NCBI GenBank assembly: GCA_016703005.1 | Contig: JADJCX010000033.1 | Location: forward strand, 164,430-228,429 | From: Flavobacteriales bacterium | GTDB taxonomy: Bacteria > Bacteroidota > Bacteroidia > Flavobacteriales_F > PHOS-HE28 | DNA: 64,000 bases | Direction of reading: 5' to 3' | Part shown: in pieces, positions 1 to 64,000 of the stretch | Layout of the letters: every line of letters starts with the position of its first letter | Position numbering within the stretch: the first letter of the stretch is position 1 | The notes under the pieces: model-generated | The model's input: the letters and a program-made list of their open reading frames with translations, nothing else | What the model was told of the DNA's origin: nothing | Database searches by the model: none | Program-made: the position numbers and the translations under genes

Positions 1-175
1 GCCTTCTCTGAATTGTCATCCCGAGACGTTATCGACGAGGAATCTCATGTCCCATTGGGTTCCGGTGCCCGAGAGATCCTTCCTCTCAGAGCCTCGTCAG
101 GATGACAGACTGGTAGGGGGACGCTCGTTGGGATGCCCGAGCCTGCTCTTCACTCACGACTCACGACTTCTCCTC
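1..175. repeat. Copy A of a ~150-190 bp structured intergenic repeat family (probably truncated by the window edge)
   Basis: Shares attgtcatcccgag...cgacgagg...cccgagagatccttcct...cctcgtc.ggatgacaga...gcctgctc..cactcacgactcacgact with copies at 39207-39395 and 39923-40050. Internal inverted repeats tgtcatcc/ggatgaca and cgacgagg/cctcgtcg. Confidence 0.55.
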
Positions 176-265
176 TTCGCCCAAGCCCCTTGACTTAAGG
201 GATGAACGCTATTTGAAACCCGACGGACCCCTTGTGCGTTTCGACGGGCCAAATAACCCTCCGCC

Positions 266-2707
266 ATGCGCCGAATGCGCCTCTTCCCCCTGACCGCCCT
301 CACTTTTACCCTGCTGCCAGCCGCGCTGCTCGCGCAGTTCGGTGCAGAGCAAACGATCGCCATCGAAGGTCCCGAAACCATGGAATTGGTTGACTTGGAC
401 CTCGACGGCGACCGCGATATGCTCGTGGGCAGTCGTATCGGTCTGCTGTACTTCGAGAACAGCGATGGCATGGGGAACTTCGCTGCACCCGTTACCATCG
501 GCGGCGGCGCCGAGAGCCGTGCGCATGTGGTGGACATGGATGGCAACGGTTGGCCGGACATCCTCGCTTCGCGTGAATTGAACGGCGGCATCGTGTGGTA
601 CCGCAACCTGGGCACCTTCGGTTGGAGCGCACCCTTGATGGTGCTGCCCGGCGCCACGGCCGTTGAACTGGGCCACGCCGACATCGACAACGATGGCGAT
701 CACGATCCCTACTTCGTATTGTCCATCAACACACTGGCGTGGTGCGAGAACACCGACGGCACCGGCACCATGAGCGCGGCCATGAGCATTACCCCGCTGT
801 ACAACAACGCCCGTGTGCAAGCCATCGACCTCGATGAGGACGCTGACCTTGACCTCGTATGGAGCGTGGGTCTGCCCGAGGAAATGGGTTGGTGCGCCAA
901 TCTCGGTGGAAGCTTCGCCGTTGCGCAGTCGATCAATACAAGCCGCAAAGGGAACATGAACGATCTCGATGGCGACGGTCGTTTCGATCTGATCAGCACG
1001 AGCAGCTTGGCCGGTGTGCTGGATTGGCAGCGCGGCCTCGATGCCCAACAGAATTTCGCAACGTTCAGCCCCGTTGCCATGGGCACATCCGCCGATGCGC
1101 TCTTGGTGCAGGACCTCGATGGCGACGGCGACAAGGACCTCGCGAGTTCCAACAGTTCCATCGACCAGATCATGTGGTACGAGAACATTGACGGACAGGG
1201 GAGCTTCGGTCCGGCGCAGATCATCGCCTACGGCGTTGACGATGCCCACAAGCTGGTCGCTGGCGATCTCGACGGCGATGGTGATCCCGAATTCTTCGCC
1301 GCCACCAGCGTGCAGAACCGCATCGCGCGTTTCGAGAACCTCGAAGTGGCCCAGCTCATGATCTGCGGTCGCGTGTTCAACGATATCAATAGCGACGGCC
1401 TGTTCAACGGCACAGATCACGGCATGTACAACGTGCGTGTGGACCTGAACGATGGTCGCAGCACCTTCACCAACCACAGCGGTATCTACTGGTTCCAAGC
1501 TTCACCCGGCAACTACACGGTGGAAGTCGCAGCACCCCACATGTGGCAACTGACGAGCACCGGCATCGCCAATGCGATGGTGGCCGCGCCGAACGGTTCG
1601 GCATTGGGTCGCGATTTCAGCCTTCACGCCGATCAAGTGCTGAACGACTACACGGCTGAACTCACCAGTGGCAGCCTCCGCTGCCCGGCCGAGGTGCCGT
1701 ACTTCCTCACCGCCACCAACACCGGCAACCAAGTGCACGACCTGCGCATGGTGCTGACACTGGACAACATCAACACCTTCAACAGCGCCGACCCGCTGCC
1801 CACGAGCATCAACGGCAACACGATCACATGGGATTTTGCCACCGTGCAACCGAGCCACTCGCGCAACGTGGAGGTGAAGGTGCAGATGGCCGACGCCAAC
1901 TTCATGGGCACTGTGATGAATGATCACCTTGTGGCTGAAGCGATGGACAACGGCCAAGTGGTGCACACTGTGACCGCCGACAACCAAGCGACCTTGGTAT
2001 GCGCCTTCGACCCGAACGACAAACAAGTGCTGCCAGTTGGCGATGGTGTGGACCACCTCACTGCCATGAACACCACGCTCGAATACACCGTGCGCTTCAT
2101 GAATACCGGTAACGCACCGGCCTTGGACGTGGTGATCATCGACCAGCTCGATGCCGACCTGGACCCCGCGACCTTCCAAGTGCTGGCCAGCAGCCACACC
2201 GTGCATACGATCATGGAAGCCGACGGCGTGGTGCGTTTCGAGCACTACGGCATCAACCTGCCCGATTCCGGCGCCGACTACATCGGTAGCCAAGGCTTCG
2301 TGCGCTTCAGCATCCGCACGCTGAACAACCTGCCCGAAGGGACCGTCGCCAGCAACACGGCCGACATCCACTTCGACTATAACGCACCTATCGTAACGAA
2401 CACGGTGTTCAACACCCTCACCTACGGTATCGTGGACGGCATCGCCGAAACGGTAGTAGGGAAGGAGGTGTTGACCATCGTACCGAACCCGGTGCAGGAT
2501 CAGACCACCATCACCGTCTCCGCCATTTTCCTCGGCGCTGCCGATCTCTACCTCACCGACGCAGCGGGCCGCATCGTACGCCGTTGGAAAGTGCGCAGCG
2601 ACGAGCAAGTGCAGGTGAACATGGCCGGTACGCCAAGCGGTGTGTACGCACTGCAATTGGCATTGCCCGGTGAGCAAGCGCAGGTTGCGCGTATGGTCAT
2701 CGAGTAA
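266..2707 (+). CDS. Secreted FG-GAP/VCBS-repeat protein with Por (T9SS) C-terminal sorting domain
   Basis: 813-aa ORF. N-terminal signal peptide MRRMRLFPLTALTFTLLPAALLAQ. Repeated DLDGDGDxD / DIDNDGDHD calcium-binding FG-GAP-like motifs. C-terminus LTIVPNPVQDQTTITV...YALQL is typical of a T9SS CTD. Confidence 0.8.
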   Translation: MRRMRLFPLTALTFTLLPAALLAQFGAEQTIAIEGPETMELVDLDLDGDRDMLVGSRIGLLYFENSDGMGNFAAPVTIGGGAESRAHVVDMDGNGWPDILASRELNGGIVWYRNLGTFGWSAPLMVLPGATAVELGHADIDNDGDHDPYFVLSINTLAWCENTDGTGTMSAAMSITPLYNNARVQAIDLDEDADLDLVWSVGLPEEMGWCANLGGSFAVAQSINTSRKGNMNDLDGDGRFDLISTSSLAGVLDWQRGLDAQQNFATFSPVAMGTSADALLVQDLDGDGDKDLASSNSSIDQIMWYENIDGQGSFGPAQIIAYGVDDAHKLVAGDLDGDGDPEFFAATSVQNRIARFENLEVAQLMICGRVFNDINSDGLFNGTDHGMYNVRVDLNDGRSTFTNHSGIYWFQASPGNYTVEVAAPHMWQLTSTGIANAMVAAPNGSALGRDFSLHADQVLNDYTAELTSGSLRCPAEVPYFLTATNTGNQVHDLRMVLTLDNINTFNSADPLPTSINGNTITWDFATVQPSHSRNVEVKVQMADANFMGTVMNDHLVAEAMDNGQVVHTVTADNQATLVCAFDPNDKQVLPVGDGVDHLTAMNTTLEYTVRFMNTGNAPALDVVIIDQLDADLDPATFQVLASSHTVHTIMEADGVVRFEHYGINLPDSGADYIGSQGFVRFSIRTLNNLPEGTVASNTADIHFDYNAPIVTNTVFNTLTYGIVDGIAETVVGKEVLTIVPNPVQDQTTITVSAIFLGAADLYLTDAAGRIVRRWKVRSDEQVQVNMAGTPSGVYALQLALPGEQAQVARMVIE

Positions 2708-3581
2708 CGCCGAGCCCGAACAGGGCGATATCGTATTTGATCGGATCAGACGGGTCGAGCTTGCGGAGTTGTTCCGTCAGCTCGACCACGCTTTTCCAGT
2801 CGTCCTGTTTGCGGGTGAGCAAGCCCAGCTCCCGCGCCACGCGGCCGGTGTGTACATCGAGCGGAACGTGAAGTGCCGAGGCCGGGATCCGTTTCCACCA
2901 GCCCATATCGATACCGCGATCGTTCGGGCGCACCATCCACCGCAAGTACATGTTGATGCGCTTCGCGTTGCTGCCCTTCGATGGATCGGCCACATGCTTT
3001 TGCGTGCGCGCCTGATGCCTGGGTTCGAAGAAGCGCTGCTTGAAGAGGCTGATGCCCTCGGCCGTTCGCCAAGTGTCAATGGCGGTCGCGCTTGCTCGCG
3101 TGCCAGTAGCTCGCGGCTCGCGGCTAAAGGCTCGAGGCCCTTCCCCCAGAAAGCCCTCTTCGATCCCACCATACTGCTTGTACAAATGCCGCATGCCCAC
3201 GATGAAGTGCTTCAGGTCGATCCCGTTGAAGGTGCGGTGCACGAAACGATCGAGCCTGCGCAGCTCGGCCGATGACGCGTTCATGACAACATCGTGCGGC
3301 GCATCATCGAGCAGGTGCACCAGCTTCCACGCATTGGCAATGATGGTTTTGCGTTGTCCCCAAGCGATGGTCGCGGTGAGAAAGCCGATCACCTCGGCAT
3401 CGCCGCGCTTGCTGAACGAACGTGGCACCTGAACGGGATCCAGTTCGATGAAGGCCGGGTTGGCCAGCCGGTCGTAGGCCTCGTCCAAGAGTGCTTTCAC
3501 ATCCACGGGGCGAAGCTGCGCAAGACACTTCTTGGATGGCACAGCATGATCAGGATTTTCCACAGATGGCGCAGATGACAC
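2697..3581 (-). CDS. TIGR02757 (DUF2400) family protein
   Basis: 294-aa ORF. LDPVQVPRSF...GFLTATIAWGQRKTII...FVHRTFNG matches the conserved DUF2400 core. The 5' end overlaps the tandem repeat, so the start is uncertain. Confidence 0.65.
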   Translation of the reverse strand: MSSAPSVENPDHAVPSKKCLAQLRPVDVKALLDEAYDRLANPAFIELDPVQVPRSFSKRGDAEVIGFLTATIAWGQRKTIIANAWKLVHLLDDAPHDVVMNASSAELRRLDRFVHRTFNGIDLKHFIVGMRHLYKQYGGIEEGFLGEGPRAFSREPRATGTRASATAIDTWRTAEGISLFKQRFFEPRHQARTQKHVADPSKGSNAKRINMYLRWMVRPNDRGIDMGWWKRIPASALHVPLDVHTGRVARELGLLTRKQDDWKSVVELTEQLRKLDPSDPIKYDIALFGLGVTR

Positions 3582-3790
3582 AGATATCGCCTACGGCGAT
3601 CGGCGCGCGTTGCGCCTGCGACAGCAGGCCATCTGTGCTATCTGCGTCATCTGCGGAAGACAATTCTTAGATGGCACGATGGTCAGGATTTTCCACAGAT
3701 GGCGCAGATGACACAGATGGCGCCTTCGGCGAATGGCGCACTCGAAGCCTGCGACAGCAGGCTATCTGTGCCATCTGCGTCATCTGCGGA
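3529..3790. repeat. Tandem duplication (2 x ~136 bp) of an element with 26-bp inverted arms built from 9-bp-spaced CAGATG iterons
   Basis: Unit 1 (~3529-3657) and unit 2 (~3665-3790) are ~85% identical. Each holds ccacagatggcgcagatgacacagat ... atctgtgc(t/c)atctgcgtcatctgcgg (3xCAGATG then 3xCATCTG). It lies in the divergent region between the DUF2400 gene and the 3866 gene. Confidence 0.7.
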
Positions 3791-3865
3791 TAATGACCCT
3801 TGCGGCCAAGGTCACCGGACAGGATATTGGGGATGCGTTAGATTCATCGGCCCGAACCCCTCCTC

Positions 3866-4663
3866 ATGAGAGCACCCGTACTCCTCCTGTCCTCAACAGT
3901 ATTGTTCAGCAACGTTGCGGCACAGACCATCTGCAATCCCTTGGGCAACGTTGCGATCTACAGCAACTACGATGGGGGCGACCTCCACATCGTGGTGGAC
4001 CAGAACGTACCCGACCTGCACATCGGCATTGTGAGTTACGAGTTCAGCCGCATCACCATCAGCGGTGCGTTCGCGGCCAACGTGGTTGCCGTGTGGTATG
4101 CCGGTTACAATGCGGACAACGACCATTGCAGCCTCGGTGGTGCCAACCTGAGCACCACGGTGACGGGCGTACCGGCAAATATCGTGGACATCCAATTGTA
4201 TCCTCCCGCCACGTGGCCCAATGCCAACGGCAACGGCAGCATCATCTGTGGGTACACCTGCGATGTCAACACGAGCCAAGGTGGTTGCAACACGGCCGAC
4301 CAGATCGCCCATTACTTCCTGAGCAACTGGGGCGGCGACCTGCGTTATCACTTCACGCAATACGGCTGTTGGAACAGTCCGTACACGTTGAGCGACGGCG
4401 GCAATTGCTGCGAGGATCCGTTGAGCACCGCTGTAGCGGCCAATAGCGCCGAACATGCACCAGCTGCCTTTCCGAACCCGGCCCACAACACAGTGGATCT
4501 CGGCGTGCCCGGACAAGTCGAAGTGATGGATGCGACCGGCCGTGCGGTGATCCTGACAACTGATCACCGGGGCGTGTTGGATGTGGTTGGCCTAACGCCC
4601 GGGGTGTACACCTACCGGATGATCGCTTCGGGTGGTGTTGGGCGCTTTGTGGTGGAGCGGTAG
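3866..4663 (+). CDS. Secreted hypothetical protein with T9SS C-terminal sorting domain
   Basis: 265-aa ORF. Signal peptide MRAPVLLLSSTVLFSNVAAQ. Cys-rich body. C-terminal FPNPAHNTVDLGVPGQVEVMDATGRAV...GVYTYRM matches the Por secretion CTD pattern. Confidence 0.7.
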   Translation: MRAPVLLLSSTVLFSNVAAQTICNPLGNVAIYSNYDGGDLHIVVDQNVPDLHIGIVSYEFSRITISGAFAANVVAVWYAGYNADNDHCSLGGANLSTTVTGVPANIVDIQLYPPATWPNANGNGSIICGYTCDVNTSQGGCNTADQIAHYFLSNWGGDLRYHFTQYGCWNSPYTLSDGGNCCEDPLSTAVAANSAEHAPAAFPNPAHNTVDLGVPGQVEVMDATGRAVILTTDHRGVLDVVGLTPGVYTYRMIASGGVGRFVVER

Positions 4664-5057
4664 AGCGGCGGGCTATGTTTGAGAAGGCGGTATGCAACCA
4701 GGGAACATGTTTGTGGCCACATGTCAACAACCGATTGACACCTACCTGCAGCAAGCAGGCTCTGAGAAACCGAGCATCAGCCCCGTGCGAGCACGCGAGG
4801 TGGTTCTGGGAAGCCGAGTGTCAGGCACTTGCGAGTACGCGAGATCGTGCCCGGGGAGGCTGAGTATGGCTGTGTTGACCAATAGCCCCGCAGCTACCCG
4901 GCTGTTGCCCTTGGTCGCCGTTCGGCTTTGCCGAGCGTCCTTCCTCGTTGCATTTCTCTGGCCGTCCCTCCTGCTTCAAGCCATTCCGGGATGGCCCGAA
5001 GCCCGGTGTTACTATACTCGCTGACGTTACCGTCGTCAAACTGAACACCACCCACCC

Positions 5058-5837
5058 ATGAAAAAGCGCTACGCCCTTCTTCTTCCCGTCCTCTTTGCTG
5101 CATTCGCGTCCACTGCCCAGTACTGTTCGCCCACCTTTCCCAACGGTTGTTTCTCCTGGTCCAACCTTTCCATCAGCTTGGGCACCCTCAACTGGAACAA
5201 CACCGACTGCACCATTTCGGACTACACGGGCCTCAGCACCACCGTGACCGCTGGCGTGCCCACGCCCATGACCGTGGTGAACGGTACATGGACCGGGTGC
5301 GCCGTATGGGTGGACCTCGATAATGATGGCACCTTCCAGGACAGTGAGAACCTGCACTATGAGTATGTGGGTGGTTCGCCCAGCTACACCTATAGTTTCA
5401 ACATCACCGTCCCCGCGAACACGCCGAGCGGCGCGTATCGCATGCGCGTGATCGCGCCGTGGGGTTCCGACGGCTTCCTCACCACCAACACCAACGGTTA
5501 TGGCCCTTGCGGCGCATACCAATACGGCAACTTCAACGACTTCACCCTGAACGTATCGGGCACTACTGCTGTTGCCGAGGCGAGCGCTGGTGCCACGGCC
5601 CCGGTGCTCTTGAGCGCAAACCCCACCAACGGACTTATTGCACTTCAGGCCAGCGCTGCTGCACCGCTCCAGCGCGTGATCGTGCGCAGCATGGATGGCC
5701 GCGAGGTGCAGGACCAGGCTTTCGCTGCGAACATGGACCGCGTGCAACTTGACCTGAGCGCCGTTGCCGAGGGTGCGTACGTGATAGAGTGTATTTCGGG
5801 CGCTGGTTCCAGCAGCCTCCGCGTGGTGAAGGAATAG
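5058..5837 (+). CDS. GEVED-domain secreted protein with T9SS C-terminal sorting domain
   Basis: 259 aa. Signal peptide MKKRYALLLPVLFAAFASTAQ. YCSPTFPNGC...NDFTLNV is the GEVED-type Cys pattern. C-terminal LLSANPTNGLIALQ...EGAYVIECISGAGSSSLRVVKE is CTD-like. Confidence 0.7.
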   Translation: MKKRYALLLPVLFAAFASTAQYCSPTFPNGCFSWSNLSISLGTLNWNNTDCTISDYTGLSTTVTAGVPTPMTVVNGTWTGCAVWVDLDNDGTFQDSENLHYEYVGGSPSYTYSFNITVPANTPSGAYRMRVIAPWGSDGFLTTNTNGYGPCGAYQYGNFNDFTLNVSGTTAVAEASAGATAPVLLSANPTNGLIALQASAAAPLQRVIVRSMDGREVQDQAFAANMDRVQLDLSAVAEGAYVIECISGAGSSSLRVVKE

Positions 5838-5854
5838 CACACCGGCGTTGGCTT

Positions 5855-5899
5855 GTTCAATGGGAACACTGCGCAGAACGCGCGGTGTTCCCATTGAAC
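5855..5899. terminator. Bidirectional hairpin terminator between convergent genes
   Basis: gttcaatgggaacac-N15-gtgttcccattgaac is a perfect 15-bp stem. It sits between the stop codons at 5837 (+) and 5902 (-). There is no strong T-run. Confidence 0.5.
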
Positions 5900-5901
5900 G
5901 G

Positions 5902-6111
5902 CTACAGTTTCACGATCAGCTGCACGCGTGCATTGCTCCCCCCGAGCTGCACTTCCACGTTGCATTCCATGCCCACCACTTTCGTGGGGTCACTACCGGT
6001 TTGCACCTTCACCGGCAGGCCGTCCACCAAGTGCAGGCGATCGCTGGCGGGGGTGCCATTGGCAATGCGGTAGTGAAGCACTTCAACAAGGTCCTTCAGT
6101 TGCTGTTCCAT
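5902..6111 (-). CDS. Small hypothetical protein (69 aa)
   Basis: The ORF ends immediately at the convergent terminator hairpin. No recognisable family. Confidence 0.3.
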   Translation of the reverse strand: MEQQLKDLVEVLHYRIANGTPASDRLHLVDGLPVKVQTGSDPTKVVGMECNVEVQLGGSNARVQLIVKL

Positions 6112-6207
6112 GTTTCTTGGCTGACGGAATTACCGTCGATCGGGGCGCGAAGAAGCTAGCACGACGATCGATCCACGCAACGGGTTGAGGGCATTTCCTC
6201 GGACATG

Positions 6208-6731
6208 TTAGTGTTCAGCGACACGCTTCAAACCGGCCAGACCGTTCTCGAAATCCTTCCCGATCAGCTTGTCCATGTTCATGAACATGCCCATCACCTT
6301 GCCCATGAACATGTTCGGGCCGTCCATGGTCCAGCGCACGTTGGTGGCGCTGCCTTGCGGTGTGAAGTGGAAATGCGTGATGCACTGGTTCTTGAACGGC
6401 CGCACGAAACGCAGGTCGATCTTTACGCCATTGGTGTTGGCTTCCAGGATCTCCATCGTGCCTTCACCGGCCTTACCATTGCCGCTCCAACCGTATTTGG
6501 CGCCTACGCCTTGCGGTGCAGCCATGTATTCGCGTTTCATGTTCGGGTCCAGTTTCTCCCACGGGCTCCAGGGCATCCACTTGTGGAAGTCCGTGATGTG
6601 GGGAGAATGCTTTCCGGTGAAGCGTTGATCATTGTGCTGCGCTCGTAGTGAACGGAGTTCGGCTTCATGGAAGCCGCAATGAGAATGCCGACGATGAAGA
6701 CGGCGAGGCCGAGGAGGATGTATGTGAGCAT
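6208..6731 (-). CDS. Membrane-anchored SRPBCC family protein (polyketide cyclase/dehydrase-like), disrupted by a frameshift
   Basis: N-terminal piece (ORF 6537-6731: MLTYILLGLAVFIVGILIAASMKPNSVHYERSTMINASPESI) and C-terminal piece (ORF 6208-6795 frame: HITDFHKWMPWSPWEKLDP...GLAGLKRVAEH) are in different frames. The junction is at the G4 run at 6600-6603. Confidence 0.6.
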
Positions 6732-6746
6732 GGTGGTAGGTGTGGA

Positions 6747-7136
6747 TCAGACAGGAGTGTACGTGCGCAGTGAAAGCCGCTTGTGGTGCAGCCAATAAGC
6801 AACGAGCAGCACAGCGATGAAGAGGAACATCGGCGCCCAGATGCTTACCGGATCACCAATGGCCCAGAAGGAGATCACGGCCGCCACCAGATCGATGAAC
6901 AGGCCGAAGTAGGCCCACTCCTTTACGCGGACCGGCAGCATAGGAAGCAGTATGGCAATGGCCCCAATGATCTTGGCCACCGAGATGATTTGTATGAAGT
7001 AGAGCGGGTAGCCCATCTTCACGTGTAGATAGTCCACGGCTTGCTCGTTCAGGGTGAGGCCGCCGATGCTGCTGAAGATCATGAAGGCGCTGAAGAGCGC
7101 GGTGATGATCCAGTAGGCGAGGTTGATACGTTTCAT
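6747..7136 (-). CDS. DoxX family membrane protein
   Basis: MKRINLAYWIITALFSAFMIFSSIGGLTLNEQAVDYL...AIGDPVSIWAPMFLFIAVLLVAYWL. Multi-TM DoxX-like profile. Confidence 0.7.
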   Translation of the reverse strand: MKRINLAYWIITALFSAFMIFSSIGGLTLNEQAVDYLHVKMGYPLYFIQIISVAKIIGAIAILLPMLPVRVKEWAYFGLFIDLVAAVISFWAIGDPVSIWAPMFLFIAVLLVAYWLHHKRLSLRTYTPV

Positions 7137-7222
7137 TCGATAGGGTACAAGTGTGAGAGGTTGAAATGGAAAGAGGGTAAGAGGGTGAAAGGGTGCGAGG
7201 GAACTGGGGATGAATGGCTCTG

Positions 7223-7687
7223 TCACTCTTTCACATTTTCATCGCGCAGGATGAGTTCAAGTTTGTCCAGGTTCTCTTCGTTCGCTTGCGCGATAAAGTT
7301 CTTGATCGGCGCCAGTTCTTCCGCCGTATTGAAGCGCATGATCCACACAATGCGCGTGCCACCGGCCTCTTCGGTGAAGGTCACCATGGCCTTGTAGAAG
7401 TGCATCTCCTTCAGGTGGTCGAACTCCAAATAGCTGTGCGGCTCGATACGGTTGAAGACGCAGGTGTTGACATAGTTCGCGCCATCAGGCCCGTGCATGG
7501 TGAACTCCCAGATGCCTTCGGGCTTCAGGTCGAAGCGATGGAAGGAGTTGGTAAAGCCGTTCGGGCCGTACCAACGCGCGAGCAGATCGGGATCGGTCCA
7601 CGCGGCGAAGACATTCTCGCGCGGAGCCTTGAGCAAGCGCGTGGTGCGCACTTCGCGACCCTCCATGTGATCTTCTGATCTTCTCAT
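7223..7687 (-). CDS. SRPBCC domain protein (Aha1/activator of Hsp90 ATPase-like)
   Basis: EVRTTRLLKAPRENVFAAWTDPDLLARWYGPNGFTN...TRIVWIMRF. Start is ambiguous (ATG at 7687 or 7666). Confidence 0.7.
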   Translation of the reverse strand: MRRSEDHMEGREVRTTRLLKAPRENVFAAWTDPDLLARWYGPNGFTNSFHRFDLKPEGIWEFTMHGPDGANYVNTCVFNRIEPHSYLEFDHLKEMHFYKAMVTFTEEAGGTRIVWIMRFNTAEELAPIKNFIAQANEENLDKLELILRDENVKE

Positions 7688-8064
7688 TTTCTGATCTTCA
7701 GATCCTTCTTCACCGGCCACCGCACCTCGATCTCCGCCACCTTCGCTTTCACGATGTCCTTCACCAATGCAGCGGGCAACGGTTTCTCCGGTGTGAACTG
7801 GATGGTGCCTTTGCTCACAGTGAAGTCCTTCAAGCGGTCCTTGAAACCGAGAGGCACTGAACCGTAGAGCGCCACGTGGTTCTTCGCCGCACCCATGTAC
7901 ACCAACGGATGGCCGTTGTACTTGAATGCGGGCAGCCCATAACCGAAGTGCTCCTCAGCGCCCGGTGCGGCAGCGAGGATCTGCTTGCGCAATTTCTCCA
8001 AGGCATTGCGCTGGTCCTTGGGCAAGGCTATGAGGTATTCGCCGGTGTTCGTTGCTGGTGACAT
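7684..8064 (-). CDS. DUF1801 (YdhG-like) domain protein
   Basis: EYLIALPKDQRNALEKLRKQILAAAPGAEEHFGYGLPAFKYNGHPLVYMGAAKNHVALY is the typical DUF1801 pattern. Confidence 0.7.
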   Translation of the reverse strand: MSPATNTGEYLIALPKDQRNALEKLRKQILAAAPGAEEHFGYGLPAFKYNGHPLVYMGAAKNHVALYGSVPLGFKDRLKDFTVSKGTIQFTPEKPLPAALVKDIVKAKVAEIEVRWPVKKDLKIRK

Positions 8065-8125
8065 GTTGTGATCAGGATCGGTGTCAGTGGGGGCTTTGGT
8101 CCCTCAGCTTCGCTTCCTTTGAAGC

Positions 8126-8764
8126 ATGCGTTACAAGATCGCGGGGTGGGCTGGGTTACTGGGTGTGTTGTTCTTCGTTGGTGAAGCGATCGTCGGTGGT
8201 TTGCAGATCGAAAACTACAGCCACGCCCGTCAGTTCATCAGTGAGACATATGCTTCCGGGACGCCATGGTCCGATATGCTACGGTTCAGTGGTGTGCTTC
8301 CTGCGGGTGTGCTGTTCACGGTATTCGCATTCTTGTCGGCCAGCAAGCTGAGTGTGCCACGTCGGGGCATGATCGGTTTCATCGCGTTCGGTGTATTCTA
8401 TGGCTTGGGCACTGTGGCTGCTGCGTTCTTCCCGTGCGACTTCGGTTGCGATCCCGGCCAAGCTGATCCTACGATCTCACACATCCTCCACTTCGCATCC
8501 GGCACGCTCACGTACCTCTTCACGCCGTTCTGCCTGGTGTTGATCGGTGTGGCGGCGGAAAAATGGCCGAACGCTTCAGCTCTTCCCAAGACATTGCTTG
8601 TCTGCGGTGCGATCATGTTCGCCGGTGTCTTGGTGCTGTTCCTCTTTCCGGTGGATGGCCTGCTGGGACTGAACCAACGGATCATCGAAGGCGCGGCGTT
8701 GGTAAGCATCGTTCGGTGCTCGCAGTATCTGCTCTCGCGCAAAGCGTCCATGGTCCCTGTTTAG
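8126..8764 (+). CDS. DUF998-like membrane protein
   Basis: 212-aa multi-TM ORF on the + strand, divergent from the island genes. The family assignment is from memory of DUF998 proteins. Confidence 0.55.
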   Translation: MRYKIAGWAGLLGVLFFVGEAIVGGLQIENYSHARQFISETYASGTPWSDMLRFSGVLPAGVLFTVFAFLSASKLSVPRRGMIGFIAFGVFYGLGTVAAAFFPCDFGCDPGQADPTISHILHFASGTLTYLFTPFCLVLIGVAAEKWPNASALPKTLLVCGAIMFAGVLVLFLFPVDGLLGLNQRIIEGAALVSIVRCSQYLLSRKASMVPV

Positions 8765-8765
8765 T

Positions 8766-9050
8766 TCACTTCTTCCGGAACGAAAGGCCTGCAGCTTTCA
8801 GCGCGCTTCGCAGCTTGGGCAGGGAACCGGGGCCCATGCCGTGCAACGCCAGTACTTCGCGCTCGCTGCGTCCGGCTAACGTCTTCACGGTGGTGATCCC
8901 TTCGCTCTCCAGCGCCCTGCGCGCGGGTGCACTCAGCTTCGCCATCCAGCCGTCCTTGGGCGCGCCCAGGGTCTCACACACTGGACAAGTCGGGCAATCG
9001 CTGCTCTTGACGTAGCTATGACCGTTGGGACAAGTGCGCCGGTTCTTCAT
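8766..9050 (-). CDS. Small zinc-ribbon + helix-hairpin-helix protein (RNA polymerase alpha CTD-like fold)
   Basis: MKNRRTCPNGHSYVKSSDCPTCPVCE (CxxH...CxxC ribbon) followed by LSAPARRALESEGITTVKTLAGRSEREVLALHGMGPGSLPKL (HhH). Confidence 0.45.
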   Translation of the reverse strand: MKNRRTCPNGHSYVKSSDCPTCPVCETLGAPKDGWMAKLSAPARRALESEGITTVKTLAGRSEREVLALHGMGPGSLPKLRSALKAAGLSFRKK

Positions 9051-9081
9051 TATCTGATCATCTCATTTTCCGATCCTCTGA

Positions 9082-9492
9082 TCAACCTTGCGCCTGCTTC
9101 TGATCCATCCAGAATACCTCCCAGATGTGGCCGTCCAGATCGTTGAAGCTGCGGGCGAACATGAAGCCGTGATCCTCGGCTGGACGGCATTCGGTGGCGC
9201 CACCCGCAAGGGCCTTGTTGTACAACACATCCACCGCTTCGCGACTTTCCACGGAAAAGGCAAGCAGCACTTCGGTGCTCTTGGTCGCGTCCCCAACGGT
9301 CTTGCCCTTCGGCAGGAAACGTTGGATGCTGGACGACGTGTGCAGCATGCAGTAGATGGTATTGCTGATCACCAAACAGGCCGCATCGTCATTGGTGAAC
9401 TGCATGTTGAAACTCCAGCCGAGCTTCTTGAAGAAGGTCATGCTGTTCGCAAGGTCATTGACCTGCATGTTGACGAAGATCTGGGTGGGCAT
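9082..9492 (-). CDS. VOC family protein (glyoxalase/bleomycin-resistance/dioxygenase fold)
   Basis: 136 aa. IFVNMQVNDLANSMTFFKKLGW...ECRPAEDHGFMFARSFNDLDGHIWEVFWMD is typical of small VOC proteins. Confidence 0.7.
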   Translation of the reverse strand: MPTQIFVNMQVNDLANSMTFFKKLGWSFNMQFTNDDAACLVISNTIYCMLHTSSSIQRFLPKGKTVGDATKSTEVLLAFSVESREAVDVLYNKALAGGATECRPAEDHGFMFARSFNDLDGHIWEVFWMDQKQAQG

Positions 9493-9495
9493 CGT

Positions 9496-9960
9496 TCAGG
9501 GTTGTGCGGTTTCGGTGAAGAGGATGAGCCTGCCGAGGCAGTCGTTCCAGCCGACGGCGTGTTCCTCGCAGTGTGCCACGGTGGCGAACGTGGTCTGGTT
9601 CAGGGTGAGCAGGGTGGTGGTGCCGCGTTGCTCGAGGGTGATCTCTACAACGGTATCGCACCAGATGTCGCCTTCGCTGTCCTCGCGCAGCCAGGTGAAG
9701 ACCAGTCGCGATGGCGCGTTGATGTGCGTGTACTCGCCCCGCACCCAGTGGTCGCTGCCGTCGGGTGCGCGCATGCAGAAGCGGTACTTGCCGCCCACGC
9801 GAAAGTCCTGTTCGCAATGGGGTAGCGTGAAGTCGTTCGGTCCCCACCAGCGGACGAGGTGCTTAGGGTTGGTCCATGCGTTGAAAACCAGCTCGCGCGG
9901 AGCATTCAGGATTCGTGATAGCACCAGCGTGCGCTCGTCGGTTGCCGTCAGGGAGTTCAT
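9496..9960 (-). CDS. SRPBCC domain protein (Aha1-like)
   Basis: LVLSRILNAPRELVFNAWTNPKHLVRWWGPNDFT...TTTLLTLNQTTFAT. Confidence 0.75.
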   Translation of the reverse strand: MNSLTATDERTLVLSRILNAPRELVFNAWTNPKHLVRWWGPNDFTLPHCEQDFRVGGKYRFCMRAPDGSDHWVRGEYTHINAPSRLVFTWLREDSEGDIWCDTVVEITLEQRGTTTLLTLNQTTFATVAHCEEHAVGWNDCLGRLILFTETAQP

Positions 9961-9963
9961 GGT

Positions 9964-10245
9964 CTACCGATGAAAGGTCAATGTGTTCAGTCCTTTTGCG
10001 CTGCGTGCTTCCATTAAGGCCAAGCCACCAACGAAGAGCACTTCCGCCAATAGATGCGCAACGCCCAGTGCGCTGAGTTCACTTGCTTTGTTGAAGAGCA
10101 AGCCAAGACAGAAGAGGGCATACAGCGCATTCGCGGTGATGAGCGTCCACACGGGATTGGGACGATAGGCTTTGAGCAGCGTGATCGTACCGGAGAATGC
10201 GCCGTAGCACATCCCGACGATGCCCAGCCGAGCGAACCACGCCAC
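9964..10245 (-). CDS. Small multi-TM membrane protein (possibly the 3' part of a frameshifted longer gene reaching 10355)
   Basis: 93-aa ORF with GTG start and hydrophobic helices. The overlapping ORF 10014-10355 in another frame has a TM-like N-terminus, suggesting one gene with an indel near 10250. Confidence 0.35.
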   Translation of the reverse strand: MAWFARLGIVGMCYGAFSGTITLLKAYRPNPVWTLITANALYALFCLGLLFNKASELSALGVAHLLAEVLFVGGLALMEARSAKGLNTLTFHR

Positions 10246-10351
10246 CGAAAGACCCGAAAGCGGCGACCATACCTCCCGACGAAGAACAGGACAAGTCCCG
10301 CCACGATACCTGCGATGGCGTCGGTACGGATGAGAGCAGGCAGCGACCAGG

Positions 10352-11107
10352 TCATGCGCGTTTTGCTTTGGTCTTTGTCCTGACAGCGGCTGCCGTGCGC
10401 TTCGTATCCCGCTTCTCCGCGCGCTTCGCGATCATCGGTCGGTTGATGTCGCTTAACACATCTTTTCCTACCCAGCGTTCGGTCTTGTCGGTGCTGGCGG
10501 CGAGGCGCTCAGCGACTTCCAGGGCGGCTTCGCGACAGACCACGCTTCGCGAACCCAAACTGCGCAAGGCCCAGCTCACGGCCTTCTTCACGAAGTTGCG
10601 CTCGTCGTTCGCGGCCTTCTCGCATAGGGGCAACAATTCGAGGTAGGGCTCATCGGGTCCTTTCTTGTCGTGCAAGGCGCAACCGGCCAACAACGCGAAC
10701 GCTGCCCGCTTTTCGAACTCCGGCTTACGCTTGGCCCACTGCTTCACCTTGCTGAACGCATGCGGGGTCTTGTCGAAGAGCAGGAAGCACGCCGTGTCGC
10801 AATCAGCCCAATTCTGGAAGTCAGCGCACCAGGCATCCATCATGGAGGGCGTCACCAGCCTGGGGTCAGCAAGGTGTGTGGCCAGCGCTTTGGCTTCATG
10901 CCAACCGGTGTCCCAGAGCAACAGCGCCAATTCGTGGTCCTTGCCGATGGTCTTGGCCAGCTTCTGCACGTCCGGCATCGAAGTACCGAATGCCTGATCC
11001 GTGTGGATCGCGAAGCGCGCTGACAATTGTTCACGGTAGCGCTTCGTGCCATGCGACTCCAACAACTTGAGTGCCGCCTTTACATCCGCTTCTCGCTTCC
11101 CGGCCAT
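10352..11107 (-). CDS. DNA alkylation repair enzyme (AlkD-like HEAT-repeat DNA glycosylase family)
   Basis: 251 aa. LKLLESHGTKRYREQLSARFAIHTDQAFGTSMPDVQKLAKTIGKDHELALLLWDTGWHEAKALATHLADP...DAWCADFQNWADCDTAC matches the PF08713 pattern. Lys-rich C-tail. Confidence 0.65.
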   Translation of the reverse strand: MAGKREADVKAALKLLESHGTKRYREQLSARFAIHTDQAFGTSMPDVQKLAKTIGKDHELALLLWDTGWHEAKALATHLADPRLVTPSMMDAWCADFQNWADCDTACFLLFDKTPHAFSKVKQWAKRKPEFEKRAAFALLAGCALHDKKGPDEPYLELLPLCEKAANDERNFVKKAVSWALRSLGSRSVVCREAALEVAERLAASTDKTERWVGKDVLSDINRPMIAKRAEKRDTKRTAAAVRTKTKAKRA

Positions 11108-11136
11108 TCGGTCATCTCATTGTCTGATCAACTGAT

Positions 11137-11604
11137 CTACGCCACGATCCAGTTCAACTCCGTCCGATACTCGCTCGGACTCTTAACCTCATTCGGGTTG
11201 TTCAGGTAGCTCTCCCAGAATTTCCCCGTTTCGCCGTGGCCGTTCTCGCGCACCCATTTCTGCAAGGCTGGCCATGCTTGCGCCAGTCCTTCGTATGGAC
11301 CTTGGTACACACTCCGCACGACTTTCGCCGCAGGCAGCGTGCTATTGATGACACGTCCCTGAGGCTTGATCGCCTTCGCTACTGGGAATCCGATCTCGAA
11401 GTCAAAGGTGTCTGCCGGTCGGCGATGGTGATAGGAGAACATCGGTCCGCCGTACGGCGGATGCATGCCTTGCTCGGCGAGCACCTGGATGATCTCTTGG
11501 ATCGCAGGGTCCATGTACTTCGGCATGTCGCGGCCGGGGATCACGAGCGGGATGGCAGCCGTGATGACTTCTTGAGTGGTGATGACTTCGGGTGGAGTGA
11601 TCAT
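11137..11604 (-). CDS. GyrI-like small-molecule-binding domain protein
   Basis: 155 aa. MPKYMDPAIQEI...PMFSYHHRRPADTFDFEIGFPV...VRSVYQGPYEGL...SYLNNPNEVKSPSEYRTEL is the GyrI/AraC effector-domain pattern. Confidence 0.6.
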   Translation of the reverse strand: MITPPEVITTQEVITAAIPLVIPGRDMPKYMDPAIQEIIQVLAEQGMHPPYGGPMFSYHHRRPADTFDFEIGFPVAKAIKPQGRVINSTLPAAKVVRSVYQGPYEGLAQAWPALQKWVRENGHGETGKFWESYLNNPNEVKSPSEYRTELNWIVA

Positions 11605-11641
11605 GTTGCTTGGGATTGTCGGGGCCGGGATCTTCCGGCCC

Positions 11642-12595
11642 TTACTTCATGTTCTTCACGAGTTCCTTGATGATCCTCTTGAGGTCCTTTTCCTTTTGCT
11701 TGAGGTCTTCTAGGCTGCGGATCACCAGCAACCGTCGGCCATCGGCGTAGGTGCCTTCCAGTATTCCGTTGGGATCCTTCACGTCGGCGCCGCGCAGGAA
11801 GATCGACCGCACACAGTCCTGCTTGAAGAAGTTGAAGCCGACGACGTAGCGCTTGTAGGTCTTCGGGTCGAAGAGCTTCATCGAACCCGTGTAATAGAAG
11901 GTTGGCGCGTTCCAGAAGATGCCTTCCCCGATGCTCTTGTCCGTGCCGAGGATGAGGGAGCGCAATTCCTTCGCTACATCGAGCAGTGGATGCTTCAGCG
12001 CCTTCATGTGCGCATCCACCGTTCCGGGTTCGGAAGTTCCCGTGAAGAGAGCGTTCTCTTTTTTGGCCTTCCCTCTGCCTTGTTTGGCGAGCAACTTATC
12101 AAGCTCCTGGTAGCTGAACTCCAATCCGCCCTCCATGGGTGAAGCGAGTATCTCGTCGCGGGTCTTCTTGGATCCGTAACGCGCGGTGATCGTCATCAGC
12201 GTGATGCCTTTCTTTTCCGTGAGCACCATGGTGCTGAGTGCTTCGCCCGCATACCACGCCGGCTCGAATTTCTCGGTGTTCACGATGCGCTCTGGGCGCT
12301 TCACCTCTTTGTACACACCGCTCATGCCCATGCCCTTGTCGGCCCCGGCGGAATTGCTCCAGACGTAGCGGTACTTCCCGCCCACGCGCGGATCGATCTC
12401 GCAAACGGAGAGGGTCCAACCAGGCGGACCGTGCAACCACTGCTTTACCATTTCCGGCTTGCTCATGGCATCGAAAACCAGCGCGCGTGGAGCGGCGAAG
12501 CTGCGCGTGATCACGAACTCGCGATCGCCCTTGGGAGTAACTACAGCCCTGTTGCTCGTGCCACGTGCAGGCGACGCGGGTTTGGTCTTGTTCAT
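11642..12595 (-). CDS. SRPBCC (Aha1-like) domain fused to C-terminal DUF1801 domain
   Basis: N-terminal REFVITRSFAAPRALVFDAMSKPEMVKQWLHGPPGWT; C-terminal VDAHMKALKHPLLDVAKELRSLILGTDKSIGEGIFWNAPTFYYTG. Start taken at MNKTKP. Confidence 0.65.
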   Translation of the reverse strand: MNKTKPASPARGTSNRAVVTPKGDREFVITRSFAAPRALVFDAMSKPEMVKQWLHGPPGWTLSVCEIDPRVGGKYRYVWSNSAGADKGMGMSGVYKEVKRPERIVNTEKFEPAWYAGEALSTMVLTEKKGITLMTITARYGSKKTRDEILASPMEGGLEFSYQELDKLLAKQGRGKAKKENALFTGTSEPGTVDAHMKALKHPLLDVAKELRSLILGTDKSIGEGIFWNAPTFYYTGSMKLFDPKTYKRYVVGFNFFKQDCVRSIFLRGADVKDPNGILEGTYADGRRLLVIRSLEDLKQKEKDLKRIIKELVKNMK

Positions 12596-12617
12596 GTCAG
12601 TGTAGTATCGGAGTGGA

Positions 12618-13034
12618 TCAGGCTTGAGCTTCCGTGTACGCTTTGAACCGGTCCAGGATCGCTTGCCAGCCGCCGCGTTGCATCTCCACAGGGTTCTCTG
12701 TCTCTGCATCAAAAGCTTCGGTCACCAGTGTACCTCCTTCCCTTTCGTTGAAATGGATTTCGCAGATGCGACCATCGGCCATGGTGTAGGCGATGCGCTT
12801 GTTCAGTTGAACATCGTCATACACTCCGGCGAAATCGAAGCTGAAGCTGCCATCGCGCGCGGCCATGGTGCTGCTGAATTTGCCGCCGGTGCGCAGGTCA
12901 TTGGTCGCCTTTGGGCAGTGCCAATCGTCGCTCGCCGCGTTCCATTGCGTGATGTGCGCAGGTTCTGTCCAGGTCCCCCAGACGTGGGCCACTGGTTTGT
13001 TCACGAGGGCGGAAACGGTGATGCGGGTACTCAT
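12618..13034 (-). CDS. SRPBCC family protein
   Basis: MSTRITVSALVNKPVAHVWGTWTEPAHITQWNAASDDWHCP...GTLVTEAFDAE. Confidence 0.7.
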   Translation of the reverse strand: MSTRITVSALVNKPVAHVWGTWTEPAHITQWNAASDDWHCPKATNDLRTGGKFSSTMAARDGSFSFDFAGVYDDVQLNKRIAYTMADGRICEIHFNEREGGTLVTEAFDAETENPVEMQRGGWQAILDRFKAYTEAQA

Positions 13035-13068
13035 GGTGTTGTGCGTTCGTAGTGTTGGTCTTGACTTG

Positions 13069-13462
13069 TCAATCCTCAAGGGCTTCGATGCCCTGTTCCT
13101 TCAAGCGTTGCAGGTTGTCCTTCATGGCTTGGAGTTGTTCCGGCGCGTGGCCTTTCCAATCCATCACTTCGCCGATCACGCGCAAGGCATCCTTCGTGCG
13201 GTACGATTTCGTTGGATTGCCCGGGAACTTCTTGTCCGTCAGATTAGGATCATCCTCATATGGCCCCGGGGCTTCCACGATGTAGATCCTTCCGCGTCCT
13301 TCACCGGCAGCGAGTTCAGCGCCCCAGGTAGCGGCATCCAGCGTGGCGGAGAAGTACATACTTCGCCTTGTTCCCTGGCCATAATTGGAATTGAACCGGG
13401 TTCGAGAGGTCGCCCTTCTTCAGATCGGCCTTGGTGCCGTGGTAGAACGTGGGTGATTCCAT
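13069..13462 (-). pseudogene. arr: Rifampin ADP-ribosyltransferase Arr, frameshifted
   Basis: C-terminal fragment (ORF 13069-13359) YFSATLDAATWGAELA...GRGRIYIVEAPGPYEDDPNLTDKKFPGNPTKSYRT...RVIGEV.DW.GH aligns with Arr-2/Arr-ms. N-terminus MESPTFYHGTKADLKKGDL (Arr FYHGTKA motif) is in another frame. The shift is at a C/G run near 13396-13400. Confidence 0.55.
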
Positions 13463-13474
13463 GTCGCATGCATT

Positions 13475-13975
13475 CATAGACCGGACGCGAGCAGTTCATC
13501 CAACTGATCAAGGCCCATGGTGAAGCCTTCCTTGAAGCCCATCGCCACGATCTGCTCCAGTTCTTCTGGTGAACCAAAGTGGAGGATGGCGCGCACCAAT
13601 GTGCGACCATCCGTTCTTGCTGAAGTGCGCTTCCCAACTCACCTTGGGCTTCGTGTCGTTCCCTACGCCGTGCTCATCGCAGAACGAATCGCTGCCCGAG
13701 AAGTGCGACTTCGGCCGGACGGTCTCGTAGTCGAAGAAGCACCAGTGCCGGTCGCCTTGCGGGCCTTGCATGTAGTAGAGCCAACGCCCACCTTCACGGA
13801 AGTCGAGTGCCTTGATCACGCACTCATAAGGCTTCGGAGCCCACCACTGGCAAAGGATGTCCGCATTGGTCCACGCGGCCCACACCGGATCCAGCGGGGC
13901 GTTGAAGGATCGCTCCACGGTGATCGACCGGGCGTCCTTTTGAACGATGAAGTTGAAGATCGCTGCTTTGCTCAT
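13475..13975 (-). CDS. SRPBCC domain protein (Aha1-like), C-terminus frameshifted
   Basis: ORF 13508-13975 gives ITVERSFNAPLDPVWAAWTNADILCQWWAP. The canonical C-terminus DGRTLVRAILHFGSPEELEQIVAMGFKEGFTMGLDQLDELLASGL is in another frame after EAHFS, with the shift near 13612-13622. Confidence 0.6.
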
Positions 13976-13987
13976 GGTTCAATGGGT

Positions 13988-14437
13988 TTATGGAGTGCTC
14001 AGGTAGTCGTCCAAGCGTGCGAGCGTTTGCTGGCCGCCTTCGATCGCGCCGATCTCTTTGACGGCGAAGTCCCGTGCTTCCTTGTTGGGGAAGAGGGTGC
14101 GAAGGGTCACGAGTGTTCCGCCTTCGGTTTCCTCGAAGGTGATGACGGCCTCGAATTGTTTGGGGTTCTGCCAGTCGCCGTGATCGTAGGCCAGACGGTC
14201 GATGGGGGACACCTCGGTATAGGTCACGAGATTCTCGAACACGCGGCCCTCTCCGGATGTCATCGTGAATTTCCATTGCCCACCGATGCGGACATCCATG
14301 GAAAGCGTCTTATTCGTAAAGCCGTTGGGCCCGAACCAATGATCCACATGCGCGGGATCCGTCCAAGCCTGCCACACGATCGATCGTGTGGCCTTAACGG
14401 TGCGGCTGATGATGATCTCGCGGTCACTCTTGTTCAT
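13988..14437 (-). CDS. SRPBCC domain protein (Aha1-like)
   Basis: MNKSDREIIISRTVKATRSIVWQAWTDPAHVDHWFGPNGFTN. ATGA overlap with the upstream arsR-family gene. Confidence 0.7.
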   Translation of the reverse strand: MNKSDREIIISRTVKATRSIVWQAWTDPAHVDHWFGPNGFTNKTLSMDVRIGGQWKFTMTSGEGRVFENLVTYTEVSPIDRLAYDHGDWQNPKQFEAVITFEETEGGTLVTLRTLFPNKEARDFAVKEIGAIEGGQQTLARLDDYLSTP

Positions 14438-14811
14438 GGCTTCTTCTTTTTGGCCTTCGCTGTCTTCGCGGAGGTGGCCTTGGCATCGGCCGACTTGGCT
14501 TGCAGTTCCATCAGGTAGGCATCGAGGCGATCGAAGCGCTCCTCCCACATCTGACGATACTGTTCGATCCAGGCGTCGGCTTCGCGCAGCGGTTCGGCCT
14601 TCATCTCGCAGGGGCGCCATTGGGCCTCGCGGCCGCGTGCGATGAGTTGTGCGCGTTCCAGCACCTTCAAGTGTTTGCTGATCGCCGGCAGGCTCATGCT
14701 GAACGGCGCTGCGATCTCGTTCACCGAGGCGGCACCCGTGCTCAAGCGCGCGAGAATGGCGCGTCTCGTAGGGTCGGCGAGGGCGGAGAAGGTGAGCGAG
14801 AGGCGGTCCAT
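14434..14811 (-). CDS. ArsR/SmtB family transcriptional regulator
   Basis: MDRLSLTFSALADPTRRAILARLSTGAASVNEIAAPFSMSLPAISKHLKVLERAQLI is the HTH of ArsR family. It is the first gene of the minus-strand array. Confidence 0.75.
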   Translation of the reverse strand: MDRLSLTFSALADPTRRAILARLSTGAASVNEIAAPFSMSLPAISKHLKVLERAQLIARGREAQWRPCEMKAEPLREADAWIEQYRQMWEERFDRLDAYLMELQAKSADAKATSAKTAKAKKKKP

Positions 14812-14831
14812 TGTTCCTTGAAGGGACAAAC

Positions 14832-14855
14832 GTATTAAACCAAATGGTTAAATAC
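14832..14855. promoter_or_regulatory. Putative ArsR operator (imperfect palindrome) overlapping the promoter of the ArsR-led operon
   Basis: gtattaaacc-aaa-tggttaaatac (11/12 inverted repeat) is ~20 bp upstream of the ArsR start. A Bacteroidota -7-like TAcgTTTG follows on the coding (minus) strand. Confidence 0.4.
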
Positions 14856-14934
14856 AAGAGGTCGCAGAAATTTTCATTCGGGATAGGGGTGATCAGCGGT
14901 CCATCTGTCTTAGGGACACACTTCAAAACCAACT

Positions 14935-15606
14935 ATGATGGATCTCCGTTTTCCCGCTGCTCTCATCGCAGCATCATTGCTTTCGCTCAATGGTCTCCAT
15001 GCTCAAGAGAAGGATGCTGAGCCCCGGACGCTATTCGGTTCAGAACATGAACGCAAGAATGGCGGTTGGGGCGGACCGTCCGTTGCACTTACCGAGATCA
15101 TGGGCACCGAAGCCTTGCTTGTGGGATTACATGCCGGCTGGCTCATCGATCATCGCTTCACACTCGGACTTGCTGGTTACGGACTTGTTACGGATGTCCC
15201 GAACAAGGCGTACGACGCGTACCTCTTGGATAGCGGTCGCCGACTGAACAAGGGCAGCCAATTCCGGATGGGCTATGGCGGTCTGCTCTTGGAGCCGATC
15301 ATCGCTTACCGGAGCCCGGTGCATGTGAGCCTGCCCATTATCATCGGGGCCGGGGGATGTGGCTACGAGACCTTCGGACCGCTGCCCGACGATTTCGACC
15401 CGGAGGAGTATGACTACCGCAATGATGGCCAGGCGTTCTTCGTGGTCGAGCCAGGTGTTGCACTCGAGTTCAACCTCGTACGAATGGTCCGGTTAGGCCT
15501 CGGCGCATCGTACCGGTACACGACCGACGTTGATCTGCCCGGCACGCCTGCGGATATCCTTCACGGGCTGAACACGGCGTTCACGATCAAGGTGGGGCGG
15601 TTCTGA
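14935..15606 (+). CDS. Secreted hypothetical protein (possible outer-membrane beta-barrel)
   Basis: 223 aa. Signal peptide MMDLRFPAALIAASLLSLNGLHAQ. Alternating hydrophobic/Gly-rich strands. C-terminal TAFTIKVGRF ends with aromatic F. Confidence 0.5.
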   Translation: MMDLRFPAALIAASLLSLNGLHAQEKDAEPRTLFGSEHERKNGGWGGPSVALTEIMGTEALLVGLHAGWLIDHRFTLGLAGYGLVTDVPNKAYDAYLLDSGRRLNKGSQFRMGYGGLLLEPIIAYRSPVHVSLPIIIGAGGCGYETFGPLPDDFDPEEYDYRNDGQAFFVVEPGVALEFNLVRMVRLGLGASYRYTTDVDLPGTPADILHGLNTAFTIKVGRF

Positions 15607-15649
15607 CATTCACCACGTAACTCTTGCAGCGCTGATCAACTTTGCCGAC

Positions 15650-16726
15650 ATGCGGCGCTTTTCTTCAGCGGTGGTCGGTGTGTGCTTTGCCGCCTTGGTC
15701 ACGGCGCAGTCACCGGCGCTGATCGCGTACTACGCCGGTGATGGTAGCAACCTTGATGAGCACCGTATCGAACAACTCACACACTTGATCTGGTGCTTCG
15801 GTCACGTGCGCAATGATTCGATGGAGATCGCTCCATCGCAGGAACCGATCATCGAACGGATGGTCGGGTTCAAGCTGCGCAACCCCGGGCTGAAAGTGTT
15901 GATCTCCCTTGGCGGGTGGGGAGGATGTCCGACCTGTAGTGAAGTGTTCGGCCGCGAAGAGGGCAGGAGAAAGTTCTCCGCGAGTGTGCTTCATCTGATG
16001 GATCGCTTGAACGTCGACGGCATTGATCTCGATTGGGAGTATCCCGCCGTGCAAGGTCCGCCGGGTCACCGGTTCGCGCCGGAGGACCAGCGGAACTTCA
16101 CGTTGCTGGTGCAGGAGTTGCGTCGGGTGCTCGGGCCGGGGCGCGAGATCAGTTTCGCCGTTGGCGGAACCGATGACTGCATCCTGAAGGGCTTCGAGTG
16201 GGACAGCATTATGCCGTTGATCGATCGCATGCACATCATGAGCTACGACTTGGTGCATGGCTATAGCTCCCGTACAGGGCATCACACGCCGCTGTATTCA
16301 TGTGGTCACCAGGCCTTGTCGGCTGATCATGCCGTACGCCTGCTCGATTCGTTGCAGGTGCCAAGACGGAAGGTCGTTATAGGTGCCGCGTTCTACGCCC
16401 GCCTCTGGAAGGACGTCCCGGCCGTTGACAATGGCCTTTTTCAGCCCGGAGCGTTCAGTCATACCATCCCATGGGGCGCCTCGGACACCACGCTGACCAA
16501 GGCCAAAGGTTGGTCCATGTTCCGGGACAAGGAAGCATGGGCAGCCTACGCGTACAATGCCGAACTGAAGCAGTTCGCAACTTTCGATGATGCCGCAAGC
16601 ATAGCAGCCAAAGCGAACGACGTCCGGCACGAGGGATTGGGTGGCATCATGTTCTGGCAATTGATCGATGACAAGGCCCGGAACGGACTGCTTGAGGTGA
16701 TGTACAAGGCGCTACGCGCACCTTGA
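15650..16726 (+). CDS. Glycoside hydrolase family 18 (chitinase-like)
   Basis: Signal peptide. The [10 protein letters not shown] catalytic motif (DxxDxDxE) is present. Confidence 0.75.
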
Positions 16727-16800
16727 CCGGCATCAACGGAAGTCGGGGTATGAGAACTGCCAGGGCTACTTTCGGCACCTCTCTCGGCTGGACACAAGAC

Positions 16801-17331
16801 ATGCGCATTTCCGTTTTCTGTGGAGCAGGGCTGGGTAATTCACCGGCTATTCAAGAAGCAGCACGCGCGACGGGTCAGGCAATAGCCCAGCTTGGATGGG
16901 GCGTGGTTTACGGGGGCGGCCACGTGGGCCTCATGGGGTTGGTCGCGGATGCGGCTCTCGAAGCAGGAGGGAGGTGATCGGTGTGATCCTGGTTCATGGT
17001 CGAGAAGGAATTGGCGCATTCCCGGTTAACGCAATTGCTCGAGGTGGAGAGCATGCACCAACGGAAGATGCGGATGCACGAGCTGAGCGATGCCGTGATC
17101 GCGCTACCCGGGGGCTTCGGCACCCTGGATGAGCTTTTCGAACTGCTCACATGGCGGCAGATCGGTCTGCATAACAAGCCCATCGCCCTGCTCAATGTCG
17201 ATGGGTTCTTTGATCCGCTGATCGCACAAGCAGATCGTATGGACGCCTTGGGTTTCCTTCATGCCCAGCGGGGGCTTTTGATGTCTGAGCAGCACATCGG
17301 CCCATTGCTCGACCGCTTCGCTCGGTCGTAG
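16801..17331 (+). CDS. LOG family protein (TIGR00730 Rossmann-fold nucleotide hydrolase), locally disrupted
   Basis: [16 protein letters not shown]...[26 protein letters not shown] then two in-frame stops, then VEKELAHS...[57 protein letters not shown] 27-nt garbled segment at 16972-16998 is restored by three 1-nt homopolymer insertions. Confidence 0.6.
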
Positions 17332-17479
17332 GCCGCCCCGTCGCCCGATCATCCCGTTTCCTCCGAATGGCGCGCAAAGTGCGTTAGCTGTGATGGACTT
17401 TCGCCGCCCCGTTTACCTAGGGGCATAGGAACCATTGGACGTCAGCGCCGTTCAAGGTCCGCTTTCCAAGCATCCCGTC

Positions 17480-18202
17480 ATGAAGCAACTGCTCGTTTTT
17501 GCTGCCCTCCTGATCGTTCCAGCCATGCACGGCCAATCGTTGGAGTACGCTTGGCTCAACCAGCCCTGCGCAACAGTGTTGAACTGTGATAGTGGCTGCA
17601 CCGCTTGCTTGATGCCGGAAGGCGCAGGCCTCGCCTTCACCGGTACGGCTGCCGTATGGCAAGGCATAGATGCTTGTCCTCATCCGGTTTCGTCCGGCGA
17701 TAATGCGGTGATCACATATGGTTGGCCTACCATTGCCGATATCGACCACTATGTTTCGATATCCGGTATCGCATTCAGTCCCATGCACATCGACAGTATC
17801 ATCATACGCCACAACGCCAGTGCGGACGGCCCCCAGCGATTGACCGTCCGCTATGGCGCGAACACCACTATGCCGACGACCGTCGTTTGCGATGTTCCAA
17901 CACCGGAGTTGCTCAACGAAACCGTAGTGACCGACCTTGGTTGCGTAGCAGCGGAGGATGGTATGATCTACGGCTTTTTCCAATTGCTCCTGCAGCCCTA
18001 TGATGGAGGCCTTGGTGCGTGGGCGATCGATGACCTGCGGATCGTGGCCAGCCCTTGCGCAACAACTGGCATTGGCGAACTCTCCGCGGCACAGCGTACT
18101 TCGGCTCCAACCATGTTGTTCGATGCCCTTGGCAGGCCGATCGGACAAGTCGCGGCCAGCGGTCTCTACCTCAATGGCAGCAGGGTAGTGGTACTCCGCT
18201 GA
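17480..18202 (+). CDS. Secreted hypothetical protein with T9SS-like C-terminal domain
   Basis: Signal peptide MKQLLVFAALLIVPAMHGQ. C-terminal PTMLFDALGRPIGQVAASGLYLNGSRVVVLR. Confidence 0.5.
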   Translation: MKQLLVFAALLIVPAMHGQSLEYAWLNQPCATVLNCDSGCTACLMPEGAGLAFTGTAAVWQGIDACPHPVSSGDNAVITYGWPTIADIDHYVSISGIAFSPMHIDSIIIRHNASADGPQRLTVRYGANTTMPTTVVCDVPTPELLNETVVTDLGCVAAEDGMIYGFFQLLLQPYDGGLGAWAIDDLRIVASPCATTGIGELSAAQRTSAPTMLFDALGRPIGQVAASGLYLNGSRVVVLR

Positions 18203-18258
18203 GCCCAACCACCAAGTGGCGCCGCGATCGACGGCATGCATTGCTTTGCACGATGCAC

Positions 18259-19127
18259 CACGCTGGAACTTTCTTCTTGTTTTCCCTTGCGCTCGCGATC
18301 ACCCCTGTGAATGCGGGTCATGGAACACCATTCGATCTATCCCACCCAACACGTCGTTACCCCTTGCCCGCAGAGTTGCTGGAGATCTCCGGCATCACCG
18401 ATGTGGATGCGAACACCATCGCCTGCCTGCACGATGAAGCGGCCACGCTCTACTTCATCGATCTCATTTCAGGAAGCATTGTCGATCGGTTGACCTTCGG
18501 TGTTCCCGGCGACTATGAAGGCCTTACCCGCGTCGGCGAACTCTACTTCGCTTTACGAAGCGATGGATTGATCAATCGACTTCGGTTACGCGATGGCGCG
18601 ATCGAACTGTTGGATACGTTCCGCCTGGCGATACCGAACCAGAACATCGAAGGTCTCGGATACGATGAGGCCCTGGACCGGGTACTCGTTTCACCGAAGG
18701 ACTTTGCCAAGGGTGACAAAGCAACCCGGGATGAGCGTGTGATCCATGCTTTCGATCCGGTCACAGGGAAGATGGCGACTGAGCCCGCTCTGCGGTTCTC
18801 AGTATCAGGATCATCGCGCAAGCCCAAGCCATCGGTGTTAAGTTGCCCATGCGGAAAACGGACAATGGCCGTGAGTTGCCGGCGTTGAAATTGCGGCTCA
18901 GTTCCGTTGCCGTGGATCCTGAGACGGACCATTACTACTTGCTCTCGGCGGTAGATCATGTGTTGCTGGTGCTGGACCGCAATGCACGTCTGGTCTCGCT
19001 GCATCTGTTGGATCCGCTGGCATTCCCGAAACCGGAGGGCATCACTTTCCTGCCGGGCGGCGATATGCTGATCAGCAACGAGGGCAAGGGTGGTCAACCG
19101 GATCTGTTGCGCTTCAATGGCCAATGA
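18259..19127 (+). CDS. SdiA-regulated/YjiK-like beta-propeller protein, frameshifted
   Basis: ELLEISGITDVDANTIACLHDEAATLYFIDLISGSIVDRLTFGVPGDYEGLT in ORF 18055-18888. Continuation ...IAQAQAIGVKLPMRKTDNGRELPALKLRLSSVAVDPETDHYYLLSAVDHVLLVLDRNARL...ITFLPGGDMLISNEGKGG in ORF 18843-19127 in another frame. Shift near 18800-18815. Confidence 0.5.
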
Positions 19128-20169
19128 ACACCTTTCCGGTATGGAATTGAACACCATCGGCCTCCGCAAACCGATCTACCCGATCAATGATCGGTTGGCC
19201 GGCTACCTGAAGGCCATCGATCGTTCCGATAAGTTGCCTGTTGTGTACTCGGATCTGTTGCGCCATGAGGGGCTCTTGGCACAGAAGGATGCTCAAGGAC
19301 GAGAGACGCTCTGGACAACGGTTCTGCTGAGACCTGCGGAGATGGACGACCTCCATCAGCGGTTGGTGCAACTCTACCAGATGCTTGTGGCCGATGGCCG
19401 GCATGTGGACCACCTGCGCGTGGCAAGCATCGATTTCTGCGCATACGGCAACAGCCAGCCTTTCCGTATTAAGATCCTCAACCAGATCAACGACAACCAC
19501 GATTACTACTATATCAAAAAGGCCGACGCCAGCCGCGTGTACGGACTTGAGCTGGAGCACCTTCTCAGCCCGAACCGCATCAACTATGCGGTGGATGGCA
19601 GCACACTGGTGGAAGAACACATCATCGGTGTACCCGGGGATGACTTCATCAAAGACCCCTTCCACTATGGAGGCAACATCAACGCGGTGCGCCTGAGCAA
19701 GGAGTTCGTCAAGTTCAACGAGCGCTGTTTCGCTCGGCTGCTGGGGGACATGCGCGCCTACAACTTCGTGGTGGACGTGATCCAGGACTTCGACAAGGTG
19801 CAGTACCGCTTGCGGAGCATCGATTTCGACCAGCAGTGCTACGAAGGACGGCACCGCATCTACCTGCCCCAGTTCTACAAGGAGAACCTGCCCTACGTAC
19901 AATTCGCCCAAGAGCATATCGGCAGCGAGAGCACTGAACAGTACGGCATTGAGGAACGCGCACTGTTGCGCAAGCGTTACCGCTTGTCGCAGGCCCAGCT
20001 CGAAGAATTGTTCAATGTGATGCACACCGATACCATCAGTACGCCCGAACATGTGGGCATGCTCGCGCAAGAGCTCAGCCAACTGCATGGCGATGCGCGC
20101 ATGGCCATGTGCGACAATATGGGAGCGATCTTGGAATTGCACCTGAAGCTGCGGTTGGGGTTGGAGTGA
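19090..20169 (+). CDS. Conserved hypothetical protein (function unknown)
   Basis: 359-aa ORF with no recognisable motif. Start ambiguous (19090/19117/19138). Confidence 0.45.
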   Translation: MVNRICCASMANEHLSGMELNTIGLRKPIYPINDRLAGYLKAIDRSDKLPVVYSDLLRHEGLLAQKDAQGRETLWTTVLLRPAEMDDLHQRLVQLYQMLVADGRHVDHLRVASIDFCAYGNSQPFRIKILNQINDNHDYYYIKKADASRVYGLELEHLLSPNRINYAVDGSTLVEEHIIGVPGDDFIKDPFHYGGNINAVRLSKEFVKFNERCFARLLGDMRAYNFVVDVIQDFDKVQYRLRSIDFDQQCYEGRHRIYLPQFYKENLPYVQFAQEHIGSESTEQYGIEERALLRKRYRLSQAQLEELFNVMHTDTISTPEHVGMLAQELSQLHGDARMAMCDNMGAILELHLKLRLGLE

Positions 20170-20237
20170 AACAGCCCAGCATTCTTCCGGCCCTGTTCAC
20201 AACGACCTGTTGATGGAAAATGGTCGATCGGGCTTGA

Positions 20238-20822
20238 ATGCTCTTGATCGATCCATCATGGGATCCTACGTTTGCCGTCCACCTGAAAAAAACTACTGAC
20301 CATGCGACGACTTACCGCGTTCGGCATGATCATCGAGCACTGCTGGCGGCGCCTTCGGCCCATGCAAGTTGCCTGAAGATCGAAGGGCTTGTGATGGATC
20401 ACGCAACAGGTGATCCGGTCGACGGAGCACTGGCGCGCCTCTACAAGAACGGTGTAAAGGTGGACGCGGAGATGACCACCGGTCGCGGCCGTTTCATCTT
20501 CCAACTCGACAACAACGCGCAGTACATCATTCGTGTGGGCATGGAAGGTCGTGTTACCAAATGCTTCCAGGTGCTTACGTACGGTCCGGAATGGGAAGGG
20601 GCCAACATGGTGTGTGAACTCGAAGTGGAAGTTTCGCTGGTGGAGCGCATTCCCGGCATGGACCTCAGTTTCTTCGATATGCCCTTGGGTCTGGCGAAGT
20701 TCGAACCGCTCACCGGCAGCATCGTATGGAACAGGGCCTATGAGCAAGGCATCGTGCCGAAGTGGACGAGCGTGATGCTGGAGTACGCGGCTCGCCGGGA
20801 TGAACTCGCGCTGAAGCCCTGA
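20238..20822 (+). CDS. Hypothetical protein with carboxypeptidase-regulatory-like beta-sandwich segment
   Basis: GLVMDHATGDPVDGALARLYKNGVKVDAEMTTGRGRFIFQLDNNAQYIIRVGMEGRV resembles CarbopepD_reg. Start uncertain. Confidence 0.4.
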   Translation: MLLIDPSWDPTFAVHLKKTTDHATTYRVRHDHRALLAAPSAHASCLKIEGLVMDHATGDPVDGALARLYKNGVKVDAEMTTGRGRFIFQLDNNAQYIIRVGMEGRVTKCFQVLTYGPEWEGANMVCELEVEVSLVERIPGMDLSFFDMPLGLAKFEPLTGSIVWNRAYEQGIVPKWTSVMLEYAARRDELALKP

Positions 20823-20842
20823 CAAGTCCGATCGAAAGAGGA

Positions 20843-20878
20843 AGCCCCGCCGGTATCACCAGCGGGGCTTTGTTCATC
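20843..20878. terminator. Bidirectional rho-independent terminator
   Basis: gaagccccgc-cggtatcaccag-gcggggcttt followed by a TTGTT run. Between convergent genes 20238-20822 (+) and 20893-21708 (-). Confidence 0.6.
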
Positions 20879-20892
20879 ATGGGAAATGGTGC

Positions 20893-21708
20893 TTACCTGA
20901 AAAAACGCACCGCGTGCGGGCGCCCGTTCAGCCATAACCGTCCGATGTACACGCCTTGCTCCGCCAAGGCGGGCATTACGATCACTTGCTCGCCTTGCGT
21001 GTTGCCCATTGCCGTGTTCGACAGCAAGAGCCGACCACGGGCATCAAGCACCTCTAGCCGAACATCGCCCGCTTCCAGCAGGCTGAAATGGAACGTGGTG
21101 TTCAACTCGGTGGCTGATGCGCTGAGCCCGGTAACCACGTCGATCTCAGGTATGCCAACCGCATCCACGATATCCGCTGTGTAGTCCTCCAGTTCGCCGT
21201 GGTAGCCGAAGGGGTCCGCGGGAAGGTCGCAAGGTGATGGAAGGGTATGTCCGCCATGGCTGCACATCTTGGCGGTAACGCGCATCCGTGTCGGACCGGT
21301 CATGGCTGTATTGGGAATGGTGATCTGTCCGGTGTACACCGGCCCGGCGAGGTGATCGACGGACAGCAATGTTTCCCCAACGTCGTCCAATTGTCCATCA
21401 TGGTTCATGTCGATCCATATGCGCAGGTTCATGTGCGGGCTGATGATGTTGTCGATCGTAAAGCCGATCGTCACCGCATAGGTGGCACCCTTTTCAAGTT
21501 CGGTGGTAAGCCCCGTGTTCACGTAGCTGTTGTTCGGATAGTTCTCGATGTCGGTACTTGTTCGGTCGATGGTGTTGCACGCGAAATGCGTGATACCCGG
21601 CATACTGGCCGCGTAAGGAATGGCGGTGGTGGGCACACACCATTGGGCGTTGATAGCCGCAGCGGTGAACACCCAGGCAACGGAGAGGAAAGTTCTTGTC
21701 ATGGCCAT
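20893..21708 (-). CDS. GEVED-domain secreted protein with T9SS C-terminal sorting domain
   Basis: Signal peptide MAMTRTFLSVAWVFTAAAINAQ. WCVPT... HGELEDYTADIV (GEVED). C-terminal TFHFSLLEAGDVRLEVLDARGRLL...GVYIGRLWLNGRPHAVRFFR. Confidence 0.65.
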   Translation of the reverse strand: MAMTRTFLSVAWVFTAAAINAQWCVPTTAIPYAASMPGITHFACNTIDRTSTDIENYPNNSYVNTGLTTELEKGATYAVTIGFTIDNIISPHMNLRIWIDMNHDGQLDDVGETLLSVDHLAGPVYTGQITIPNTAMTGPTRMRVTAKMCSHGGHTLPSPCDLPADPFGYHGELEDYTADIVDAVGIPEIDVVTGLSASATELNTTFHFSLLEAGDVRLEVLDARGRLLLSNTAMGNTQGEQVIVMPALAEQGVYIGRLWLNGRPHAVRFFR

Positions 21709-21842
21709 TGGTTTTGGTTCGGCCAATTGACCATGTGGAGTGGTATTCAGTTGCACCCACTGTGACCGACAGGGTCACTTGTCAGGCAACGGTCGATAGT
21801 GCCAACCATCGGCGTGACGAACTACTTGATGGACCGTTGGGC

Positions 21843-22745
21843 CTACTTCGCCCTCGGGTGGAACTGCATGATGTTGCTCCGCAGGTAGTCCCGGTCCAAG
21901 TGCGTGTAGATCTCGGTGGTGGTGATACTGGCGTGGCCCAACATCTCCTGCACTGCACGCAGATCGGCGCCACCTTCCACCAAATGTGTTGCGAACGAAT
22001 GCCGGAAGGTGTGCGGGCTGATGGTCTTGCGTATGCCCGCTTTCACGGCCAGTTTCTTCACGAAGTTGAACACCGATATGCGCGAAAGCCCACTTCCTCG
22101 GGTGTTCAAGAAAAGGAAGTCCTCGGCGGCTTTTTGCACGGGCAGGTGCACGCGCTCTTCGTTGCGGTACACATCGATCTGCTTCATGGCTTCCGGACTG
22201 ATCGGCACCAGTCGTTCTTTGTCGCCTTTGCCGATCACCCGAACGAAACCTTCATTGAAATGAAGGCGGCTCATGCGCAACGTGCACAGTTCACTCACAC
22301 GCAGCCCGCAGCCGTACAGGGTTTCCAACATGGCCCTGTCGCGATGGGCCATCGGGCGGCTCATATCGATGGCCGCCACCATGGCATCGATCTCCTGTAG
22401 GGTGAGGAAAGTCGGAAGCTTGCGGCCCAAGCGCGGCATGTCCACCAGTTCCGTCGGGTCTGTTTTCAGGATCCGTTCCACGCGCAAGCACTTGTAGAAG
22501 CATCGTACCGCGCTCAACAACCGCGCTTGGCTGCGCGCGCCCAATCCTCCTTTCGCGACCGTGGTGATGAAGGCTTGGATGTCTTCCAAGGAGAGGTGCA
22601 CAACATCGAGTGAAGGTGAGTGTGCTTCGCAGAACCGCAGTAGTTTGCCCAAGTCCCGCACGTAGGCTTCCACTGAGCGATCGCTCAATGAACGCTCGAG
22701 TTTCAGATAGGTGCGGAACAGATCCGTGGCTTCAGCGCTTCCCAC
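21843..22745 (-). CDS. xerD: Site-specific tyrosine recombinase XerD
   Basis: 300 aa. LKLERSLSDRSVEAYVRDL...RHSFATHLVEGGADLRAVQEMLGHASITTTEIYTHL, with catalytic R..H..R..Y. Confidence 0.8.
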   Translation of the reverse strand: MGSAEATDLFRTYLKLERSLSDRSVEAYVRDLGKLLRFCEAHSPSLDVVHLSLEDIQAFITTVAKGGLGARSQARLLSAVRCFYKCLRVERILKTDPTELVDMPRLGRKLPTFLTLQEIDAMVAAIDMSRPMAHRDRAMLETLYGCGLRVSELCTLRMSRLHFNEGFVRVIGKGDKERLVPISPEAMKQIDVYRNEERVHLPVQKAAEDFLFLNTRGSGLSRISVFNFVKKLAVKAGIRKTISPHTFRHSFATHLVEGGADLRAVQEMLGHASITTTEIYTHLDRDYLRSNIMQFHPRAK

Positions 22746-22825
22746 GCTACAAAGCGCGGTGTTATTGAGTGAAGTAGGTGAAGGATGTGAGGTGGGTATT
22801 GCACGATCACATGTGCATCAGCCGC

Positions 22826-23950
22826 TCAAACCGACCTCAGGAAAGTCATGGTATCCATCCCATCGGCGTAGTCGTCCACCGCTGGGTACTGCGATCGGCC
22901 GAAGGGAACATGGCCGTGACCAACGATGCACTGGATCTCTTCACGCCGCGCTTCCAGACCGACAAGCACCGCAGCACGGTCATCATATCGTTCGAAGTGG
23001 ATCGAGGCCACCGGACTTGCCAAGGCTTCCGCCTCACGCACGAGCAGGAATCCATTTTCCACGAGTTGCACACGTTCCAACAGCCACACGGCTTTGTTGT
23101 AGTCGTAGTTGTTGCCGTACTTGTTGTGGTTCACGATATCCTTCCACGGATAGATGGCGCCGAAGAAGCGGTCCAGGTCGAAATTCCTAGGCACATAGAG
23201 CTTGCTCACGTTGCGGCAGCCTAATCCGAAATACCGGAACACATCCTCGCCCAAAACGACCAGTTCCGCGTCGCTCTCCGATCCGTCCAGCACGGCAACA
23301 CTAATCCTGCCTTTGCGCAGCAGTCGGGGGAGGTGCCCGAAGTAATGTTCGAAGTACCGCGCTGTGTTGTTGCTGCCCGTGGCGATGATGGCATCCACAG
23401 CACCCAGTTTCCCTTCATCCGCCGACACCAGTTCCTTGACGCCCGGTGCGAACCGCTCGAGCACTTCCAAGGCCGCCGGTATCAACACATTGTCCTGGCT
23501 GCTCAGTTTCACTCGTGCCCGATGACCGGAAAGCACAACGCATAGCAGATCATGGAACCCCACCATCGGGACGTTGCCCGCCATAATGATCCCGATCGAT
23601 CGCTGGGTGGCAGGCGCAGGGGCCATCGGCAGCCACGATCGCAGCGCTTTCTCTTCAAGCATCATCGCAAGGGACCCGAGCATATGCCGCACGTTGGCCG
23701 GGGTGAACCAGCCGTTGACGATACCGGCACGGTCTATGGCGCGTTCGAACCCTGCGTACTCATCTTCGCTCAGGCCGCAGGAAAAGCCCGGCCATGTTGC
23801 AGATCGCGCGAACAGGTCGAATACGTTGCCGAGTTGAACGAAGGCGCCGAGCCGCTGCTCGAAGGGTAGTTGGGTCACGGGTATATTTGGCCCGCCTTCG
23901 CTGAAGATCTTGCGAGCGGGGCGCGAAAATAGAACGGACACAATGGCCAT
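22826..23950 (-). CDS. Acyl-CoA reductase (LuxC-like) family protein
   Basis: ...FEQRLGAFVQLGNVF...GIIMAGNVPMVGFHDLLCVVLSGH...NTARYFE...LGCRNVSKLYVP. Start uncertain: the ORF extends to 24007, but the homologous region begins near 23880. Confidence 0.55.
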   Translation of the reverse strand: MAIVSVLFSRPARKIFSEGGPNIPVTQLPFEQRLGAFVQLGNVFDLFARSATWPGFSCGLSEDEYAGFERAIDRAGIVNGWFTPANVRHMLGSLAMMLEEKALRSWLPMAPAPATQRSIGIIMAGNVPMVGFHDLLCVVLSGHRARVKLSSQDNVLIPAALEVLERFAPGVKELVSADEGKLGAVDAIIATGSNNTARYFEHYFGHLPRLLRKGRISVAVLDGSESDAELVVLGEDVFRYFGLGCRNVSKLYVPRNFDLDRFFGAIYPWKDIVNHNKYGNNYDYNKAVWLLERVQLVENGFLLVREAEALASPVASIHFERYDDRAAVLVGLEARREEIQCIVGHGHVPFGRSQYPAVDDYADGMDTMTFLRSV

Positions 23951-24290
23951 TACGATCACCGAGGAATGCATCAATTGCGGCGCGTGCGAACCCGAATGCC
24001 CCAACAATGCGATCTATGAAGGGGGCGCGGAGTGGCGCATGGGCGATGGCACCAGTTTGAAAGGTCAACTGACCACCCCTACGGGCAATACATACGAGGC
24101 CGGCACGGCCCAGACCCCAGTGGCCATGGATGTCTACTACATCGTTCCGGATAAGTGCACGGAGTGTACAGGCTTCCACGATGAACCGCAGTGCGCCGCC
24201 GTGTGTCCGGTGGATTGCTGTGTGGACGACCCGGACCACCGGGAAACAAAGGAGCAGTTGATGGCCAAGAAGGAATTCATGCACTTGTAG
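23943..24290 (+). CDS. 2x[4Fe-4S] ferredoxin
   Basis: MAITITEECINCGACEPECP and KCTECTGFHDEPQCAAVCPVDCC are two Cys clusters. Divergent from the acyl-CoA reductase. Confidence 0.7.
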   Translation: MAITITEECINCGACEPECPNNAIYEGGAEWRMGDGTSLKGQLTTPTGNTYEAGTAQTPVAMDVYYIVPDKCTECTGFHDEPQCAAVCPVDCCVDDPDHRETKEQLMAKKEFMHL

Positions 24291-24375
24291 CATGAGGCCT
24301 CGTGCTTCGATGCCCCGTCTCCGCTCGACATAACAAGACCATGGGCCTCGCTTGGTCGACTTGTCAACTGAAGCG

Positions 24376-25278
24376 ATGAGCACTATACGGCCCGGTGTTG
24401 GCGTTTGCAGTGCTGTGAGAGCTTTTGCCGCGATCATCTCCTGTTCCCTTGCGACGCTCGTCTGTGCACAAGGTTCTGCCGTTCCGGATTCCCTATTATC
24501 GGGGCATATGCACCGGTTGGCGGAAGCGAATGCTGATACAACGAAACGAATGGCGAGTGCTGCTTTGAAGACCGATCTTCTGCGTGCACTGAATTCCCCG
24601 GATGCCTTTTCGCGCGACTTCTCCACGGTGCCGTTGAGCCGCATCGATGCACCTGACGGCAAGTTCCGGTTGTTCACTTGGAATATCCCGATGGAAGATG
24701 GCTCCCATCTTTTCGAGGGCCTGCTTTTGGTGCGCAACGGAAAGAAGGTCGCTGTTGTAGAACTGCATGATCAGACCGCCACGCTTGGAGTGCCCGAGCG
24801 AACGGCGCTATCCGCCGATCGTTGGTACGGTGCGCTGTACTACGCGGTAATACCAGTAAAGAGCGGCGGCAAGGTGCTGTACACCCTGCTCGGATGGAAG
24901 GGCTACAGCAAAGTGGAGGTGCGCAAAGTGGTGGAGGTGTTGAGCTTCAAAGGCGGCACCCCGCGCTTCGGGGCAGAGGTTTTTGAAGTGTTCGATGCCA
25001 AGGGCAAGGTTGAGCGCATCCGCAAGTCTCGGCTCGTGTTCGGATTCAATTTTCAGGTGAGCATGAGCCTGAAGTGGGAGGAAGCTTCTGCGAGGATCAT
25101 ATACGATCACCTATCACCATCGCGCCAAGATCTTGATGGCCAGTGGCCGTTCTATGGTCCTGACATGAGCTACGATGCCTACGTGTGGGAAAGGAACCGC
25201 TGGACCTATCAACGGGACATTGACGCCCGCGATACCGGCCGCGATGGCAAGCCATGGAACAAGCCCCCAAGGGAATGA
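24376..25278 (+). CDS. Secreted hypothetical protein
   Basis: Signal-like MSTIRPGVGVCSAVRAFAAIISCSLATLVCAQ. No recognised domain. Confidence 0.5.
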   Translation: MSTIRPGVGVCSAVRAFAAIISCSLATLVCAQGSAVPDSLLSGHMHRLAEANADTTKRMASAALKTDLLRALNSPDAFSRDFSTVPLSRIDAPDGKFRLFTWNIPMEDGSHLFEGLLLVRNGKKVAVVELHDQTATLGVPERTALSADRWYGALYYAVIPVKSGGKVLYTLLGWKGYSKVEVRKVVEVLSFKGGTPRFGAEVFEVFDAKGKVERIRKSRLVFGFNFQVSMSLKWEEASARIIYDHLSPSRQDLDGQWPFYGPDMSYDAYVWERNRWTYQRDIDARDTGRDGKPWNKPPRE

Positions 25279-25298
25279 CCGGAACGCCCGACACAACA

Positions 25299-25336
25299 GA
25301 AAGCGAAAGCCCCGAATTGTCGGGGCTTTCGCTTTG
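25299..25336. terminator. Bidirectional hairpin terminator
   Basis: aagcgaaagccccga-attg-tcggggctttcgctt is a perfect 15-bp stem between convergent genes. Confidence 0.6.
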
Positions 25337-25353
25337 ATGAAGGAGGTATCGGA

Positions 25354-26925
25354 TCAGCGCTGCACAACGATGCGCTGCACGGAACGCGCACCACCTGAGA
25401 TCACCTCGAGGTTGTAGATGCCCTCGGCTGCAGCGCCCAGATCAAGCGCAACGCGTTGCGTTGCAGCACTGGAGCGTTGGTCGAGCACTACACGGCCCAT
25501 GGCGTCGGTAACGCGCAATTGGATGGTGCTGGTAAGGCTGCTCGGCAGTTCCACTGTGAAAATTCCCACGTTCGGATTGGGGTATACGCTAACACCGGCA
25601 AGCACTCCGAACTCCTCAATGCCCACGATATCGTTGATCCCATCAACAGTGTTGCCACAGTTGCCAAGCCATTGGTCAATGTTCGGATAGGAAACGCTGA
25701 ACTTGCCATAGAAGTCATTGAAGTTGAACGAGCAGCTCGCTTGTCCGCCGAAGAGTTGGCCTACAAAGCGACCGTTCTGGTCCCACAGGCCGCTGCCGCT
25801 GCTGCCAGGTTCGGTGGTGCCATCGTCCCAACCTTGCACATGCCAGCACTGGGCACCGCTCATTGTACCGGTGATCACCGGCTCTTCCTCAATGCTGAAT
25901 TTCTTGATGTCGCCGCTGGGGTGGTGGATAGCGCGCACCTCCGTGGCAGCCGTACCGCTCTTGTCCCAACCGCTGAAGAACACGTTGTACGCATCCGGCA
26001 AGTTGTCATCGAGAAGCAGCAGAGCGAAGTCGCTGCCAGCGCCACTGGCCAATTCGGTCGCGCCGCTAACGGTCTGGTTCATCCCGGGGTTCGTGGTAGG
26101 AGTGCAAGCCGGACTGTTCCAGTTGAAAGCGAAAACCCATGTGGCAGGATTGCTGATCATGCAGTGGTTCGCGGTCATGAAGTAGGGGACCTCGTCGTGT
26201 GCACAGTTGTCGAGCAACGAACCTGTGCAGTGGTCGCCACCACCGACCACGATGCGCGCAACACTGCGGATCTGATCTTCGTAGCCCACGCTGATCGGGC
26301 AGATCACATTGTTATTGCAGGATCCGCTTGCGCCAAAACCCTTAGCCATATCGAAGCTGTCGCGGTAGCCGTGGGTTACCTGACCAATGCGAAGCTGGCC
26401 TTGACCGGCTCTGCTTGCGGGTTCCACGTACTCGATCGTGATGCGATCGCCCTGCATGAGACCCACACCGAGAACAGTGTGCCCGGGGTGACTGGCTGCC
26501 GTGAAGGCACCCATCGTATGCCCGAGAGGGTTGTACACGAAAATTTGGCCACCCTCCGGAACCACGTAGGTGTTGAACTCGAAGTTGACGCTGAAGGCTC
26601 CCGGACATTCGATCCCCAGGCGCCACACGCGGTCGCCATTGGCGAGCGTGCTCCAAACACCGCTGTTATCGAGCGTGAAGTCGGTGGCGTGGTTGATCCC
26701 GAAGCGTTGGCGCTTGCTTCCAGCGGCAAGGCGCTCGGCGTCTTCCACCATCAGGGTCAGCGCATCCACCGCAGGCATCACGTGTACGGGTGCGGCGGGT
26801 AATGTGCTCTTGTACTCGCTCAAGCCGACCGGGCTTCCGCCGAAGGAAACCTGGGCGGAGGCGATGGGGCTGATGAGCATCGTGGCCGCAATGGCCAGTG
26901 AGGGTATCGGTTTCTTCATGATCAA
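25354..26925 (-). CDS. Trypsin-like (S1, lysyl/glutamyl-endopeptidase-like) serine protease with T9SS C-terminal domain
   Basis: Signal peptide. TGSLLDN...MTANHC (His), GSSGSGLWD (Ser). C-terminal GVSVYPNPNVGIFTVELP...GIYNLEVISGGARSVQRIVVQR. Confidence 0.6.
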   Translation of the reverse strand: MIMKKPIPSLAIAATMLISPIASAQVSFGGSPVGLSEYKSTLPAAPVHVMPAVDALTLMVEDAERLAAGSKRQRFGINHATDFTLDNSGVWSTLANGDRVWRLGIECPGAFSVNFEFNTYVVPEGGQIFVYNPLGHTMGAFTAASHPGHTVLGVGLMQGDRITIEYVEPASRAGQGQLRIGQVTHGYRDSFDMAKGFGASGSCNNNVICPISVGYEDQIRSVARIVVGGGDHCTGSLLDNCAHDEVPYFMTANHCMISNPATWVFAFNWNSPACTPTTNPGMNQTVSGATELASGAGSDFALLLLDDNLPDAYNVFFSGWDKSGTAATEVRAIHHPSGDIKKFSIEEEPVITGTMSGAQCWHVQGWDDGTTEPGSSGSGLWDQNGRFVGQLFGGQASCSFNFNDFYGKFSVSYPNIDQWLGNCGNTVDGINDIVGIEEFGVLAGVSVYPNPNVGIFTVELPSSLTSTIQLRVTDAMGRVVLDQRSSAATQRVALDLGAAAEGIYNLEVISGGARSVQRIVVQR

Positions 26926-27051
26926 GGTTTGCGCGACAAGGGTTGAAGAGTTCGTTCTGCCACAAAAGAACGCCCGAACGGGATGGACCGTTGCCCGGTT
27001 CGACGAATTGCCCGGTACATTTTTTCCACAAGACGTGGAATGTCAGGAGTG

Positions 27052-29103
27052 TTAACTCACCTTCTCGCTCTCCTTACCGATCCGTTCGGCAAGTAACAGC
27101 TTCATCGCTGTCCATTCATCGCGTAGCCCTGCCGCACTGATGTAATCCTGCTCCTTGCTTGCCCGCTTCATTTGGGCCTCAAGTATGTCGCAGTTCTTCT
27201 GCAACTGATCAATGGTCATGTGCTGGACGACCGGATCGGCGGCCACGCTGAAGCCCTCAGGCTCCACATAGGCCTTGCGCATGCCTTCGTTGTTCACATC
27301 GATCACGGAGGTCTGCTTCAACACATCCGAACGGTCGCGCTTGATCTGTGTTGGCGTGATGTTGTGCTCGATATTGTATGCGATCTGCTTCTGCCTGCGC
27401 CGGTCGGTCTCGTCCATCGTGCGCCGCATGCTGTCGGTGATCTTGTCGGCATAGAAGATCACTTTGCCGTTGATGTTCCGCGCTGCGCGCCCTGCCGTCT
27501 GGGTCAATGATCGGTTGCTGCGCAGGAAGCCCTCTTTGTCCGCATCGATGATGGCGACCAGCGATACTTCCGGAAGGTCGAGACCCTCGCGTAACAGGTT
27601 CACGCCCACCAAAACATCGAACAAGCCCAATCGCAATTGCCGGAGGATCTCGATACGCTCCAGCGTTTCCACGTCGCTGTGTATGTACTTGCACTTCACC
27701 CCGTTGCGGCACATGAACTCCGTGAGTTCCTCCGCCATGCGCTTGGTCAATGTGGTCACCAACACTCGTTCTTGTTTCACACTGCGCTGCCGGATCTCCT
27801 CCAGCAGGTCGTCGATCTGGTTCACGCTCGGACGGATCTCGATGGGCGGGTCCAGCAAGCCCGTTGGCCGCACCACCTGCTCCACGATGATGCCTTCGCT
27901 GCGCTCCAATTCGTAATCGGCCGGTGTGGCGCTCACGAAAATGGTTTGCCCGATCATGCTCTCGAATTCGTCCTGCTTCAAGGGCCTGTTGTCCATGGCG
28001 CTCGGCAGGCGGAAGCCGTATTCCACCAAGTTCTTCTTACGGCTGCGGTCGCCGCCGTACATGGCGCTCACTTGGCTCACGGTCACGTGGCTCTCGTCAA
28101 TGACCATCAGGAAGTCGTCGGGGAAGTAGTCCAGTAGACAGAAGGGGCGTTGACCGGTTTGCCGCCGATCGAAATAGCGGCTGTAGTTCTCGATGCCGCT
28201 GCAGTAGCCCAGTTCGCGCATCATCTCCAGATCATGCAAGGTGCGCTCCTCCAGCCGTTTGGCTTCGAGGTTCTTGCCGATCTCATGGAAGAACGCCACT
28301 TGGCGTTCCATGTCCTCCTTGATGGCTGCCAGTGCAGCGTTCATCGTCTCGCGACTTGTCACGAAGATGTTCGCGGGGTAGATGGTGGTTGCTTCCAGCT
28401 CCTCGTGCAGTTGGCGAGTAGCGGCATCGAACCGTTCGATGCGTTCCACTTCCTCGCCGAAGAAGTGCAGGCGAATACCGTCGTCGCTGTATGCCAGCAG
28501 GATCTCCACCACATCGCCGCGCACTCGGAAGTTGCCGCGGGCGGGATCGGCGTCATTGCGGCTGTACAGCGCTTCCACCAGTTGAAGCAGCAACTTGTTG
28601 CGGCTCACACGCTGGCCTTTCTTCACTTGCACGACGCTCTTATGGAATTCCGCCGGGTTACCAATGCCGTAGATGCAACTGACGCTCGCCACCACCAGCA
28701 CATCGCGACGACCGCTGAGCAATGCGCTCGATGCGCTGAGCCGCAACTTCTCGATCTCTTGGTTCACCGAGAGATCCTTCTCGATGTAGGTGTTGGTCGT
28801 GGGCAGATAGGCTTCGGGCTGGTAGTAATCGTAATAGCTCACGAAGTACTCCACGCGGTTCTTCGGGAAGAAGTGTTTGAACTCACCGAAGAGCTGCGCT
28901 GCGAGCGTCTTGTTGTGGCTCAGCACCAACGTGGGCCGATCAACCTTTTCCACCACGTTGGCCACGGTGAAGGTTTTACCGCTGCCTGTCACGCCCAACA
29001 GCGTCTGGAAGCGCACGCCATCGTTAAGCCCATCCACCAACTGCTTGATGGCTTCAGGTTGATCGCCTGTGGGCTGGAATTCGCTAGTGAGTTCGAAGGG
29101 CAT
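27052..29103 (-). CDS. uvrB: Excinuclease ABC subunit B (UvrB)
   Basis: 683 aa. FQPTGDQPEAIKQL...LLGVTGSGKTFT (Walker A). Helicase motifs, beta-hairpin, C-terminal UvrB/UvrC interaction region. Confidence 0.9.
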   Translation of the reverse strand: MPFELTSEFQPTGDQPEAIKQLVDGLNDGVRFQTLLGVTGSGKTFTVANVVEKVDRPTLVLSHNKTLAAQLFGEFKHFFPKNRVEYFVSYYDYYQPEAYLPTTNTYIEKDLSVNQEIEKLRLSASSALLSGRRDVLVVASVSCIYGIGNPAEFHKSVVQVKKGQRVSRNKLLLQLVEALYSRNDADPARGNFRVRGDVVEILLAYSDDGIRLHFFGEEVERIERFDAATRQLHEELEATTIYPANIFVTSRETMNAALAAIKEDMERQVAFFHEIGKNLEAKRLEERTLHDLEMMRELGYCSGIENYSRYFDRRQTGQRPFCLLDYFPDDFLMVIDESHVTVSQVSAMYGGDRSRKKNLVEYGFRLPSAMDNRPLKQDEFESMIGQTIFVSATPADYELERSEGIIVEQVVRPTGLLDPPIEIRPSVNQIDDLLEEIRQRSVKQERVLVTTLTKRMAEELTEFMCRNGVKCKYIHSDVETLERIEILRQLRLGLFDVLVGVNLLREGLDLPEVSLVAIIDADKEGFLRSNRSLTQTAGRAARNINGKVIFYADKITDSMRRTMDETDRRRQKQIAYNIEHNITPTQIKRDRSDVLKQTSVIDVNNEGMRKAYVEPEGFSVAADPVVQHMTIDQLQKNCDILEAQMKRASKEQDYISAAGLRDEWTAMKLLLAERIGKESEKVS

Positions 29104-29135
29104 GGAAGATTGCGCGAAGGTCGGGCTTCAGAGCC

Positions 29136-29783
29136 TCAATACTTCCACCAGTAGTAGAACAGCTTCACGAATTCGTTCTGCACGGTGAGCAAGCCGTCCT
29201 CGCTTTGCCACCACTTCTGTTCATCGAAGCGGTCCGTTCGCGCACCGAAACGACGCACCACGATGCCTTCTTCCGCAAAGCGGTCGGTGAAGACGAAGTT
29301 GACGCGCCGCATGTGGAATCGACTACTGAGCACGGCGATAGTGTCGAAGTGCGACAGCCGGGCGTGCGCGAGGATGGCTTCCGCTTCTTCCATGGTGCTG
29401 GTGCCGATGTGCAGGGTTGTGCACTGCTCTGCTGGCAGACCGTTGCGGACGGCAGCGTTCTTGGTCATCTCCGACTCGTCGAGGTGGATGCCGTACGGCA
29501 CAAGCTCTTCGTTGACGCTACTGCCCGTGGTGAAGAACACCGTGTTCGGGAAGTGACGATGGACCTCTGCAGCACGCAAACCGCGATCCAGTGGTGCACC
29601 ACCCAACACATACACCGCATCCACGGCCACCACTTCCTCATCCATCATCAAGTAGCCGATCGCGGCTTGTAGGATGACGGTGCGGAACAGCCATGCCAGC
29701 GCGATCAGTACCGCAACGACACCTAGAATGCGGAACCAACGCCTTTGGACAAGACGGCCAACACGTTCCCTGAAGCTTGCCAT
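29136..29783 (-). CDS. YdcF/ElyC (DUF218) family protein
   Basis: N-terminal TM helix, then AVDAVYVLGGAPLDRGLRAAEV... which resembles DUF218. Confidence 0.55.
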   Translation of the reverse strand: MASFRERVGRLVQRRWFRILGVVAVLIALAWLFRTVILQAAIGYLMMDEEVVAVDAVYVLGGAPLDRGLRAAEVHRHFPNTVFFTTGSSVNEELVPYGIHLDESEMTKNAAVRNGLPAEQCTTLHIGTSTMEEAEAILAHARLSHFDTIAVLSSRFHMRRVNFVFTDRFAEEGIVVRRFGARTDRFDEQKWWQSEDGLLTVQNEFVKLFYYWWKY

Positions 29784-29792
29784 GCTGCTTGC

Positions 29793-31916
29793 TCAATACG
29801 CTCCTGCCCAGCGGCGCATGCCCCATTCGGCAGTGAGCAGGCCGAGCAGAACGAAGAAGATCCACTTCAACCCGATGAGGTCGCTGAAACTGCTGTGCGC
29901 ATAACTGCGTGCCGCAAGGTCCTTGCGGTCTCCCATTGCAGCCGCGATCCGGTCCATGCCATCTTCATCGGCTGATACGAACAGACCTGAAGAACGTGCG
30001 GCGATATCGCGCCACAGGCCGTGGTCCGCGGTAGAGGTGAGTTGTTCAGCAACCAATTCCTGCACGTTGAAGCCCCCGCTCGATGTCAGGTTGTCACCAG
30101 CGAACGTGGTGCGCGCGGTGAACGTGTAACGACCGGGAGGAAGTTGTCCGGCTTCCAACCGATAGCTGCTGCCCACGCGACTGAAAACGAATGGGAAGTC
30201 TTTCCCACCCTCGTCGGTGATGATGACTTTGGCTTCCGGTTCGTTCACCAGTTCATAGCTCGCGTTGTACAGTTCCGCATTGATGACCACCGGCTCATTC
30301 TCCGCAAAGACCTGTGCGCATTCCGTGCGGAAGCGTTGCTTGTCAGCTTTCACGGCCAAGAATTGCACGAGCTTCCGCACCACCCCATCGAAGTGCGCGG
30401 TGCCTTGGTTCATCTGTTGATCGGCCAAGCGCCACCGCCAGAAACCTTCGCCACAGGTAACGGCCGTGCGGCGCTCTCCTTGCTGCACGGCGATCAAGGG
30501 TGCTGCGGTCTTCACCACGCCTACGCGTTGGGTGAACAACGATGAGGCGCCCTTGCCCAATTCGTATTCGCCGAAAGGAACCTGTAGCGGTGGGAAGCGC
30601 TCGATGGATCGCAGTTGTGCGGCATCCATGGTGAACAAGGGGAACGAAGGATCGCTGGACGCCTGCGCATCGGTGATGCGACCACGTTGTGCGGCCACGT
30701 TCAGGCCTGCGGCTTCCTGTTCGAACGCTGGGAAGTCCGTTTGCGTGCCGATGAAGTACCACACCGGAATGCCCTTGGCGCGGATCTGTTGCAGCACGTT
30801 CTTGCCTTGGCCCTTCGTCGATGGTAGTTGATGCAGTACCACCAGGTCGAAGTCTTCCACTTTGCCGTTGAAGCCGTCGGCCAGCGCGATCTCGGTCGCA
30901 AATCCATCGAGCCCACCGAGCGCGTTGCGGATGGCCGCCAGATCAGGATGCGGTGCCGCGGCGAGCAGCAGCACCTTCTTGCGATCGTCCAAGACTTCCA
31001 CCAGTAACGTGCGTGTGTTGTTCACTTCGGTGGTTTCGCCCTCCACGCTGCGCAGCGACACGCTGTAGCGCTGCAGTCCGGCAGAGGTCGCTTTCACCAG
31101 CAGCGGCACTTCCACGAACAACGGATCACCAGAAATGGAAATGTCCTTGCCTGCGACTTCCGCACCCGCCTGTATTACGCTCAAACGGGTCGACTTCCCG
31201 GTCAAATGCCGGGCCTCAATGCGTACGAGCAATGGGAACTCATTGCCGAGATAGGTAATGCGGTTGTGTTCAACGGCTTTCAACACCAGATCGGCGCGTA
31301 CCGTGGTATCGCCCATGGCTATGGTGTACACCGGCACGCCCAGACGCTGCGCCGTGAAGTGTGGATCGCTGCCACGGTTCCAGATACCATCGCCGTCAAC
31401 GATCACAGCGCCCAGGTCCGGACCGCTGAACCGGTCGTACACCTCCCGGAAGACTTGGTCGATATCGGTAAGCTGCTGTCGTTGGCCGAATGCAAGTCCC
31501 TCTTCCACGCCTTGCCCGTAGGTGAATGTGCGCACCTCGAATTTCGAACTGAGCTGGTCGCTGAGCGCTTCCAAACGCTGCTGGTATGCTTCGCGCAGTG
31601 CTGCGCTATCGCTGGTCGCTAGCAACGAACTCGAGCCATCGTGCGCGATCACGATCACCGGTTTGCGGATGTCTTCCACCTGCACCTTCACCATCGGTTG
31701 CAAAAGGAAGAAGGCGATGAGCGAAACAGCCGATGCACGGAACACCGCCACGAGCAAGGCAAGGCGACGATCCCAGCCGTGGCGATCGACGCTGCGCCGG
31801 TAGAGCAGCCATGCCAACCCACAACCGAGCAGCAAGCACACCGGCACAAGCCAGAGCGGGTAGTTGGTGGAGATGTTCAATGTGATCCGGGGATGAGATC
31901 GTGATGCGGCCCGCAA
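29793..31916 (-). CDS. Large membrane protein with N-terminal double-TM (BatA_N/TIGR02226-like) and possible vWA-like region
   Basis: 707 aa. Two N-terminal TM helices (LWLVPVCLLLGCGLAWLL; LALLVAVFRASAVSLIAFFLL) then VIVIAHDGSSSL (DxSxS-like). Confidence 0.45.
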   Translation of the reverse strand: MRAASRSHPRITLNISTNYPLWLVPVCLLLGCGLAWLLYRRSVDRHGWDRRLALLVAVFRASAVSLIAFFLLQPMVKVQVEDIRKPVIVIAHDGSSSLLATSDSAALREAYQQRLEALSDQLSSKFEVRTFTYGQGVEEGLAFGQRQQLTDIDQVFREVYDRFSGPDLGAVIVDGDGIWNRGSDPHFTAQRLGVPVYTIAMGDTTVRADLVLKAVEHNRITYLGNEFPLLVRIEARHLTGKSTRLSVIQAGAEVAGKDISISGDPLFVEVPLLVKATSAGLQRYSVSLRSVEGETTEVNNTRTLLVEVLDDRKKVLLLAAAPHPDLAAIRNALGGLDGFATEIALADGFNGKVEDFDLVVLHQLPSTKGQGKNVLQQIRAKGIPVWYFIGTQTDFPAFEQEAAGLNVAAQRGRITDAQASSDPSFPLFTMDAAQLRSIERFPPLQVPFGEYELGKGASSLFTQRVGVVKTAAPLIAVQQGERRTAVTCGEGFWRWRLADQQMNQGTAHFDGVVRKLVQFLAVKADKQRFRTECAQVFAENEPVVINAELYNASYELVNEPEAKVIITDEGGKDFPFVFSRVGSSYRLEAGQLPPGRYTFTARTTFAGDNLTSSGGFNVQELVAEQLTSTADHGLWRDIAARSSGLFVSADEDGMDRIAAAMGDRKDLAARSYAHSSFSDLIGLKWIFFVLLGLLTAEWGMRRWAGAY

Positions 31917-31950
31917 AGGAAGCCGGAAGGGAAGGACATGGAACGGAGTG

Positions 31951-33096
31951 TTATTCTTCGGAGGTTCCGATCCAGCACATGATCGGCCGATGGTCGCTCA
32001 GTTCATCGGGTAGCGTCTTGAACCCTGATGCTTCAAGGCTGGGTGAGTGCATGATGTGGTCGATGCGGAAGCTGGGGAAGGCACCGATGTATGTATGGCC
32101 TAGGCCACGACCGCTCTCCTCGAAGGCATCCACCAGATCGCCATCCAAGTGGTGGTAGGCGTAGCTCATCGGTGTGTCGTTCATATCGGAGCAGAACACC
32201 ACCGGGTGCGGACATGCGCGCATGTGATCGCGGATACGCTCCACTTGGTCGGCGCGGCGGATGAAGGCATCTTTCAGGCGTGAGATGATGCGCCCACCGC
32301 CGGTGCGCAGCGAGTCGGTCGCGACGCCGTCATCGAGGTCGTGTACGAACTGGTAGTCCGCCCGACCGAAGTGGATACTGGCCAAGTGCGCGCTGTAGAT
32401 GCGCACCGTGTCGTCCAGCATTTTGATATCGGCCCAGATGCACGAGTTGTTCTCATCGCCGGGAAAAGGAACAAGGCCTTTATCAACGATCGGCTTGGCG
32501 CTGAAGATGGCGATGCCGAAGTGCTGACCGTTCTTGGTGTGCTGCACGTAGTGGTCGTGCACGCCGGTCCAGTGGAAGTTCCTCAACAGCGTATCGCGCG
32601 TGTCGAAGAATTTCTTGTTGTCGCTCCGGTAGAATTCCTGTGCGCAGAAAATGTCGGGTGCTTCGGTGAGGAGCAGGTCGTACATCTCATCGCGGTTCGT
32701 TTTGTTGTGGCTCCAGTTGTACAGGTCGAACAGGCGCACGTTCCACGACATGATGCTCACTTGTTCGCCCTCGGTGCTCTTGGGTTTGCCAAGGATCTGA
32801 ATGAAGTCGGTAATGTGGTTCCAGCCGAGCAGAACGATCACACCGCTCAGCAGCATGCGCTTGCGCCGGAACAACAGCCACCACAACAGGAAGAAGACCT
32901 GCGTGGCCAGCACGTAGGGATACACCATCCCGAAAAAGGCCAAGGGCCAAAAGGTGCTGGGGTTGACGCGAATGGCCAAGTACGCCAAAAGCAACGCGAT
33001 CACCGATGCCCAGTTGAGCCACCATACGGGCAAGTGCCAGCGGCTCACACGCCGCCCGACATTCCCCGTGGGTGTCGCCGTTTCAGCGCTTGCCAT
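31951..33096 (-). CDS. Endonuclease/exonuclease/phosphatase (EEP) family membrane protein
   Basis: N-terminal TM helices. SIMSWNVRLFD...DIFCAQEF...SDHRPIMCWI are conserved EEP motifs. Confidence 0.7.
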   Translation of the reverse strand: MASAETATPTGNVGRRVSRWHLPVWWLNWASVIALLLAYLAIRVNPSTFWPLAFFGMVYPYVLATQVFFLLWWLLFRRKRMLLSGVIVLLGWNHITDFIQILGKPKSTEGEQVSIMSWNVRLFDLYNWSHNKTNRDEMYDLLLTEAPDIFCAQEFYRSDNKKFFDTRDTLLRNFHWTGVHDHYVQHTKNGQHFGIAIFSAKPIVDKGLVPFPGDENNSCIWADIKMLDDTVRIYSAHLASIHFGRADYQFVHDLDDGVATDSLRTGGGRIISRLKDAFIRRADQVERIRDHMRACPHPVVFCSDMNDTPMSYAYHHLDGDLVDAFEESGRGLGHTYIGAFPSFRIDHIMHSPSLEASGFKTLPDELSDHRPIMCWIGTSEE

Positions 33097-34006
33097 CGTT
33101 GCTGGCTTTGAAGAGTATGTCCTTCTCCGTTTTGCTCAAGCTCTCGTACCCGCTGCGGCTGATCTTGTCCAGGATCACATCGATGTTGGCCTGCTCGGCC
33201 TTGCGCGTTGCGTTGTAGTCGATATCGCTCATCCGCTTCCCGCGCGGGCTCTGGACAACCTTTAACCGCGGGCCCCGCTGGAAGGTGAGCGCTTTGCCGA
33301 TACGCTCCAGCCCATTGATGAAACCAAGGCTCCAGTCGTTGCCCTTCTTCAGTTGCGTGGCGGCGAGATAGCCGTACAGCGCGCCACCCAAGTGGGCGAT
33401 GTGCCCGCCGCTGTTATCACCATCGCGAATGCTGATGAGGTCGAGCAGCAGAAAGATCACTGCCAACCATTTCAACCGCACCGCACCGAACAGGAACAGG
33501 CGCACCACCATCTCCGGTTGGTACACCGCGATGCCGATGAACACAGCGGTAATGCTGGCCGATGCCCCGACAATACCACCCATGCTCGTGTACGCACGCA
33601 ACGGACCGACATGGGCGAACAACAAGAAGAGCGCAAAGCCGGCGAGGCCGCCGAGCAAGTAGTTCCCGAGCAGTCGACGGTCGCCCAGGAGATCGCCGAA
33701 CAGACGCCCGCTGAACCAGAGCATGAACATGTTGAAGACGAGGTGCATCACTCCTTCGTGCGTGAACATGTAGGTGATGGCCGTCCACGGCTTCAGCAGC
33801 AATGCGCCCAGATCGCTGGTCGAGGCCAACCACGGGTTGATGTAATGGCCCATCCACTGGTCGGCGAGCTGTGGGCTGCCTTCCACCATGATCATCACCA
33901 ATCCTGTAAGGAGCAGGAAGAGGAATACCGCCACGTTGATGATGATGAGCCTTAGCAGCACACCTCCGCTGCGCCACATGCCTTTGATATCGTTCCACAC
34001 GCTCAT
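33083..34006 (-). CDS. Rhomboid family intramembrane serine protease
   Basis: 6 TM helices. GGIVGASASI (GxSx Ser) and IAHLGGALYGYL (His). C-terminal soluble extension. Confidence 0.65.
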   Translation of the reverse strand: MSVWNDIKGMWRSGGVLLRLIIINVAVFLFLLLTGLVMIMVEGSPQLADQWMGHYINPWLASTSDLGALLLKPWTAITYMFTHEGVMHLVFNMFMLWFSGRLFGDLLGDRRLLGNYLLGGLAGFALFLLFAHVGPLRAYTSMGGIVGASASITAVFIGIAVYQPEMVVRLFLFGAVRLKWLAVIFLLLDLISIRDGDNSGGHIAHLGGALYGYLAATQLKKGNDWSLGFINGLERIGKALTFQRGPRLKVVQSPRGKRMSDIDYNATRKAEQANIDVILDKISRSGYESLSKTEKDILFKASNDGKR

Positions 34007-34198
34007 GCTCCGCTTTATGCCTCAAAAGAAGGAAGGAAGCCGCAACTCTGCCTCGTTCACGTTGACGTAACGCGAACAACCGCCGTTAACGTTCGTGAAC
34101 AGGACCCTTTGTTGCGCCACCGGTCGAGGCTGTGGCCTCGGGCATTGTGCCGCTGAGCTATCGGGTCAATGAGACTCACCTGCGCAGGCTTCCGCGCA

Positions 34199-34690
34199 CT
34201 ACCGCCTACCGGGACCGGGCTTATCGCCATCGCGGCGATCGCGCAGGCGCTTGAGCAGCTCGCGGTTGAAGTCGCGCTCGGCCCGTCCGAGCATCAGCGT
34301 TTTCCGGGCATTGAGGGCTTTCCTGAACTCCGCGCTGTACTTCTTTCGCAGATCCAGTTCTTTCTGCTGCGCAGCCAGGTCCTTATCGATCGCCGCGGCG
34401 GCCTCGGCCTCCGTCAATTCGCCCGCGCCGCGCACGGCTTTGTTCGCTTCGCGACGCTCTTTACGCAGGGCTTCCAGTTCCTTGTCGTACTGGTTGTACA
34501 CAGGCCAGAACACCTGCGCTTCCTCTGGCGTCAGTTCCATCTTGCTGGTGATGTACGCCGTCTTCTGCGCTTTGATCTCCTTCAGGCGCTCCTCGGGAAT
34601 GAGCGGCAATTCGTCGTCCTGCGCAACGCCCGAAAGGGCAGGGGCCATGAGCAAGGCGCCCAGCAGTATGCGGTGCAATAGGGTCTTCAT
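34199..34690 (-). CDS. Periplasmic Spy/CpxP-like (LTxxQ-type) protein
   Basis: Signal peptide, charged helical repeats. Third gene downstream of the ECF sigma/anti-sigma pair. Confidence 0.45.
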   Translation of the reverse strand: MKTLLHRILLGALLMAPALSGVAQDDELPLIPEERLKEIKAQKTAYITSKMELTPEEAQVFWPVYNQYDKELEALRKERREANKAVRGAGELTEAEAAAAIDKDLAAQQKELDLRKKYSAEFRKALNARKTLMLGRAERDFNRELLKRLRDRRDGDKPGPGRR

Positions 34691-35178
34691 AATTCGCTGA
34701 TGAGTTCGTTCAGGTCGGTGTGCTCTTGCTCCAGGTAGTCGAGCAGTTCGTCGTCGGTGAGGTCCACCCCAAGTGTATTCATGGTAACGGCTTCGTCGCT
34801 GGCCAAGGCTGCGAAGAGGTCCACTTCATCCACGTCGTCAAGGTCTTCGATGGTCGGCGATGTTTCCTCCACAACCGCAACGTTCTCCACGGTGCCGCTG
34901 TCGCGCAGGAACCACCACGCGCCCAGCAGCACCAGTAACACTGGCGTAGCAATGGCCAAGCGCCAGAGCCAAGTGAAAGCCGATGGCTTCTTCTCCTGTT
35001 CCACCACCATGGCTTGCACCTCATGGGGCAGCCGGTCGAAGAAATGCGCAGGCACTTTGAAGGGCTCTTCCGCCGGGATACCGAACAGGGTGGGGGCGAG
35101 GCGTTGTAGTTCCTCACGCTCCAACGCGTCGTCGCCGCTGCGGAAGTCGGGTGTGTTACGGAGGTTGCTGCGGTCCAT
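34687..35178 (-). CDS. Putative anti-sigma factor (single-TM)
   Basis: Cytoplasmic N-terminus, one TM (WRLAIATPVLLVLLGAWWFL), acidic C-terminus. Directly downstream of the ECF sigma gene. Confidence 0.45.
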   Translation of the reverse strand: MDRSNLRNTPDFRSGDDALEREELQRLAPTLFGIPAEEPFKVPAHFFDRLPHEVQAMVVEQEKKPSAFTWLWRLAIATPVLLVLLGAWWFLRDSGTVENVAVVEETSPTIEDLDDVDEVDLFAALASDEAVTMNTLGVDLTDDELLDYLEQEHTDLNELISEL

Positions 35179-35198
35179 GGCTCCTGAGTGCTGGGACG

Positions 35199-35765
35199 TC
35201 AATCCGGTGTTTTGGTTTGATCGGCCACTACCCACTCCTCGATCTTCTTCACGGCAATGTGGTAGGTGGCTTTCAAGGCGCCCACCGTGGTGCCGGTGAT
35301 CGCACTGATCTCGGTGTACTTCTTCGCTTCGAAATACTTCATGATGAAGACTGCCCGCTGCTTGTTAGGCAGCCGCATCACCGCGCGCTGCAACTTCTGC
35401 TGGATGGCGTCGCCGCTGAAGTGTTCGCTCTTGTCCAAGGTGCCGCACAACTGCTCGGTCACGGTGTCGTTGTTCACAAAGGGCATGCGCCGCTTTTTGT
35501 TCAAGTGGTTGATGCTTTCGTTGTGTGCGATGCGGTACAACCAACTGTACAGTTGGCTGTCCTCCCGGAAGGTCTCCAGCCCATGCCATGCTTTGATGAA
35601 GGTGTTCTGCAGCACATCCTTCGCGTCGTCGGGGTCGGTGACCATGCGCCGCACGAAACCATAGAGGCGTTGCTGGTGCTGGCGCATGAGCAGGTTGAAC
35701 CCATAGTTGCGCGACTGCTCATCGCGGAACAGGGCCAGGAGTTCTTTGTCGGTGTGCTCGGTCAT
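35199..35765 (-). CDS. RNA polymerase ECF-type sigma-70 family factor
   Basis: LYGFVRRMVTDPDDAKDVLQNTFIKAWHGL is region 2; TEISAITGTTVGALKATYHIAVKKI is the region 4 HTH. Confidence 0.75.
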   Translation of the reverse strand: MTEHTDKELLALFRDEQSRNYGFNLLMRQHQQRLYGFVRRMVTDPDDAKDVLQNTFIKAWHGLETFREDSQLYSWLYRIAHNESINHLNKKRRMPFVNNDTVTEQLCGTLDKSEHFSGDAIQQKLQRAVMRLPNKQRAVFIMKYFEAKKYTEISAITGTTVGALKATYHIAVKKIEEWVVADQTKTPD

Positions 35766-35796
35766 ATGGCTACCGCGCGTACCCGCTCCCAAACAA

Positions 35797-36756
35797 CTAC
35801 TTCCTCGCCATCACCTTCTTCGCGGCCGCTACTACGTCGGGTGTATCCAAGCCGTACTTCTTCAGTAATTGGTCCGGGGTGCCGCTCTCGCCGAAGCTGT
35901 CCTGCACGGCAACGAGCTCCAAGGGTTTGGGCAAGCGGCGCGTCAGCACCGAGGCGATGCTCTCGCCCAAGCCACCGATCATGTTGTGTTCCTCGCAGCT
36001 TACCGCACATCCCGTCTTGTAAACGCTCTTGAGGACCGCCTCTTCGTCCAAGGGTTTGATCGTGTGCACGTTGATCAGCTCGGCGCTGATGCCTTGGGTG
36101 GCCAGTTCCTCAACCGCCTTCACCGCTTTCCACACCAAGTGGCCACAAGCGAAAATGGTCACGTCGCTTCCTTCGCTCATCACATCGGCCTTGCCAATGG
36201 TAAAGGGACGGTCGGCAGCGGTGAACACCGGCCATTTTGGGCGACCGAATCGCAAGTACACAGGACCTTCATGCTCAGCGATGGCGATCGTCGCGGCCTT
36301 CGTTTGGTTGTAGTCGCACGGCACGATCACCGTCATGCCGGGCAGCATCTTCATCAAGCCGATGTCCTCCAGGATCTGGTGCGTTGCGCCGTCCTCGCCA
36401 AGGGTCAGTCCGGCGTGGCTCGCACAGATCTTCACGTTCTTGCCCGCATAGGCGATGCTCTGGCGGATCTGATCGTACACGCGCCCCGTGCTGAAGTTGG
36501 CGAAGGTGCCTGTGAAGGGGATCTTGCCACCGATGGTGAGGCCGGCCGCAATGCCCATCATGTTGGCTTCGGCCACGCCCACTTGCACGAAGCGCTCGGG
36601 GAACTGCTTCGCGAAGGCGTCCATCTTCAAACTGCCCGTGAGGTCGGCGCAGAGCGCCACCACTTGATCGTTCTTTTTTCCGGCCTCCAGCAAACCGGCG
36701 CCGAAGCCGCTGCGGGTGTCCTTGTTGTCGAGTACGGGGTAGGTGGTGGAAGTCAT
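35797..36756 (-). CDS. Transketolase, C-terminal (pyrimidine-binding/TK_C) subunit
   Basis: 319 aa. FGAGLLEAGKKNDQVVALCADLTGS...VGVAEANMMGIAAGL...ASHAGLTLGEDGATHQ. Confidence 0.8.
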   Translation of the reverse strand: MTSTTYPVLDNKDTRSGFGAGLLEAGKKNDQVVALCADLTGSLKMDAFAKQFPERFVQVGVAEANMMGIAAGLTIGGKIPFTGTFANFSTGRVYDQIRQSIAYAGKNVKICASHAGLTLGEDGATHQILEDIGLMKMLPGMTVIVPCDYNQTKAATIAIAEHEGPVYLRFGRPKWPVFTAADRPFTIGKADVMSEGSDVTIFACGHLVWKAVKAVEELATQGISAELINVHTIKPLDEEAVLKSVYKTGCAVSCEEHNMIGGLGESIASVLTRRLPKPLELVAVQDSFGESGTPDQLLKKYGLDTPDVVAAAKKVMARK

Positions 36757-36759
36757 GGG

Positions 36760-38163
36760 TCAGAAGTTGAGCGTTTCGGAACGGCCGGGGGCGATGGTGA
36801 GATCCTTGACGATGGAGAACTCGGTCTTGCGTGCGTTGGTGCTTCGGTAGATCACTTGGTAGCTGCCCGGCAGCAGGCGGAATTGCTGTTGCACGGAGCG
36901 CACGTCGAGATCGGTCACCCACACCAGATTGCTGCCGTCCTTCTGGAAAATGGCGCCATCGCCGGCGTTGGCCAGTTGCACGTTCAGCACACCTGGCTGC
37001 GGTATTTGCACGGGCGTAGTTACGCCTTGCTTGATCACCACATCGTTGATGCGCATGCGCGGCAGCGAGAGGATCTCCAGGTCGTAGGTGCCGGTGCGGT
37101 AGCGCTCGGTGGTGCCCATTTGTTGAACGTGCAGGATGGCTTCCGCGTCGTTGGGGTGAACAAGACACTGGATCGCCTTCGCGTCGTTCCAGCCGATCTC
37201 GTTCGGAATGCCCTGCACTTTCAGCTCCAGCCCGCCTTGTCCGGCGCTCACCGGTATTTTGTTGTGGATGCCGGGCATCAGTTTTACGTCGCTGCGTTCC
37301 ACCGGAGGGATCGAATGCACTACCAGCCTGTAGGTGAAGATGGGGTCGATGCTGAGCGTGTCGGGCACATTGCGATCGTTCATGGTGTGAACGATGTGGT
37401 ACTTCACCGAACCGGTCTTTTGGTCGTACAGCGTAACCGGCACATCGGTCTCGGTGGGTTTGCCGTCGTCTGTGAGCAGGTCGATCTCGGCGGTGGTGCT
37501 GTTGAGTGCTTGTGTTACCACCACTTGAAGCACCTGTTCGAAGAGCTCCGGTGTGCTGGCATCGTAGTAGGTGCCCACGCATTGCAGGCTGTACTTCTGG
37601 CCGTCTTCCAACCCCACGCCGATCACAAAGGGCTTCAGCACGATGCCCTTGGCTTGCAGCGCGCGGCTCACCGCACAGGGGTCTTCATCGCAGGCTTCGA
37701 TGCCGTCGGTAATGAGGATGATGATGTTCCTGACCTGTCGTCCGCCGCGCTCCAATGGCGGAAAGTCGCCGCCCGACTTCTCCAACGACCGCGCGATGGG
37801 CGTGGTACCCAAACAACGTACTTGCTCCAATGTGCGGCGGATGGAGGGAATGCTGTTCGCGCTGAAGGGTACCTCCAGTTTCGTGTCGTCGCAATCCTGC
37901 TTCCCGGCTTCAATGCGCGTTTGGTGACCATACAGCCGTAGAGCGATCTCCAGATCGGGTTGGCCTTCCAGTTCGGCGAGGCTCTTCAGCAAGAGCGTGC
38001 GCGCTGTATTGATCTTCGGCTGGTTGCCCCAGAACGCGTTCATGCTATTGCTCGCATCGAACACGAAGAGCATACGGGTGAGCGGGCGCTCCGGCTCCTG
38101 CGCCAGTGCAGCGAAGGGGAGGATGGCCGGAAGAAGCAGTACGGCTATGCGGCGGCGGAACAC
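36760..38163 (-). CDS. Secreted von Willebrand factor type A (vWA) domain protein
   Basis: Signal peptide. LFVFDASNSM (DxSxS MIDAS), IILITDG. Inserted between the two transketolase half-genes. Confidence 0.65.
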   Translation of the reverse strand: MFRRRIAVLLLPAILPFAALAQEPERPLTRMLFVFDASNSMNAFWGNQPKINTARTLLLKSLAELEGQPDLEIALRLYGHQTRIEAGKQDCDDTKLEVPFSANSIPSIRRTLEQVRCLGTTPIARSLEKSGGDFPPLERGGRQVRNIIILITDGIEACDEDPCAVSRALQAKGIVLKPFVIGVGLEDGQKYSLQCVGTYYDASTPELFEQVLQVVVTQALNSTTAEIDLLTDDGKPTETDVPVTLYDQKTGSVKYHIVHTMNDRNVPDTLSIDPIFTYRLVVHSIPPVERSDVKLMPGIHNKIPVSAGQGGLELKVQGIPNEIGWNDAKAIQCLVHPNDAEAILHVQQMGTTERYRTGTYDLEILSLPRMRINDVVIKQGVTTPVQIPQPGVLNVQLANAGDGAIFQKDGSNLVWVTDLDVRSVQQQFRLLPGSYQVIYRSTNARKTEFSIVKDLTIAPGRSETLNF

Positions 38164-38168
38164 GGTGC

Positions 38169-39047
38169 TCAGTAGTCTCCTAACGTTTCGGGAAGCTGTC
38201 CAAGTGCTTTGGCCAGCTGTTCGTCGTTAGGGGCAATACCGTGCCACTCGTGGCTGCCCACCATGAAGTCCACGCCCTGGCCCATTTCCGTGCGCATGAT
38301 GATCATCACGGGTTTGCCTTTGCCGGTGCGGCCCTTCGCATCGGCCAAGCCACGCAGCACATCGGTCATGTCGTTGCCGTTCATGTGCAATACATCCCAA
38401 CCGAACGCGCGCCACTTGGCGTCGAGGTCGCCCAAAGGCAACACCTTGTCCGTGTCGCCGTCGATCTGCCTTCCGTTGCTGTCAATGGTACTGATCAGGT
38501 TGTCCACCTTCTTGGCTGCGGCGAACATCGCCGCTTCCCAGATCTGCCCTTCCTGCAATTCGCCGTCGCCGTGCAGGGTGTACACCAGCTGCTTGTCGCC
38601 ATTCAGCTTCTTCGCCAAAGCAGCACCGATGCCCACGCTCAGCCCTTGGCCCAAGGAGCCGCTGGCCATACGCACACCGGGCAAGCCTTCGTGCGTGGTA
38701 GGGTGGCCTTGCAAGCGCGTGTTGAGTTTGCGGAAAGTTGCGAGTTCAGCCACCGGGAAGTAGCCGCTGCGCGCCAGCACGCTGTAGAACACCGGACTGA
38801 TATGCCCGTTGCTGAGGAAGAATATGTCCTGCCCACGTCCATCCATGTCAAAAACCTGCGCGTCATGCTTCAACACATTGAAGTAGAGCGCGGTGAAGAA
38901 CTCCGTGCAACCCAACGAGCCGCCCGGGTGACCGCTCTGCACCGCATGCACCATGCGCACGATGTCGCGGCGCACCTGGCTGCAGATCTTCTCCAATTGA
39001 GGGATGTCCGCTACGGATGCCGCACGGGTCATGGGTTCTTCGAGCAT
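38169..39047 (-). CDS. Transketolase, N-terminal (thiamine diphosphate-binding) subunit
   Basis: HAVQSGHPGGSLGCTEFFTALY...GHPTT...GSLGQGLSVGIGAALA...HGDGELQEGQIWEA. Confidence 0.8.
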   Translation of the reverse strand: MLEEPMTRAASVADIPQLEKICSQVRRDIVRMVHAVQSGHPGGSLGCTEFFTALYFNVLKHDAQVFDMDGRGQDIFFLSNGHISPVFYSVLARSGYFPVAELATFRKLNTRLQGHPTTHEGLPGVRMASGSLGQGLSVGIGAALAKKLNGDKQLVYTLHGDGELQEGQIWEAAMFAAAKKVDNLISTIDSNGRQIDGDTDKVLPLGDLDAKWRAFGWDVLHMNGNDMTDVLRGLADAKGRTGKGKPVMIIMRTEMGQGVDFMVGSHEWHGIAPNDEQLAKALGQLPETLGDY

Positions 39048-39206
39048 GTATGGGTGGGAAGGCCGCCGAAAGTACCCGGCCCCCCTGCGCGCCTCCGGTG
39101 ATCGTTGAAAAAGAACCGGGCGTGTGGATAATTCCCCGAGGAAATGCGGGCCTCAGACCACGGGCTTCTGGCTTCAGGCATTTCAGTGCACGCCTTTGGT
39201 CATATG

Positions 39207-39395
39207 CACGTTGCCCTTAGCCATTGGCCTCCCTCCGCATTGTCATCCCGAGAAGTCTGCGACGAGGATCTCTCTTCACACGGATGATCCTGTTCCCGAG
39301 AGATCCTTCCTCCTCGATGACTCGTCGTCTGGATGACAGAGCCTGCTCCCCGCTTACTACTCACTACTCACGACTCCCAACTCACGACTCCTACT
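39207..39395. repeat. Copy B of the structured intergenic repeat family
   Basis: cgttgccc...cctccgcattgtcatcccgagaagtctgcgacgagg...cccgagagatccttcctcctcgatgactcgtcgtctggatgacagagcctgctccccgct...cactactcacgactcc. The tail overlaps the stop codon of the 39391-39780 gene. Confidence 0.6.
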
Positions 39396-39780
39396 CCCCG
39401 CTATACAACTGCTTCACGTCCTCCTTGCTCAGTTCGATGAGCGTGAACACGCCGAGGGCGGTGCCGAGGGGGAAGCTGAGGCAATCGATACCGGCCACCA
39501 CCATGCTGAAGACGCGGCCCTTGCGCTTGCCGATGTTGCGCGCGCTGATGATGTTCAGCACGGCGAAGAACAGTACGAACAACGCGATCGCCCAGCCCAT
39601 TGCGCCCATTACGCTGCCGACAACGGCCGGTGCCGCTTCGCCGCTCTGCTGTGCAACGAAGTCGCTTTGCAGAAAGCCGCCCATTGTGTTGAAAACGATG
39701 AAGATCACCAGTGCTCCGAGGGCTTCGAACGCACCATAGACATAGTGCAGGATCTCCAATGTGCGTAGGTTGTTTTTCAT
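39391..39780 (-). CDS. Small multi-TM membrane protein (hypothetical)
   Basis: 129 aa with three hydrophobic helices, flanked on both sides by repeat copies B and C. Confidence 0.5.
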   Translation of the reverse strand: MKNNLRTLEILHYVYGAFEALGALVIFIVFNTMGGFLQSDFVAQQSGEAAPAVVGSVMGAMGWAIALFVLFFAVLNIISARNIGKRKGRVFSMVVAGIDCLSFPLGTALGVFTLIELSKEDVKQLYSGE

Positions 39781-39922
39781 GATGGGGGTTGGTTCTTGGG
39801 TGTGAAATTGATCGCCGCAACAACGCGTTCAGCGCGGGCTACATGAACGGCTGCGGGTGACGAGCAGCGGAACGCAGAGGGCTTCGAGCCATGAGCCATG
39901 AGCCGCGAACTTCTCGGCGCAC

Positions 39923-40050
39923 AGCGTTGCCCCCCTCCGCATTGTCATCCCGGTCCCGTTCCCGAGAGTTCCTTCCTCCTCGATGACTCGTCGTCCGGAT
40001 GACAGAGCTGCTCCCCGCTCACGACTCACTACTCACGACTCCTTTCATTC
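39923..40050. repeat. Copy C (shorter variant) of the structured intergenic repeat family
   Basis: cgttgcccccctccgcattgtcatcccg[deletion]ttcccgagagttccttcctcctcgatgactcgtcgtccggatgacagagctgctccccgctcacgactcactactcacgactcc. Confidence 0.6.
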
Positions 40051-40101
40051 CGCTCTGGCACAGCCCTTGCCAACCCCCGGCCGCGGACAAAACCGCAACG
40101 C

Positions 40102-40713
40102 ATGAAAAAGCTATTCCTGTCCTTCGCTGTTGTAGCACTGGCCGGTACGGCCAACGCCCAGGTCCAATTCAACCCACAAGTGGGCCTCAACTACCAAACG
40201 CTCACCAACCCGCCCGCTGGCGCCACCTACGGTGCGCGCGCCGGATTCCTGCTCGGTACCGACTTCCGCTTCGGCAACCGGGCCTATTTCCAACCCGGTG
40301 TGTTCATCGGTCGCAACAACACGTTCTTCAGCTACAACGACAGCACGTTGGCGCAAGGCAACATCGTACGCACCAACTTGAAAATGAAGGCCCTCGTCGG
40401 CTACCGCATCATCGATACCTACCAGTTCGATATGCGCTTCGGTATCGGCCCCACATACGATGTGCTGCTGAGCACCGACGTGAAGAACAGTGAGAACATC
40501 GCATGGAACGGCGGCGACTTCAACAAGGGCAGCTGGAACATCGACGCGGCCCTCGGCTTCGACATGGGCCACTTCACGCTGGAGCCCGGCGTAAGCTTCG
40601 GCCTCAGTCGTGCCTTCAACGACAACCTCAATGTGCAGGACATCGACAGCCGGTACATCAGCTACGGCCTCACCATCGGCTTCAACTTCGGCGACGACGA
40701 CAAGAACGATTGA
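40102..40713 (+). CDS. Outer-membrane beta-barrel protein (OmpW/porin-like)
   Basis: Signal peptide MKKLFLSFAVVALAGTANAQ. Alternating beta strands. C-terminal ISYGLTIGFNF. Confidence 0.65.
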   Translation: MKKLFLSFAVVALAGTANAQVQFNPQVGLNYQTLTNPPAGATYGARAGFLLGTDFRFGNRAYFQPGVFIGRNNTFFSYNDSTLAQGNIVRTNLKMKALVGYRIIDTYQFDMRFGIGPTYDVLLSTDVKNSENIAWNGGDFNKGSWNIDAALGFDMGHFTLEPGVSFGLSRAFNDNLNVQDIDSRYISYGLTIGFNFGDDDKND

Positions 40714-40752
40714 ACCCATTAGCGCGAGCGCCAGCCGCCAGCATTGCAACGT

Positions 40753-40787
40753 AAAGAGCCGCCTCACCCGAGGCGGCTCTTTTGCTT
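40753..40787. terminator. Rho-independent terminator
   Basis: aaagagccgcctc-accc-gaggcggctcttt followed by TTTGCTT. Confidence 0.6.
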
Positions 40788-40810
40788 GGGCGCGGGCATC
40801 GAGCTTCCAC

Positions 40811-40993
40811 CTAAGCGCCCAACGTTCGCAAGGCTTCGTACACCAGGAAAGCAGGCCACACTAACGCTTTGAGTAAGCCCACGACGCCCACCCAGAACCC
40901 GGTGGCGTGCGAGATATAATAGATGAGCGCCCCGATGAACCCGAGCCCATACACGGCGCTGCTGGGTGCATGCTGTTGGATCTCTTTTTTCAT
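40811..40993 (-). CDS. Small membrane protein (hypothetical, ~60 aa)
   Basis: MKKEIQQHAPSSAVYGLGFIGALIYYISHATGFWVGVVGLLKALVWPAFLVYEALRTLGA is two TM helices. The upstream part of the ORF looks like non-coding read-through. Confidence 0.35.
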   Translation of the reverse strand: MKKEIQQHAPSSAVYGLGFIGALIYYISHATGFWVGVVGLLKALVWPAFLVYEALRTLGA

Positions 40994-41135
40994 GTGCGTG
41001 GGTTGTTGCGCCGAACTTCGGCAGCGGTCGCGGCCGGCGTGCTGACTTCCGTCAATTGCTGGGCTGGGCAAGGCCGAACAGGATGGCGGGGGAGGCCCGA
41101 GGGGACAGTGAACCATCCGATCCCACTCCTCTATC

Positions 41136-42914
41136 TTGCCCGCTGTGCGCAACGCCAGTATGACCGTGCTCATCACCGCCGTCACCCTGTTGGTCATCGC
41201 CCTCGGCGCCGGGTTGCTGTCGCGCGCGTCCTTCACATCAGTGCGCGGCTACTTGGATACGGTGGCGCCCGATGGCGAAGTAGAGCACTACACGCCGGCC
41301 ATGCACGAAGGTGCGACCCGCAACGCCGGATGGGCCGCGTGGATCGCCGGGACGCTGGGTGTTCTGTTGCTTTCGGGGCGCCGAATGGTTTCGCGTCGTG
41401 TTCGGTCACAAGGACCGGCGTGGGCCACCTTCAAAGCCGATGCATGGACGGCCACCGGGAGATCGCGACGGGGGAAGGACGATGACCAGCGCATGTGGGT
41501 CTTCCTGCTGATCGGCATCGGAGCGGTGTTGCGCATTTGGCAGTTGGGTGCGCCGGTGATCTACGACGAAGCCTTCACCTATACCTACTACGCGTCTCGG
41601 CCCATCAGCGTCATCCTCAGCGACTACTCGTATCCCAACAACCACATCCTGCACACATTGCTGGTGAAGCTGAGCACTGCGGTCTTCGGCGTGGGCCTCT
41701 GGCAGATCAGGCTGCCCGCCTTGCTGGCGGGTATTGCGATGATGCCGCTGTGCTACCTCTTCGTGCGCGCCATGTTCAACCGGTATATCGCGCTGATGAC
41801 CTTGGCACTGGTGGCCGCCAGCGGTTGCCTCATCGAGTACAGCGCATTGGGTCGTGGATACAGCCTCACGTGGTTCTTCTTCATGGCGGCGCTGGTGGCA
41901 GGCCGGCACTTCGTGAAGACCAACAACGCGGTGAGCGCCGTGGCCGTCGGCATCTGCTGCGCGCTGGGCATGTGGACGGTGCCCACGATGATCTACCCCG
42001 CGCTGACGGTTTACCTCTGGTTGATGTTCTACCTGAGCGGCAAATACGAAAGCAGTTTGCGTCAACGTGTCCTGAAACTCGTGCTCTCGTTCGTGGTCTT
42101 CGTTCTGCTCACCGGGCTGTTCTATTCGCCTGTGCTGGTGGTGTATGGTTTGCCGCAGCTCACCAGCCATCCCGAACTCGGTGTGGTCACTTGGGAAATG
42201 TTCGCCTACACGCACCAGGACAAGAGCTTCGACTTCTGGGTGCACGTGGTGGATACCAGCAGCACCTGGGTTGCCTTCGCCGGATTCGCCGGTATCATCT
42301 ACGCGGCGTTCATCACCAGCAAATTCAGGAAACTGTTCATCGCCATGGCCTTGGGTACGGTGCCCTTGGTGATCTTACAGATGAACGTGGCCCCGCCGCG
42401 CACGTGGTATTGGACATTGATCGTGTTCCACATCTCCAGTGCGGTGGCGTTGTTTTACCTGTTGAAGTTCATCCAGGAGAAACTCGCACCACGTTTCCAG
42501 AAGAACATGCGCACGGTGATCGCCTCCATGTTCTTGGTCGTATTCACGGGCATTCTCAGTATGACATCGCTTCCGCGCGGGAACGATCTGCCGCGTTATC
42601 CAGAAGCGGCGCTCGCGGCCGAATACTTGGCCACGGTGGTGCAACCCGGCGACTTGGTACTGATGCAATTCCCATGGGAAGCTCCCATTGAGTTCAGCTG
42701 TTTGGCCGAGGGGATCGACCGCGACCGGCTGCATGTGCCCGGCAACGCGCGACCGGTCCCGGGAACTCGCTTGTTCGTGCTGTTGAGCCCTGCCAGCAGC
42801 CAGACGCCCGCAACGGTGCTACAGCACTATGTGATAGCGCCGGAGACGGTGGCCTTCGGCACGAAGCTGAAAGACTGGATGCGGTTGGAGATCCACGGAG
42901 CGGTGGTGCGATAG
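41136..42914 (+). CDS. Glycosyltransferase family 39-like (ArnT/PMT-type) integral membrane protein
   Basis: Multi-TM. IRLPALLAGIAMMPLCYLFVRAMFNRYIALMTLALVAASG resembles the GT39 (PMT_2) loop/helix pattern. Start uncertain. Confidence 0.55.
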   Translation: MPAVRNASMTVLITAVTLLVIALGAGLLSRASFTSVRGYLDTVAPDGEVEHYTPAMHEGATRNAGWAAWIAGTLGVLLLSGRRMVSRRVRSQGPAWATFKADAWTATGRSRRGKDDDQRMWVFLLIGIGAVLRIWQLGAPVIYDEAFTYTYYASRPISVILSDYSYPNNHILHTLLVKLSTAVFGVGLWQIRLPALLAGIAMMPLCYLFVRAMFNRYIALMTLALVAASGCLIEYSALGRGYSLTWFFFMAALVAGRHFVKTNNAVSAVAVGICCALGMWTVPTMIYPALTVYLWLMFYLSGKYESSLRQRVLKLVLSFVVFVLLTGLFYSPVLVVYGLPQLTSHPELGVVTWEMFAYTHQDKSFDFWVHVVDTSSTWVAFAGFAGIIYAAFITSKFRKLFIAMALGTVPLVILQMNVAPPRTWYWTLIVFHISSAVALFYLLKFIQEKLAPRFQKNMRTVIASMFLVVFTGILSMTSLPRGNDLPRYPEAALAAEYLATVVQPGDLVLMQFPWEAPIEFSCLAEGIDRDRLHVPGNARPVPGTRLFVLLSPASSQTPATVLQHYVIAPETVAFGTKLKDWMRLEIHGAVVR

Positions 42915-42970
42915 CGCACAACTTTCCGCGTTTACCGCGACATTCGCGGCCCGAAACAACGCAGCATACA

Positions 42971-44665
<1,695 letters not shown>

Positions 44666-44757
44666 GAACTACGTACCACTACAAAGCAGAAGCCCCTCTT
44701 TCGAGGGGCTTCGCTATTTCCGTGCAGTGTCTCTACCAAAGCACGGGAATGGGTTGA

Positions 44758-45711
44758 TCAAGGCATCTGCGCTGTCCGGATGTTCGTGGGTACCGAGCCG
44801 CCCACGTTCTGGAGGATGGGATCGCGATCGTTGTCGGCCCCCACGTACTTCACCACGCCATCCATGTTCACGTCCGCGGGATGGTAGCCGTTCACCGTGT
44901 TGGTGGGAACCACCCCACCGATCGCCACAAGGATGGGATCGCGGTCGTTGTTGGCGCCCACGTATTTCAGCAGGCCATCGAAGTCCGTGTTGCCCGACCA
45001 CATCACGTGGGTACCAGCGATGAGCTGTTGCGCATCCGTTCCATAGGTGGGCGTGCTGCCGTTGGTGAGGTTGATGGTTGCGCTTGTGCTCGTGAGCGCG
45101 ACCGTATTCAGGGTCATTACCGCCAGATGATTCCGATGGCGAAGGGCGATGAAGTAGGCGTCTGCCGACAACGGGAAGCGCACCGGTGAGAAGCCGTCCA
45201 TCTCCACCACATCGCCATCGGCCTGCAGCAATGCGCTGCGACTGTGCAGCACGTTGGCATTGTCATTCTTGTCGCGCAATTCCAGCACCACCCAATCGAT
45301 GATGGCATTGCTTCCGGGGAGATCGATGATGGGCTGCGTGGTGCTTTCGCCGCCACCGCCCACGAAGGTGTAGCCCAGAGCGGTGTAAGGTTCGTTCAGC
45401 GGCAACAGCCCGCTGACGCGCAGGCCATCGCTCATCGCTCCGCTTGTGTAAGGGCCTTGCAAGAAGGCCTTCACGTTCACGAGCACGCGCACGGCGCTGG
45501 ACTGCTGGTAGCCTTGCGTTACCTGTCCGCCGGGAACAGTGCCTGTCCCAATGATCGGTTCACCTATCGACCAACTGATGGTGTTGTTCGGCAGCACGGT
45601 GGTGCCGCCATCGGTGCCGATGAGGACTTGCGCGCGCAGCCCGTTGACCAGCGCGAGCAGTGCGATCGCGATCACGCTGCGCAAAGCGCTTCGATGTGTT
45701 CGTGTGTTCAT
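44758..45711 (-). CDS. Secreted hypothetical protein
   Basis: Signal peptide MNTRTHRSALRSVIAIALLALVNGLRAQ. No recognised domain. Confidence 0.45.
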   Translation of the reverse strand: MNTRTHRSALRSVIAIALLALVNGLRAQVLIGTDGGTTVLPNNTISWSIGEPIIGTGTVPGGQVTQGYQQSSAVRVLVNVKAFLQGPYTSGAMSDGLRVSGLLPLNEPYTALGYTFVGGGGESTTQPIIDLPGSNAIIDWVVLELRDKNDNANVLHSRSALLQADGDVVEMDGFSPVRFPLSADAYFIALRHRNHLAVMTLNTVALTSTSATINLTNGSTPTYGTDAQQLIAGTHVMWSGNTDFDGLLKYVGANNDRDPILVAIGGVVPTNTVNGYHPADVNMDGVVKYVGADNDRDPILQNVGGSVPTNIRTAQMP

Positions 45712-45860
45712 GGTCCCGTGTGTTGTGGGGATGATCACGATCACTTGTGGCTCTGTGCTTCCAACACGCTGCGCAACTGCTGCATCAGCGCGGTGTTCGC
45801 GTCCAGTTGCGCGCGGATGGCGTTGAGGGCCTCGTCCTTTGCCGCGTTCCCCGCGCGCAA

Positions 45861-46655
45861 TCATACGATCTCGGCCTGTTGCGCCCCGATCATCGCGTTC
45901 AGCTCCTTCACCGCATTCACGAGCATGTAGGTCATGGCGCTGTTGTCCACTTCCAGGTATTCCGTGCCATCGATCACCAGTGTGTCGATCATGTAAGGTG
46001 CCACCTCGCGGAGTTGTTGCGCGATCACGCCCACGTACTCAATGGTCGTATCGGTCTTGGCCAGGCTGTTGTACCGGAAGTGCACGGGCTCAATGGCCAG
46101 TACGGCGCCCAGGCCATCGCCGTACGGCCGCACATCGCGCTTCAAGCGTTGATCGGAGAACACGGCCCATGAGCCGCCGCCGGTCTTGTTCGCCGAGCCG
46201 TTCACGCTAAGCAGGGCCGTGGGCCCCAGGGTACCGATGCCCACGTTGCCGCTGGCCGTTAGGGTCATCACAGATAAGGTGTTGGTGATGAAGGTCAGGT
46301 CATGCGCGCTCCTCGTACCGAACCATGCTGAAGCATTGCCAGGGAAATAGGAACCCAAGATGATATTGCCATCCGTATGGCTAAATCCACCGCCGACGCC
46401 TGGTGTACGTACAGTGAGTTTATCGGTGGATGTTGTTGTGCCGATCCCCACGTTGCCGTTGGTCAACAAGGTGATCTGGGGGCTGCTATTGTTGGTGAAG
46501 AAGCTCAGGCTGTGGTTGCTCTTCGTGCCCAACCATCCTCCACTGGTGCTCCCCCACATAGGACCCCACGGTGATCGTACCATCGGTATGGGTGAACCCG
46601 AAGTTGCTGGTGGCCGTTCGCACGGTGAGCTTATCGGTGGGTGCGTTCGTACCAA
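45861..46655 (-). CDS. C-terminal fragment of the giant protein with tail-fibre intramolecular-chaperone (peptidase S74-like) domain
   Basis: GGSWAVFSDQRLKRDVRPYGDGLGAVLAIEPVHFRYN...EYVGVIAQQLREVAPYMI resembles the auto-cleaving C-terminal chaperone of phage tail fibres/endosialidases. Confidence 0.55.
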   Translation of the reverse strand: MVRTHPPISSPCERPPATSGSPIPMVRSPWGPMWGSTSGGWLGTKSNHSLSFFTNNSSPQITLLTNGNVGIGTTTSTDKLTVRTPGVGGGFSHTDGNIILGSYFPGNASAWFGTRSAHDLTFITNTLSVMTLTASGNVGIGTLGPTALLSVNGSANKTGGGSWAVFSDQRLKRDVRPYGDGLGAVLAIEPVHFRYNSLAKTDTTIEYVGVIAQQLREVAPYMIDTLVIDGTEYLEVDNSAMTYMLVNAVKELNAMIGAQQAEIV

Positions 46656-48054
46656 TACCCACGTTGCCTTCGACGATCGCTCCGTTCGTGGGTGCGGCTG
46701 TTGTACCGGAGAAGTTGGCGCCTACGGCCATGCCGCCTTCCACATCCAATTTGCTGGCAGGCGTGGTGGTGCCGATGCCCACGTTCGTTCCATCGTCGGT
46801 CATCACGCCATCGGTGAGTGTGGTGCCGTTCCACTTGGGCACCTGGTTCGTTGTGGCGCTGCTCACCTGCGGGTCCGTTTCAGCCGCCACGTTCTGCCAA
46901 GTGGCCGCACCGTTCGCATCCGAAGTGAGTACGCGGCCAGCGGCTTGTGTGCCATCGGCGATGCGCACGTTGCCCGCTACATGCAACTTGGCTGCGGGCG
47001 CGGTGGTGCCGATGCCGACGTTGCCTTCGATGATGGCTCCGTTCGCCGGTGCGGCTGTTGTACCGGAGTAGGTGGCGCCTACGGCCATGCCTCCTTCCAC
47101 ATCCAATTTGCTGGCGGGCGTGGTGGTGCCGATGCCCACGTTGCCCGTCGCATCTTCCACCATGGCGGCATCACCGAGAATGGTTCCCGTATTGCCGAAT
47201 TTGGCCAGGTGGTTCAAGGTGCCGTTGGCGTTCACCGCCGGGCCTACGGCACCTTGTGGGCCGACGGGGCCTTGCGGACCAACGGCCTTGCCGGCATTGA
47301 TCACGCTGGCATCGCTCAGCGTTACGTAGAGCGAATCGTTGGTGATCGCTGCGGTCGTTACCGATACCCCTTGCGGGCCGGTGGGGCCCGTGGATCCCGT
47401 GGGACCTTGCACACCCGTTGGGCCTTGGTCGCCTACCTCGCCAGCGATGCTCGCCGCCCATGAGCTGTATGTGCCGGAACCCATGGTCCTGTCCACCAGC
47501 ACCGTGATGTTAGCCACTCCGCCGCTGGTGATGTTCCCTTCCATCCATAGAGCCGTAGTGGGGTAAACGCTGATGCGTACACGGGAACCTATGTTATAGG
47601 CGGTGTTCCGGTCCAACGCGAACGACTTTGAACCGGTGCCGATGGTCTGCGAGGTGAAGGAAAAGGCGTAGTAGCCAGGACCCGATGCTCCAGTTGCTCC
47701 ATTGGACCCGTTCATACCGGTTATGGCGATGGTCCATGGGCTATACGTACCTGAGCCGAGCGCTCCTTGTAGCGATACTGACATGGATGTCCCGCTGGGG
47801 GTGTATGCAGTGACAGTACCGAACATGTAGTGTGTCGTGGGGTTGCCGGTCCTGCTGATCCTTACGTTATCGCCCACTTGATAAGCCAGGCCCGTTTGCG
47901 TGGCGAACGTGATAGTGCCACTTGGGGCAATGGTCATTGCCGTTGTGGACGTTGCGTAGTACCCCGGCCCAGTGGCTCCTTGCGGTCCTGTTGCTCCTGT
48001 TGCACCCGTTGCTCCTGTTGCGCCTACCGCTCCTTGCGGCCCTGTAGCGCCCAC
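46486..48054 (-). CDS. Central/C-proximal fragment of the giant protein (collagen-like Gly-X-Y tracts and beta-helix repeats)
   Basis: GATGATGATGATGPQGATGP, GPTGVQGPTGSTGPTGPQG, GPQGPVGPQGAVGP. GNVGIGTTTPASKLDVEGGMAVGA appears twice. Confidence 0.6.
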   Translation of the reverse strand: MGATGPQGAVGATGATGATGATGPQGATGPGYYATSTTAMTIAPSGTITFATQTGLAYQVGDNVRISRTGNPTTHYMFGTVTAYTPSGTSMSVSLQGALGSGTYSPWTIAITGMNGSNGATGASGPGYYAFSFTSQTIGTGSKSFALDRNTAYNIGSRVRISVYPTTALWMEGNITSGGVANITVLVDRTMGSGTYSSWAASIAGEVGDQGPTGVQGPTGSTGPTGPQGVSVTTAAITNDSLYVTLSDASVINAGKAVGPQGPVGPQGAVGPAVNANGTLNHLAKFGNTGTILGDAAMVEDATGNVGIGTTTPASKLDVEGGMAVGATYSGTTAAPANGAIIEGNVGIGTTAPAAKLHVAGNVRIADGTQAAGRVLTSDANGAATWQNVAAETDPQVSSATTNQVPKWNGTTLTDGVMTDDGTNVGIGTTTPASKLDVEGGMAVGANFSGTTAAPTNGAIVEGNVGIGTNAPTDKLTVRTATSNFGFTHTDGTITVGSYVGEHQWRMVGHEEQPQPELLHQQ

Positions 48055-49942
48055 CGGCCCTTGCGGCCCCGTGGCACCAGTAGCTCCTTGCGCACCAACA
48101 GCACCCGCGAGCGGCTGCGAGGTGATACCACCGTCACCGGATCCATCGTGATCATGTTCGGGCAGAAGAGCTTATACACTTGCATGGTGTAGCCGGACTG
48201 GTTCACCACGTAGGCGTAGTTGTCAGCCACGGTCACGGCAAATGATCCTGTACCGGTGGCGATGGTTGCACTGAGACTGGGTGCGGCCGGGTTGCTGATG
48301 TTCCACGCTGTCAGGGTGTTGTTGGCGTTCACCACAAAAGCGTAATTGCTCGCTATGGTCATCGCAAAAGCACCACTACCTAGGCGATGTTGGCAATGAG
48401 GCTGGGCGCAGCCGGGTTCACGTTGAACACCAACATGTTACCAGCCGTATTCGCCAGGCATAGGTGCCCGATACGGCGACGGTATAGGCGCTGGAGACCG
48501 TTGAGATAAGTGGCGCTGAGGCTGGGTGCTGCCGGGTTGCTGACGTTGAACACCATCATGTTGGTGCTGTTGAAGTGTACCACATAAACATAGTTGCCCC
48601 CTGCGGCCACGTCCCGGGGTGGGTACCGGTGGCTATGGTGCTGCTATGAGGCTGGGCGTTACCGGGTTGCTGATATCGAAAACCATGAGGTTGTTACTCG
48701 CGGAGTTCACCAAGTACATGTAGTTGCCCATCACGGCCGCGGAACGAGGGCTCGTACCGGTTGCGACGGTGGCAACCAGGCTGGGTGCAGCCGGGTTGCT
48801 GATGTTGAACACCGACATATTGCTACTTCCGAAGTTCAACACATAAGCGTAATTGCCCGCCACGGTCAAAGCACGCGGACTGGTTCCGGTGGCGATGGTG
48901 GCGCTGAGGCTGGGCGCGGCCGGGTTGCTGATGTTGAACACCATCATGTTGTTGCTGAAGGCGTTCACCACGTAAGCGTAGCTACCGGCCACGGCCCACG
49001 TCAGTGGGGTCTGGAGTCGATACCGGTGGTGATGGTGGCCGTGGTGCTCAAGCAGGCGAGGTTACCTCCTGGCACGTTCCCGCTCCCGAAAATGCTCTCC
49101 GCGCTCAGGTTCTGCCAGCTGGCATTTCCGTTGGCATCGCTGGTGAGGATGTTGCCGCCCTGTGACCGTCGGCCAGTAGTGTTGTGCCAGCCATGCAACT
49201 TGGCCGCTGGGGTGGTGGGTGCCAATGCCACATTGGCTTCGATGGCTCCACTCGCCGGTGCGGCTGTTTGTGCCGGAGTAGGTGGCGCCGCCGCCCTCCT
49301 TCCACATCAATCTGCTGGCGGGCGTGGTGGTGCCGATCCCCACGTTGCCACCGTTCGTGTTTGCGATGTGTTCGCCGTAGTTGACCCATGGTGCGGTCTG
49401 CGAGGTGATCGTACCTGTACTCGCATCCATGGTGATCATGTTCGGGCAGTAGAGATCATACACCGTCATGTTGTTGCTGTTGATGTTCACCACGTAGGCG
49501 GTGCCGCCCTCCACCGCTACGAATTGCGGGCCGGTGCCGGTGGCGATGGTGGCCCTGAGGGTGGGTGCTTCCGGGTTGCTGATGTCGAACAGCAACATGT
49601 TGTTGCTGGTGCCATAAGCGTGGTTTCCTGCCCGGCCACGGATTCGGAGCCTGTCAGCCGCGATCGTGGCCACCAGGGCCGGAGCGGACGGAGTGCTGAT
49701 GTCGAACACATGCAAGTTGTGGGACCCGGAACTCACCACGTAGGCGTGGCTGCCAGCAATGGCCACGGATTGGGGTGTGGGTCCCGTAACGACGATGGCG
49801 ATCAATGTGGGCGCGGCCGGGTTGCTGATGTTGAACACCTGCATCGTGTTGCTGCCCCGGTTCACGGCGTAGAGGTAACTACCAGCCACCTGGAGCGAGG
49901 TCGGTTCTGGCCCGGTATAGGTGGTGGAGACCAGGCTGGGCG

Positions 49943-51088
49943 CTAAAGGGGCAATGATGTCGTACGTGAGGATGCGCTCCGGCGAGTTGTGAGCGACACG
50001 TACAGGAAGTTCCCGGATATGGCCACCGACCGAGGGTACAACCCTATGTTAACGCTGCCTTCAAGTACCGGCGCCGATGGAACGCTGATATCATAGATGC
50101 GCATCGAACTGCCGCCGGATGTGATGACGTAGGCGTAGCCACCGCCGATGGCCATGGAGATCGGCAGCATGTCGATGCCGCTTACGGTGCTTGCAAGAAC
50201 AGGTGCAGCCGGCGTGCTGATATTGAACACGTTCATGGATCCGTCATCCTGGTTCAGGACATAGGCATGATCTCCGTTGATCGTCACGAAACGGGGTTTC
50301 AACCCTGTTCCTATAGCGGCCGTTTGACTCGCACAGCCTAAGGTGCCCCCCGGCACGTTCCCGCTGCCGAAAACGCTCTCCGCGCTCAGGTTCTGCCAAC
50401 TCGCGTTGCCGTTCGCATCGCTGGTGAGCACCTTGGCTGCGCCTTGTGAGCCGTCCTGGTATTTGATGCCGCCCACCACATGCAATGTGGTGTCCGGCGC
50501 GCTGGTGCCGATGCCCACGCGCCTGCCATTGTTGTGCAGGGTATCGCCGCTCAACACCCAACCGGGCGTACCGGCCAGGCTGGAGAGGTCCACGCCGTTG
50601 CCGCCGGTGATGTAGAGCGTGTCGTTGCTCAGCGTGAGCGTTTGCGGTACGCTGGTGGTATTGCTATCGCTGGTGAGGGCGTGCATGGCGAAGGGCACTG
50701 CCTTGAAGGGCCCGCCGCTGAGGAAGGTGTAGTTGGTGCCGCCGGTCACATCCACCGCCACGCTGTAGGTGATGGGTTGTCCGCTGGCCCACTGCACATC
50801 AGCGAACGTGGGAATGGCCGAGCCGCCCACCGGCGTGCCCTGCCCGATGGTGAGGGCGATGAGCCCGTAGGCGTCGGTGCTGGCGCCGTGCGTCTCCACG
50901 TAGGTGTCCGAGGGGCCCACCTGAATGGTCACTTGCACGCCCACGGGCTGGCTGGGCACGGGGTCGCCAACGTTGTCGCGTACCACGGCCTGGTAGCTGA
51001 AGCCACTGAAGTTCTGCGCGATGCCTTGCACCCCGATGAGGAGGGTGAAGGCGAGCAGCAACGAACGGAACGAATGCGTAGAGAGCAT
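49943..51088 (-). CDS. N-terminal fragment of the giant protein (signal peptide, beta-helix, first LVIVD-like repeats)
   Basis: MLSTHSFRSLLLAFTLLIGVQGIAQ. VLTSDANGNASWQNLSAESVFGSGNVPGG. YAYVLNQDDGSMNVFNISTPAAPVL and YAYVITSGGSSMRIYDISVPSAPVL are LVIVD-like. Confidence 0.6.
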   Translation of the reverse strand: MLSTHSFRSLLLAFTLLIGVQGIAQNFSGFSYQAVVRDNVGDPVPSQPVGVQVTIQVGPSDTYVETHGASTDAYGLIALTIGQGTPVGGSAIPTFADVQWASGQPITYSVAVDVTGGTNYTFLSGGPFKAVPFAMHALTSDSNTTSVPQTLTLSNDTLYITGGNGVDLSSLAGTPGWVLSGDTLHNNGRRVGIGTSAPDTTLHVVGGIKYQDGSQGAAKVLTSDANGNASWQNLSAESVFGSGNVPGGTLGCASQTAAIGTGLKPRFVTINGDHAYVLNQDDGSMNVFNISTPAAPVLASTVSGIDMLPISMAIGGGYAYVITSGGSSMRIYDISVPSAPVLEGSVNIGLYPRSVAISGNFLYVSLTTRRSASSRTTSLPL

Positions 51089-51231
51089 GGTGTTGGTTTT
51101 CGGTGAGGCAAAGCAGCCGTGTTACCGCGCACGCATCAATCGGGTATCCCTATGATGTTGCTGCTACCTTGTCATAGGATCCTATGATGCATGCACAGTG
51201 GTTCCGCGCAAGCTGCGTAACGTTGGCGCGG

Positions 51232-54200
51232 ATGCGCCGGTCATCGCCATTCACACACGCCAGAGCTGCCGTGCATTGCATGGCCGGTCTTCTCCTTGCA
51301 GGCGCATGGCTGTGCACAGGCACGGCCTACGCCCAGTTGGACACCGTGGATGTCCAACTCGACGCCATCACCGTGGAGGACGGCCTGCCCATGGGCTATG
51401 TGCTGGCCATGGCGCAGGACAGCACGGGCTACCTCTGGCTAGGCACCAACGATGGCCTCGCGCGATACGATGGATACGACTTCACCGTGTTCCGCCAAGA
51501 TGCGCAGGACAGCAGCAGCATCGGCGCGAACCGCATCAGCAGTTTGCTGGTGGATCGTGAAGGCTACCTGTGGGTGGGCTTTGCGCCTTTCGGTCTGGAC
51601 CGCTACGATCCACGTACAGGGCGCTTCGCGCATGTGCGGGTGGATGGCTTGGGTGCTGATGTGCGATCTACCCTGCTGGCGGATCTCTGCCTTGATGCAC
51701 GAGGGCGGGTATGGATGACCGCTACGATACCGAACGACGTCGTGGCCTACGTCGTGGATCCTGCATTACCAGGCCCACTGGTTGTGATGGAGCCGCGCGA
51801 ACTGCGTCCGCCCATCGCACCGTTGCGGAATGCTTTCGCCTTCATCGGTCCCGGCGGCGATCCGTGGTTCACCAGCCCGGATACCATTCGCTGCGCACAC
51901 TATGGAAGCGACGGCTCTGTTCAACTGACCGATCGGGCGCACAGCATCCCTTGGTGGATGGACGATGGCATCCGGCAGTCACCGATCCTGATGACCGACC
52001 CTGTGAGCAGCACCATGCTGGTGACCGAGCCTGGTTACCTCACCCGCATGAACGCTGGCAAGGCAGCTCCCTTGGATACGATCCACCTGCCTTTGGCCGA
52101 TCACAGGAAATGCAAGGTGCTTGACTCCCACGGTCGGCTTTGGGCGGACCGTTACGAGGAACTCGATTCGCGGGTGGACGTGGTGTCTGGCAGAACGGAG
52201 GTCGTGAAGACCTTCGTCGAGGGCGCCGCCGGTGGGCGCTCGCCGATCAATGGGTTGACCCCGATCTTGGAGGACCGGGCCGGTAACATCTGGCATCAAT
52301 CAGGCGGCTACGGCCTGTTCTGGTCGAACACGCGCAACGAACGTTTCAAGCGGGTGGGTGCTGGAGATCTGATCGGCCTCAATGCGGGTAATGTGGACGG
52401 GACCGTGCTGATCAGCAACGTCGGTAGGGGACCGGTCGCGCGGTACCTGATCTCCAAGGAGGTCTGGAAAGGCCATCCCCAGCGTATCCCCGCATCGCGA
52501 CTACTTGATGTTCGGTGCCGTGGACGATCAAGGCAGGTTGTGGGCGGCCGAAGTGGTTCCGGGCTCACGCGCTATCCGGGTCGTGCTCTTCGAGAACGAT
52601 CGCCGCATCGATGTCCCGTCCCTCGCGAACGATCGCAGCCGTGCGATCCTGCCGGGTAGGAACAACACGCTATGGGTGGTCTCTTGCGATACGGTCGATG
52701 TCTTGACAAGCCTGGTGCATGTTGATGCTCGCACGGGTGACATCATTCGCCGCTACACGCCACCCCCGGTTTTCGGTTCTGGTGCCAACGAGCAGATCAA
52801 ATCGATCACTCACCATCCCGATGGCACCATCTGGATGGGTACGGAACGCGGCCTGCACCACTTGGACCCCAAGACGGGTGTTTGGAAGGTCTACCGGCAT
52901 GATGAACGCGATCCGCATTCGCTGCCGAGCGACCTGGTCCTCACCACCTGCCTGGACCCGGCCGATCCGGAGCACGTGCTCTGGGTGGGCACGAACGGCG
53001 GTGGCCTCGCGCGCTTCGACCTGCGCACACGAAAATTCAAGCGATACACAACCAAGGACGGCTTGCCGAACAATGTGATCTACGGCATCCTGAGCGATGC
53101 GCGCAAGAACCTGTGGATCGGCACCAACCAGGGCTTATGCCAATTCGATCCGCATTCGGGTGCGATGACGACGTACACCACGGAGGACGGCTTACCCAGC
53201 AACGAATTCAACACCTACAGCTACGCGAAGGCCGATAACGGCGAACTCTGGTTCGAGGGCATGGGCGGTGCCTTCCACTTCAACCCCGAGGACTTCTACG
53301 AGACGATCCCCGCGTCGCCTACGGTGATCACCAGCCTGAAGCTCGTGGGCAAGGCTGTGACAGTGGCCGGTCTCGGCAACGCCACCGGTGAAGGCTACGA
53401 ACTCCCTGCGCCCATCGAGTACGTGCGCAGCATCACCCTGCCGTACAGCGAGCGCATGATCACCTTCTCCTTCGCGTGCATGGACCACACCGCACCGCTG
53501 AAGAACACGTTCCGCTACAGGCTCGAGAACTTCAGCAAGGACTGGGTGGAAGTGGGCACCGTGCACGAGGCCACCTTCACCAACCTCGATCCCGGCACCT
53601 ACACCTTCCGCGTGCAAGGGCGCAACAGCGCGGGCGTTTTGGATGAACGCGGCGCGGCGATGCAACTCATCATCACGCCGCCGTGGTGGGGCACCTGGTG
53701 GTTCAGGATCATTGCGGCGCTATCCATAACAGCCGGAGTGGTCGCCTTCTACCGCTACCGCCTGGCGCAAGCGGTGAAAGTGGTGCGCGTGCGAGCGCAT
53801 CGCGCGCGACCTTCACGATGAGATCGGTTCCACCTTGAGCAGTGTGCAGTTGTACAGTGCCGTGGCCGAGAGCAAGACCAAAGGCACCCAACCCGAAACG
53901 CACGAACTGTTGGGCCGGATCACCGAAGGCACCACCTCTGTGCTGGAGGCCATGAACGATATCGTGTGGGCCGTGAACGCCGAGAACGATGACCTGGCCC
54001 ATGTGGTGCAACGCATGAACAGCTATGCCGAGCGCATGGCGGACGCGCGTGATTGTGCGCTCCGTTTCGAGGTGCAGGAGGGCATCGCCTCACAGCCCCT
54101 GGGCATGACACAGCGCAAGAACCTCTACCTCATCTTCAAGGAGGCGCTCAACAATGCGATGAAGTATTCGGCGTGCAAGAACCTGCTCATCGAACTGCGC

Positions 54201-54449
54201 AAAGAAGGTTCCGGCCACCTCTTGCGGGTCCGGGACGATGGCATCGGATTCGAGGTGGATGCGCAACGGCCGGATAACCTCGGTGGCAACGGACTTGGCA
54301 ACATGCGTCGCCGCGCCGACGAGATGGGCGGCACCTTGCACGTGCGTTCGGCCCCGGGGCAAGGCACCACCGTGGAACTGCGCTTCTCCGCCGTGCCGGG
54401 CGAAATATCAGTGGATCATATGAGCAGCCCCGTCGATACGCCCCGGTAA
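51232..54449 (+). CDS. Hybrid sensor histidine kinase of the two-component-regulator-propeller/Y_Y_Y family, split by two frameshifts
   Basis: Reg_prop repeats (GYLWLGTNDGLARYDGYDF, GTIWMGTERGLHHLDP, LWVGTNGGGLARFD, LWIGTNQGLCQFDP). Y_Y_Y (GTYTFRVQGRNSAG). TM. H-box RIARDLHDEIGSTLSSV. HATPase_c (GNGLGNMRRRADEMGGTL). Frame changes near 52470-52505 and 53780-53800. Confidence 0.6.
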
Positions 54450-54459
54450 TTTCGCCCAC

Positions 54460-55098
54460 ATGAAAGTGCGTGTTGCCGTGTTCGACGACCATGCCAAACG
54501 GCGTGATGGCCTGCGCATGCTCATCGATTCCACGGACAACCTGGAATGCGTCGGCCTCTTCGCCGATTGCCGCGACGTGGTGCGCCATGTGCTGGAGTGC
54601 AAACCGGACGTGGTGCTCATGGACATCGACATGCCGCATGTGGACGGGGTGCAGGGGGTGATCCTCCTGCGCAAGCAGTTCAAGGACCTGAAGATCCTGA
54701 TGCAAACGGTCTTCGAGGACAACGAGAAAATATTCGCCGCGATCCTCGCCGGTGCCGATGGCTACCTGCTGAAGCAGACCTCACCCACCAAGTTGTTGGA
54801 AGCGATCGTGGAGGTCACGCAAGGCGGTGCACCCATGACACCCGCCATCGCCAAGAAGGTCTTGCAACTCTTCGCGCAGCGCAGCGGCGCAGCCAAGCCG
54901 AACGATTTCCAACTCACCGAGCGCGAGACGGAGATCCTGAAATTGCTGGTGGACGGCTTCAGCTACAAGTCCATCGCGGCCAAGTGCTACATCAGCTCCG
55001 GCACGGTGAACACGCACATCAGCCACATCTACGAAAAGCTGCAGGTGAATTCCATGGCCAGCGCGGTGAGCGTGGCACTGCGGGAGGGTTTGGTGTGA
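54460..55098 (+). CDS. Response regulator, NarL/LuxR family (REC + HTH)
   Basis: MKVRVAVFDDH...VVLMDIDMPHVDG (REC). TERETEILKLLVDGFSYKSIAAKCYISSGTVNTHISHIYEKL (LuxR HTH). Confidence 0.85.
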   Translation: MKVRVAVFDDHAKRRDGLRMLIDSTDNLECVGLFADCRDVVRHVLECKPDVVLMDIDMPHVDGVQGVILLRKQFKDLKILMQTVFEDNEKIFAAILAGADGYLLKQTSPTKLLEAIVEVTQGGAPMTPAIAKKVLQLFAQRSGAAKPNDFQLTERETEILKLLVDGFSYKSIAAKCYISSGTVNTHISHIYEKLQVNSMASAVSVALREGLV

Positions 55099-55106
55099 GT
55101 GCGGAT

Positions 55107-55238
55107 CGGTCCGAATGTTCCACAGCAGGCGTACTGGTTCGAGGGCAAGACCAGGACTACGAGGAGAACCGCAAGAAGCGTTTAGGTGGGGATCTCGTGC
55201 CGCACCGGATGAAGTACCGGAAGCTGGTGCGGGGTTGA
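55107..55238 (+). pseudogene. Relic duplicate of the ettA 3' end (gene fragment)
   Basis: ~130 bp that is ~85% identical to 44536-44665. Encodes ...YWFEGK/QDYEENRKKRLGGDLVPHRMKYRKLVRG* with an internal 1-nt deletion. Confidence 0.45.
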
Positions 55239-55273
55239 TCAGAAGATCAGACAATAGGACGATCAGAAAACGA

Positions 55274-55300
55274 GAAGCCCCGACACGTCGGGGCTTCTGC
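55274..55300. terminator. Bidirectional hairpin terminator
   Basis: gaagccccgac-ac-gtcggggcttc is a perfect 11-bp stem between convergent genes. Confidence 0.55.
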
Positions 55301-55317
55301 TTACAGGATCCTTATCG

Positions 55318-56256
55318 CTATTCGAACGTGCAGCGTACGTTCTTGACCATCTGACCGCGACGGCGGAGAACGATGGTGTACGCGCCGCTGGGCAGATTCC
55401 CATGATCAATGGTGATGCGCTCCGTGCCGCTGATCCCTTCGGAGCGATGCGATCGCCCCAGCACATCCATCAGTTCCCAGCTGTCCGTTCCGGTCCGGCT
55501 TACGTCCAATACTGCCACATCGATGATGGGGTTGGGGAATAGCGTGGGTGCATCGTGTGTCGACGCAGCGACATCGCCCAAGCCTTCCGCTCCCTGCTCT
55601 TGGAGTATGACGTTGTCGACGTAGTAGTAGTTCTCCGTTCCGGGGCACGATCCAGAGAGGATCAACACATTACAATCGGGCGGTGCGATGAAGGTGAGGC
55701 TATGCGTTCCCCACTGCGTATTACTGATCGTGTTGTAGGGTACGGTGGCCAGCAGCTGAACGGACGGTGAACCCGTGGGACAGAGGGGGAAGATGGTATC
55801 GATGTTGGAGAACAGGTGGAAGTCGTCAGTCCCCGTGCTGAACATGCCGGTTTGGCAAGTGAACAGGTCCACGCTCAGGGTGTACGCCAGGCCTTCGACC
55901 AAGGGCGTGCTCAGCTTTTGGTAGATCGCCTCGTTGTAAGGAGGGTTGAAGATCCTGGTGTGGAATCCCACGTAGCGGGTTCCATCGGAGCCGATCAATG
56001 CTGGCCCGGGCAGGCAGAGGTCGTAGTTGTTCTGACCGCAGTAAATATCAACGCTGCAGATCCCGTGGTTCGGGTCCGGACCGGCTGCGTACCAGCTCAC
56101 CACATTATTGTGGAATGCGCCATTGGGTGCGAACGAATTGCATGGCCCCGTATGTACCTCGAAACTTCCGTTCTCAATGAGGTTCTGCGCGTAGCCGGGT
56201 GTACACGGCAGCGCACCACAGAGGATGCCTGGTAAAGTCCAGTAGTTACGGTTCAT
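55318..56256 (-). CDS. Secreted hypothetical protein with T9SS C-terminal sorting domain
   Basis: Signal MNRNYWTLPGILCGALPCTPGYAQ. C-terminal TLFPNPIIDVAVLDVS...GAYTIVLRRRGQMVKNV. Confidence 0.55.
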   Translation of the reverse strand: MNRNYWTLPGILCGALPCTPGYAQNLIENGSFEVHTGPCNSFAPNGAFHNNVVSWYAAGPDPNHGICSVDIYCGQNNYDLCLPGPALIGSDGTRYVGFHTRIFNPPYNEAIYQKLSTPLVEGLAYTLSVDLFTCQTGMFSTGTDDFHLFSNIDTIFPLCPTGSPSVQLLATVPYNTISNTQWGTHSLTFIAPPDCNVLILSGSCPGTENYYYVDNVILQEQGAEGLGDVAASTHDAPTLFPNPIIDVAVLDVSRTGTDSWELMDVLGRSHRSEGISGTERITIDHGNLPSGAYTIVLRRRGQMVKNVRCTFE

Positions 56257-56389
56257 GGGTGGGTCGATAAACGTGATCGCGGAGTATGCGCGGCACCAAT
56301 AGTAACCCGACCCGCGCTCGGGTGTCACGTGAAGTCAAGGGCGGAGCATCGCCGGAAGCGCGCGGATCCGGAGCGTGCCTTCACGCCGA

Positions 56390-58147
56390 TCACAACGGCC
56401 ATTGGCGCTGCACCAGAAAGAAGATAACCACCAGCAGTATCGCGGTGAGCGGTCCGCCCACGCGGAGGAAGTCCGTGAAGCGGTACCGGCCCGGGGTGTA
56501 TACGAGCACGCACGACGGTTCGAACGGCGTGATGAGCGAGATGGAAGCGGAGAGCATCACCGCCATGCCGAAGGTGACCGGCGATGCGCCCAGCGCGGTC
56601 GCTGCGCTGATGGCGATGGGCAGCACCACCAAGGCCGCGGCCGCATTGCTCATGGGTTGGGTGAGCAGCACGGTGAGCACCATGAAACCGGCCAGCGTGC
56701 CTTGCACGCCCATCGGTGCGCAGAGCTTCACCACCCACGAGCTGAGGAACTGGTCCGCGCCGCTGTTCACCATGGCCGTGCCCATGGCCGTCATACCACC
56801 GATCAAGATGATCAATCGCCAGTCGATGGCGGTATAGGCTTGCATGCTATCGGTAATGCGCAGCAGCACCGTGGCGAGCGCCGCGCAGAGGAAGGCGATG
56901 GCCAACGGCACCAGTCCGGTGGTGCTCAGCACAATGGCCACCAGGAAGAGGCCGATGGAGATGTAGCCCTTGCGTACGCGCTTCGGGTCGGTGGTGAACT
57001 TCTCCAGCGAGATCAGGTTGTGTTGGTCGTTGAGTTCGTGCAGGGCTTCGGGTGGACCTTGCACCAAGAGCACATCGCCCACGCGCAAACGCACTTTGCC
57101 GATGTGGCTGGACAAGCGCTCTCCCGCGCGGTGCACCGCTGCCACGGCCAAGCCGTACCGGTCAAGGAACCGGGCCTGCGCAATGGTGCTGCCAACGAGG
57201 CGTGAGCTCGATGGGATCAGCACTTCCGTCAACATCACCTCTTCGCTCTTACCGTTCCCGGCCATCAGTTCATCGGCCAGGATCTCGATGCCGGCTTTGT
57301 CTTTCACTGACAATAGGGTGTCCACATCACCCTGCACCAGCACCACGTCGCCTTCCTTGTAGAGCATGCCCCGTGTACCGAACAACTGGTGGTCGTTGCG
57401 CTTCACGGAAAGCACCTCGAAGCCGCTGGCCGTGAGTTCCGATGCGCCCACGCGGGTGCCGATCAAGCTGCTGCCAGCCAACACGCGGATCTCGCTGGTG
57501 TACAGTCGGCCCGCAGTGGCGGTGCCTTCATCGGGCGCTTCGCGCACAGGAGTGAGCCACCGGCCCAACGTCATCATGTATACCAGCGTAACGGCGACGA
57601 GCACCAGGCCGATCCCGAAGAAATCGAACATGCCGATGGTGGCGATGCCGTGCTGCTGGAGGTAAGCCGATACCACGATGTTGGTGCTGGTGCCGATGAC
57701 GGTGCACGTGCCGCCCACGATGCTGGAGAAGGCCAACGCCATGAGCAATTTGCTCGCGGGCAGCTTCGACTTCTTCGCCAGCGCCAGCACCGGTGGGATC
57801 AGCAACGCGGTGAGGGTGGTGTTGTTCATGAACGCGCTCATCAACGCGGTGAAGGGTAGGAGCCAGAGCATGAGCCCCACCACTTTCGCCGGCTTCGAAC
57901 GGCTCAAGCGGTTGGCCACTTCATCCAATACCCCGGAAGTTTCCACGGCATTGGTGATCACGTAGATGGAAGCGAGCATGACGATGAAGTCCGTGCCGAA
58001 GGCCGCGAAGGCTTCGCCGGTCGTGAGGATGCCGGTGAGCACCAGCACCACCAGCAGCAGGCCGGTAACCAGATCCACACCGATGCGTTCGGTGCTGAAG
58101 AGGATGATGGCGGCCACGAGCAGGCCAAGGACCAGGGCGATCTCCAT
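56390..58147 (-). CDS. SLC13/DASS family anion:Na+ symporter with two internal TrkA-C domains
   Basis: 585 aa. N- and C-terminal permease halves flank two TrkA_C-like segments (LRVGDVLLVQGPPEALHEL; KEGDVVLVQGDVDTLLSV). Confidence 0.8.
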   Translation of the reverse strand: MEIALVLGLLVAAIILFSTERIGVDLVTGLLLVVLVLTGILTTGEAFAAFGTDFIVMLASIYVITNAVETSGVLDEVANRLSRSKPAKVVGLMLWLLPFTALMSAFMNNTTLTALLIPPVLALAKKSKLPASKLLMALAFSSIVGGTCTVIGTSTNIVVSAYLQQHGIATIGMFDFFGIGLVLVAVTLVYMMTLGRWLTPVREAPDEGTATAGRLYTSEIRVLAGSSLIGTRVGASELTASGFEVLSVKRNDHQLFGTRGMLYKEGDVVLVQGDVDTLLSVKDKAGIEILADELMAGNGKSEEVMLTEVLIPSSSRLVGSTIAQARFLDRYGLAVAAVHRAGERLSSHIGKVRLRVGDVLLVQGPPEALHELNDQHNLISLEKFTTDPKRVRKGYISIGLFLVAIVLSTTGLVPLAIAFLCAALATVLLRITDSMQAYTAIDWRLIILIGGMTAMGTAMVNSGADQFLSSWVVKLCAPMGVQGTLAGFMVLTVLLTQPMSNAAAALVVLPIAISAATALGASPVTFGMAVMLSASISLITPFEPSCVLVYTPGRYRFTDFLRVGGPLTAILLVVIFFLVQRQWPL

Positions 58148-58151
58148 ACGG

Positions 58152-58508
58152 TCAGATGGGCGTTTCCACCTTTGGTAGTGGGATGCCGGCCTTGTAGAAC
58201 CGGTCCAATTGGCGCCGTAGCGTGTGGTAGCGGTAGAGCCCGATCACCACAAAGACCACGCAGAGCACCAAGGAGAAGTTGCCCGCCCAGCGCAGATCAC
58301 CATACCCTTCCAGTTGGAGCAGGGCGATGCCGCCGATCAGCAGGTACAGGGCCGAACGGATGTAGCTGAGCAAGGTGCGCTCATTCGCCAGCCGGGTGCG
58401 CACCAGCGCCAGGTGATCCCGTAGGATCAGCTCATCGGTATTGGTGAAATCGCGATCCCCCAACAGGAGACCTTGCAGTGCGGTGGCGGTGAAAAGGGTG
58501 GATCGCAT
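58152..58508 (-). CDS. DUF202 (YidH-like) membrane protein
   Basis: RDHLALVRTRLANERTLLSYIRSALYLLIGGIALLQL is the DUF202 signature. Confidence 0.6.
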   Translation of the reverse strand: MRSTLFTATALQGLLLGDRDFTNTDELILRDHLALVRTRLANERTLLSYIRSALYLLIGGIALLQLEGYGDLRWAGNFSLVLCVVFVVIGLYRYHTLRRQLDRFYKAGIPLPKVETPI

Positions 58509-58639
58509 GGGTGCCGGATCCGTTGCCGCTGCTTAGTGGCTGATCGTTACGCGGGTTCCAAGGTACCTGCATTCATCGCCGTTCGTGCAGAAGAGCGATC
58601 GAATGGTCCAGCGAGGACATCGCGCAACCGCACGACGCA

Positions 58640-60031
58640 CTATTCCTTCACCACCATCCGGGTGGTCGACCCATGAGACGTGCGCAACGTAACGTGGTAC
58701 AGCCCGGCCGGTTGCGCGGATAGATCCGCAGTGCATGTCGCGCCGGTGACCGTGGAGCGGAGCACCGCTTGCCCCAGCGCATTGCGCACGAGAATGCTCT
58801 CCGGTTGCTGCGCCCGATCGAGCTGGATCGTGACGGCGCCGTTCGTCGGGTTCGGGTGGATCATCAACACCATGTCTGTTTCCACCGCGTTGATGCTTTG
58901 GGCCGGTGCGCACGCCGCCACCACCTGCACCGGTACATCGGTGTTCACGTTCGTTCCATCGCCCAATGTGCCCGATGCGTTGTTGCCCCACGTCCACAGC
59001 GCGCCGCTATTGAGCAACGCCATGCTATGGAAGTCGCCGCCGGCAATGGTGTGTACATCCGACAGACCGGCTACCTGCACCGGCAGCAATTGGTCGGTGC
59101 TGCCGCCAATGCCCAACTGCCCTTGGGCGTTGCGACCCCACACGTGCAGGGTGCCGTCGCTCTTGATGGCCAACGAATGGTACTGGCCACCGGCAATGGC
59201 CGCCACATCGGTGAGCCCGCTCACTTGCACCGGCACGTTGCTGTACACGATGGTGCCGTCGCCCAACTGGCCGAACTGGTTGTAACCCCAGGTCCACACG
59301 GTGCCATCGTTCTTCAGCGCCATGCAGTGGTAGCGACCGCTGGCAATGGCGGACACACCGCTGAGACCGTTCACCTGCACCGGTGTATTCGCATCGTTGT
59401 TCGTGCCATTGCCCACTTGTCCATACGTGTTGTTGCCCCAACCCCAAACGGTGCCATCGGTACGCAGGGCCACCGAGTGATCGAAGCCCGCACTCACGGC
59501 GTACACACCGGTCAGGTTGGCCACCTGCACCGGAACGCTGCTATCGGTGTTCGTGCCATTACCCAACTGGCCCTCGGTATTGCTGCCCATTGTCCACACG
59601 GTGCCATCGCTCTTGGCGGCTACTGTGTGGTAGTTGCCGCGCGCCGCATCGATCACAGCGCTCAGGGCCGTGATCTGTACGGGCGCATTGCGATCGATCG
59701 TGGTCCCGTCGCCCACCTGGCCGTAGGGGTTCGAACCCCACGCCCAGAGCTCGCCACTGGTGGTGATGGCCAAGGAATGCGCGCCGCAACCGTGGGGCAG
59801 CGCAAAAACGCCGGTGAGCCCGACCACCGCTACCGGTGCATTGAAGGAGATGAAGTTGCCCGTGCCCAGTTCGCCGCTGCCGTTGTTGCCCCAGGATTGA
59901 ACGTTACTGTTCGCGCAGATCAACAGCGAATGGCCACCACCACCGGCAATGACCTGGGCATTGGTGGTGCAAGCGAGTGACGGGATGATCGTTGCGAAGA
60001 GCAACGAAAGGAGTTGGGGAGCGTTGCTCAT
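58640..60031 (-). CDS. RCC1-repeat beta-propeller protein with T9SS C-terminal sorting domain
   Basis: Signal MSNAPQLLSLLFATIIPSLACTTNAQ. At least 6 RCC1 repeats (WGNNGSGELGTGN / WGSNPYGQVGDGT ...). C-terminal MIHPNPTNGAVTIQ...GLYHVTLRTSHGSTTRMVVKE. Confidence 0.65.
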   Translation of the reverse strand: MSNAPQLLSLLFATIIPSLACTTNAQVIAGGGGHSLLICANSNVQSWGNNGSGELGTGNFISFNAPVAVVGLTGVFALPHGCGAHSLAITTSGELWAWGSNPYGQVGDGTTIDRNAPVQITALSAVIDAARGNYHTVAAKSDGTVWTMGSNTEGQLGNGTNTDSSVPVQVANLTGVYAVSAGFDHSVALRTDGTVWGWGNNTYGQVGNGTNNDANTPVQVNGLSGVSAIASGRYHCMALKNDGTVWTWGYNQFGQLGDGTIVYSNVPVQVSGLTDVAAIAGGQYHSLAIKSDGTLHVWGRNAQGQLGIGGSTDQLLPVQVAGLSDVHTIAGGDFHSMALLNSGALWTWGNNASGTLGDGTNVNTDVPVQVVAACAPAQSINAVETDMVLMIHPNPTNGAVTIQLDRAQQPESILVRNALGQAVLRSTVTGATCTADLSAQPAGLYHVTLRTSHGSTTRMVVKE

Positions 60032-60139
60032 CGGGTGCAAGCCGCTGCGGCCTTGTGGACGATCGCGGTGCACGTGAAAGTATCGTTCCGGGCAACATGC
60101 TGCCGGGTATCCCGGCCTGCCCCTATCGGAGCAGGGCCC

Positions 60140-60583
60140 TCACTCCGTCACCTTGGCGCTGCTCGCCTTGCGGTGCGGGTACGTGCCGATGATGTGGCGC
60201 TTCACGAAGCGCACGGTGCCGTCCGTGGTAATGAACTTGTTGTACAGCTTGTGCGGCACGCCGAAGAACTCGTACTCGCTGCCGTCGCCGAAGTAGAGGG
60301 TGAGCACCTGGGCCTTGAACTGCCAGTTGCTGATCATGGTGGCGGTGGTCTTCGCGAAGTCTTCGCCGTTCTTCTCGTGCGTTTCCGGGTGTATGCTCTC
60401 CAGGAATTTGTACGCCTCAATGACCTTCTGGCTAGTTTCCTCCGCTTGCTTCTTCTCGGCCTCGTCCAGGAAACGGTCGGGATGGTGCTTCTTCATCCAC
60501 GACTTGTACAGCGTGTTCAGCTCCTTCAGCGTGGCGGTGGCCGGGGCTTCCAGCAGCTTGCGGTATTCGGCTATGCGTTTCAT
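60140..60583 (-). CDS. J-domain (DnaJ-like) protein with C-terminal KTSC domain
   Basis: LKELNTLYKSWMKKHHPDRF has the HPD motif. C-terminal LYFGDGSEYEFFGVPHKLYNKFITTDGTVRFVKRHIIGTYPHRK is the KTSC-like pattern. Confidence 0.6.
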   Translation of the reverse strand: MKRIAEYRKLLEAPATATLKELNTLYKSWMKKHHPDRFLDEAEKKQAEETSQKVIEAYKFLESIHPETHEKNGEDFAKTTATMISNWQFKAQVLTLYFGDGSEYEFFGVPHKLYNKFITTDGTVRFVKRHIIGTYPHRKASSAKVTE

Positions 60584-60671
60584 ATCGAACGGGTTCCGGT
60601 GCCCCTATGGAGCGGGCATGCGGAGAAGCCACCAAGGATCGGCGGCAGTCGGCATACGACGTTGCGGTGGA

Positions 60672-60893
60672 CTACGAATTCAGATGTGCCAGCTCGTTCT
60701 TCAGGTACCTGATCGTATCATCGGTATCCTCAATGCTGGTCCTGGACTTCTTCTGCGCTTCGCGCTGCACTTCCATGCGCGTGAGGTACTTCTCACAAGC
60801 GCGCTTCCGCTCGGCCTTGTTGGTGATCGGCTTCAACTTCAACTTGATGAATCCGGAAGAGAGGAAACTAATGGGCTTGTCGCTTGCTGCCAT
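60672..60893 (-). CDS. Small hypothetical protein (~73 aa)
   Basis: MAASDKPISFLSSGFIKLKLKPITNKAERKRACEKYLTRMEVQREAQKKSRTSIEDTDDTIRYLKNELAHLNS. Basic helical. The upstream part of the ORF looks non-coding. Confidence 0.3.
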   Translation of the reverse strand: MAASDKPISFLSSGFIKLKLKPITNKAERKRACEKYLTRMEVQREAQKKSRTSIEDTDDTIRYLKNELAHLNS

Positions 60894-61116
60894 GCTATTG
60901 TCGGGAGAGGTAACTACTTCAGGGGGGCAAGGTATGTCCATCCAGCGGCATTTCCGGAGATCAAGGCCCACAGCGCCAACGGGATGGTTTCCACGGGGAG
61001 GACCGGTCGAGGGGGGGTGGGCCATGAGCTGCGAGCTTTTTCCGTGTACGCCGTCGGCAATTGGCTTTTGGCTGTTCAGAGCCTGGCGTTGGGCATTGGA
61101 TATTGGTTATTGAACA

Positions 61117-61494
61117 TTGGATATTGCTTTCCGGCTTCAGCCTTTGCAGTGGGTGCCTTCCGCATTTGCTCTATTCGCCAAGTACACCGCCGGGCGCGTG
61201 GGCATACCGATAACGGTGGTGCACCCCGTCACGGTGTTCGTGGTGCACTCTGTCACCTCCAACGGCGATAGCTGGCGCGGCGCATCTTTCGGGCTCACGG
61301 CGGACTACGTGGTGATGACGCCTACCGGCATGAACGACGACACCACCTTGACGCACGAGCTGGGCCACGCGTGCACCCTGATGCACCGCAAGAAGAAGGT
61401 GAATCTGATGAACCACTCACACACGCGCGGCACCAGCATCACGAGCTGGCAGAAATGGTGGTTCCGGCTGTCGCGGCACGTGAACTTCTGGTGA
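61117..61494 (+). CDS. Mini zinc-metallopeptidase-like ORF with metzincin-spaced HExxHxxxxxH
   Basis: TADYVVMTPTGMNDDTTLTHELGHACTLMH (H-E-x-x-H-x5-H). Only ~125 aa. Start uncertain. Could be a fragment. Confidence 0.35.
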   Translation: MDIAFRLQPLQWVPSAFALFAKYTAGRVGIPITVVHPVTVFVVHSVTSNGDSWRGASFGLTADYVVMTPTGMNDDTTLTHELGHACTLMHRKKKVNLMNHSHTRGTSITSWQKWWFRLSRHVNFW

Positions 61495-61563
61495 GGCGGG
61501 AATCGCATTCACAGGGCACTCGTCCACACCCCCGGTACTTTCGCGCCCTACCTGCACCAAACC

Positions 61564-62985
61564 ATGTCGAGCGCCTCTTTGCACCACGCCTTCACCAACA
61601 CCTTGCACGTGCCCGTGATCGTTGCGGTGTTATTGCTGCACACTGTGGCCGCAGGCCAATGCTGGGACCACGTGTCGATCGGTATGCGGCACAGTGTCGG
61701 CGTGCAAGTGGATGGCACCTTGTGGACCTGGGGTTGGAACGATGTAGGGCAACTGGGCAACGGCACCAACACGCCGGTGAACATTCCGCAGCAAGTGGGC
61801 TTCGATAGCGATTGGGTGTTGGCGGTTGCGGCCGGCAGTTTCGACGTGGTGTTGAACACAAACGGCAAGCATACCGCCGCCATCAAGGCCAACGGAACGC
61901 TCTGGACCTGGGGCGGCAACGATCATGGGCAACTGGGCGATGGCACCTTGGTGGACCGCAACAGTCCCGCGCAAGTGGGCACCGATACATGGGTGGCCGT
62001 GCAATGCGGTGCGTTGCACACGGTGGCCTTGCGCTCGGATAGCACACTATGGGCCTGGGGCTATAACACCTACGGGCAGTTGGGTCTGGGCAATTTGGTG
62101 GAAGGGCATACGCCCACGCAGGTGGGTACCGACACCGATTGGTGGCAGATTGTTTCAACGGACATGCACTGCCTGGCCCTGAAAAGCGACAGCAGCTTGT
62201 GGAGCTGGGGTCTGAACAATTATTACCAGTTGGGCTTCTTCAACGACAACCAGAACAAAGTGGTGCCTACGCACGTGGGCTCGGCCACCAACTGGCGCAG
62301 CATCGCCACGGGCCGCTACTTCTCATTTGCGGTCAAGGGGAACAATACACTTTGGGGCTGGGGCAGCAACGACAGCGGGCAACTGGGTTTGGGCGTGGTG
62401 GCGGGCTACCACCCGGTGCCGCAGCAGATCGGCACGGGCACTATGTGGGAGGCAGTAGCTTGTGGCGATGCGCACACCCTTGCACAACGCACCGACGGAA
62501 GTCTGTGGGGCTGGGGCTTCAATTACTTCGGTCAGCTGGGCCTGAACAACAACACGTGGAACTACCTGAGCCCGCAAAGCCTGCCCAACGGTGTGGGTAG
62601 CTCGGCGGTAAGCGCCGGCTACTACAGCAGCGGCAGCCTGCGCGCCGATAGCAGTTTGTGGACCTGGGGCGGCAACGATCATGGTAACCTGGGTGTAGGC
62701 GACATGTTGCAGCGCGAGGTGCCCACAGCTGTTGTCTGCACCTTCACCACGGCCGTACCCGAGGGATCGCTGCCCATGCTCAAGGCTTACCCAATGCCCA
62801 CCGAAGCGCTATTGTTCTTGAACCGTACGGTGGATGCCCTATGGCTGTACGACCTGCATGGCCGCTCGCTCTTGACCCTGCAATCCACCGACCGCCTCGA
62901 CTTGACGGGCGTACAAGCCGGCACCTACCTACTGCATGCACGCGTGAACGGACAGGTGGTCCATGTGCGCGTGATGAAACGCTGA
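61564..62985 (+). CDS. RCC1-repeat beta-propeller protein with T9SS C-terminal sorting domain
   Basis: At least 7 RCC1 repeats (WTWGWNDVGQLGNGT, WTWGGNDHGQLGDGT, WAWGYNTYGQLGLG ...). C-terminal LKAYPMPTEALLFLNRTV...GTYLLHARVNGQVVHVRVMKR. Confidence 0.65.
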   Translation: MSSASLHHAFTNTLHVPVIVAVLLLHTVAAGQCWDHVSIGMRHSVGVQVDGTLWTWGWNDVGQLGNGTNTPVNIPQQVGFDSDWVLAVAAGSFDVVLNTNGKHTAAIKANGTLWTWGGNDHGQLGDGTLVDRNSPAQVGTDTWVAVQCGALHTVALRSDSTLWAWGYNTYGQLGLGNLVEGHTPTQVGTDTDWWQIVSTDMHCLALKSDSSLWSWGLNNYYQLGFFNDNQNKVVPTHVGSATNWRSIATGRYFSFAVKGNNTLWGWGSNDSGQLGLGVVAGYHPVPQQIGTGTMWEAVACGDAHTLAQRTDGSLWGWGFNYFGQLGLNNNTWNYLSPQSLPNGVGSSAVSAGYYSSGSLRADSSLWTWGGNDHGNLGVGDMLQREVPTAVVCTFTTAVPEGSLPMLKAYPMPTEALLFLNRTVDALWLYDLHGRSLLTLQSTDRLDLTGVQAGTYLLHARVNGQVVHVRVMKR

Positions 62986-63102
62986 TCGCGATCAGCTGTC
63001 CTCGTTCCTTCAGTTCCATCGTCGGCTACATTCACCACGTCACGACAAGACGGAACAACGTGCATGTTGCTGTTGATGCCGATTACCCTTACCCCAGACC
63101 CG

Positions 63103-64000
63103 ATGAACAGTTTGTTTCCACAACAGGATGGTATCACGATCGGATCACCACTTCGCCGCACCTCGTTGTTCGTCGTTGTCACGTTGCTGGTCGGTGCATA
63201 CACGAACCTCCATGCCCAAGGCACCGCCAAGCGTGTAATGACACCGCAGGACGTGTGGGCCGTGAAGCGCCTGAGCAATGTGGAGCTATCGCCTGACGGC
63301 CGCAGCGCGGCCGTGGTGGTGCAGGAGTGGAACATCGATAAGAACAAGAGCACGAGCAACATCTGGCTGGTGCCTGTGGCCGGTGGTGAACCCCGAAGGT
63401 TGACCACGGCGCAAGCGGCCGACGGCTCGCCGGTGTGGAGCCCTGACGGCACGCGCATCGCGTTCGTTTCCAAACGCGGCGAGGACAAAGTCGCAGGGCT
63501 GTATGTGATCCGCACCGATGGTGGCGAGGCGGAGAAGATCCTCGAACTGCCCTTCGCGCTTTCGAACCCGAAATGGATGCCCGATGGCAAGAGCGTGATA
63601 ATGGCCACTACCTGCATTCCGCTGCTGGTGGGCAACTGGACCAAGGAGAACATCGCCGCCATGGAGAAGGAGATCAAGCGACGCACCGATGCGAAGATGA
63701 CGGCGAAAGTCACGGAGGACCGCCACTACCGCTTCTTCGATCACTGGCTTACGGACACTGTGGCGAGCCGGCTCGTGCGGGTGTATCTCACCACCAAAGA
63801 GTGTATGGACCTCACTCCGAAGTGGGATCGCCTGTTCCAGAGCAGCGGCACAGTGGACTTCGACCTGTCACCGGACGGTTCGCAAGTGGCGTTGGTCGCG
63901 AACACGACCCCACCGCCGTACAGCGGTTTTCCCAACAACGATGTGTATCTGGTACCCACCGATGGCTCCGGCACCATGCGCAACGTGACCGCGGACAACC
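63103..64000 (+). CDS. S9 family peptidase (WD40-like beta-propeller N-terminal region), partial - runs off the window end
   Basis: Absent from the ORF track because it has no stop. Frame from ATG 63103: signal-like RRTSLFVVVTLLVGAYTNLHAQ then VWAVKRLSNVELSPDGRSAAVVVQEW...GSPVWSPDGTRIAFVSKRGEDKVAGLYVIRTDGGEAEKI (TolB/DPP-like propeller blades). Confidence 0.55.
   Translation, partial: MNSLFPQQDGITIGSPLRRTSLFVVVTLLVGAYTNLHAQGTAKRVMTPQDVWAVKRLSNVELSPDGRSAAVVVQEWNIDKNKSTSNIWLVPVAGGEPRRLTTAQAADGSPVWSPDGTRIAFVSKRGEDKVAGLYVIRTDGGEAEKILELPFALSNPKWMPDGKSVIMATTCIPLLVGNWTKENIAAMEKEIKRRTDAKMTAKVTEDRHYRFFDHWLTDTVASRLVRVYLTTKECMDLTPKWDRLFQSSGTVDFDLSPDGSQVALVANTTPPPYSGFPNNDVYLVPTDGSGTMRNVTADN

Follow-up and report, generated by a model that had tools for sequence, protein, structure and literature searches.

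What is a tandemly duplicated, hairpin-forming array of CAGATG repeats doing between two divergently oriented genes of a Flavobacteriales bacterium? The array lies near one end of the stretch of DNA analyzed here (64,000 nucleotides of contig JADJCX010000033.1, hereafter the window), and the original prediction had offered three readings for it: an iteron-type regulator binding array, a small structured RNA, or a recombinogenic element. The anatomy on which these readings were based stood up to analysis, and of the three only the recombinogenic element fits the evidence, i.e., a dispersed multiphylum family, presence/absence variation, tandem arrays, and an associated nuclease gene.

Tandem Repeats Finder (TRF) placed the array at positions 3516 to 3790 (period 133, 2.1 copies, 87% matches, score 422), and a repeat finder run on the window returned two 112-nt copies with 88% identity at an offset of 133 nt. 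Aligned with each other, units 1 and 2 are identical in 89% of columns, and the predicted duplication is thereby confirmed, as two ~133-bp units with 87 to 89% identity. The three CAGATG repeats at 9-bp spacing in each unit were recovered by pattern search, the CAGAT(G) starts of the left arms being at 3563/3572/3581 in unit 1 and 3696/3705/3714 in unit 2, with the inverted right arms (3631 to 3653 and 3764 to 3786) following 45 nt beyond. The composite pattern CAGATGN3CAGATGN3CAGAT, with up to 2 mismatches, matched four times in the window versus zero times in 100 shuffles. By inverted-repeat search, the arms are 85 to 88% complementary within each hairpin. They were predicted to form a ~26-bp stem, and the computed fold of each unit does contain one, of ~30 bp, together with two small inner hairpins; the folding energy is −68 to −72 kcal/mol (z −5.1 to −6.8) and is equal for both strands. 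The loops measure just 43 to 45 nt, and the window copies are therefore gene-less. A third copy of the direct-repeat family D3 is found at 3817 to 3828, 136 nt past the second copy, as the start of a degenerate third unit (Table 1); no further copy of the unit was detected elsewhere in the 64-kb window.

Table 1. Features of the repeat array and its flanking genes (window coordinates)
Feature	Position	Strand	Basis
Tandem unit 1 (135 bp: linker, hairpin 1, start of next linker)	3516..3650	.	TRF array; alignment to unit 2
Hairpin 1 left arm, TTTTCC-ACAGATGGC-GCAGATGAC-ACAGATA, three 9-nt units	3555..3586	.	Inverted repeats I2/I4; pattern 3563-3585; fold
Hairpin 1 apical region	3587..3629	.	Fold; palindrome I15
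Hairpin 1 inner hairpins, ATCGCCTACGGCGAT and GCCTGCGACAGCAGGC	3586-3600; 3614-3629		Fold
Hairpin 1 right arm, CATCTGTGC-TATCTGCGT-CATCTGCGGAA	3630..3658	.	I4, 86% complementary; minus-strand pattern 3631-3653
Tandem unit 2 (linker, hairpin 2)	3651..3795	.	TRF; repeat finder; unit alignment
Hairpin 2 left arm, three CAGATG units	3688..3721	.	I1, 34 nt, 85% complementary; pattern 3696-3718
Hairpin 2 right arm, end ...CATCTGCGGATAAT	3761..3794	.	Inverted repeat I1
Degenerate third-unit start, GGACAGGATATTGGGGATGCG (cf. GGTCAGGATTTTCCACAGATGGCG)	3817..3838	.	Direct-repeat family D3
DUF2400/TIGR02757 gene (context only)	2697..3506	-	Pfam PF09674, 3e-75; homologues align from VDVKALL
265-aa gene, weak T9SS C-terminal sorting signal (context only)	3866..4663	+	ORF list; Por_Secre_tail

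The divergent setting is as predicted, with a DUF2400 gene on one side and a T9SS-type gene on the other. For the latter, the Por_Secre_tail match (21.6 bits) falls under the 27-bit cut-off; its syntenic homologue is marked likewise, and a look-up of the exact 265-aa protein returned no matching record. The overlap of the array with the 5′ end of the DUF2400 gene proved to arise from an over-extended ORF starting at GTG 3581. Homologues begin to align at VDVKALLDEAY, and the GTG codon at 3506 is the probable true start.

At the orthologous locus of relatives, the unit number ranges from zero to two. Two units are present in a JGI metagenome contig (L121) and an NCBI MAG (L122), as in the window; the complete genome CP064979.1 (L124) carries a single unit; and in L125/L126 the same synteny is kept around a 67-nt intergenic region with zero units. 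The possibility of an assembly artefact, raised together with the original prediction, is ruled out by the relatives' independent assemblies, in which the array occupies the same locus. Identity between unit 2 of the window and its counterpart is 99% in L121 and 93% in L122. One unit in L122 has lost a 9-nt repeat from each of its two arms, a paired change in keeping with covariation of the arms. The element is kept at the locus in relatives with 76 to 99% DUF2400 identity, and its arms are more conserved than the neighboring spacer. Copy number in this lineage is low (one locus per 64 kb, none elsewhere in ~100 kb of relatives), which makes it weaker evidence for activity than that from high-copy genomes.

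Far from occurring nowhere else, the arm pattern, for which ~0.03 chance matches were expected, was found at at least 120 loci in more than 10 phyla, among them Bacteroidota, Acidobacteriota, Planctomycetota, Chloroflexota, NC10, Nitrospirota, and Gemmatimonadota. We refer to the members of this family as repeat-armed hairpins, in which an arm consists of 2 to 7 tandem 9- to 10-nt units with a CNGAT core. Membership was defined by at least two such tandem units per arm and by arms that are complementary also at variable positions, and both window units have these arm features, CAGAT(G) being repeated three times, every 9 nt, in each arm. The 9-mer common to the family is C-R-C-A-G-A-T-T-W; conservation extends to positions not fixed by the search pattern (C,.86; R, 1.0; T,.71) and to the stem base ATCC. 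The end of the window's hairpin 2, CATCTGCGGATAAT, corresponds to the base-of-stem motif of the family, ATCCRCAGAT/ATCTGYGGAT, for which the family logo, built from 135 elements, reads T-T-A-T-C-C-R. Clades differ in their stem base, which is CTCTCGCAGAT in Flavobacterium and GCACACAGAT in Bacteroidales. Covariation between the arms is evident in the family as a whole: 79.7% of the pairs at variable positions are Watson-Crick, against 58% when arm partners were shuffled (1000 shuffles, maximum 64%). Taxa rich in these hairpins include Flavobacterium, Pyrinomonadaceae, and Promineofilum.

Loop sequences are not conserved between genomes, and the apical sequence of the window's hairpin 1 shows no conservation outside the window's clade. 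In a Desantisbacteria MAG, copies within one genome have loop and flanks in common, the pattern expected of copy-and-paste spread; no direct repeat was seen at the ends of these copies, and orthologous filled and empty sites are too diverged for junction comparison. Genes for P450, a Na/H exchanger, apiosidase, STAS, RecA, and UbiX were considered as cargo and rejected as ordinary genes lying between two separate hairpins. Rfam searches of the window and 26 family loci, at both gathering and relaxed thresholds, gave no family match for the hairpins. Sub-threshold matches were to generic miRNA-hairpin models, far under the cut-offs; hits on the 26 loci were limited to tRNA, SRP, and LSU rRNA, and the window had none, rRNA included. 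No papers came up in a literature search with the exact repeat strings. The hairpin family is very widespread and apparently undescribed.

The longer, gene-bearing relatives of the window element encode only one protein, the ~125-aa GxxExxY protein (TIGR04256/PF13366), and no DDE or serine/tyrosine recombinase. GxxExxY is a minimal PD-(D/E)XK nuclease whose D...ExK catalytic triad is intact. The family is very large (29,543 cluster representatives at 50% identity); its function was given as “Unknown” by Steczkiewicz et al. (2012), and we found no functional study under the names GxxExxY, PDDEXK_3, or TIGR04256 and no hits in sequence searches against PADLOC, PHROGs, and the PDB. Within ~850 kb of hairpin loci there were three GxxExxY genes, each embedded in or flanked by hairpins: family arms enclose the gene in L078 and L086, and in L085 it has a whole hairpin on either side.

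The association was also seen when 71 GxxExxY loci were sampled independently, starting from the protein; flanking inverted repeats scoring at least 14 were compared with those at 174 shifted controls. Inverted arrays of tandem 9- to 10-nt repeats flanked 66% of the GxxExxY loci versus none of the controls (0/174), a strong flanking repeat not being found at the remaining ~1/3. The flanking arms comprise 2 to 4 tandem 9- to 10-nt units with CAGAT, CGGAT, CAAAT, or CAGGAT cores, and the arrangement with CAGAT upstream and ATCTG downstream of the gene is ~5-fold commoner than the reverse. In the window's lineage, the link is seen in MAGs of the same clade: in three Flavobacteriales MAGs (L215, L211, and L085) the GxxExxY-flanking hairpin arms read TTCCGCAGATGGCGCAGATGGCACAGATGA, close to the window's TTCCACAGATGGCGCAGATGACACAGAT, and L211 has tandem arrays of 4 to 5 units. 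The 64-kb window itself contains no GxxExxY-like ORF. Among 72,556 plasmids, only 2 had consensus arms and only 8 had GxxExxY. Gemmatirosa plasmid 1 is common to the two sets, its GxxExxY gene being followed directly by a CGGAT-type hairpin; a BLAST search of plasmids with the window unit returned only chance 30-nt Ralstonia matches.

Since the family is widespread and its full-length versions carry or flank the GxxExxY gene, the window element resembles a selfish mobile hairpin rather than a local gene switch. In the full-length relatives the same arms enclose GxxExxY, or whole hairpins flank it, and hence the window copies would be non-autonomous. We therefore consider it probable that the two units are non-autonomous hairpin repeats, gene-less relatives of a selfish GxxExxY-nuclease cassette. 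As to how the element moves, we infer a scheme in which the 9-nt units would be the recognition register of a GxxExxY nuclease encoded elsewhere in the genome. This enzyme may nick or cut the extruded hairpin or cruciform DNA, and cutting would drive the element's copying and tandem amplification, the conversion of one copy by another, and, occasionally, insertion at a new site. Once transcribed, the ~30-bp stem may act like that of an intervening sequence, as an RNase III-type processing site, which would explain the tolerance of the hairpins in intercistronic positions, behind stop codons, and within rRNA.

A broader proposal, which we put forward tentatively and hold with less conviction, is that GxxExxY nucleases and tandem-repeat-armed hairpins together form an unrecognized, multiphylum class of mobile elements, a PD-(D/E)XK equivalent of RAYT-REPIN. 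Within such a class, hairpins without a gene might be the non-autonomous copies or homing targets, and the class, with either GxxExxY or S23p as cargo, might be the long-sought source of the 23S rRNA intervening sequences. If true, this would place a very large family of functionally uncharacterized proteins in a functional context for the first time, define hairpin repeats recurring in Bacteroidota, Acidobacteriota, Planctomycetota, and further phyla as one family, and connect these elements to the 23S rRNA intervening sequences, all of it directly testable with one protein, one hairpin, and one rnc mutant. The hairpins also matter in practice, as hotspots for tandem amplification and conversion, and because they mislead gene callers into N-terminal over-extension, as with DUF2400 here and many GxxExxY entries of 140 to 200 aa.

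Other mobile or RNA-level explanations have to be weighed against this reading. The hairpins could be processing or stability stems resembling intervening sequences (IVSs), cut by RNase III or protecting 3′ ends and spread by ordinary recombination, with GxxExxY a passenger ORF excised and expressed via the stem and without a role in moving or maintaining them. Two family hairpins do lie inside a 23S rRNA gene (L024), and gene-less copies are chiefly found just 3′ of stop codons, 58 of 130 flanking 3′ ends being no more than 30 nt away. GxxExxY cassettes are co-directional with their neighbors in ~80% of cases, the GxxExxY start codon can fall within the innermost arm repeat, and known IVSs have RNase III-cut ~28-bp stems with an ORF in the loop (PMC4990558). 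Against these points, there is no sense-strand stability bias in the family (29 versus 36, p = 0.36), and G:T and A:C mismatches in the arms are symmetric, whereas a constraint acting on RNA only would favor G-U on the transcribed strand. An RNA-only role would also leave unexplained the CNGAT 9-mer register shared across phyla and the conserved catalytic triad of the protein, and functions at 3′ ends are inapplicable to the window copy, which sits between divergent genes. We regard this explanation as unlikely. More improbable is a REP/REPIN-type element moved by a Y1 HUH transposase (RAYT), with the GxxExxY association secondary, although the hairpins behave like REPs in being extragenic, near 3′ ends, clustered in tandem, and variable from genome to genome. 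The candidates would be RAYTs of class 3 or of subclass 2.1 (with a DnaA-like 9-bp-binding HTH) in the scheme of Quentin et al. (2018, PMC6006769). Class 3 Y1 genes accompany atypical hairpins with a CnGA foot in Planctomycetes and Acidobacteria (~600 copies in Solibacter), and subclass 2.1 RAYTs, with a Bac_DnaA_C-like domain, have no known REP (PMC6006769). Class 3, however, is reported in <0.3% of species, a much narrower range than that of the hairpins, whose stems are three times longer than the REPs of Table S1 in that study. The 5′ GT[AG]G foot and 7- to 20-bp stem that identify REPs/REPINs are absent, the window stems being ~30 bp, and a motif scan found no HUH...Y ORF in the window or in the 120 hairpin loci, i.e., none in the ~850 kb that contained three GxxExxY genes.

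The two other readings of the original prediction fared worse, as did a further one based on DnaA. A locus-specific operator or iteron array, in which twelve CAGATG sites would bind a regulator of the divergent DUF2400 and T9SS-cargo promoters, would suit the divergent intergenic location and the retention of the arms, above the spacer, in relatives. It is nonetheless very unlikely, as the same arms lie beside unrelated genes in many phyla, mostly after stop codons and also in rRNA; only 7 of 95 family copies are in divergent intergenic regions; the locus has anywhere from 0 to 2 units; the syntenic relative L125 does without the element; and no promoter-like signals were detected in scans that are weak for Bacteroidota. 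The element is probably a passenger between the two genes and not their regulator. Few members of the family occupy a divergent promoter region as this one does, so that some effect on local transcription is conceivable here. That it is a stand-alone gene for a structured small RNA, duplicated in tandem, might be argued from the very stable predicted fold and the arm covariation, but we find this even harder to credit, given that both strands fold equally, that the loop diverges between genomes, that Rfam recognizes no family, and that the element is without a promoter or, within the same limits of the scans, a terminator signature. The DnaA-box consensus is TTWTNCACA. A cluster of DnaA-bound nine-mers with a titration or DARS/datA-like function could account for the 9-bp period, and the base-of-stem TTATCCRCA (TTTTCCACA and TTATCCGCA in the window) resembles the consensus. 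When registers and clade variants were compared, the fit was limited to this base-of-stem 9-mer: the internal units (TTWCRCAGA or GATTACRCA, depending on the register) differ at 2 key box positions, the stem base is the clade-dependent one described above, and the cores in other lineages are CGGAT, CAAAT, or CAGGAT. We rejected this candidate and give it almost no credence.

The preferred reading, of gene-less relatives of a GxxExxY cassette, can be set beside several known systems. Like iteron and operator arrays (plasmid Rep iterons, MetJ/omega-type), the element has contiguous head-to-tail short direct repeats in two opposed arrays, but it is bound to neither an origin nor a single regulon, and its arms covary as those of a hairpin do. 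With MITEs it shares being short, noncoding, bounded by inverted repeats, multicopy in some genomes, and matched by longer gene-bearing versions with the same ends. It differs in that inspection of the Desantisbacteria copies revealed no target-site duplication, in that the parent encodes a 125-aa nuclease instead of a DDE transposase, and in that the inverted repeats fill almost the whole element and are internally periodic.

The closest parallels are with two other systems, and by analogy the window copies would best be read as standing to the cassette as REPINs do to RAYT, or as ORF-less to ORF-bearing 23S rRNA IVSs. The stem-loop with a terminal stem of ~28 to 30 bp is common to IVSs and the window folds, and besides the hairpins within a 23S rRNA gene, inverted arrays of short repeats likewise border the PF05635 (S23p) genes of L034, L238, and L239. 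By contrast, neither the window copy nor most of its family lies in rRNA; their location is intergenic or intercistronic, and the cargo is GxxExxY and not S23p (PF05635). We know of no description of tandem-repeat arms for IVSs, and our search of the IVS literature found none. IVSs likewise exist in short ORF-less and long ORF-bearing forms, are distributed sporadically across phyla, and are thought to be selfish; how they arose and how they move has been under question since 1990 (PMC4990558). REP/REPIN-RAYT systems (TnpA_REP, Y1 HUH; “REPtron”) similarly consist of dispersed, extragenic palindromic hairpins, mostly near gene 3′ ends, with tandem clusters, genome-specific sequence variants, and a low-copy nuclease-type gene flanked by hairpins, here as in L085, L215, and L211. 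Their stems are ~10 to 20 bp with a 5′ GTAG foot, whereas those described here are ~30 bp and built of tandem 9- to 10-nt units; here, too, the gene lies within the hairpin loop in many lineages, the arm core is common across phyla, and the protein is a PD-(D/E)XK nuclease (GxxExxY) where theirs is a Y1 HUH enzyme.

The tandem duplication and the inverted CAGATG arms of the original prediction were recovered by array detection, by a repeat finder (two 112-nt copies with 88% identity), and by motif counts, the three-unit CAGATG motif occurring four times in the window versus none in 100 shuffles. Units 1 and 2 align with 89% column identity. The long stem, also anticipated, was borne out by folding, which gave for each unit a predicted stem of ~30 bp with two small GC hairpins on top, a folding energy of -68 to -72 kcal/mol (z, -5 to -7), and equal stability for both strands. 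No further copy of the hairpin unit and no other array of its type was found in the 64-kb window. Separately, a GTTGC 5-mer occurs four times at 9- to 10-nt spacing at window positions 47990 to 48021 (TCCTGTTGCTCCTGTTGCACCCGTTGCTCCTGTTGCGCC), with no inverted partner; it is probably a coding repeat.

Features of the hairpin array and its gene neighbors (window positions) and of the repeat-bracketed PF05635 genes (positions in the named locus)
Feature	Position	Strand	Description
Tandem array	3516-3790		Period 133, 2.1 copies, 87% matches, score 422
Left arm, each unit			TTTTCC-ACAGATGGC-GCAGATGAC-ACAGAT
Right arm, each unit			ATCTGTGCY-ATCTGCGT-CATCTGCGG; complementary, 45 nt after left arm
Degenerate start of third unit	3817-3838
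DUF2400/TIGR02757 gene (left neighbor)	2697-3506	minus	Pfam 3e-75
265-aa protein gene (right neighbor)			Weak T9SS sorting-domain match
PF05635 gene, L034	2407-2958	minus	One of two copies
PF05635 gene, L238	1001-1426
PF05635 gene, L239	1001-1375

As to the divergent genes that flank the element, the DUF2400 assignment held firm, and the T9SS cargo assignment of the other gene came down to a weak sorting-domain match. The supposed overlap of the element with the 5' end of the DUF2400 gene proved to be an over-extension of the ORF through unit 1: the longest ORF (2697 to 3581, minus strand) starts at GTG 3581 inside that unit, and comparison with homologs places the conserved N terminus from GTG 3506 on. 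At its other end the DUF2400 gene converges with an 813-aa FG-GAP/T9SS-tail gene (266 to 2707, plus strand), the 3' ends overlapping by ~11 nt, an arrangement kept in relatives.

An assembly artifact can be dismissed as the source of the duplication, as two units also occupy the same place in L121 (a JGI contig) and L122 (an NCBI MAG), whose DUF2400 proteins are 99% and 92% identical, respectively, to that of the two-unit window locus. At 76% identity, the complete genome CP064979.1 (L124) has one unit plus an orphan half-arm, and L125/L126, with the same synteny as the window, have a 67-nt spacer and no unit. When L122 (5895 to 6000) was compared with the window (3516 to 3660), its DUF2400-proximal unit was found to have a loop of the distal type and arms each shortened by the loss of one 9-nt repeat. 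This is a sign that the tandem units convert one another, changes in the length of the arms being compensated, and that the arms are kept matched by selection or by some mechanism. Hairpin copies are gained, lost, tandemly amplified, and homogenized.

Carrying no gene itself, the window element belongs to a hairpin family that crosses phyla. Scanning one genome per GTDB species with the pattern CAGATN4CAGATN4CAGAT-N{30,60}-ATCTGN4ATCTG (chance expectation, by our own estimate, ~0.03 occurrences) matched at least 120 loci. Those listed come from Bacteroidota (Flavobacterium, Bacteroidales, and Hymenobacter), Acidobacteriota, Planctomycetota, Chloroflexota, NC10, Nitrospirota, Gemmatimonadota, and Verrucomicrobiota, and also from Desantisbacteria, a few Proteobacteria, one cyanobacterium, one CPR bacterium, and two archaea. 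The CAGAT hairpin pattern was present, in several copies in some cases, in 22 IMG/VR viral or proviral contigs (L216 to L237). Outside the positions fixed by the pattern, conservation defines the 9-mer C(.86) R(1.0) CAGAT T(.71) W and a stem base (T)TATCC-R; arms have 2 to 7 units each and loops 13 to 107 nt (median, 41). Variable arm positions covary, with 79.7% Watson-Crick pairs versus 58% after partner shuffling (at most 64% in 1,000 shuffles), and G:T mismatches are as frequent as A:C mismatches. Between genomes the copies have only the arms in common; within one Desantisbacteria MAG, five copies have a common loop and ~60 nt of flanks.

By crude ORF calls, family hairpins lie between codirectional (61), convergent (27), or divergent (7) genes that are ordinary and mutually unrelated, with 58/130 flanking 3' ends and 24/86 flanking 5' ends at ≤30 nt. 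The strand sense to the upstream gene had no stability advantage over the antisense strand (29 versus 36, P = 0.36), and this lack of bias speaks against a constraint at the RNA level alone, while being compatible with RNA processing.

The same arms enclose or flank genes for GxxExxY proteins (TIGR04256/PF13366, a family of small PD-(D/E)XK nucleases), including in the window's own clade. A search for arms farther apart than a hairpin loop identified, in L078 (a Bacteroides MAG), a 128-aa ORF fitting precisely into the interval between a four-unit CAGAT arm and the complementary arm and encoding a GxxExxY protein (TIGR04256, 2.7e-40; PF13366 PDDEXK_3, 3e-42). A motif scan of all hairpin loci added two further GxxExxY genes, one in L086 (Terriglobia), bracketed by TTATCCGCAGATGTCG... 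and ...CGACATCTGCGGATTAA, and one in L085 (a Flavobacteriales MAG), with a complete hairpin on either side plus an orphan arm, its arms CCGCAGATGACGCAGATGACACAGATGA being nearly those of the window. We then took an independent sample of 80 GxxExxY metagenome loci chosen by protein similarity only, 71 of them with both flanks. Around the gene, upstream RCAGAT and downstream ATCTGY were ~5-fold commoner than the reverse orientation, well over background, and a flanking inverted repeat scoring ≥14 was present in 66% of the 71 loci versus 0/174 shifted controls (control maximum, 11). Cassette arms consist of 2 to 4 tandem 9- to 10-nt units with, by lineage, a CAGAT, CGGAT, CTGAT, CAAAT, or CAGGAT core; left and right arms are 80 to 100% identical and 370 to 450 nt apart. 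The start codon sometimes lies in the innermost repeat (CAGATGACC in L078 and CAGATGAAC in L165), and gene callers over-extend ORFs through such hairpins in many GxxExxY entries (140 to 200 aa), as at the DUF2400 gene.

Cassettes have the same direction as the upstream neighbor in 51/62 cases and as the downstream neighbor in 49/62. Six lie between leuC, leuD, and leuA (L078, L131, L132, L150, L152, and L153) and three just upstream of ispF (L164, L177, and L185), in different lineages and with different arm cores, which suggests ancient insertions or a site preference. Among 72,556 plasmids, consensus arms were found in only 2 and GxxExxY in only 8; in Gemmatirosa plasmid 1, a member of both sets, the GxxExxY gene is followed directly by a CGGAT hairpin of three units.

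In the window's clade, many "Flavobacteriales bacterium" MAGs encode GxxExxY proteins with 80 to 94% identity to the L085 protein. Hairpins with arms TTCCGCAGATGGCGCAGATGGCACAGATGA and TTCCGCAGATGGCACAGATGTCACAGATAA lie on either side of the gene in L215, and in L211 four to five tandem hairpin units (~180-nt period) precede it and several more follow. Thus, tandem arrays and the exact window arm type accompany the GxxExxY locus in this clade, and the window array is an orphan pair of such hairpins. The protein family itself has 29,543 representatives at 50% identity. A sequence search found no solved homolog, PADLOC and PHROGs gave no match, and in a PD-(D/E)XK survey the entry for its function is "Unknown." D68, E78, and K80 are invariant, so GxxExxY is probably an active nuclease, with DNA, a branched structure, or RNA as candidate substrates.

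Hairpins of this type also occur in rRNA. L024 (a Candidatus Falkowbacteria MAG) has two CAGAT-type hairpins (798 to 853 and 1469 to 1542) inside a 23S rRNA gene (Rfam LSU, 1,094 bits), one of which explains an insertion of 90 nt near model position 225, a place other than the classical helix-25/helix-45 sites of intervening sequences (IVSs). IVSs are stem-loop structures closed by a terminal stem of ~28 bp and are excised by RNase III; the loop sometimes holds an S23p ORF, and their origin has been called unknown (PMC4990558). Genes for PF05635 (23S_rRNA_IVP, S23p-like, four-helix bundle) were found as several paralogs per contig, 85 to 97% identical, and those of L034, L238, and L239 are bracketed by inverted short-repeat arrays (CAGCGnCAG upstream, CTGnCGCTG downstream). 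Small as the sample is, this is a lead to a repeat-armed cassette architecture like that of GxxExxY with other cargo.

The 9- to 10-nt units may correspond to the recognition register of the GxxExxY nuclease, which would act on extruded hairpin or cruciform DNA, the elements being copied or converted as a result. Long stems, where transcribed, may be processed like IVS stems, which would explain the tolerance of the elements in intercistronic spacers, downstream of stop codons, and inside rRNA. At its own locus the window element is most simply a passenger, and it may incidentally affect the two divergent promoters, given that the promoter search there located none.

The element fits neither an iteron or operator array nor a DnaA-box cluster. 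Nor is it an Rfam RNA: no Rfam family matched the hairpins in the window or at the 26 family loci scanned. Its stem-base 9-mer TTATCCRCA (window TTTTCCACA, 3555 to 3563, and TTATCCGCA, 3786 to 3794) is similar to a DnaA box, a likeness that is absent from the inner repeats and from other clades and so is probably a coincidence. A classical MITE is unlikely, as no target-site duplication was seen at the ends of the Desantisbacteria copies and the longer gene-bearing relatives encode no transposase. The repeat strings retrieved no paper from the searchable literature, and we found no description of the family or its GxxExxY association in the open literature. Rare class-3 TnpA_Y1 genes of Planctomycetes and Acidobacteria are flanked by hairpins of an atypical kind whose 5' foot is "CnGA" and of which ~600 copies occur in Solibacter usitatus (PMC6006769); compared by description only, they may be CNGAT hairpins of the present kind. 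We rate the window element as a kind of selfish hairpin repeat with a cognate nuclease. REPIN/RAYT is the nearest system in its way of working and the IVS the nearest in look; the window copy lacks a GTAG foot, no Y1 gene turned up in the window or in 120 hairpin loci, and the copy lies outside rRNA, so that it falls outside the definition of either. There is a realistic chance that the hairpins and GxxExxY together constitute a distinct class of element.

Follow-up and report, generated by a model that had tools for sequence, protein, structure and literature searches.

Layout of the array

The window, a 64,000-nt stretch of an uncultured Flavobacteriales bacterium (GCA_016703005.1, contig JADJCX010000033.1, positions 164,430-228,429, forward strand), contains at 6208-14811 an array of 17 genes, of which 16 lie on the minus strand and one, encoding a DUF998 membrane protein, on the plus strand. 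The array and its flanking signals comprise the following features.

14827-14857, minus strand: putative sigma-A promoter, with a -33 TTG (14857-14855) and a -7 box TACGTTTG (14834-14827)
14832-14855: operator, GTATTTAACC-ATTT-GGTTTAATAC, one copy of TAWTTAACC-N4-GGTTAAWTA
14434-14811, minus strand: ArsR/SmtB-family repressor, non-metal subfamily, 125 aa (Pfam HTH_20/HTH_5)
13988-14437, minus strand: AHSA1a (SRPBCC; Pfam AHSA1, 3.7e-27), its start overlapping the ArsR stop (ATGA)
13474-13975, minus strand: AHSA1b (SRPBCC; Pfam AHSA1), frameshifted by a 1-nt insertion near 13611
13069-13477, minus strand: arr (rifampin ADP-ribosyltransferase), pseudogene or mis-sequenced (Pfam Arr-ms on both pieces)
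12618-13034, minus strand: AHSA1c (SRPBCC; Pfam AHSA1, 2.5e-21)
11642-12595, minus strand: AHSA1-DUF1801 fusion, 317 aa (Pfam AHSA1 and DUF1801; ATG at 12595 chosen from spacing)
11137-11604, minus strand: GyrI-like, stand-alone small-molecule-binding protein (Pfam GyrI-like, 2.5e-15)
10352-11107, minus strand: HEAT-like-repeat (DNA_alkylation) protein, AlkF-like (Pfam DNA_alkylation, 2.6e-27)
9964-10355, minus strand: TM130, small membrane protein without a Pfam family, 130 aa when intact, with a 1-nt deletion at 10280
9496-9960, minus strand: AHSA1d (SRPBCC; Pfam AHSA1, 1.1e-30)
9082-9492, minus strand: VOC-fold protein, glyoxalase/bleomycin-resistance-like (Pfam Glyoxalase, Ble-like_N; PDB 4GYM, 7.9e-30)
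8766-9050, minus strand: zinc-ribbon plus HhH protein, RNA-polymerase alpha-CTD-like (NCBIfam PRK07758, 1.8e-37; Pfam RNA_pol_A_CTD weak)
8126-8764, plus strand: DUF998 membrane protein (Pfam DUF998, 7.8e-20)
7684-8064, minus strand: DUF1801 protein, first gene of a four-gene tail (Pfam DUF1801, 3.3e-16)
7223-7666, minus strand: AHSA1e (SRPBCC; Pfam AHSA1, 1e-23; start according to the L001 gene call)
6747-7136, minus strand: DoxX_2 membrane protein (Pfam DoxX_2, 1.3e-16)
6208-6731, minus strand: membrane-anchored Polyketide_cyc2 protein (SRPBCC) with an N-terminal TM helix, frameshifted at 6600 (C5 to C4)
5855-5899: hairpin, inverted repeat I5 (folding energy -34.7 kcal/mol, z = -6.7)

An earlier sequence-only reading of this DNA had described seventeen minus-strand genes forming a single "super-operon" of ligand-binding and detoxification genes; this observation is partly confirmed and largely holds, and its interpretation is partly supported. 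Searches with hmmscan, Pfam and NCBIfam reproduced every domain assignment, and the proposed set of at least seven SRPBCC paralogs, one fused to DUF1801 and one membrane-anchored, amounts by hmmscan to exactly seven, namely six AHSA1 proteins and the Polyketide_cyc2 protein. DUF1801 domains occur twice.

From the ArsR gene to the zinc-ribbon/HhH gene, twelve co-directional genes (14811 to 8766) are separated by -4 to +37 nt. Start and stop codons overlap as ATGA between ArsR and AHSA1a and between the AlkF-like gene and TM130, and possibly also between AHSA1b and arr, provided that arr begins at the upstream ATG. Because of these short gaps and overlaps, and because we found neither a minus-strand terminator in any intergenic region of the array nor an internal consensus promoter within 14811-8766, we consider the twelve genes a single transcription unit. 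The tight spacing described earlier thus applies up to the zinc-ribbon gene, but the DUF998 gene, convergent with it at a 1-nt gap, splits off the last four genes (8064-6208). Since DUF998 is inverted and the region before this tail (8065-8125) has no operator and no consensus -7 box (TAnnTTTG), the array is here not one unbroken super-operon, and co-regulation of all 17 genes in this genome is at most a possibility. Transcription of the minus-strand array likely ends at the strong 5855-5899 hairpin, which sits between the array end (after orf69, 5902-6111) and a convergent gene at 5058-5837.

A conserved operator within the putative promoter

The full palindrome (minus strand, 14855-14832) is GTATTTAACCATTTGGTTTAATAC, with pairing at 10 of the 12 positions of each arm. 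Its core has a sole match in the 64-kb window, one site against 0.42 expected, which is not significant by itself. Across more than ten phyla, however, 78 of 85 loci carry the motif TAWTTAACC-N4-GGTTAAWTA upstream of their ArsR orthologue, and this recurrence at the heads of orthologous operons lifts the palindrome far beyond chance and supports the operator proposed earlier at this position. The 1.31 Mb of locus DNA contain 131 motif sites, of which 117 lie within 11.9 kb of upstream DNA, corresponding to a ~900-fold upstream enrichment. The operator consists of abutting tandem copies in exact 16-bp register in 45 loci, and in two of the seven loci without a site directly before ArsR (L007 and L072) a site precedes the first gene of the operon. 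The literature searches brought up no description of this operator.

In sigma-70 organisms, the operator follows a TTGACA -35 element and precedes the start codon. Here it occupies the stretch separating the -33 TTG from the -7 box TACGTTTG; the 64 kb contain just four TAnnTTTG boxes, this one included (the consensus, located at -12 to -5, is taken from PMC9723704). Operator and TACGTTTG are kept as one block (TTGTATTTAACC..GGTTTAATACGTTTG) in the Flavobacteriales relatives L085, L087, L089, L091 and L094, with the box variant TATGTTTG in L089. This promoter with its embedded operator at the array head is the only recognisable one in the cluster, and transcription probably starts near 14822, giving a leader of ~11 nt.

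An ArsR repressor without metal sites

The start of the ArsR protein (MDRLSL) is conserved across 28 homologues, and the protein has a single invariant cysteine, C68. It has neither an alpha3 motif of the ELCVCD type nor the alpha5 His/Asp/Glu metal ligands; given this lack of metal sites, it is understandable that the sequence-only reading could not name an effector. The nearest structures are 3F6O and 7R22, of which 3F6O, an ArsR-family protein of Rhodococcus jostii RHA1 from structural genomics, is the closest (E = 2.4e-30), matching over the full length including the C-terminal helix W..E....WE.R.DRL and a Cys at the equivalent position.

M. tuberculosis Rv2034, a distant relative as judged via the related M. 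abscessus chain 7R22 (1e-17 against the ArsR profile), autorepresses the overlapping Rv2034-Rv2035(AHSA1)-Rv2036 operon via an 8-N4-8 palindrome at -30 to +3, requires its only Cys for repression and has been reported as a global regulator of phoP, groEL2 and dosR (PMC3338718). The two systems share a palindrome with a 4-nt spacer overlapping the promoter, a single Cys, overlapping genes and an SRPBCC protein in second position, but differ in the operator sequence (CCGTAAGT-N4-ACTTACGG in Rv2034, TTAACC-N4-GGTTAA here) and in extent, with three genes there and 12 to 17 here. Autorepression at the operator is well supported: ArsR, presumably dimeric, would bind TATTTAACC-N4-GGTTTAATA and, because the palindrome occupies the spacer from the -33 TTG to the -7 box, would repress itself and the genes behind it.

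We regard an ordinary ArsR operon responding to metals or metalloids as extremely improbable. The regulator does fall under the NCBIfam "metalloregulator ArsR/SmtB" subfamily model, but besides the missing alpha3 and alpha5 ligands the array has no transporter, reductase or metallothionein genes by Pfam, the related Rv2034 binds its DNA regardless of Zn or four other metals (PMC3338718), and loss of the ArsR metal sites was noted both by Makarova et al. (PMC2701414) and in the Mab3862 preprint.

An expanded ArsR-AHSA1 module

The ArsR-AHSA1 (COG0640-COG3832) pair was predicted by Makarova, Wolf and Koonin in 2009, who considered it most likely related to antibiotic resistance, by analogy with CalC (PMC2701414). 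The sequence-only reading had overlooked that the pair was already known (Makarova et al. 2009; Rv2034-Rv2036). As in their module, an ArsR without metal motifs stands directly upstream of, and appears co-transcribed with, an AHSA1/START-fold protein, and the distribution is chromosomal, patchy and expanded in some lineages; whereas theirs is a strict gene pair, one ArsR here heads six AHSA1 and ten other genes, including arr and the GyrI-like, VOC, HEAT-like-repeat, DoxX and DUF1801 genes.

Among the orthologous loci, AHSA1 lies directly downstream of ArsR on the same strand in ~74 of 80, with up to seven AHSA1 genes per array, and in most loci the two genes overlap or are separated by less than 30 nt. 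Such tight coupling would also suit a toxin-antitoxin-like core in which AHSA1 is the toxin, ArsR the DNA-binding antitoxin and autorepressor, and all other genes are passengers. The pair was in fact picked up by toxin-antitoxin prediction criteria (two small-protein genes, patchy occurrence, lineage-specific expansions; PMC2701414), and Rv2035-Rv2034 is among the putative M. tuberculosis toxin-antitoxin pairs (PMC3968373). We nevertheless regard this explanation as very unlikely: in this array as in many phyla, AHSA1 genes follow a single ArsR in groups of two to seven, which fits 1:1 neutralisation poorly, Makarova et al. themselves favoured antibiotic resistance and reported that the pair is enriched on chromosomes (PMC2701414), and PasT, another START-fold "toxin", was later shown to be no toxin (PMC13525633).

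The related species L087 keeps 16 of the 17 genes in identical order on one strand, with 59-89% amino-acid identity, and gene order and single strand are largely retained in L091, L098 and L009. Because of this recurrence, the cluster is no chance neighbourhood, as the first reading had maintained, and by sequence comparison the array is a Flavobacteriales expansion of the widespread ArsR-AHSA1 module. DUF998 is absent from L087 and L091, and in L085 it lies inside the array, co-oriented. The four-gene tail (8064-6208) would ancestrally have belonged to the ArsR-headed unit, as in L087 and L091, and after its separation by DUF998 may now be transcribed via read-through or from an unrecognised promoter.

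Gene content is less constant than the regulator. Relatives with 87-96% identical ArsR proteins (L085, L089, L091, L094) carry very different gene sets, the flanking genes vary and the array location is non-syntenic. Moreover, frameshifts break four of the 17 genes (AHSA1b, arr, TM130 and the membrane SRPBCC gene) in this copy, whereas a non-exhaustive look through the other 55 kb turned up a single split gene. All four frameshifted genes are intact in relatives: AHSA1b in L087 and L098, TM130 (130 aa) in L001, L002 and L087, and the membrane SRPBCC protein (174 aa) in L001, L087 and L091. Part of the array, including arr, is therefore decaying or mis-sequenced; the frameshifts suggest weak selection on this copy, and some of them may be assembly errors; the TM130 deletion at 10280 recurs in the independent contigs L003 and L004, from two independent assemblies. 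These observations would be expected of a permissive collecting site, where unrelated small accessory genes accumulate behind a conserved ArsR-AHSA1 promoter and decay in this strain. We consider this unlikely in view of the conserved order of sixteen genes in L087, the recurrence of the same families in arrays of distant phyla and the AHSA1 fusions to Arr and DUF1801; possible assembly errors further weaken the case for decay. Companion genes of ArsR-AHSA1 arrays in other phyla encode VOC/PhnB-like, GFA, GST, RibD_C and DUF899 proteins.

Gene products and possible function

Of all components, arr alone has a function assigned at equivalog level, and it is broken in this genome. The earlier assignment of arr stands for the family and not for an intact gene: four deletions at 13406, 13396, 13375 and 13356, 5 nt in all as located against L098, disrupt the frame, and the repaired 131-aa protein scores 200 bits against the NCBIfam equivalog NF033144 for NAD+-rifampin ADP-ribosyltransferase (cut-off 130). 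Relatives L090 and L091-L093 encode fused AHSA1-Arr proteins of 293 aa. These fusions, for which the searched literature gave no precedent, are in our view the most interesting lead. In L087 and L091, the HhH part of the zinc-ribbon protein is fused to DUF1801. The AHSA1-Arr, AHSA1-DUF1801 and HhH-DUF1801 fusions are hints that the array components are functionally linked.

The nearest solved chains to the GyrI-like protein are 9RTM (5.6e-22) and CTR107 (3E0H/2KCU/5KAX, 8.4e-22 to 9.7e-22), both stand-alone proteins, the latter a GyrI-like domain equal in length to the array protein (PDB 5KAX, 3E0H; E ~1e-21). CTR107 binds several drug-like cations. Most products belong to small hydrophobic-ligand-binding folds (SRPBCC, GyrI-like, VOC), accompanied by Arr, and would most plausibly bind, sequester or modify hydrophobic or electrophilic compounds. 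In a 2026 review, the function of every AHSA1 protein in ArsR operons is still given as unknown (PMC13525633).

On balance, we think it probable that the locus is an expanded ArsR-AHSA1 stress-response module, with an operator-bound non-metal autorepressor, a xenobiotic-type signal and ligand-binding or -modifying products. De-repression would require a non-metal signal, most likely a hydrophobic or electrophilic xenobiotic, that could be sensed directly, for instance via the invariant Cys68, or via the translationally coupled AHSA1 partner. The compounds might instead be endogenous, the array then handling hydrophobic metabolites (lipids, quinones) or redox/thiol stress. Bacterial START/SRPBCC proteins of known function are mostly lipid or quinone carriers (PMC13525633), Rv2034 has been tied to lipid metabolism, the hypoxic response (dosR) and H2O2 sensitivity (PMC3338718), and the single invariant Cys as well as the membrane proteins (DoxX, DUF998, the anchored SRPBCC) would fit such a role. 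We regard it as possible but doubtful, since arr encodes a dedicated antibiotic-modifying enzyme that forms stable fusions with AHSA1, GyrI-like and bleomycin-resistance-like folds are present, and variable gene content at non-syntenic locations is more typical of accessory defence than of core physiology.

A role of the array in xenobiotic defence is plausible, while the genotoxin-response island proposed earlier is best taken as a hypothesis. The AlkD-like glycosylase named in that proposal holds only as a superfamily-level label; the best solved match to the profile of the DNA_alkylation protein is AlkF (3ZBO, 1.5e-15), and AlkD and AlkC gave no match at E<=1. AlkF of Bacillus cereus, described together with AlkG, shares its fold family with AlkD and, at low identity, with the array protein; it has no glycosylase or base-excision activity and binds branched DNA (PMC4433238). 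The array protein retains an invariant NWAxCD motif.

Gene organization of the ArsR-headed array

The array was mapped between 14855 and 6208 from the six-frame ORF listing and hmmscan, which reproduced all of the domain calls made in the sequence-only reading. The number of SRPBCC proteins given there, seven, was right (six AHSA1 proteins and one Polyketide_cyc2 protein).

Genes of the array (window positions, strand, product)
14811-14434, minus, ArsR, regulator
14437-13988, minus, AHSA1a, start overlaps the ArsR stop
13975-13474, minus, AHSA1b, frameshifted
13477-13069, minus, arr, frameshifted
13034-12618, minus, AHSA1c
12595-11642, minus, AHSA1-DUF1801 fusion
11604-11137, minus, GyrI-like
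11107-10352, minus, DNA_alkylation HEAT-like-repeat protein (AlkF-like)
10355-9964, minus, 130-aa membrane protein without family (TM130), frameshifted
9960-9496, minus, AHSA1d
9492-9082, minus, VOC / Ble-like
9050-8766, minus, zinc-ribbon + HhH protein (PRK07758)
8126-8764, plus, DUF998
8064-7684, minus, DUF1801
7666-7223, minus, AHSA1e
7136-6747, minus, DoxX_2
6731-6208, minus, TM-anchored Polyketide_cyc2 protein, frameshifted

The seven SRPBCC proteins share 22-40% identity with each other and, as judged from sequence, are old paralogues and not recent duplicates; the rest of the 64-kb window contains no further SRPBCC paralogue. From ArsR through the zinc-ribbon gene the intergenic gaps measure -4 to +37 nt, with ATGA start/stop overlaps at the ArsR/AHSA1a and AlkF-like/TM130 junctions and, provided that arr begins at the upstream ATG, also at the AHSA1b/arr junction. 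The region had been described as one run of seventeen minus-strand genes. A tight block headed by ArsR does exist, but the DUF998 gene lies on the plus strand, its stop codon 1 nt away from that of the zinc-ribbon gene, so that the co-directional block comprises 12 genes and the other four minus-strand genes (DUF1801, AHSA1e, DoxX_2 and Polyketide_cyc2; 8064-6208) form a separate tail. The following gene, orf69 (5902-6111, minus), shows no similarity to its positional counterpart in the Flavobacteriales relative L087 and was left out of the array.

A terminator scan gave no minus-strand site within any intergenic region, a sigma-70 promoter scan found nothing, as expected for Bacteroidota, and neither a riboswitch nor a tRNA-linked integration site was detected when the region and the window were scanned for Rfam families and tRNAs. 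Between orf69 and the convergent T9SS-tailed GEVED gene (5058-5837) sits a 20-bp near-perfect hairpin (5855-5899, -34.7 kcal/mol, z = -6.7), which is likely the end of minus-strand transcription and probably a bidirectional terminator.

We also noticed an octamer tandem (GATCAGAN, three to four units, e.g. GATCAGAAAATGAGAAGATCAGA) on the minus strand at 7674-7704, 9045-9083 and 11107-11137, directly 5' of the start codons of the AHSA1e, zinc-ribbon/HhH and AlkF-like genes. One more copy lies outside the island in an intergenic region (~55245, plus). The tandem also occurs in the near-identical contigs L001-L004 and in the relative L098. No such tandem is expected by chance, and two copies contain the mini-ORF ATG-AGA-TGA; the element may have been left by a junction or recombination event, or may serve as a regulator site or as a signal for translation.

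Frameshifted genes

Four genes of the array are frameshifted in the window (AHSA1b, arr, the 130-aa membrane protein and the Polyketide_cyc2 protein). Only the indels at 10280 and 6600 could be compared with ~99% identical DNA, namely the contigs L001 and L002 (98.4-98.8% identical to the window). The window has one G fewer at 10280 than both contigs and, at 6600, a run of four Cs where L001 has five, L002 not spanning this position; the genes broken at the two positions are intact in the contigs covering each site. The deletion at 10280 was also found in the independent contigs L003 and L004, hence at least this lesion is a real polymorphism. Both alleles appear to circulate in nature, all four contigs being 98.4-99.4% identical to the window.

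AHSA1b and arr are intact in L098, an 85%-identical relative. Compared with it, AHSA1b carries one extra base near 13611 and arr four deletions (5 nt in total, 13406-13356). Searches for the population of the window itself returned only short contigs by exact-protein look-ups and relatives of at most 85% identity in one metagenome DNA scan. Either decay or assembly error may account for the lesions in arr and AHSA1b and for that at 6600. In the other 55 kb, a non-exhaustive screen of overlapping same-strand ORF pairs found four of five to be separate genes; only the LOG-family (Lysine_decarbox / SLOG) gene (16723-17331, plus) is split, over two or three frames near 16975-16996.

The ArsR regulator and its operator

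The regulator belongs to the ArsR/SmtB winged-helix family (Pfam HTH_20, 3.3e-13; HTH_5, 9e-10; NCBIfam NF033788, 80 bits against a cut-off of 55). In an alignment of 28 homologues the protein starts with MDRLSL (ATG at 14811) and possesses a single invariant cysteine, C68, and neither the alpha3 cysteine motif (ELCVCD) nor the alpha5 His/Asp/Glu set of canonical metal sites was found. A metal-sensing ArsR/SmtB repressor was rejected because these ligand residues are missing, and we regard metal sensing as extremely improbable here. The closest structures, 3F6O and 7R22, are structural-genomics or drug-discovery entries without a known effector.

A scan with one genome per species yielded 80 loci (L005-L084) with an ArsR 59-76% identical to that of the window, from Flavobacteriales, other Bacteroidota, Cyanobacteria, Alpha- and Betaproteobacteria, Acidobacteriota, Chloroflexota, Myxococcota, Actinomycetota, Gemmatimonadota and other phyla. 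The palindrome at 14832-14855, which the sequence-only reading had taken as the operator, turned out to be one copy, in a 10-N4-10 layout, of a site conserved across these phyla. The consensus upstream of ArsR is TAWTTAACC-N4-GGTTAAWTA (118 sites), and at least one site (≤2 mismatches over 12 core positions, ≤150 nt from the start codon) precedes ArsR in 78 of 85 loci; in two of the remaining seven, L007 and L072, the site lies instead before the first gene of the operon, which precedes ArsR. In a total of 1.31 Mb of locus DNA, 117 of 131 sites were located in the 11.9 kb of upstream DNA. Within the window the palindrome alone is not significant (1 found versus 0.42 expected), and its significance derives from the comparative evidence, not from the window count. 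We found no description of a TTAACC-N4-GGTTAA operator in the literature searched, the coverage of which was incomplete.

The operator-promoter block TTGTATTTAACC-N4-GGTTTAATACGTTTG is kept in the window and the Flavobacteriales relatives (TATGTTTG in L089). Its element TACGTTTG (14834-14827) fits the flavobacterial sigma-A -7 box TAnnTTTG, which occupies positions -12 to -5 (PMC9723704). From this match and the conserved block it follows that the operator fills the space from the -33 TTG to the -7 box and overlaps both, the predicted site thus taking the classical position of a repressor, with a putative transcription start near 14822. The 64-kb window contains four TAnnTTTG boxes versus 9.7 expected, one of them at the ArsR operator; in this genome of 59% G+C, perfect boxes may be rare or under negative selection, or else the promoters are off consensus. 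Neither an operator nor a consensus -7 box was found before the four-gene tail (8065-8125), and any coupling of the tail to ArsR in the window would be hypothetical.

Two sites abut in exact 16-bp register in 45 loci. Outside Bacteroidota the operator is flanked by a TTGACA -35 element on one side and the start codon on the other, and its usual form in the loci L005-L084 from these phyla is the exactly abutting pair, TTAACCnnnnGGTTAA directly followed by TTAACCnnnnGGTTAA, 3' of the -35 element. Flavobacteriales retain a single site, which suggests that repressor stoichiometry or cooperativity differs between lineages.

A described module with a conserved head and a fluid tail

Makarova, Wolf and Koonin (2009) described ArsR-COG3832 as a pair that is conserved, patchy in its distribution and devoid of the metal motifs; by analogy to CalC they considered antibiotic resistance more probable than a true toxin-antitoxin function (PMC2701414). 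The ArsR-AHSA1 linkage also appears in a Frankia genomics paper (PMC4531530), and mentions of ArsR together with SRPBCC or AHSA1 were few in the literature searched. Rv2034 of M. tuberculosis represses its own set of overlapping genes, Rv2034-Rv2035-Rv2036, via CCGTAAGT-N4-ACTTACGG; five metals had no effect and its only cysteine is required (PMC3338718). In a review on the START proteins of bacteria from 2026, the function of Rv2035 is listed as unknown and ArsR is not mentioned (PMC13525633). The window locus shares with the Rv2034-type operon a palindromic operator overlapping its own promoter, in a 10-N4-10 layout whose geometry agrees with the 8-N4-8 site of Rv2034, and with the Makarova module the ArsR family, the adjacent AHSA1/COG3832 gene and the absence of metal motifs. 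However, the latter is a strict gene pair, whereas the co-directional block comprises 12 genes in the window and 18 in L087. The island of the sequence-only reading is real and was mostly well read, but the locus is a larger and in part broken version of a module described before and not a new kind of system. New are the operator shared across phyla, the size and variability of the arrays in Flavobacteriales and the fusions of AHSA1 with Arr.

An AHSA1 gene directly follows ArsR on the same strand in ~74 of the 80 loci, usually overlapping it or ≤30 nt apart, and up to seven occur per array. A strict toxin-antitoxin system was rejected on this stoichiometry, one ArsR standing before six AHSA1 genes in the window, and the toxin-antitoxin explanation in general appears very improbable. 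Multi-AHSA1 arrays are common in other phyla, where the companion genes encode PhnB-like and glyoxalase VOC proteins, RibD_C, GFA, DUF899, DUF1428, YceI, PNPOx and GST; these families were sampled by crude gene chaining (no chain in 29 to 46 of the 80 loci), and no counts were drawn.

Among the Flavobacteriales relatives, synteny upheld the array only in part. L087 (ArsR 87% identical) contains 16 of the 17 window genes, all on one strand and in unchanged order (59-89% identity), and lacks DUF998, and the arrays of L091-L093 (96%) are similar to that of the window, but the gene sets of L085 (91%), L089/L090 (~84%) and L094 (94%) are quite different. Flanking genes vary among most relatives; a GH18 gene upstream of ArsR is common to the window and L094. 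With ArsR-AHSA1 kept and the gene sets varying, the array has a conserved head and a fluid tail. Such variation, together with the broken genes, could also indicate a collecting site for unrelated accessory genes that is decaying here; we hold this to be improbable.

Three kinds of fusion join array members, AHSA1-DUF1801 (window), HhH-DUF1801 (L087, L091) and AHSA1b-Arr. The zinc-ribbon/HhH and DUF1801 genes of the window (7684-9050) correspond to the halves of one fused ORF in L087 (15841-16554) and L091 (16117-16806), and the inverted DUF998 gene occupies the position of the linker. The split arose either by insertion in the window or, conversely, the relatives were fused by deletion.

Domain content, the placement and conservation of the operator within the promoter, tight gene coupling and synteny are evident from sequence and comparison. 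By the precedent of Rv2034 and the position of the site, an ArsR dimer would repress its own operon, and we consider this regulatory part very probable. The signal may be a non-metal hydrophobic or electrophilic compound, sensed through Cys68 or a coupled AHSA1, and the array products might bind, sequester or modify such compounds. This defence role is tentative, falling somewhat short of an even chance, while the combined statement of regulation and defence is the one that we, by a small degree, favour. Handling of endogenous lipids, quinones or redox compounds would be an unlikely alternative use of the same proteins.

DNA_alkylation and Arr products

The HEAT-like-repeat protein is a member of the DNA_alkylation family (PF08713, 2.6e-27) with an invariant NWAxCD motif, which may resemble the Trp/Asp pair of AlkD. 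It had been called an AlkD-like glycosylase. Its solved matches are AlkF chains only (3ZBO, 1T06; E-value 2e-5 for the sequence alone, 1.5e-15 for a profile of three sequences), and AlkD and AlkC are absent among the PDB matches at E ≤ 1, so that this name is a superfamily label only. AlkF and AlkG bind branched DNA and have no base-excision activity (PMC4433238).

The arr reading frame is not intact in the window; once repaired, its product matches the rifampin ADP-ribosyltransferase equivalog NF033144 over the full length (200 bits, cut-off 130). In relatives, AHSA1b and Arr are fused into one protein of 293 aa (e.g. L091 10843-11724, L090 11227-12108). Such fusions form at least 22 clusters at 90% identity, and triple AHSA1-SRPBCC-Arr proteins of 444-450 aa exist as well (P0121-P0142, P0208, P0221 and P0229 for both kinds together). 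All are apparently of Flavobacteriales-related lineage, the few source-named ones being Flavobacteriales MAGs. In the Rosetta-stone sense, they connect rifampin ADP-ribosyltransferase with an SRPBCC domain. The literature searched contains no mention of an AHSA1-Arr fusion or of a rifamycin ADP-ribosyltransferase with SRPBCC.

Few uncharacterised regulator-effector pairs of soil and water bacteria are as common as the ArsR-AHSA1 operons, which are multi-copy in many genomes and to which Rv2034, an antigen and regulator of M. tuberculosis, belongs. One operator extends from Flavobacteriales to Cyanobacteria, Acidobacteriota, Chloroflexota and Proteobacteria, hence a single reporter or EMSA design could serve for an inducer screen in any tractable host. 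The arrays repeatedly recruit detoxification-type folds, and the stable AHSA1-Arr fusions make rifamycin-like compounds a first candidate ligand class. Should this be confirmed, environmental bacteria would possess a widespread, overlooked layer of intrinsic tolerance to antibiotics or xenobiotics; otherwise the locus is a large, partly degraded case of a known module. As a speculation that we rate as rather unlikely, ArsR-AHSA1 could be a pan-bacterial sensor-effector system for hydrophobic antibiotics or xenobiotics with a near-universal operator, in which AHSA1 paralogues would act as ligand-capturing effectors, perhaps as co-sensors relieving ArsR repression, and the Flavobacteriales would form a hub recruiting and fusing resistance enzymes, AHSA1b binding rifamycin-like compounds and passing them to Arr or protecting against them.

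Many Arr homologues of 230-266 aa (P0152, P0156, P0161-P0166 and others) possess an N-terminal extension of ~100 residues without Pfam annotation, including those of the named cyanobacteria Leptolyngbya, Phormidium and Desertifilum.

What the first reader, a model, noticed from the sequence alone, without database searches (positions are those of the whole stretch)
13069..13462. Rifampin ADP-ribosyltransferase (arr) embedded in the island, but frameshifted
The C-terminal 96 aa align convincingly with Arr-2/Arr-ms (YFSA..WGAELA..GRG.IYIVE..GP.EDDPN.T.K.FPGNPT.SYR). The FYHGTKA N-terminal motif is present in another frame. The frame change is at a 3-5-nt C/G run (13396-13400). If intact, this would be a Bacteroidota arr inside a stress operon, near a zinc-ribbon/HhH small protein with an RNAP alpha-CTD-like fold (8766-9050). 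It is either a recent pseudogene or a homopolymer sequencing error.
Basis: partly seen in the sequence, partly recalled or inferred. Interest (0 to 1): 0.5.

Follow-up and report, generated by a model that had tools for sequence, protein, structure and literature searches.

The report
Broken rifampin-resistance (arr) gene copy
This is an ordinary rifampin ADP-ribosyltransferase (arr) gene of an uncultured wastewater Flavobacteriales bacterium whose reading frame is broken at four closely spaced spots, most likely by assembly errors, because a sister genome of the same species carries the same gene intact.

Summary
Window 13069-13477 (minus strand) is a true arr gene. A repaired translation scores 195 bits on NCBIfam rifampin_ARR (cut-off 130). 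It aligns without gaps to Arr-ms (PDB 2HW2, E=2e-48), and the HGT, SNY, Tyr49 and Asp84 equivalents are all present.

The damage is not a single homopolymer slip. Compared with intact relatives, the window lacks 5 nt at four sites within 52 nt (about 13406, 13396-97, 13374-76 and 13356-58). The ancestral reading therefore passes through all three frames.

A same-species MAG, GCA_963851765.1, has an intact 137-aa arr. Its 5' 95 nt and 3' 210 nt are identical to the window.

The window's source appears to be a long-read "population-bin" MAG. arr lies in a 459-nt strain-variable cassette, which other strains replace with a Polyketide_cyc2 gene. The window also has other private gene-breaking deletions.

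I rate a local consensus artefact at about 0.6 and a real, very recent pseudogene at about 0.33. Either way, the sequence as written cannot encode an active enzyme.

Arr in Bacteroidota is already documented, and this ArsR/SRPBCC operon context recurs in fetched relatives. Interest is low.

The parts
13069..13477 (-). arr gene (NAD+--rifampin ADP-ribosyltransferase). The start is ATG 13477 (MNACDMESPT..., as called in the sister MAG) or ATG 13462 (MESPT..., as in the closest homologues). The stop is TGA 13069-13071. The frame is interrupted.
   Evidence: intact 137-aa orthologue in L089. (2HW2, E=2e-48).
13316..13477 (-). N-terminal ORF of 53 aa. It carries only the HGT NAD+-binding motif (FYHGTKADLKKGDL), then out-of-frame sequence and a stop.
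   Evidence: Arr-ms profile positions 1-34, 19 bits.
13069..13359 (-). C-terminal ORF of 96 aa. It carries the catalytic Asp (EDDPN) and the rifampin-binding segments but lacks HGT and SNY.
   Evidence: Arr profile positions 32-99 and 36-131.
13405..13407 (-). Indel site 1. One nt is missing and there is one substitution (sense strand CTGATCGAA in L089, CT-CTCGAA here). This is not a homopolymer.
13396..13400 (-). One nt is missing (sense strand CCCGGGTTC in L089, CCCGGTTC here; G3 to G2).
13374..13376 (-). Indel site 3. One nt is missing (sense strand CAGGGGAAC in L089, CAGGGAAC here; G4 to G3).
13356..13358 (-). Indel site 4. Two nt are missing (sense strand TATGTGTAC in L089, TATGTAC here; GTGT to GT). 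It hits the codons for Val37/Tyr38, and Tyr38 is the Tyr49 equivalent of Arr-ms.
13250..13300 (-). Patch of about 11 substitutions relative to the sister-MAG allele (GRG..EAPGPY here, GHG..EPTGQY in L089). Similar variants occur in other intact arr genes (GEGRG and EATGPY/EGTGPY in P0011/P0007; GEGHG and EPTGQY in P0016), so this looks like real allelic or recombinational variation.
13028..13486 (-). Strain-variable cassette that holds arr. In strains L090 (Illumina) and L091, a 642-nt segment encoding a 180-aa Polyketide_cyc2 protein occupies this slot instead.
13474..13975 (-). Upstream SRPBCC/AHSA1 gene, frameshifted by one extra base at 13611-13612 (AACGGATGG here, AAC-GATGG elsewhere). 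The same extra base is present in the sister MAG L089 and absent from L090, L091 and L086.
   Evidence: AHSA1 profile positions 1-71 of 125 only.
12618..13034 (-). Downstream AHSA1 gene of 138 aa, intact and syntenic with the arr loci of P0007 and P0011.
11642..12592 (-). AHSA1-DUF1801 fusion gene. It is identical to MBK6777345.1 (P0121) and was used to locate the same-species loci.
13988..14811 (-). Head of the operon: the ArsR-family regulator (14434-14811) and the first AHSA1 gene (13988-14437).

Best explanation
What it is:
- The locus is a genuine chromosomal arr gene (NAD+--rifampin ADP-ribosyltransferase, Arr family).
- The host is an uncultured activated-sludge Flavobacteriales bacterium.
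- arr sits as a strain-variable cassette inside an ArsR-headed operon of small ligand-binding and detoxification genes (AHSA1/SRPBCC, DUF1801, GyrI-like, VOC/Ble-like, DNA-alkylation repair).

How it would work (inferred from the family, not tested):
- An intact Arr binds NAD+ through the HGT, SNY and Tyr motifs.
- With the catalytic Asp it transfers ADP-ribose to the C23 hydroxyl of rifamycins. C23 is recalled from my own knowledge of the family, not from a paper read here.

What is wrong with it here (shown):
- The coding sequence lacks 5 nt at four sites within 52 nt (13356-13407).
- HGT, SNY/Tyr and the Asp-bearing core therefore fall in different frames.
- No ORF can give an active enzyme.

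Most likely cause (inferred):
- The four deletions are local consensus errors of a long-read, mixed-strain "population bin" assembly.
- They fall in a cassette that only part of the population carries, so the cassette was probably poorly covered and poorly polished.
- They are probably not mutations of a living cell. The species itself has an intact arr.
For: Identity:
- Pfam Arr-ms scores 139.7 bits and NCBIfam rifampin_ARR (an equivalog model) scores 195.4 bits against a cut-off of 130.
- The four-site reconstruction aligns without gaps over 129 aa to Arr-ms 2HW2 (E=2e-48). His19, Tyr49 and Asp84 correspond to His8, Tyr38 and Asp73. The motif definitions come from PMC8492726.
- 8000 homologues were found, the best at 86-88% identity.

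Four-site lesion:
- Shown by the alignments.

Intact allele in the same species:
- L089 (GCA_963851765.1) is 96.9% identical in nt over window 7644-16584 and has a 137-aa arr.
- The flanking 95 nt at the 5' end and 210 nt at the 3' end of the gene are identical to the window.
- That leaves no divergence time for four independent mutations.

For an artefact:
- All four lesions are deletions. Three of them contract short runs or repeats (G3, G4, GTGT).
- They are clustered (P about 1.5e-5).
- All lie inside the 459-nt cassette that other co-occurring strains lack.
- The window matches proteins of a 510,943-nt contig of a MAG with IPG74_ locus tags.
- The sister MAG of that series (JADKDH01, L091) has its own private one-nt deletion that truncates the GyrI-like gene.
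- The window has a further private one-nt deletion at 10280. It splits a 130-aa gene that is intact in both L089 and L091.
- The window also has a multiply frameshifted LVIVD gene at 48-51 kb.
- A large set of activated-sludge MAGs (PRJNA629478) is described as Nanopore plus Illumina "population bins", not single strains (PMC9765116). That the window's MAG belongs to that set is my recollection of the accession series.

Operon context:
- annotate the window's operon.
- The same synteny with an intact arr is found in seven other Flavobacteriales MAG species and on the contigs of the closest homologues.
Against: - No reads are available, so the error explanation is not demonstrated.
- Over the 5.7 kb that could be compared with Illumina contigs (54392-60149), the window has no frame-breaking indels. 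The assembly is therefore not generally poor.
- If the source is a PRJNA629478 MAG it was polished with Illumina reads, which should remove most homopolymer errors.
- Site 1 is not a homopolymer contraction and includes a substitution.
- The neighbouring SRPBCC gene carries a frameshift shared by two independent assemblies. Real frameshifts therefore do exist in this part of the operon in the arr-bearing lineage.
- The link between the window's MAG and the Nanopore project rests on my recollection of the accession and locus-tag series, not on a tool result (one search found no paper naming these accessions).
Confidence: 0.6

Rival explanations
1. The gene is a real, very recent pseudogene. In this strain arr was inactivated by a clustered set of small deletions. 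These could come from one complex slippage or repair event, or from recombination with a damaged template. Relaxed selection on this part of the operon would allow it.
For: - The adjacent upstream SRPBCC gene has a +1 frameshift shared by the window and the independently assembled L089. Intact versions exist in L090, L091 and L086.
- arr is dispensable in the species, because strains L090 and L091 lack it altogether.
- The window is clean against Illumina contigs elsewhere.
- A patch of 11 real-looking substitutions lies 50-100 nt from the indels. This suggests a recombination tract in this part of the gene.
Against: - Four independent indels within 52 nt are very improbable, given that the rest of the gene is identical to the intact allele and there are no stop codons or other signs of decay.
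- All four events are deletions, and most contract short repeats. That is a typical long-read consensus error profile.
- The window and its sister MAG each carry other private gene-breaking one-nt deletions.
Confidence: 0.33
2. One reading: a single homopolymer slip at 13396-13400 is the only lesion. Removing one base would restore the native protein.
For: The single-base repair gives an uninterrupted 130-aa ORF that passes the Arr profiles.
Against: - The repaired segment (SNPFNSNYGQGTRRSM) disagrees with every close homologue and with the same-species allele (IEPGFNSNYGQGNKAKYV).
- The missing peptide pieces (L/I)EPG and GNKAKYV are found in the other two frames.
- The DNA alignments show four gaps.
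Confidence: 0.03
3. The product is made by programmed recoding, that is, ribosomal frameshifting or transcriptional slippage, and is functional.
For: None beyond the presence of short G/C runs.
Against: - Four shifts of different sizes would be needed within 17 codons.
- Orthologues, including the one from the same species, are encoded in a single frame.
Confidence: 0.01

Closest known systems
Arr-ms of Mycolicibacterium smegmatis (PDB 2HW2) and the Arr family (Pfam PF12120, NCBIfam NF033144)
   Same: - The reconstructed protein aligns without gaps over 129 aa (E=2e-48).
- The HGT motif, the S[NH][YF] motif (SNY), the Tyr49 equivalent and the catalytic Asp84 equivalent are all present.
- The length class is the same, 132-137 aa.
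   Different: - In this window the ORF is interrupted at four sites.
- The host is a Flavobacteriales MAG rather than an actinobacterium.
- Activity has not been tested.
Arr-2 of integrons and plasmids in Gram-negative pathogens (PDB 9IBA)
   Same: Same family (E=3.4e-45).
   Different: - Here arr is chromosomal.
- It is not in an integron cassette or transposon. It lies within an ArsR/SRPBCC operon whose synteny is conserved across several Flavobacteriales MAG species.
Intact orthologues in wastewater Flavobacteriales: the 137-aa arr of GCA_963851765.1 (L089:3114-3527) and P0007/P0011 (132 aa)
   Same: - L089 is the same species. Its 5' and 3' gene parts are identical, and the operon and neighbours are the same.
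- P0007 and P0011 are 86-88% identical in protein and share the SRPBCC-arr-AHSA1(138 aa)-AHSA1 synteny.
   Different: - The window lacks 5 nt at four sites.
- It differs from L089 by a patch of about 11 substitutions that changes four residues (GRG/EAPGPY here, GHG/EPTGQY in L089).

Membership tests
Arr (rifampin ADP-ribosyltransferase; PF12120 / NF033144) | The profile-HMM score is above the curated cut-off. | tested here: met
   - The single-site repaired translation scores 139.7 bits on Pfam (cut-off 25) and 195.4 bits on NCBIfam (cut-off 130).
- The 96-aa C-terminal ORF alone scores 164.3 bits.
Arr (rifampin ADP-ribosyltransferase; PF12120 / NF033144) | The NAD+-binding motifs HGT and S[NH][YF] and the conserved Tyr (Tyr49 of Arr-ms) are present. 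| tested here: met
   - All three are encoded: FYHGT, FNSNYG and KYVYF after reconstruction.
- They lie in different reading frames of the window. The motif definitions come from PMC8492726.
Arr (rifampin ADP-ribosyltransferase; PF12120 / NF033144) | The catalytic Asp (Asp84 of Arr-ms) is present. | tested here: met
   The EDDPN segment is present, and Asp73 aligns to Asp84 in the gapless alignment to 2HW2.
Arr (rifampin ADP-ribosyltransferase; PF12120 / NF033144) | A single uninterrupted ORF of about 130-150 aa contains all the motifs. | tested here: not met
   - The window has a 53-aa ORF and a 96-aa ORF in different frames, with four indel sites.
- The feature is met in the same-species MAG L089, at 137 aa.
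Arr (rifampin ADP-ribosyltransferase; PF12120 / NF033144) | The protein ADP-ribosylates rifamycins and confers rifampicin resistance. | not testable with these tools
   This needs expression of the intact allele, followed by MIC measurement and LC-MS.
Assembly/consensus artefact of a long-read MAG | The lesions are absent from the reads or from independent sequencing of the same sample. | not testable with these tools
   - No reads are available.
- Indirect support only: an intact allele in a same-species MAG, private one-nt deletions elsewhere, and location in a strain-variable cassette.
Mobile arr cassette (integron or transposon, Arr-2 type) | The gene is flanked by attC/attI or intI sites, or by transposon ends. 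| not tested
   - The annotated neighbours on the arr strand, from ArsR to Polyketide_cyc2 (6208-14811), are operon genes and include no integrase or transposase.
- No attC search was run.
- The cassette swap with a Polyketide_cyc2 gene has its break-points in the flanking conserved genes.

The most novel reading that the evidence does not exclude
The arr slot of this ArsR-controlled SRPBCC operon may be a genuine swap-in/swap-out position. Co-occurring strains of one wastewater Flavobacteriales species would then carry an intact arr, an arr inactivated by a single complex clustered-deletion event, or an unrelated Polyketide_cyc2 ligand-binding gene. This would point to ongoing gain, loss and decay of a rifamycin- or xenobiotic-modifying function within a modular small-molecule-defence operon, and possibly to a native Arr substrate other than rifamycins.
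Probability: 0.15. Interest if true: 0.35.

Novelty: already known. Interest (0 to 1): 0.12.

Why it matters
- It matters little for biology. Arr is a well-characterised resistance enzyme that is widespread in environmental Bacteroidota, and orthologues in this same operon context are already annotated automatically.
- The practical value is a caution. Resistome surveys on long-read population-bin MAGs can miss arr or mislabel it as a pseudogene.
- A single-site repair of a frameshift can yield a plausible protein that passes the profile and is still wrong.
- The strain-level alternation of arr with a Polyketide_cyc2 gene at one operon slot is a modest but real observation about microdiversity of resistance genes in activated sludge.

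Tried and rejected
1. Exact-product look-ups of the 96-aa ORF, the 138-aa AHSA1 and a 683-aa window protein found nothing. The window's own record is not in that collection. P0121 is also not retrievable.
2. Two metagenome contigs pattern scans returned 0 hits. One used a wobble-degenerate EAPGPYEDDPNLTDKKFPG pattern. The other used a 35-mer conserved in the window, L086, L087 and L088. The second pattern should have matched the JGI records behind L087 and L088. The collection evidently lacks such short contigs, so these zeros say nothing about arr.
3. The genome-contig scan returned 80 arr loci from other species but not the window's genome. It was useful only for synteny.
4. I tested whether the indels are systematic nanopore errors at methylation motifs. 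Sites 1-4 overlap GATC, CCCGGG, CCAGG and GTAC in the intact allele. GATC, CCGG and GTAC sites are not preferentially altered between Illumina contigs and the long-read MAGs. I rejected this idea as unsupported.
5. I looked for a second arr copy in the window that might cause a chimeric consensus. There is none.
6. A codon-usage gene-caller census of frameshifts was too noisy, because shadow ORFs contaminated the training set. I replaced it with targeted Pfam checks.
7. A literature search for the MAG accessions found nothing.

Full report
**1. The observation**

The gene lies on the minus strand. ORF 13069-13359 (96 aa, MYFSATLDAATWGAELA...QGIEALED) and ORF 13316-13477 (53 aa, MNACDMESPTFYHGTKADLKKGDL...) are in different frames.

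- The C-terminal ORF alone scores 110 bits on Pfam Arr-ms and 164 bits on NCBIfam rifampin_ARR, whose cut-off is 130.
- The N-terminal ORF matches the first 34 profile positions.

This is an arr gene.

**2. The lesion is more complex than reported**

A database search returned 8000 Arr homologues. The closest are 132-aa proteins at 86-88% identity.

- In the protein alignment all of them read GDLIEPGFNSNYGQ(R/G)NKAKYVYFSATL.
- The window has GDL in one frame, (L)EPG in a second, FNSNYGQG in the third, GNKAKYV back in the first, and YFSATL... in the third again.
- DNA alignment to the contigs of the closest intact genes (L086/L087 for P0007, L088 for P0011, about 90% nt identity) shows four gaps totalling 5 nt and no other disruption.

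**3. Same-species comparison**

- A 585-aa window protein is encoded identically on four contigs that are 98-99% identical to the window in nt. One of them is NCBI MAG GCA_963851765.1.
- The window's AHSA1-DUF1801 protein is identical to MBK6777345.1, on a 510,943-nt contig of a "Flavobacteriales bacterium" MAG.
- A second window protein equals IPG74_16620 on a contig of the same length. That MAG is very probably the window's source.
- Through a cluster member I retrieved the homologous island of GCA_963851765.1 (L089; 96.9% nt identity over window 7644-16584).
- There arr is an intact 137-aa gene that reads MNACDMESPTFYHGTKADLKKGDLIEPGFNSNYGQGNKAKYVYFSATL.... This is exactly the sequence reconstructed from the three window frames.

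Relative to this allele the window shows the following changes.

| Site | Window position | Intact allele (L089) | Window | Nature |
|---|---|---|---|---|
| 1 | about 13406 | CCTGATCGAA | CCT-CTCGAA | 1 nt missing plus a substitution |
| 3 | 13374-76 | CAGGGGAAC | CAGGG-AAC | G4 to G3 |
| 4 | 13356-58 | TATGTGTAC | TATGT--AC | GTGT to GT |

- The first 95 nt and the last 210 nt of the gene are identical in the two genomes.
- A patch of about 11 substitutions lies at about 13250-13300 (GRG/EAPGPY here, GHG/EPTGQY in L089).
- Similar variants occur in other intact arr genes (P0007 and P0011 on one side, P0016 on the other). The patch therefore looks like real allelic variation.

**4. Function**

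- The four-site reconstruction aligns without gaps to Arr-ms (2HW2) over 129 residues (E=2e-48).
- By that alignment His19, Tyr49 and Asp84 of Arr-ms correspond to His8, Tyr38 and Asp73. The SNY motif is also present.
- These are the family's NAD+-binding and catalytic elements as summarised in PMC8492726.
- In the window these elements are split among frames. Site 4 hits the Val37/Tyr38 codons. The 96-aa ORF lacks both HGT and SNY.
- As written, the locus cannot make an active enzyme.
- That an intact copy would ADP-ribosylate rifamycins is inferred from family membership. It was not tested.

**5. Context**

arr sits in a minus-strand operon:

- ArsR regulator (14434-14811)
- AHSA1 (13988-14437)
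- SRPBCC, frameshifted (13474-13975)
- arr
- AHSA1 (12618-13034)
- AHSA1-DUF1801 fusion (11642-12592)
- GyrI-like
- DNA_alkylation
- a small membrane protein
- AHSA1
- VOC/Ble-like
- a 94-aa Zn-ribbon/HhH protein
- DUF998, on the opposite strand
- DUF1801
- AHSA1
- DoxX
- Polyketide_cyc2

The same order, with an intact arr, is found on the contigs of the closest homologues. It is also found in seven other Flavobacteriales MAG species among the 80 arr loci fetched. Arr is documented in hundreds of Bacteroidetes genomes, which show the highest allele diversity of the four main phyla (PMC8492726). A Bacteroidota arr in this setting is therefore ordinary.

**6. Strain variability**

- Two other same-species contigs carry a 642-nt segment encoding a 180-aa Polyketide_cyc2 protein exactly where the window has arr. 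These are L090, an Illumina MEGAHIT contig from wastewater, and L091, from GCA_016718415.1.
- The break-points are at window 13487 and 13027.
- arr is therefore a cassette present in only some strains.
- All four arr deletions lie inside this cassette.

**7. Artefact or pseudogene?**

For an artefact:

- All four events are deletions, and three of them contract short runs.
- They are strongly clustered. Four of six window-specific deletions in 8.9 kb fall within 52 nt (simulated P about 1.5e-5).
- The rest of the gene is identical to the intact allele, which argues against a series of independent mutations.
- The window has another private one-nt deletion at 10280 (GG to G). It splits a 130-aa gene that is intact in both L089 and L091.
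- L091 has its own private deletion that truncates the GyrI-like gene.
- An LVIVD-repeat gene at 48-51 kb is broken several times relative to a 558-aa protein of the sister MAG.
- MAGs of the activated-sludge project PRJNA629478 are described as Nanopore plus Illumina "population bins" rather than strains (PMC9765116).
- That the IPG74/MBK67 and JADKDH records belong to that project is my recollection of the accession series. No tool confirmed it.
- A cassette carried by a sub-population would have low depth and poor polishing, which would explain errors concentrated there.

For a real pseudogene:

- The upstream SRPBCC gene has a +1 G at 13611-12. The window and L089 share it, and it is absent from L090, L091 and L086. 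At least one real frameshift probably exists next door.
- The window shows no frame-breaking indels against Illumina contigs over 54392-60149.
- Site 1 is not a simple repeat contraction.

I put the artefact at about 0.6 and a real recent pseudogene at about 0.33. The single-slip model is refuted. Programmed recoding is implausible, because four shifts would be needed and the same-species allele is in a single frame.

**8. Dead ends**

- Two metagenome scans returned nothing, although one pattern should have matched known JGI records.
- An idea that the indels reflect methylation-motif basecalling errors was not supported.
- There is no second arr copy in the window.

**9. Verdict**

- The lesion was under-described, and the setting is not unusual.
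- This is a known gene family in a recurrent context, broken most likely by assembly error.
- Read mapping or Sanger sequencing of 13340-13420 would settle the question.

Noticed in passing
window 13474-13975 (-), extra base at 13611-13612: The SRPBCC/AHSA1 gene upstream of arr is frameshifted by one extra G (AACGGATGG). The same extra base is present in the independently assembled sister MAG (L089). It is absent from Illumina contig L090, from L091 and from L086, where the gene is intact at 167 aa. This is probably a real lineage-specific frameshift.
   Followed up: partly
window 9964-10355 (-), deletion at 10280: A one-nt deletion (CGGTCGG to CG-TCGG) is private to the window. It splits a 130-aa small membrane-protein gene into 93-aa and 113-aa ORFs. 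The gene is intact in both L089 and L091.
   Followed up: partly
window 45700-51100 (-): This is a cluster of surface-protein-like genes with LVIVD beta-propeller repeats, collagen triple-helix repeats and a Peptidase_S74 (tail-fibre chaperone) domain. The LVIVD part (48027-51088) is cut into four or five ORFs in three frames. A related 558-aa protein of the sister MAG (P0216, 51% identical over the query piece and 77% over its first 363 residues) maps across at least two frame changes, at about 49997 and about 49493. There is also an in-frame stop at 49062.
   Followed up: partly
window 8766-9050 (-): This 94-aa protein has an N-terminal CxxH...CPxC zinc-ribbon-like motif. It gives a sub-threshold Pfam hit to the RNA polymerase alpha C-terminal (HhH) domain, at 21.4 bits against a cut-off of 23.8. 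It is conserved at the same operon position in L089, L091, L018 and L062. Its function is unknown.
   Followed up: partly
window 13028-13486 versus L090:2927-3568 and L091:2927-3568: There is a strain-level cassette swap. arr in the window and L089 is replaced in other same-species strains by an unrelated 180-aa Polyketide_cyc2 gene. The region upstream of the swap (ArsR and two AHSA1 genes) is much more divergent between the two strain types (85-92% nt) than the region downstream (96-98%).
   Followed up: partly
L089:2155-2616 (equivalent to window 13988-14437) and L091:2231-2977, 5137: The sister long-read MAGs have uncalled or truncated genes of their own in this operon. In L089 the first AHSA1 gene is not called, and the alignment there is divergent with a net 2-nt length difference. 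In L091 two AHSA1 genes are not called, and the GyrI-like gene is truncated by a private one-nt deletion.
   Followed up: no
window 6208-6795 (-): The Polyketide_cyc2 ORF has a 65-aa His/Arg-rich N-terminal extension that does not match the profile, which starts at model position 20. This may be a wrong start or another frameshift.
   Followed up: no
window 13265-13276 (-), codons EAPG: The window's arr allele has Ala-Pro (VEAPGP) where more than 90% of the aligned homologues have Pro/Ala-Thr (VEPTG or VEATG). The near-invariant Thr is replaced by Pro. The effect on activity is unknown.
   Followed up: no
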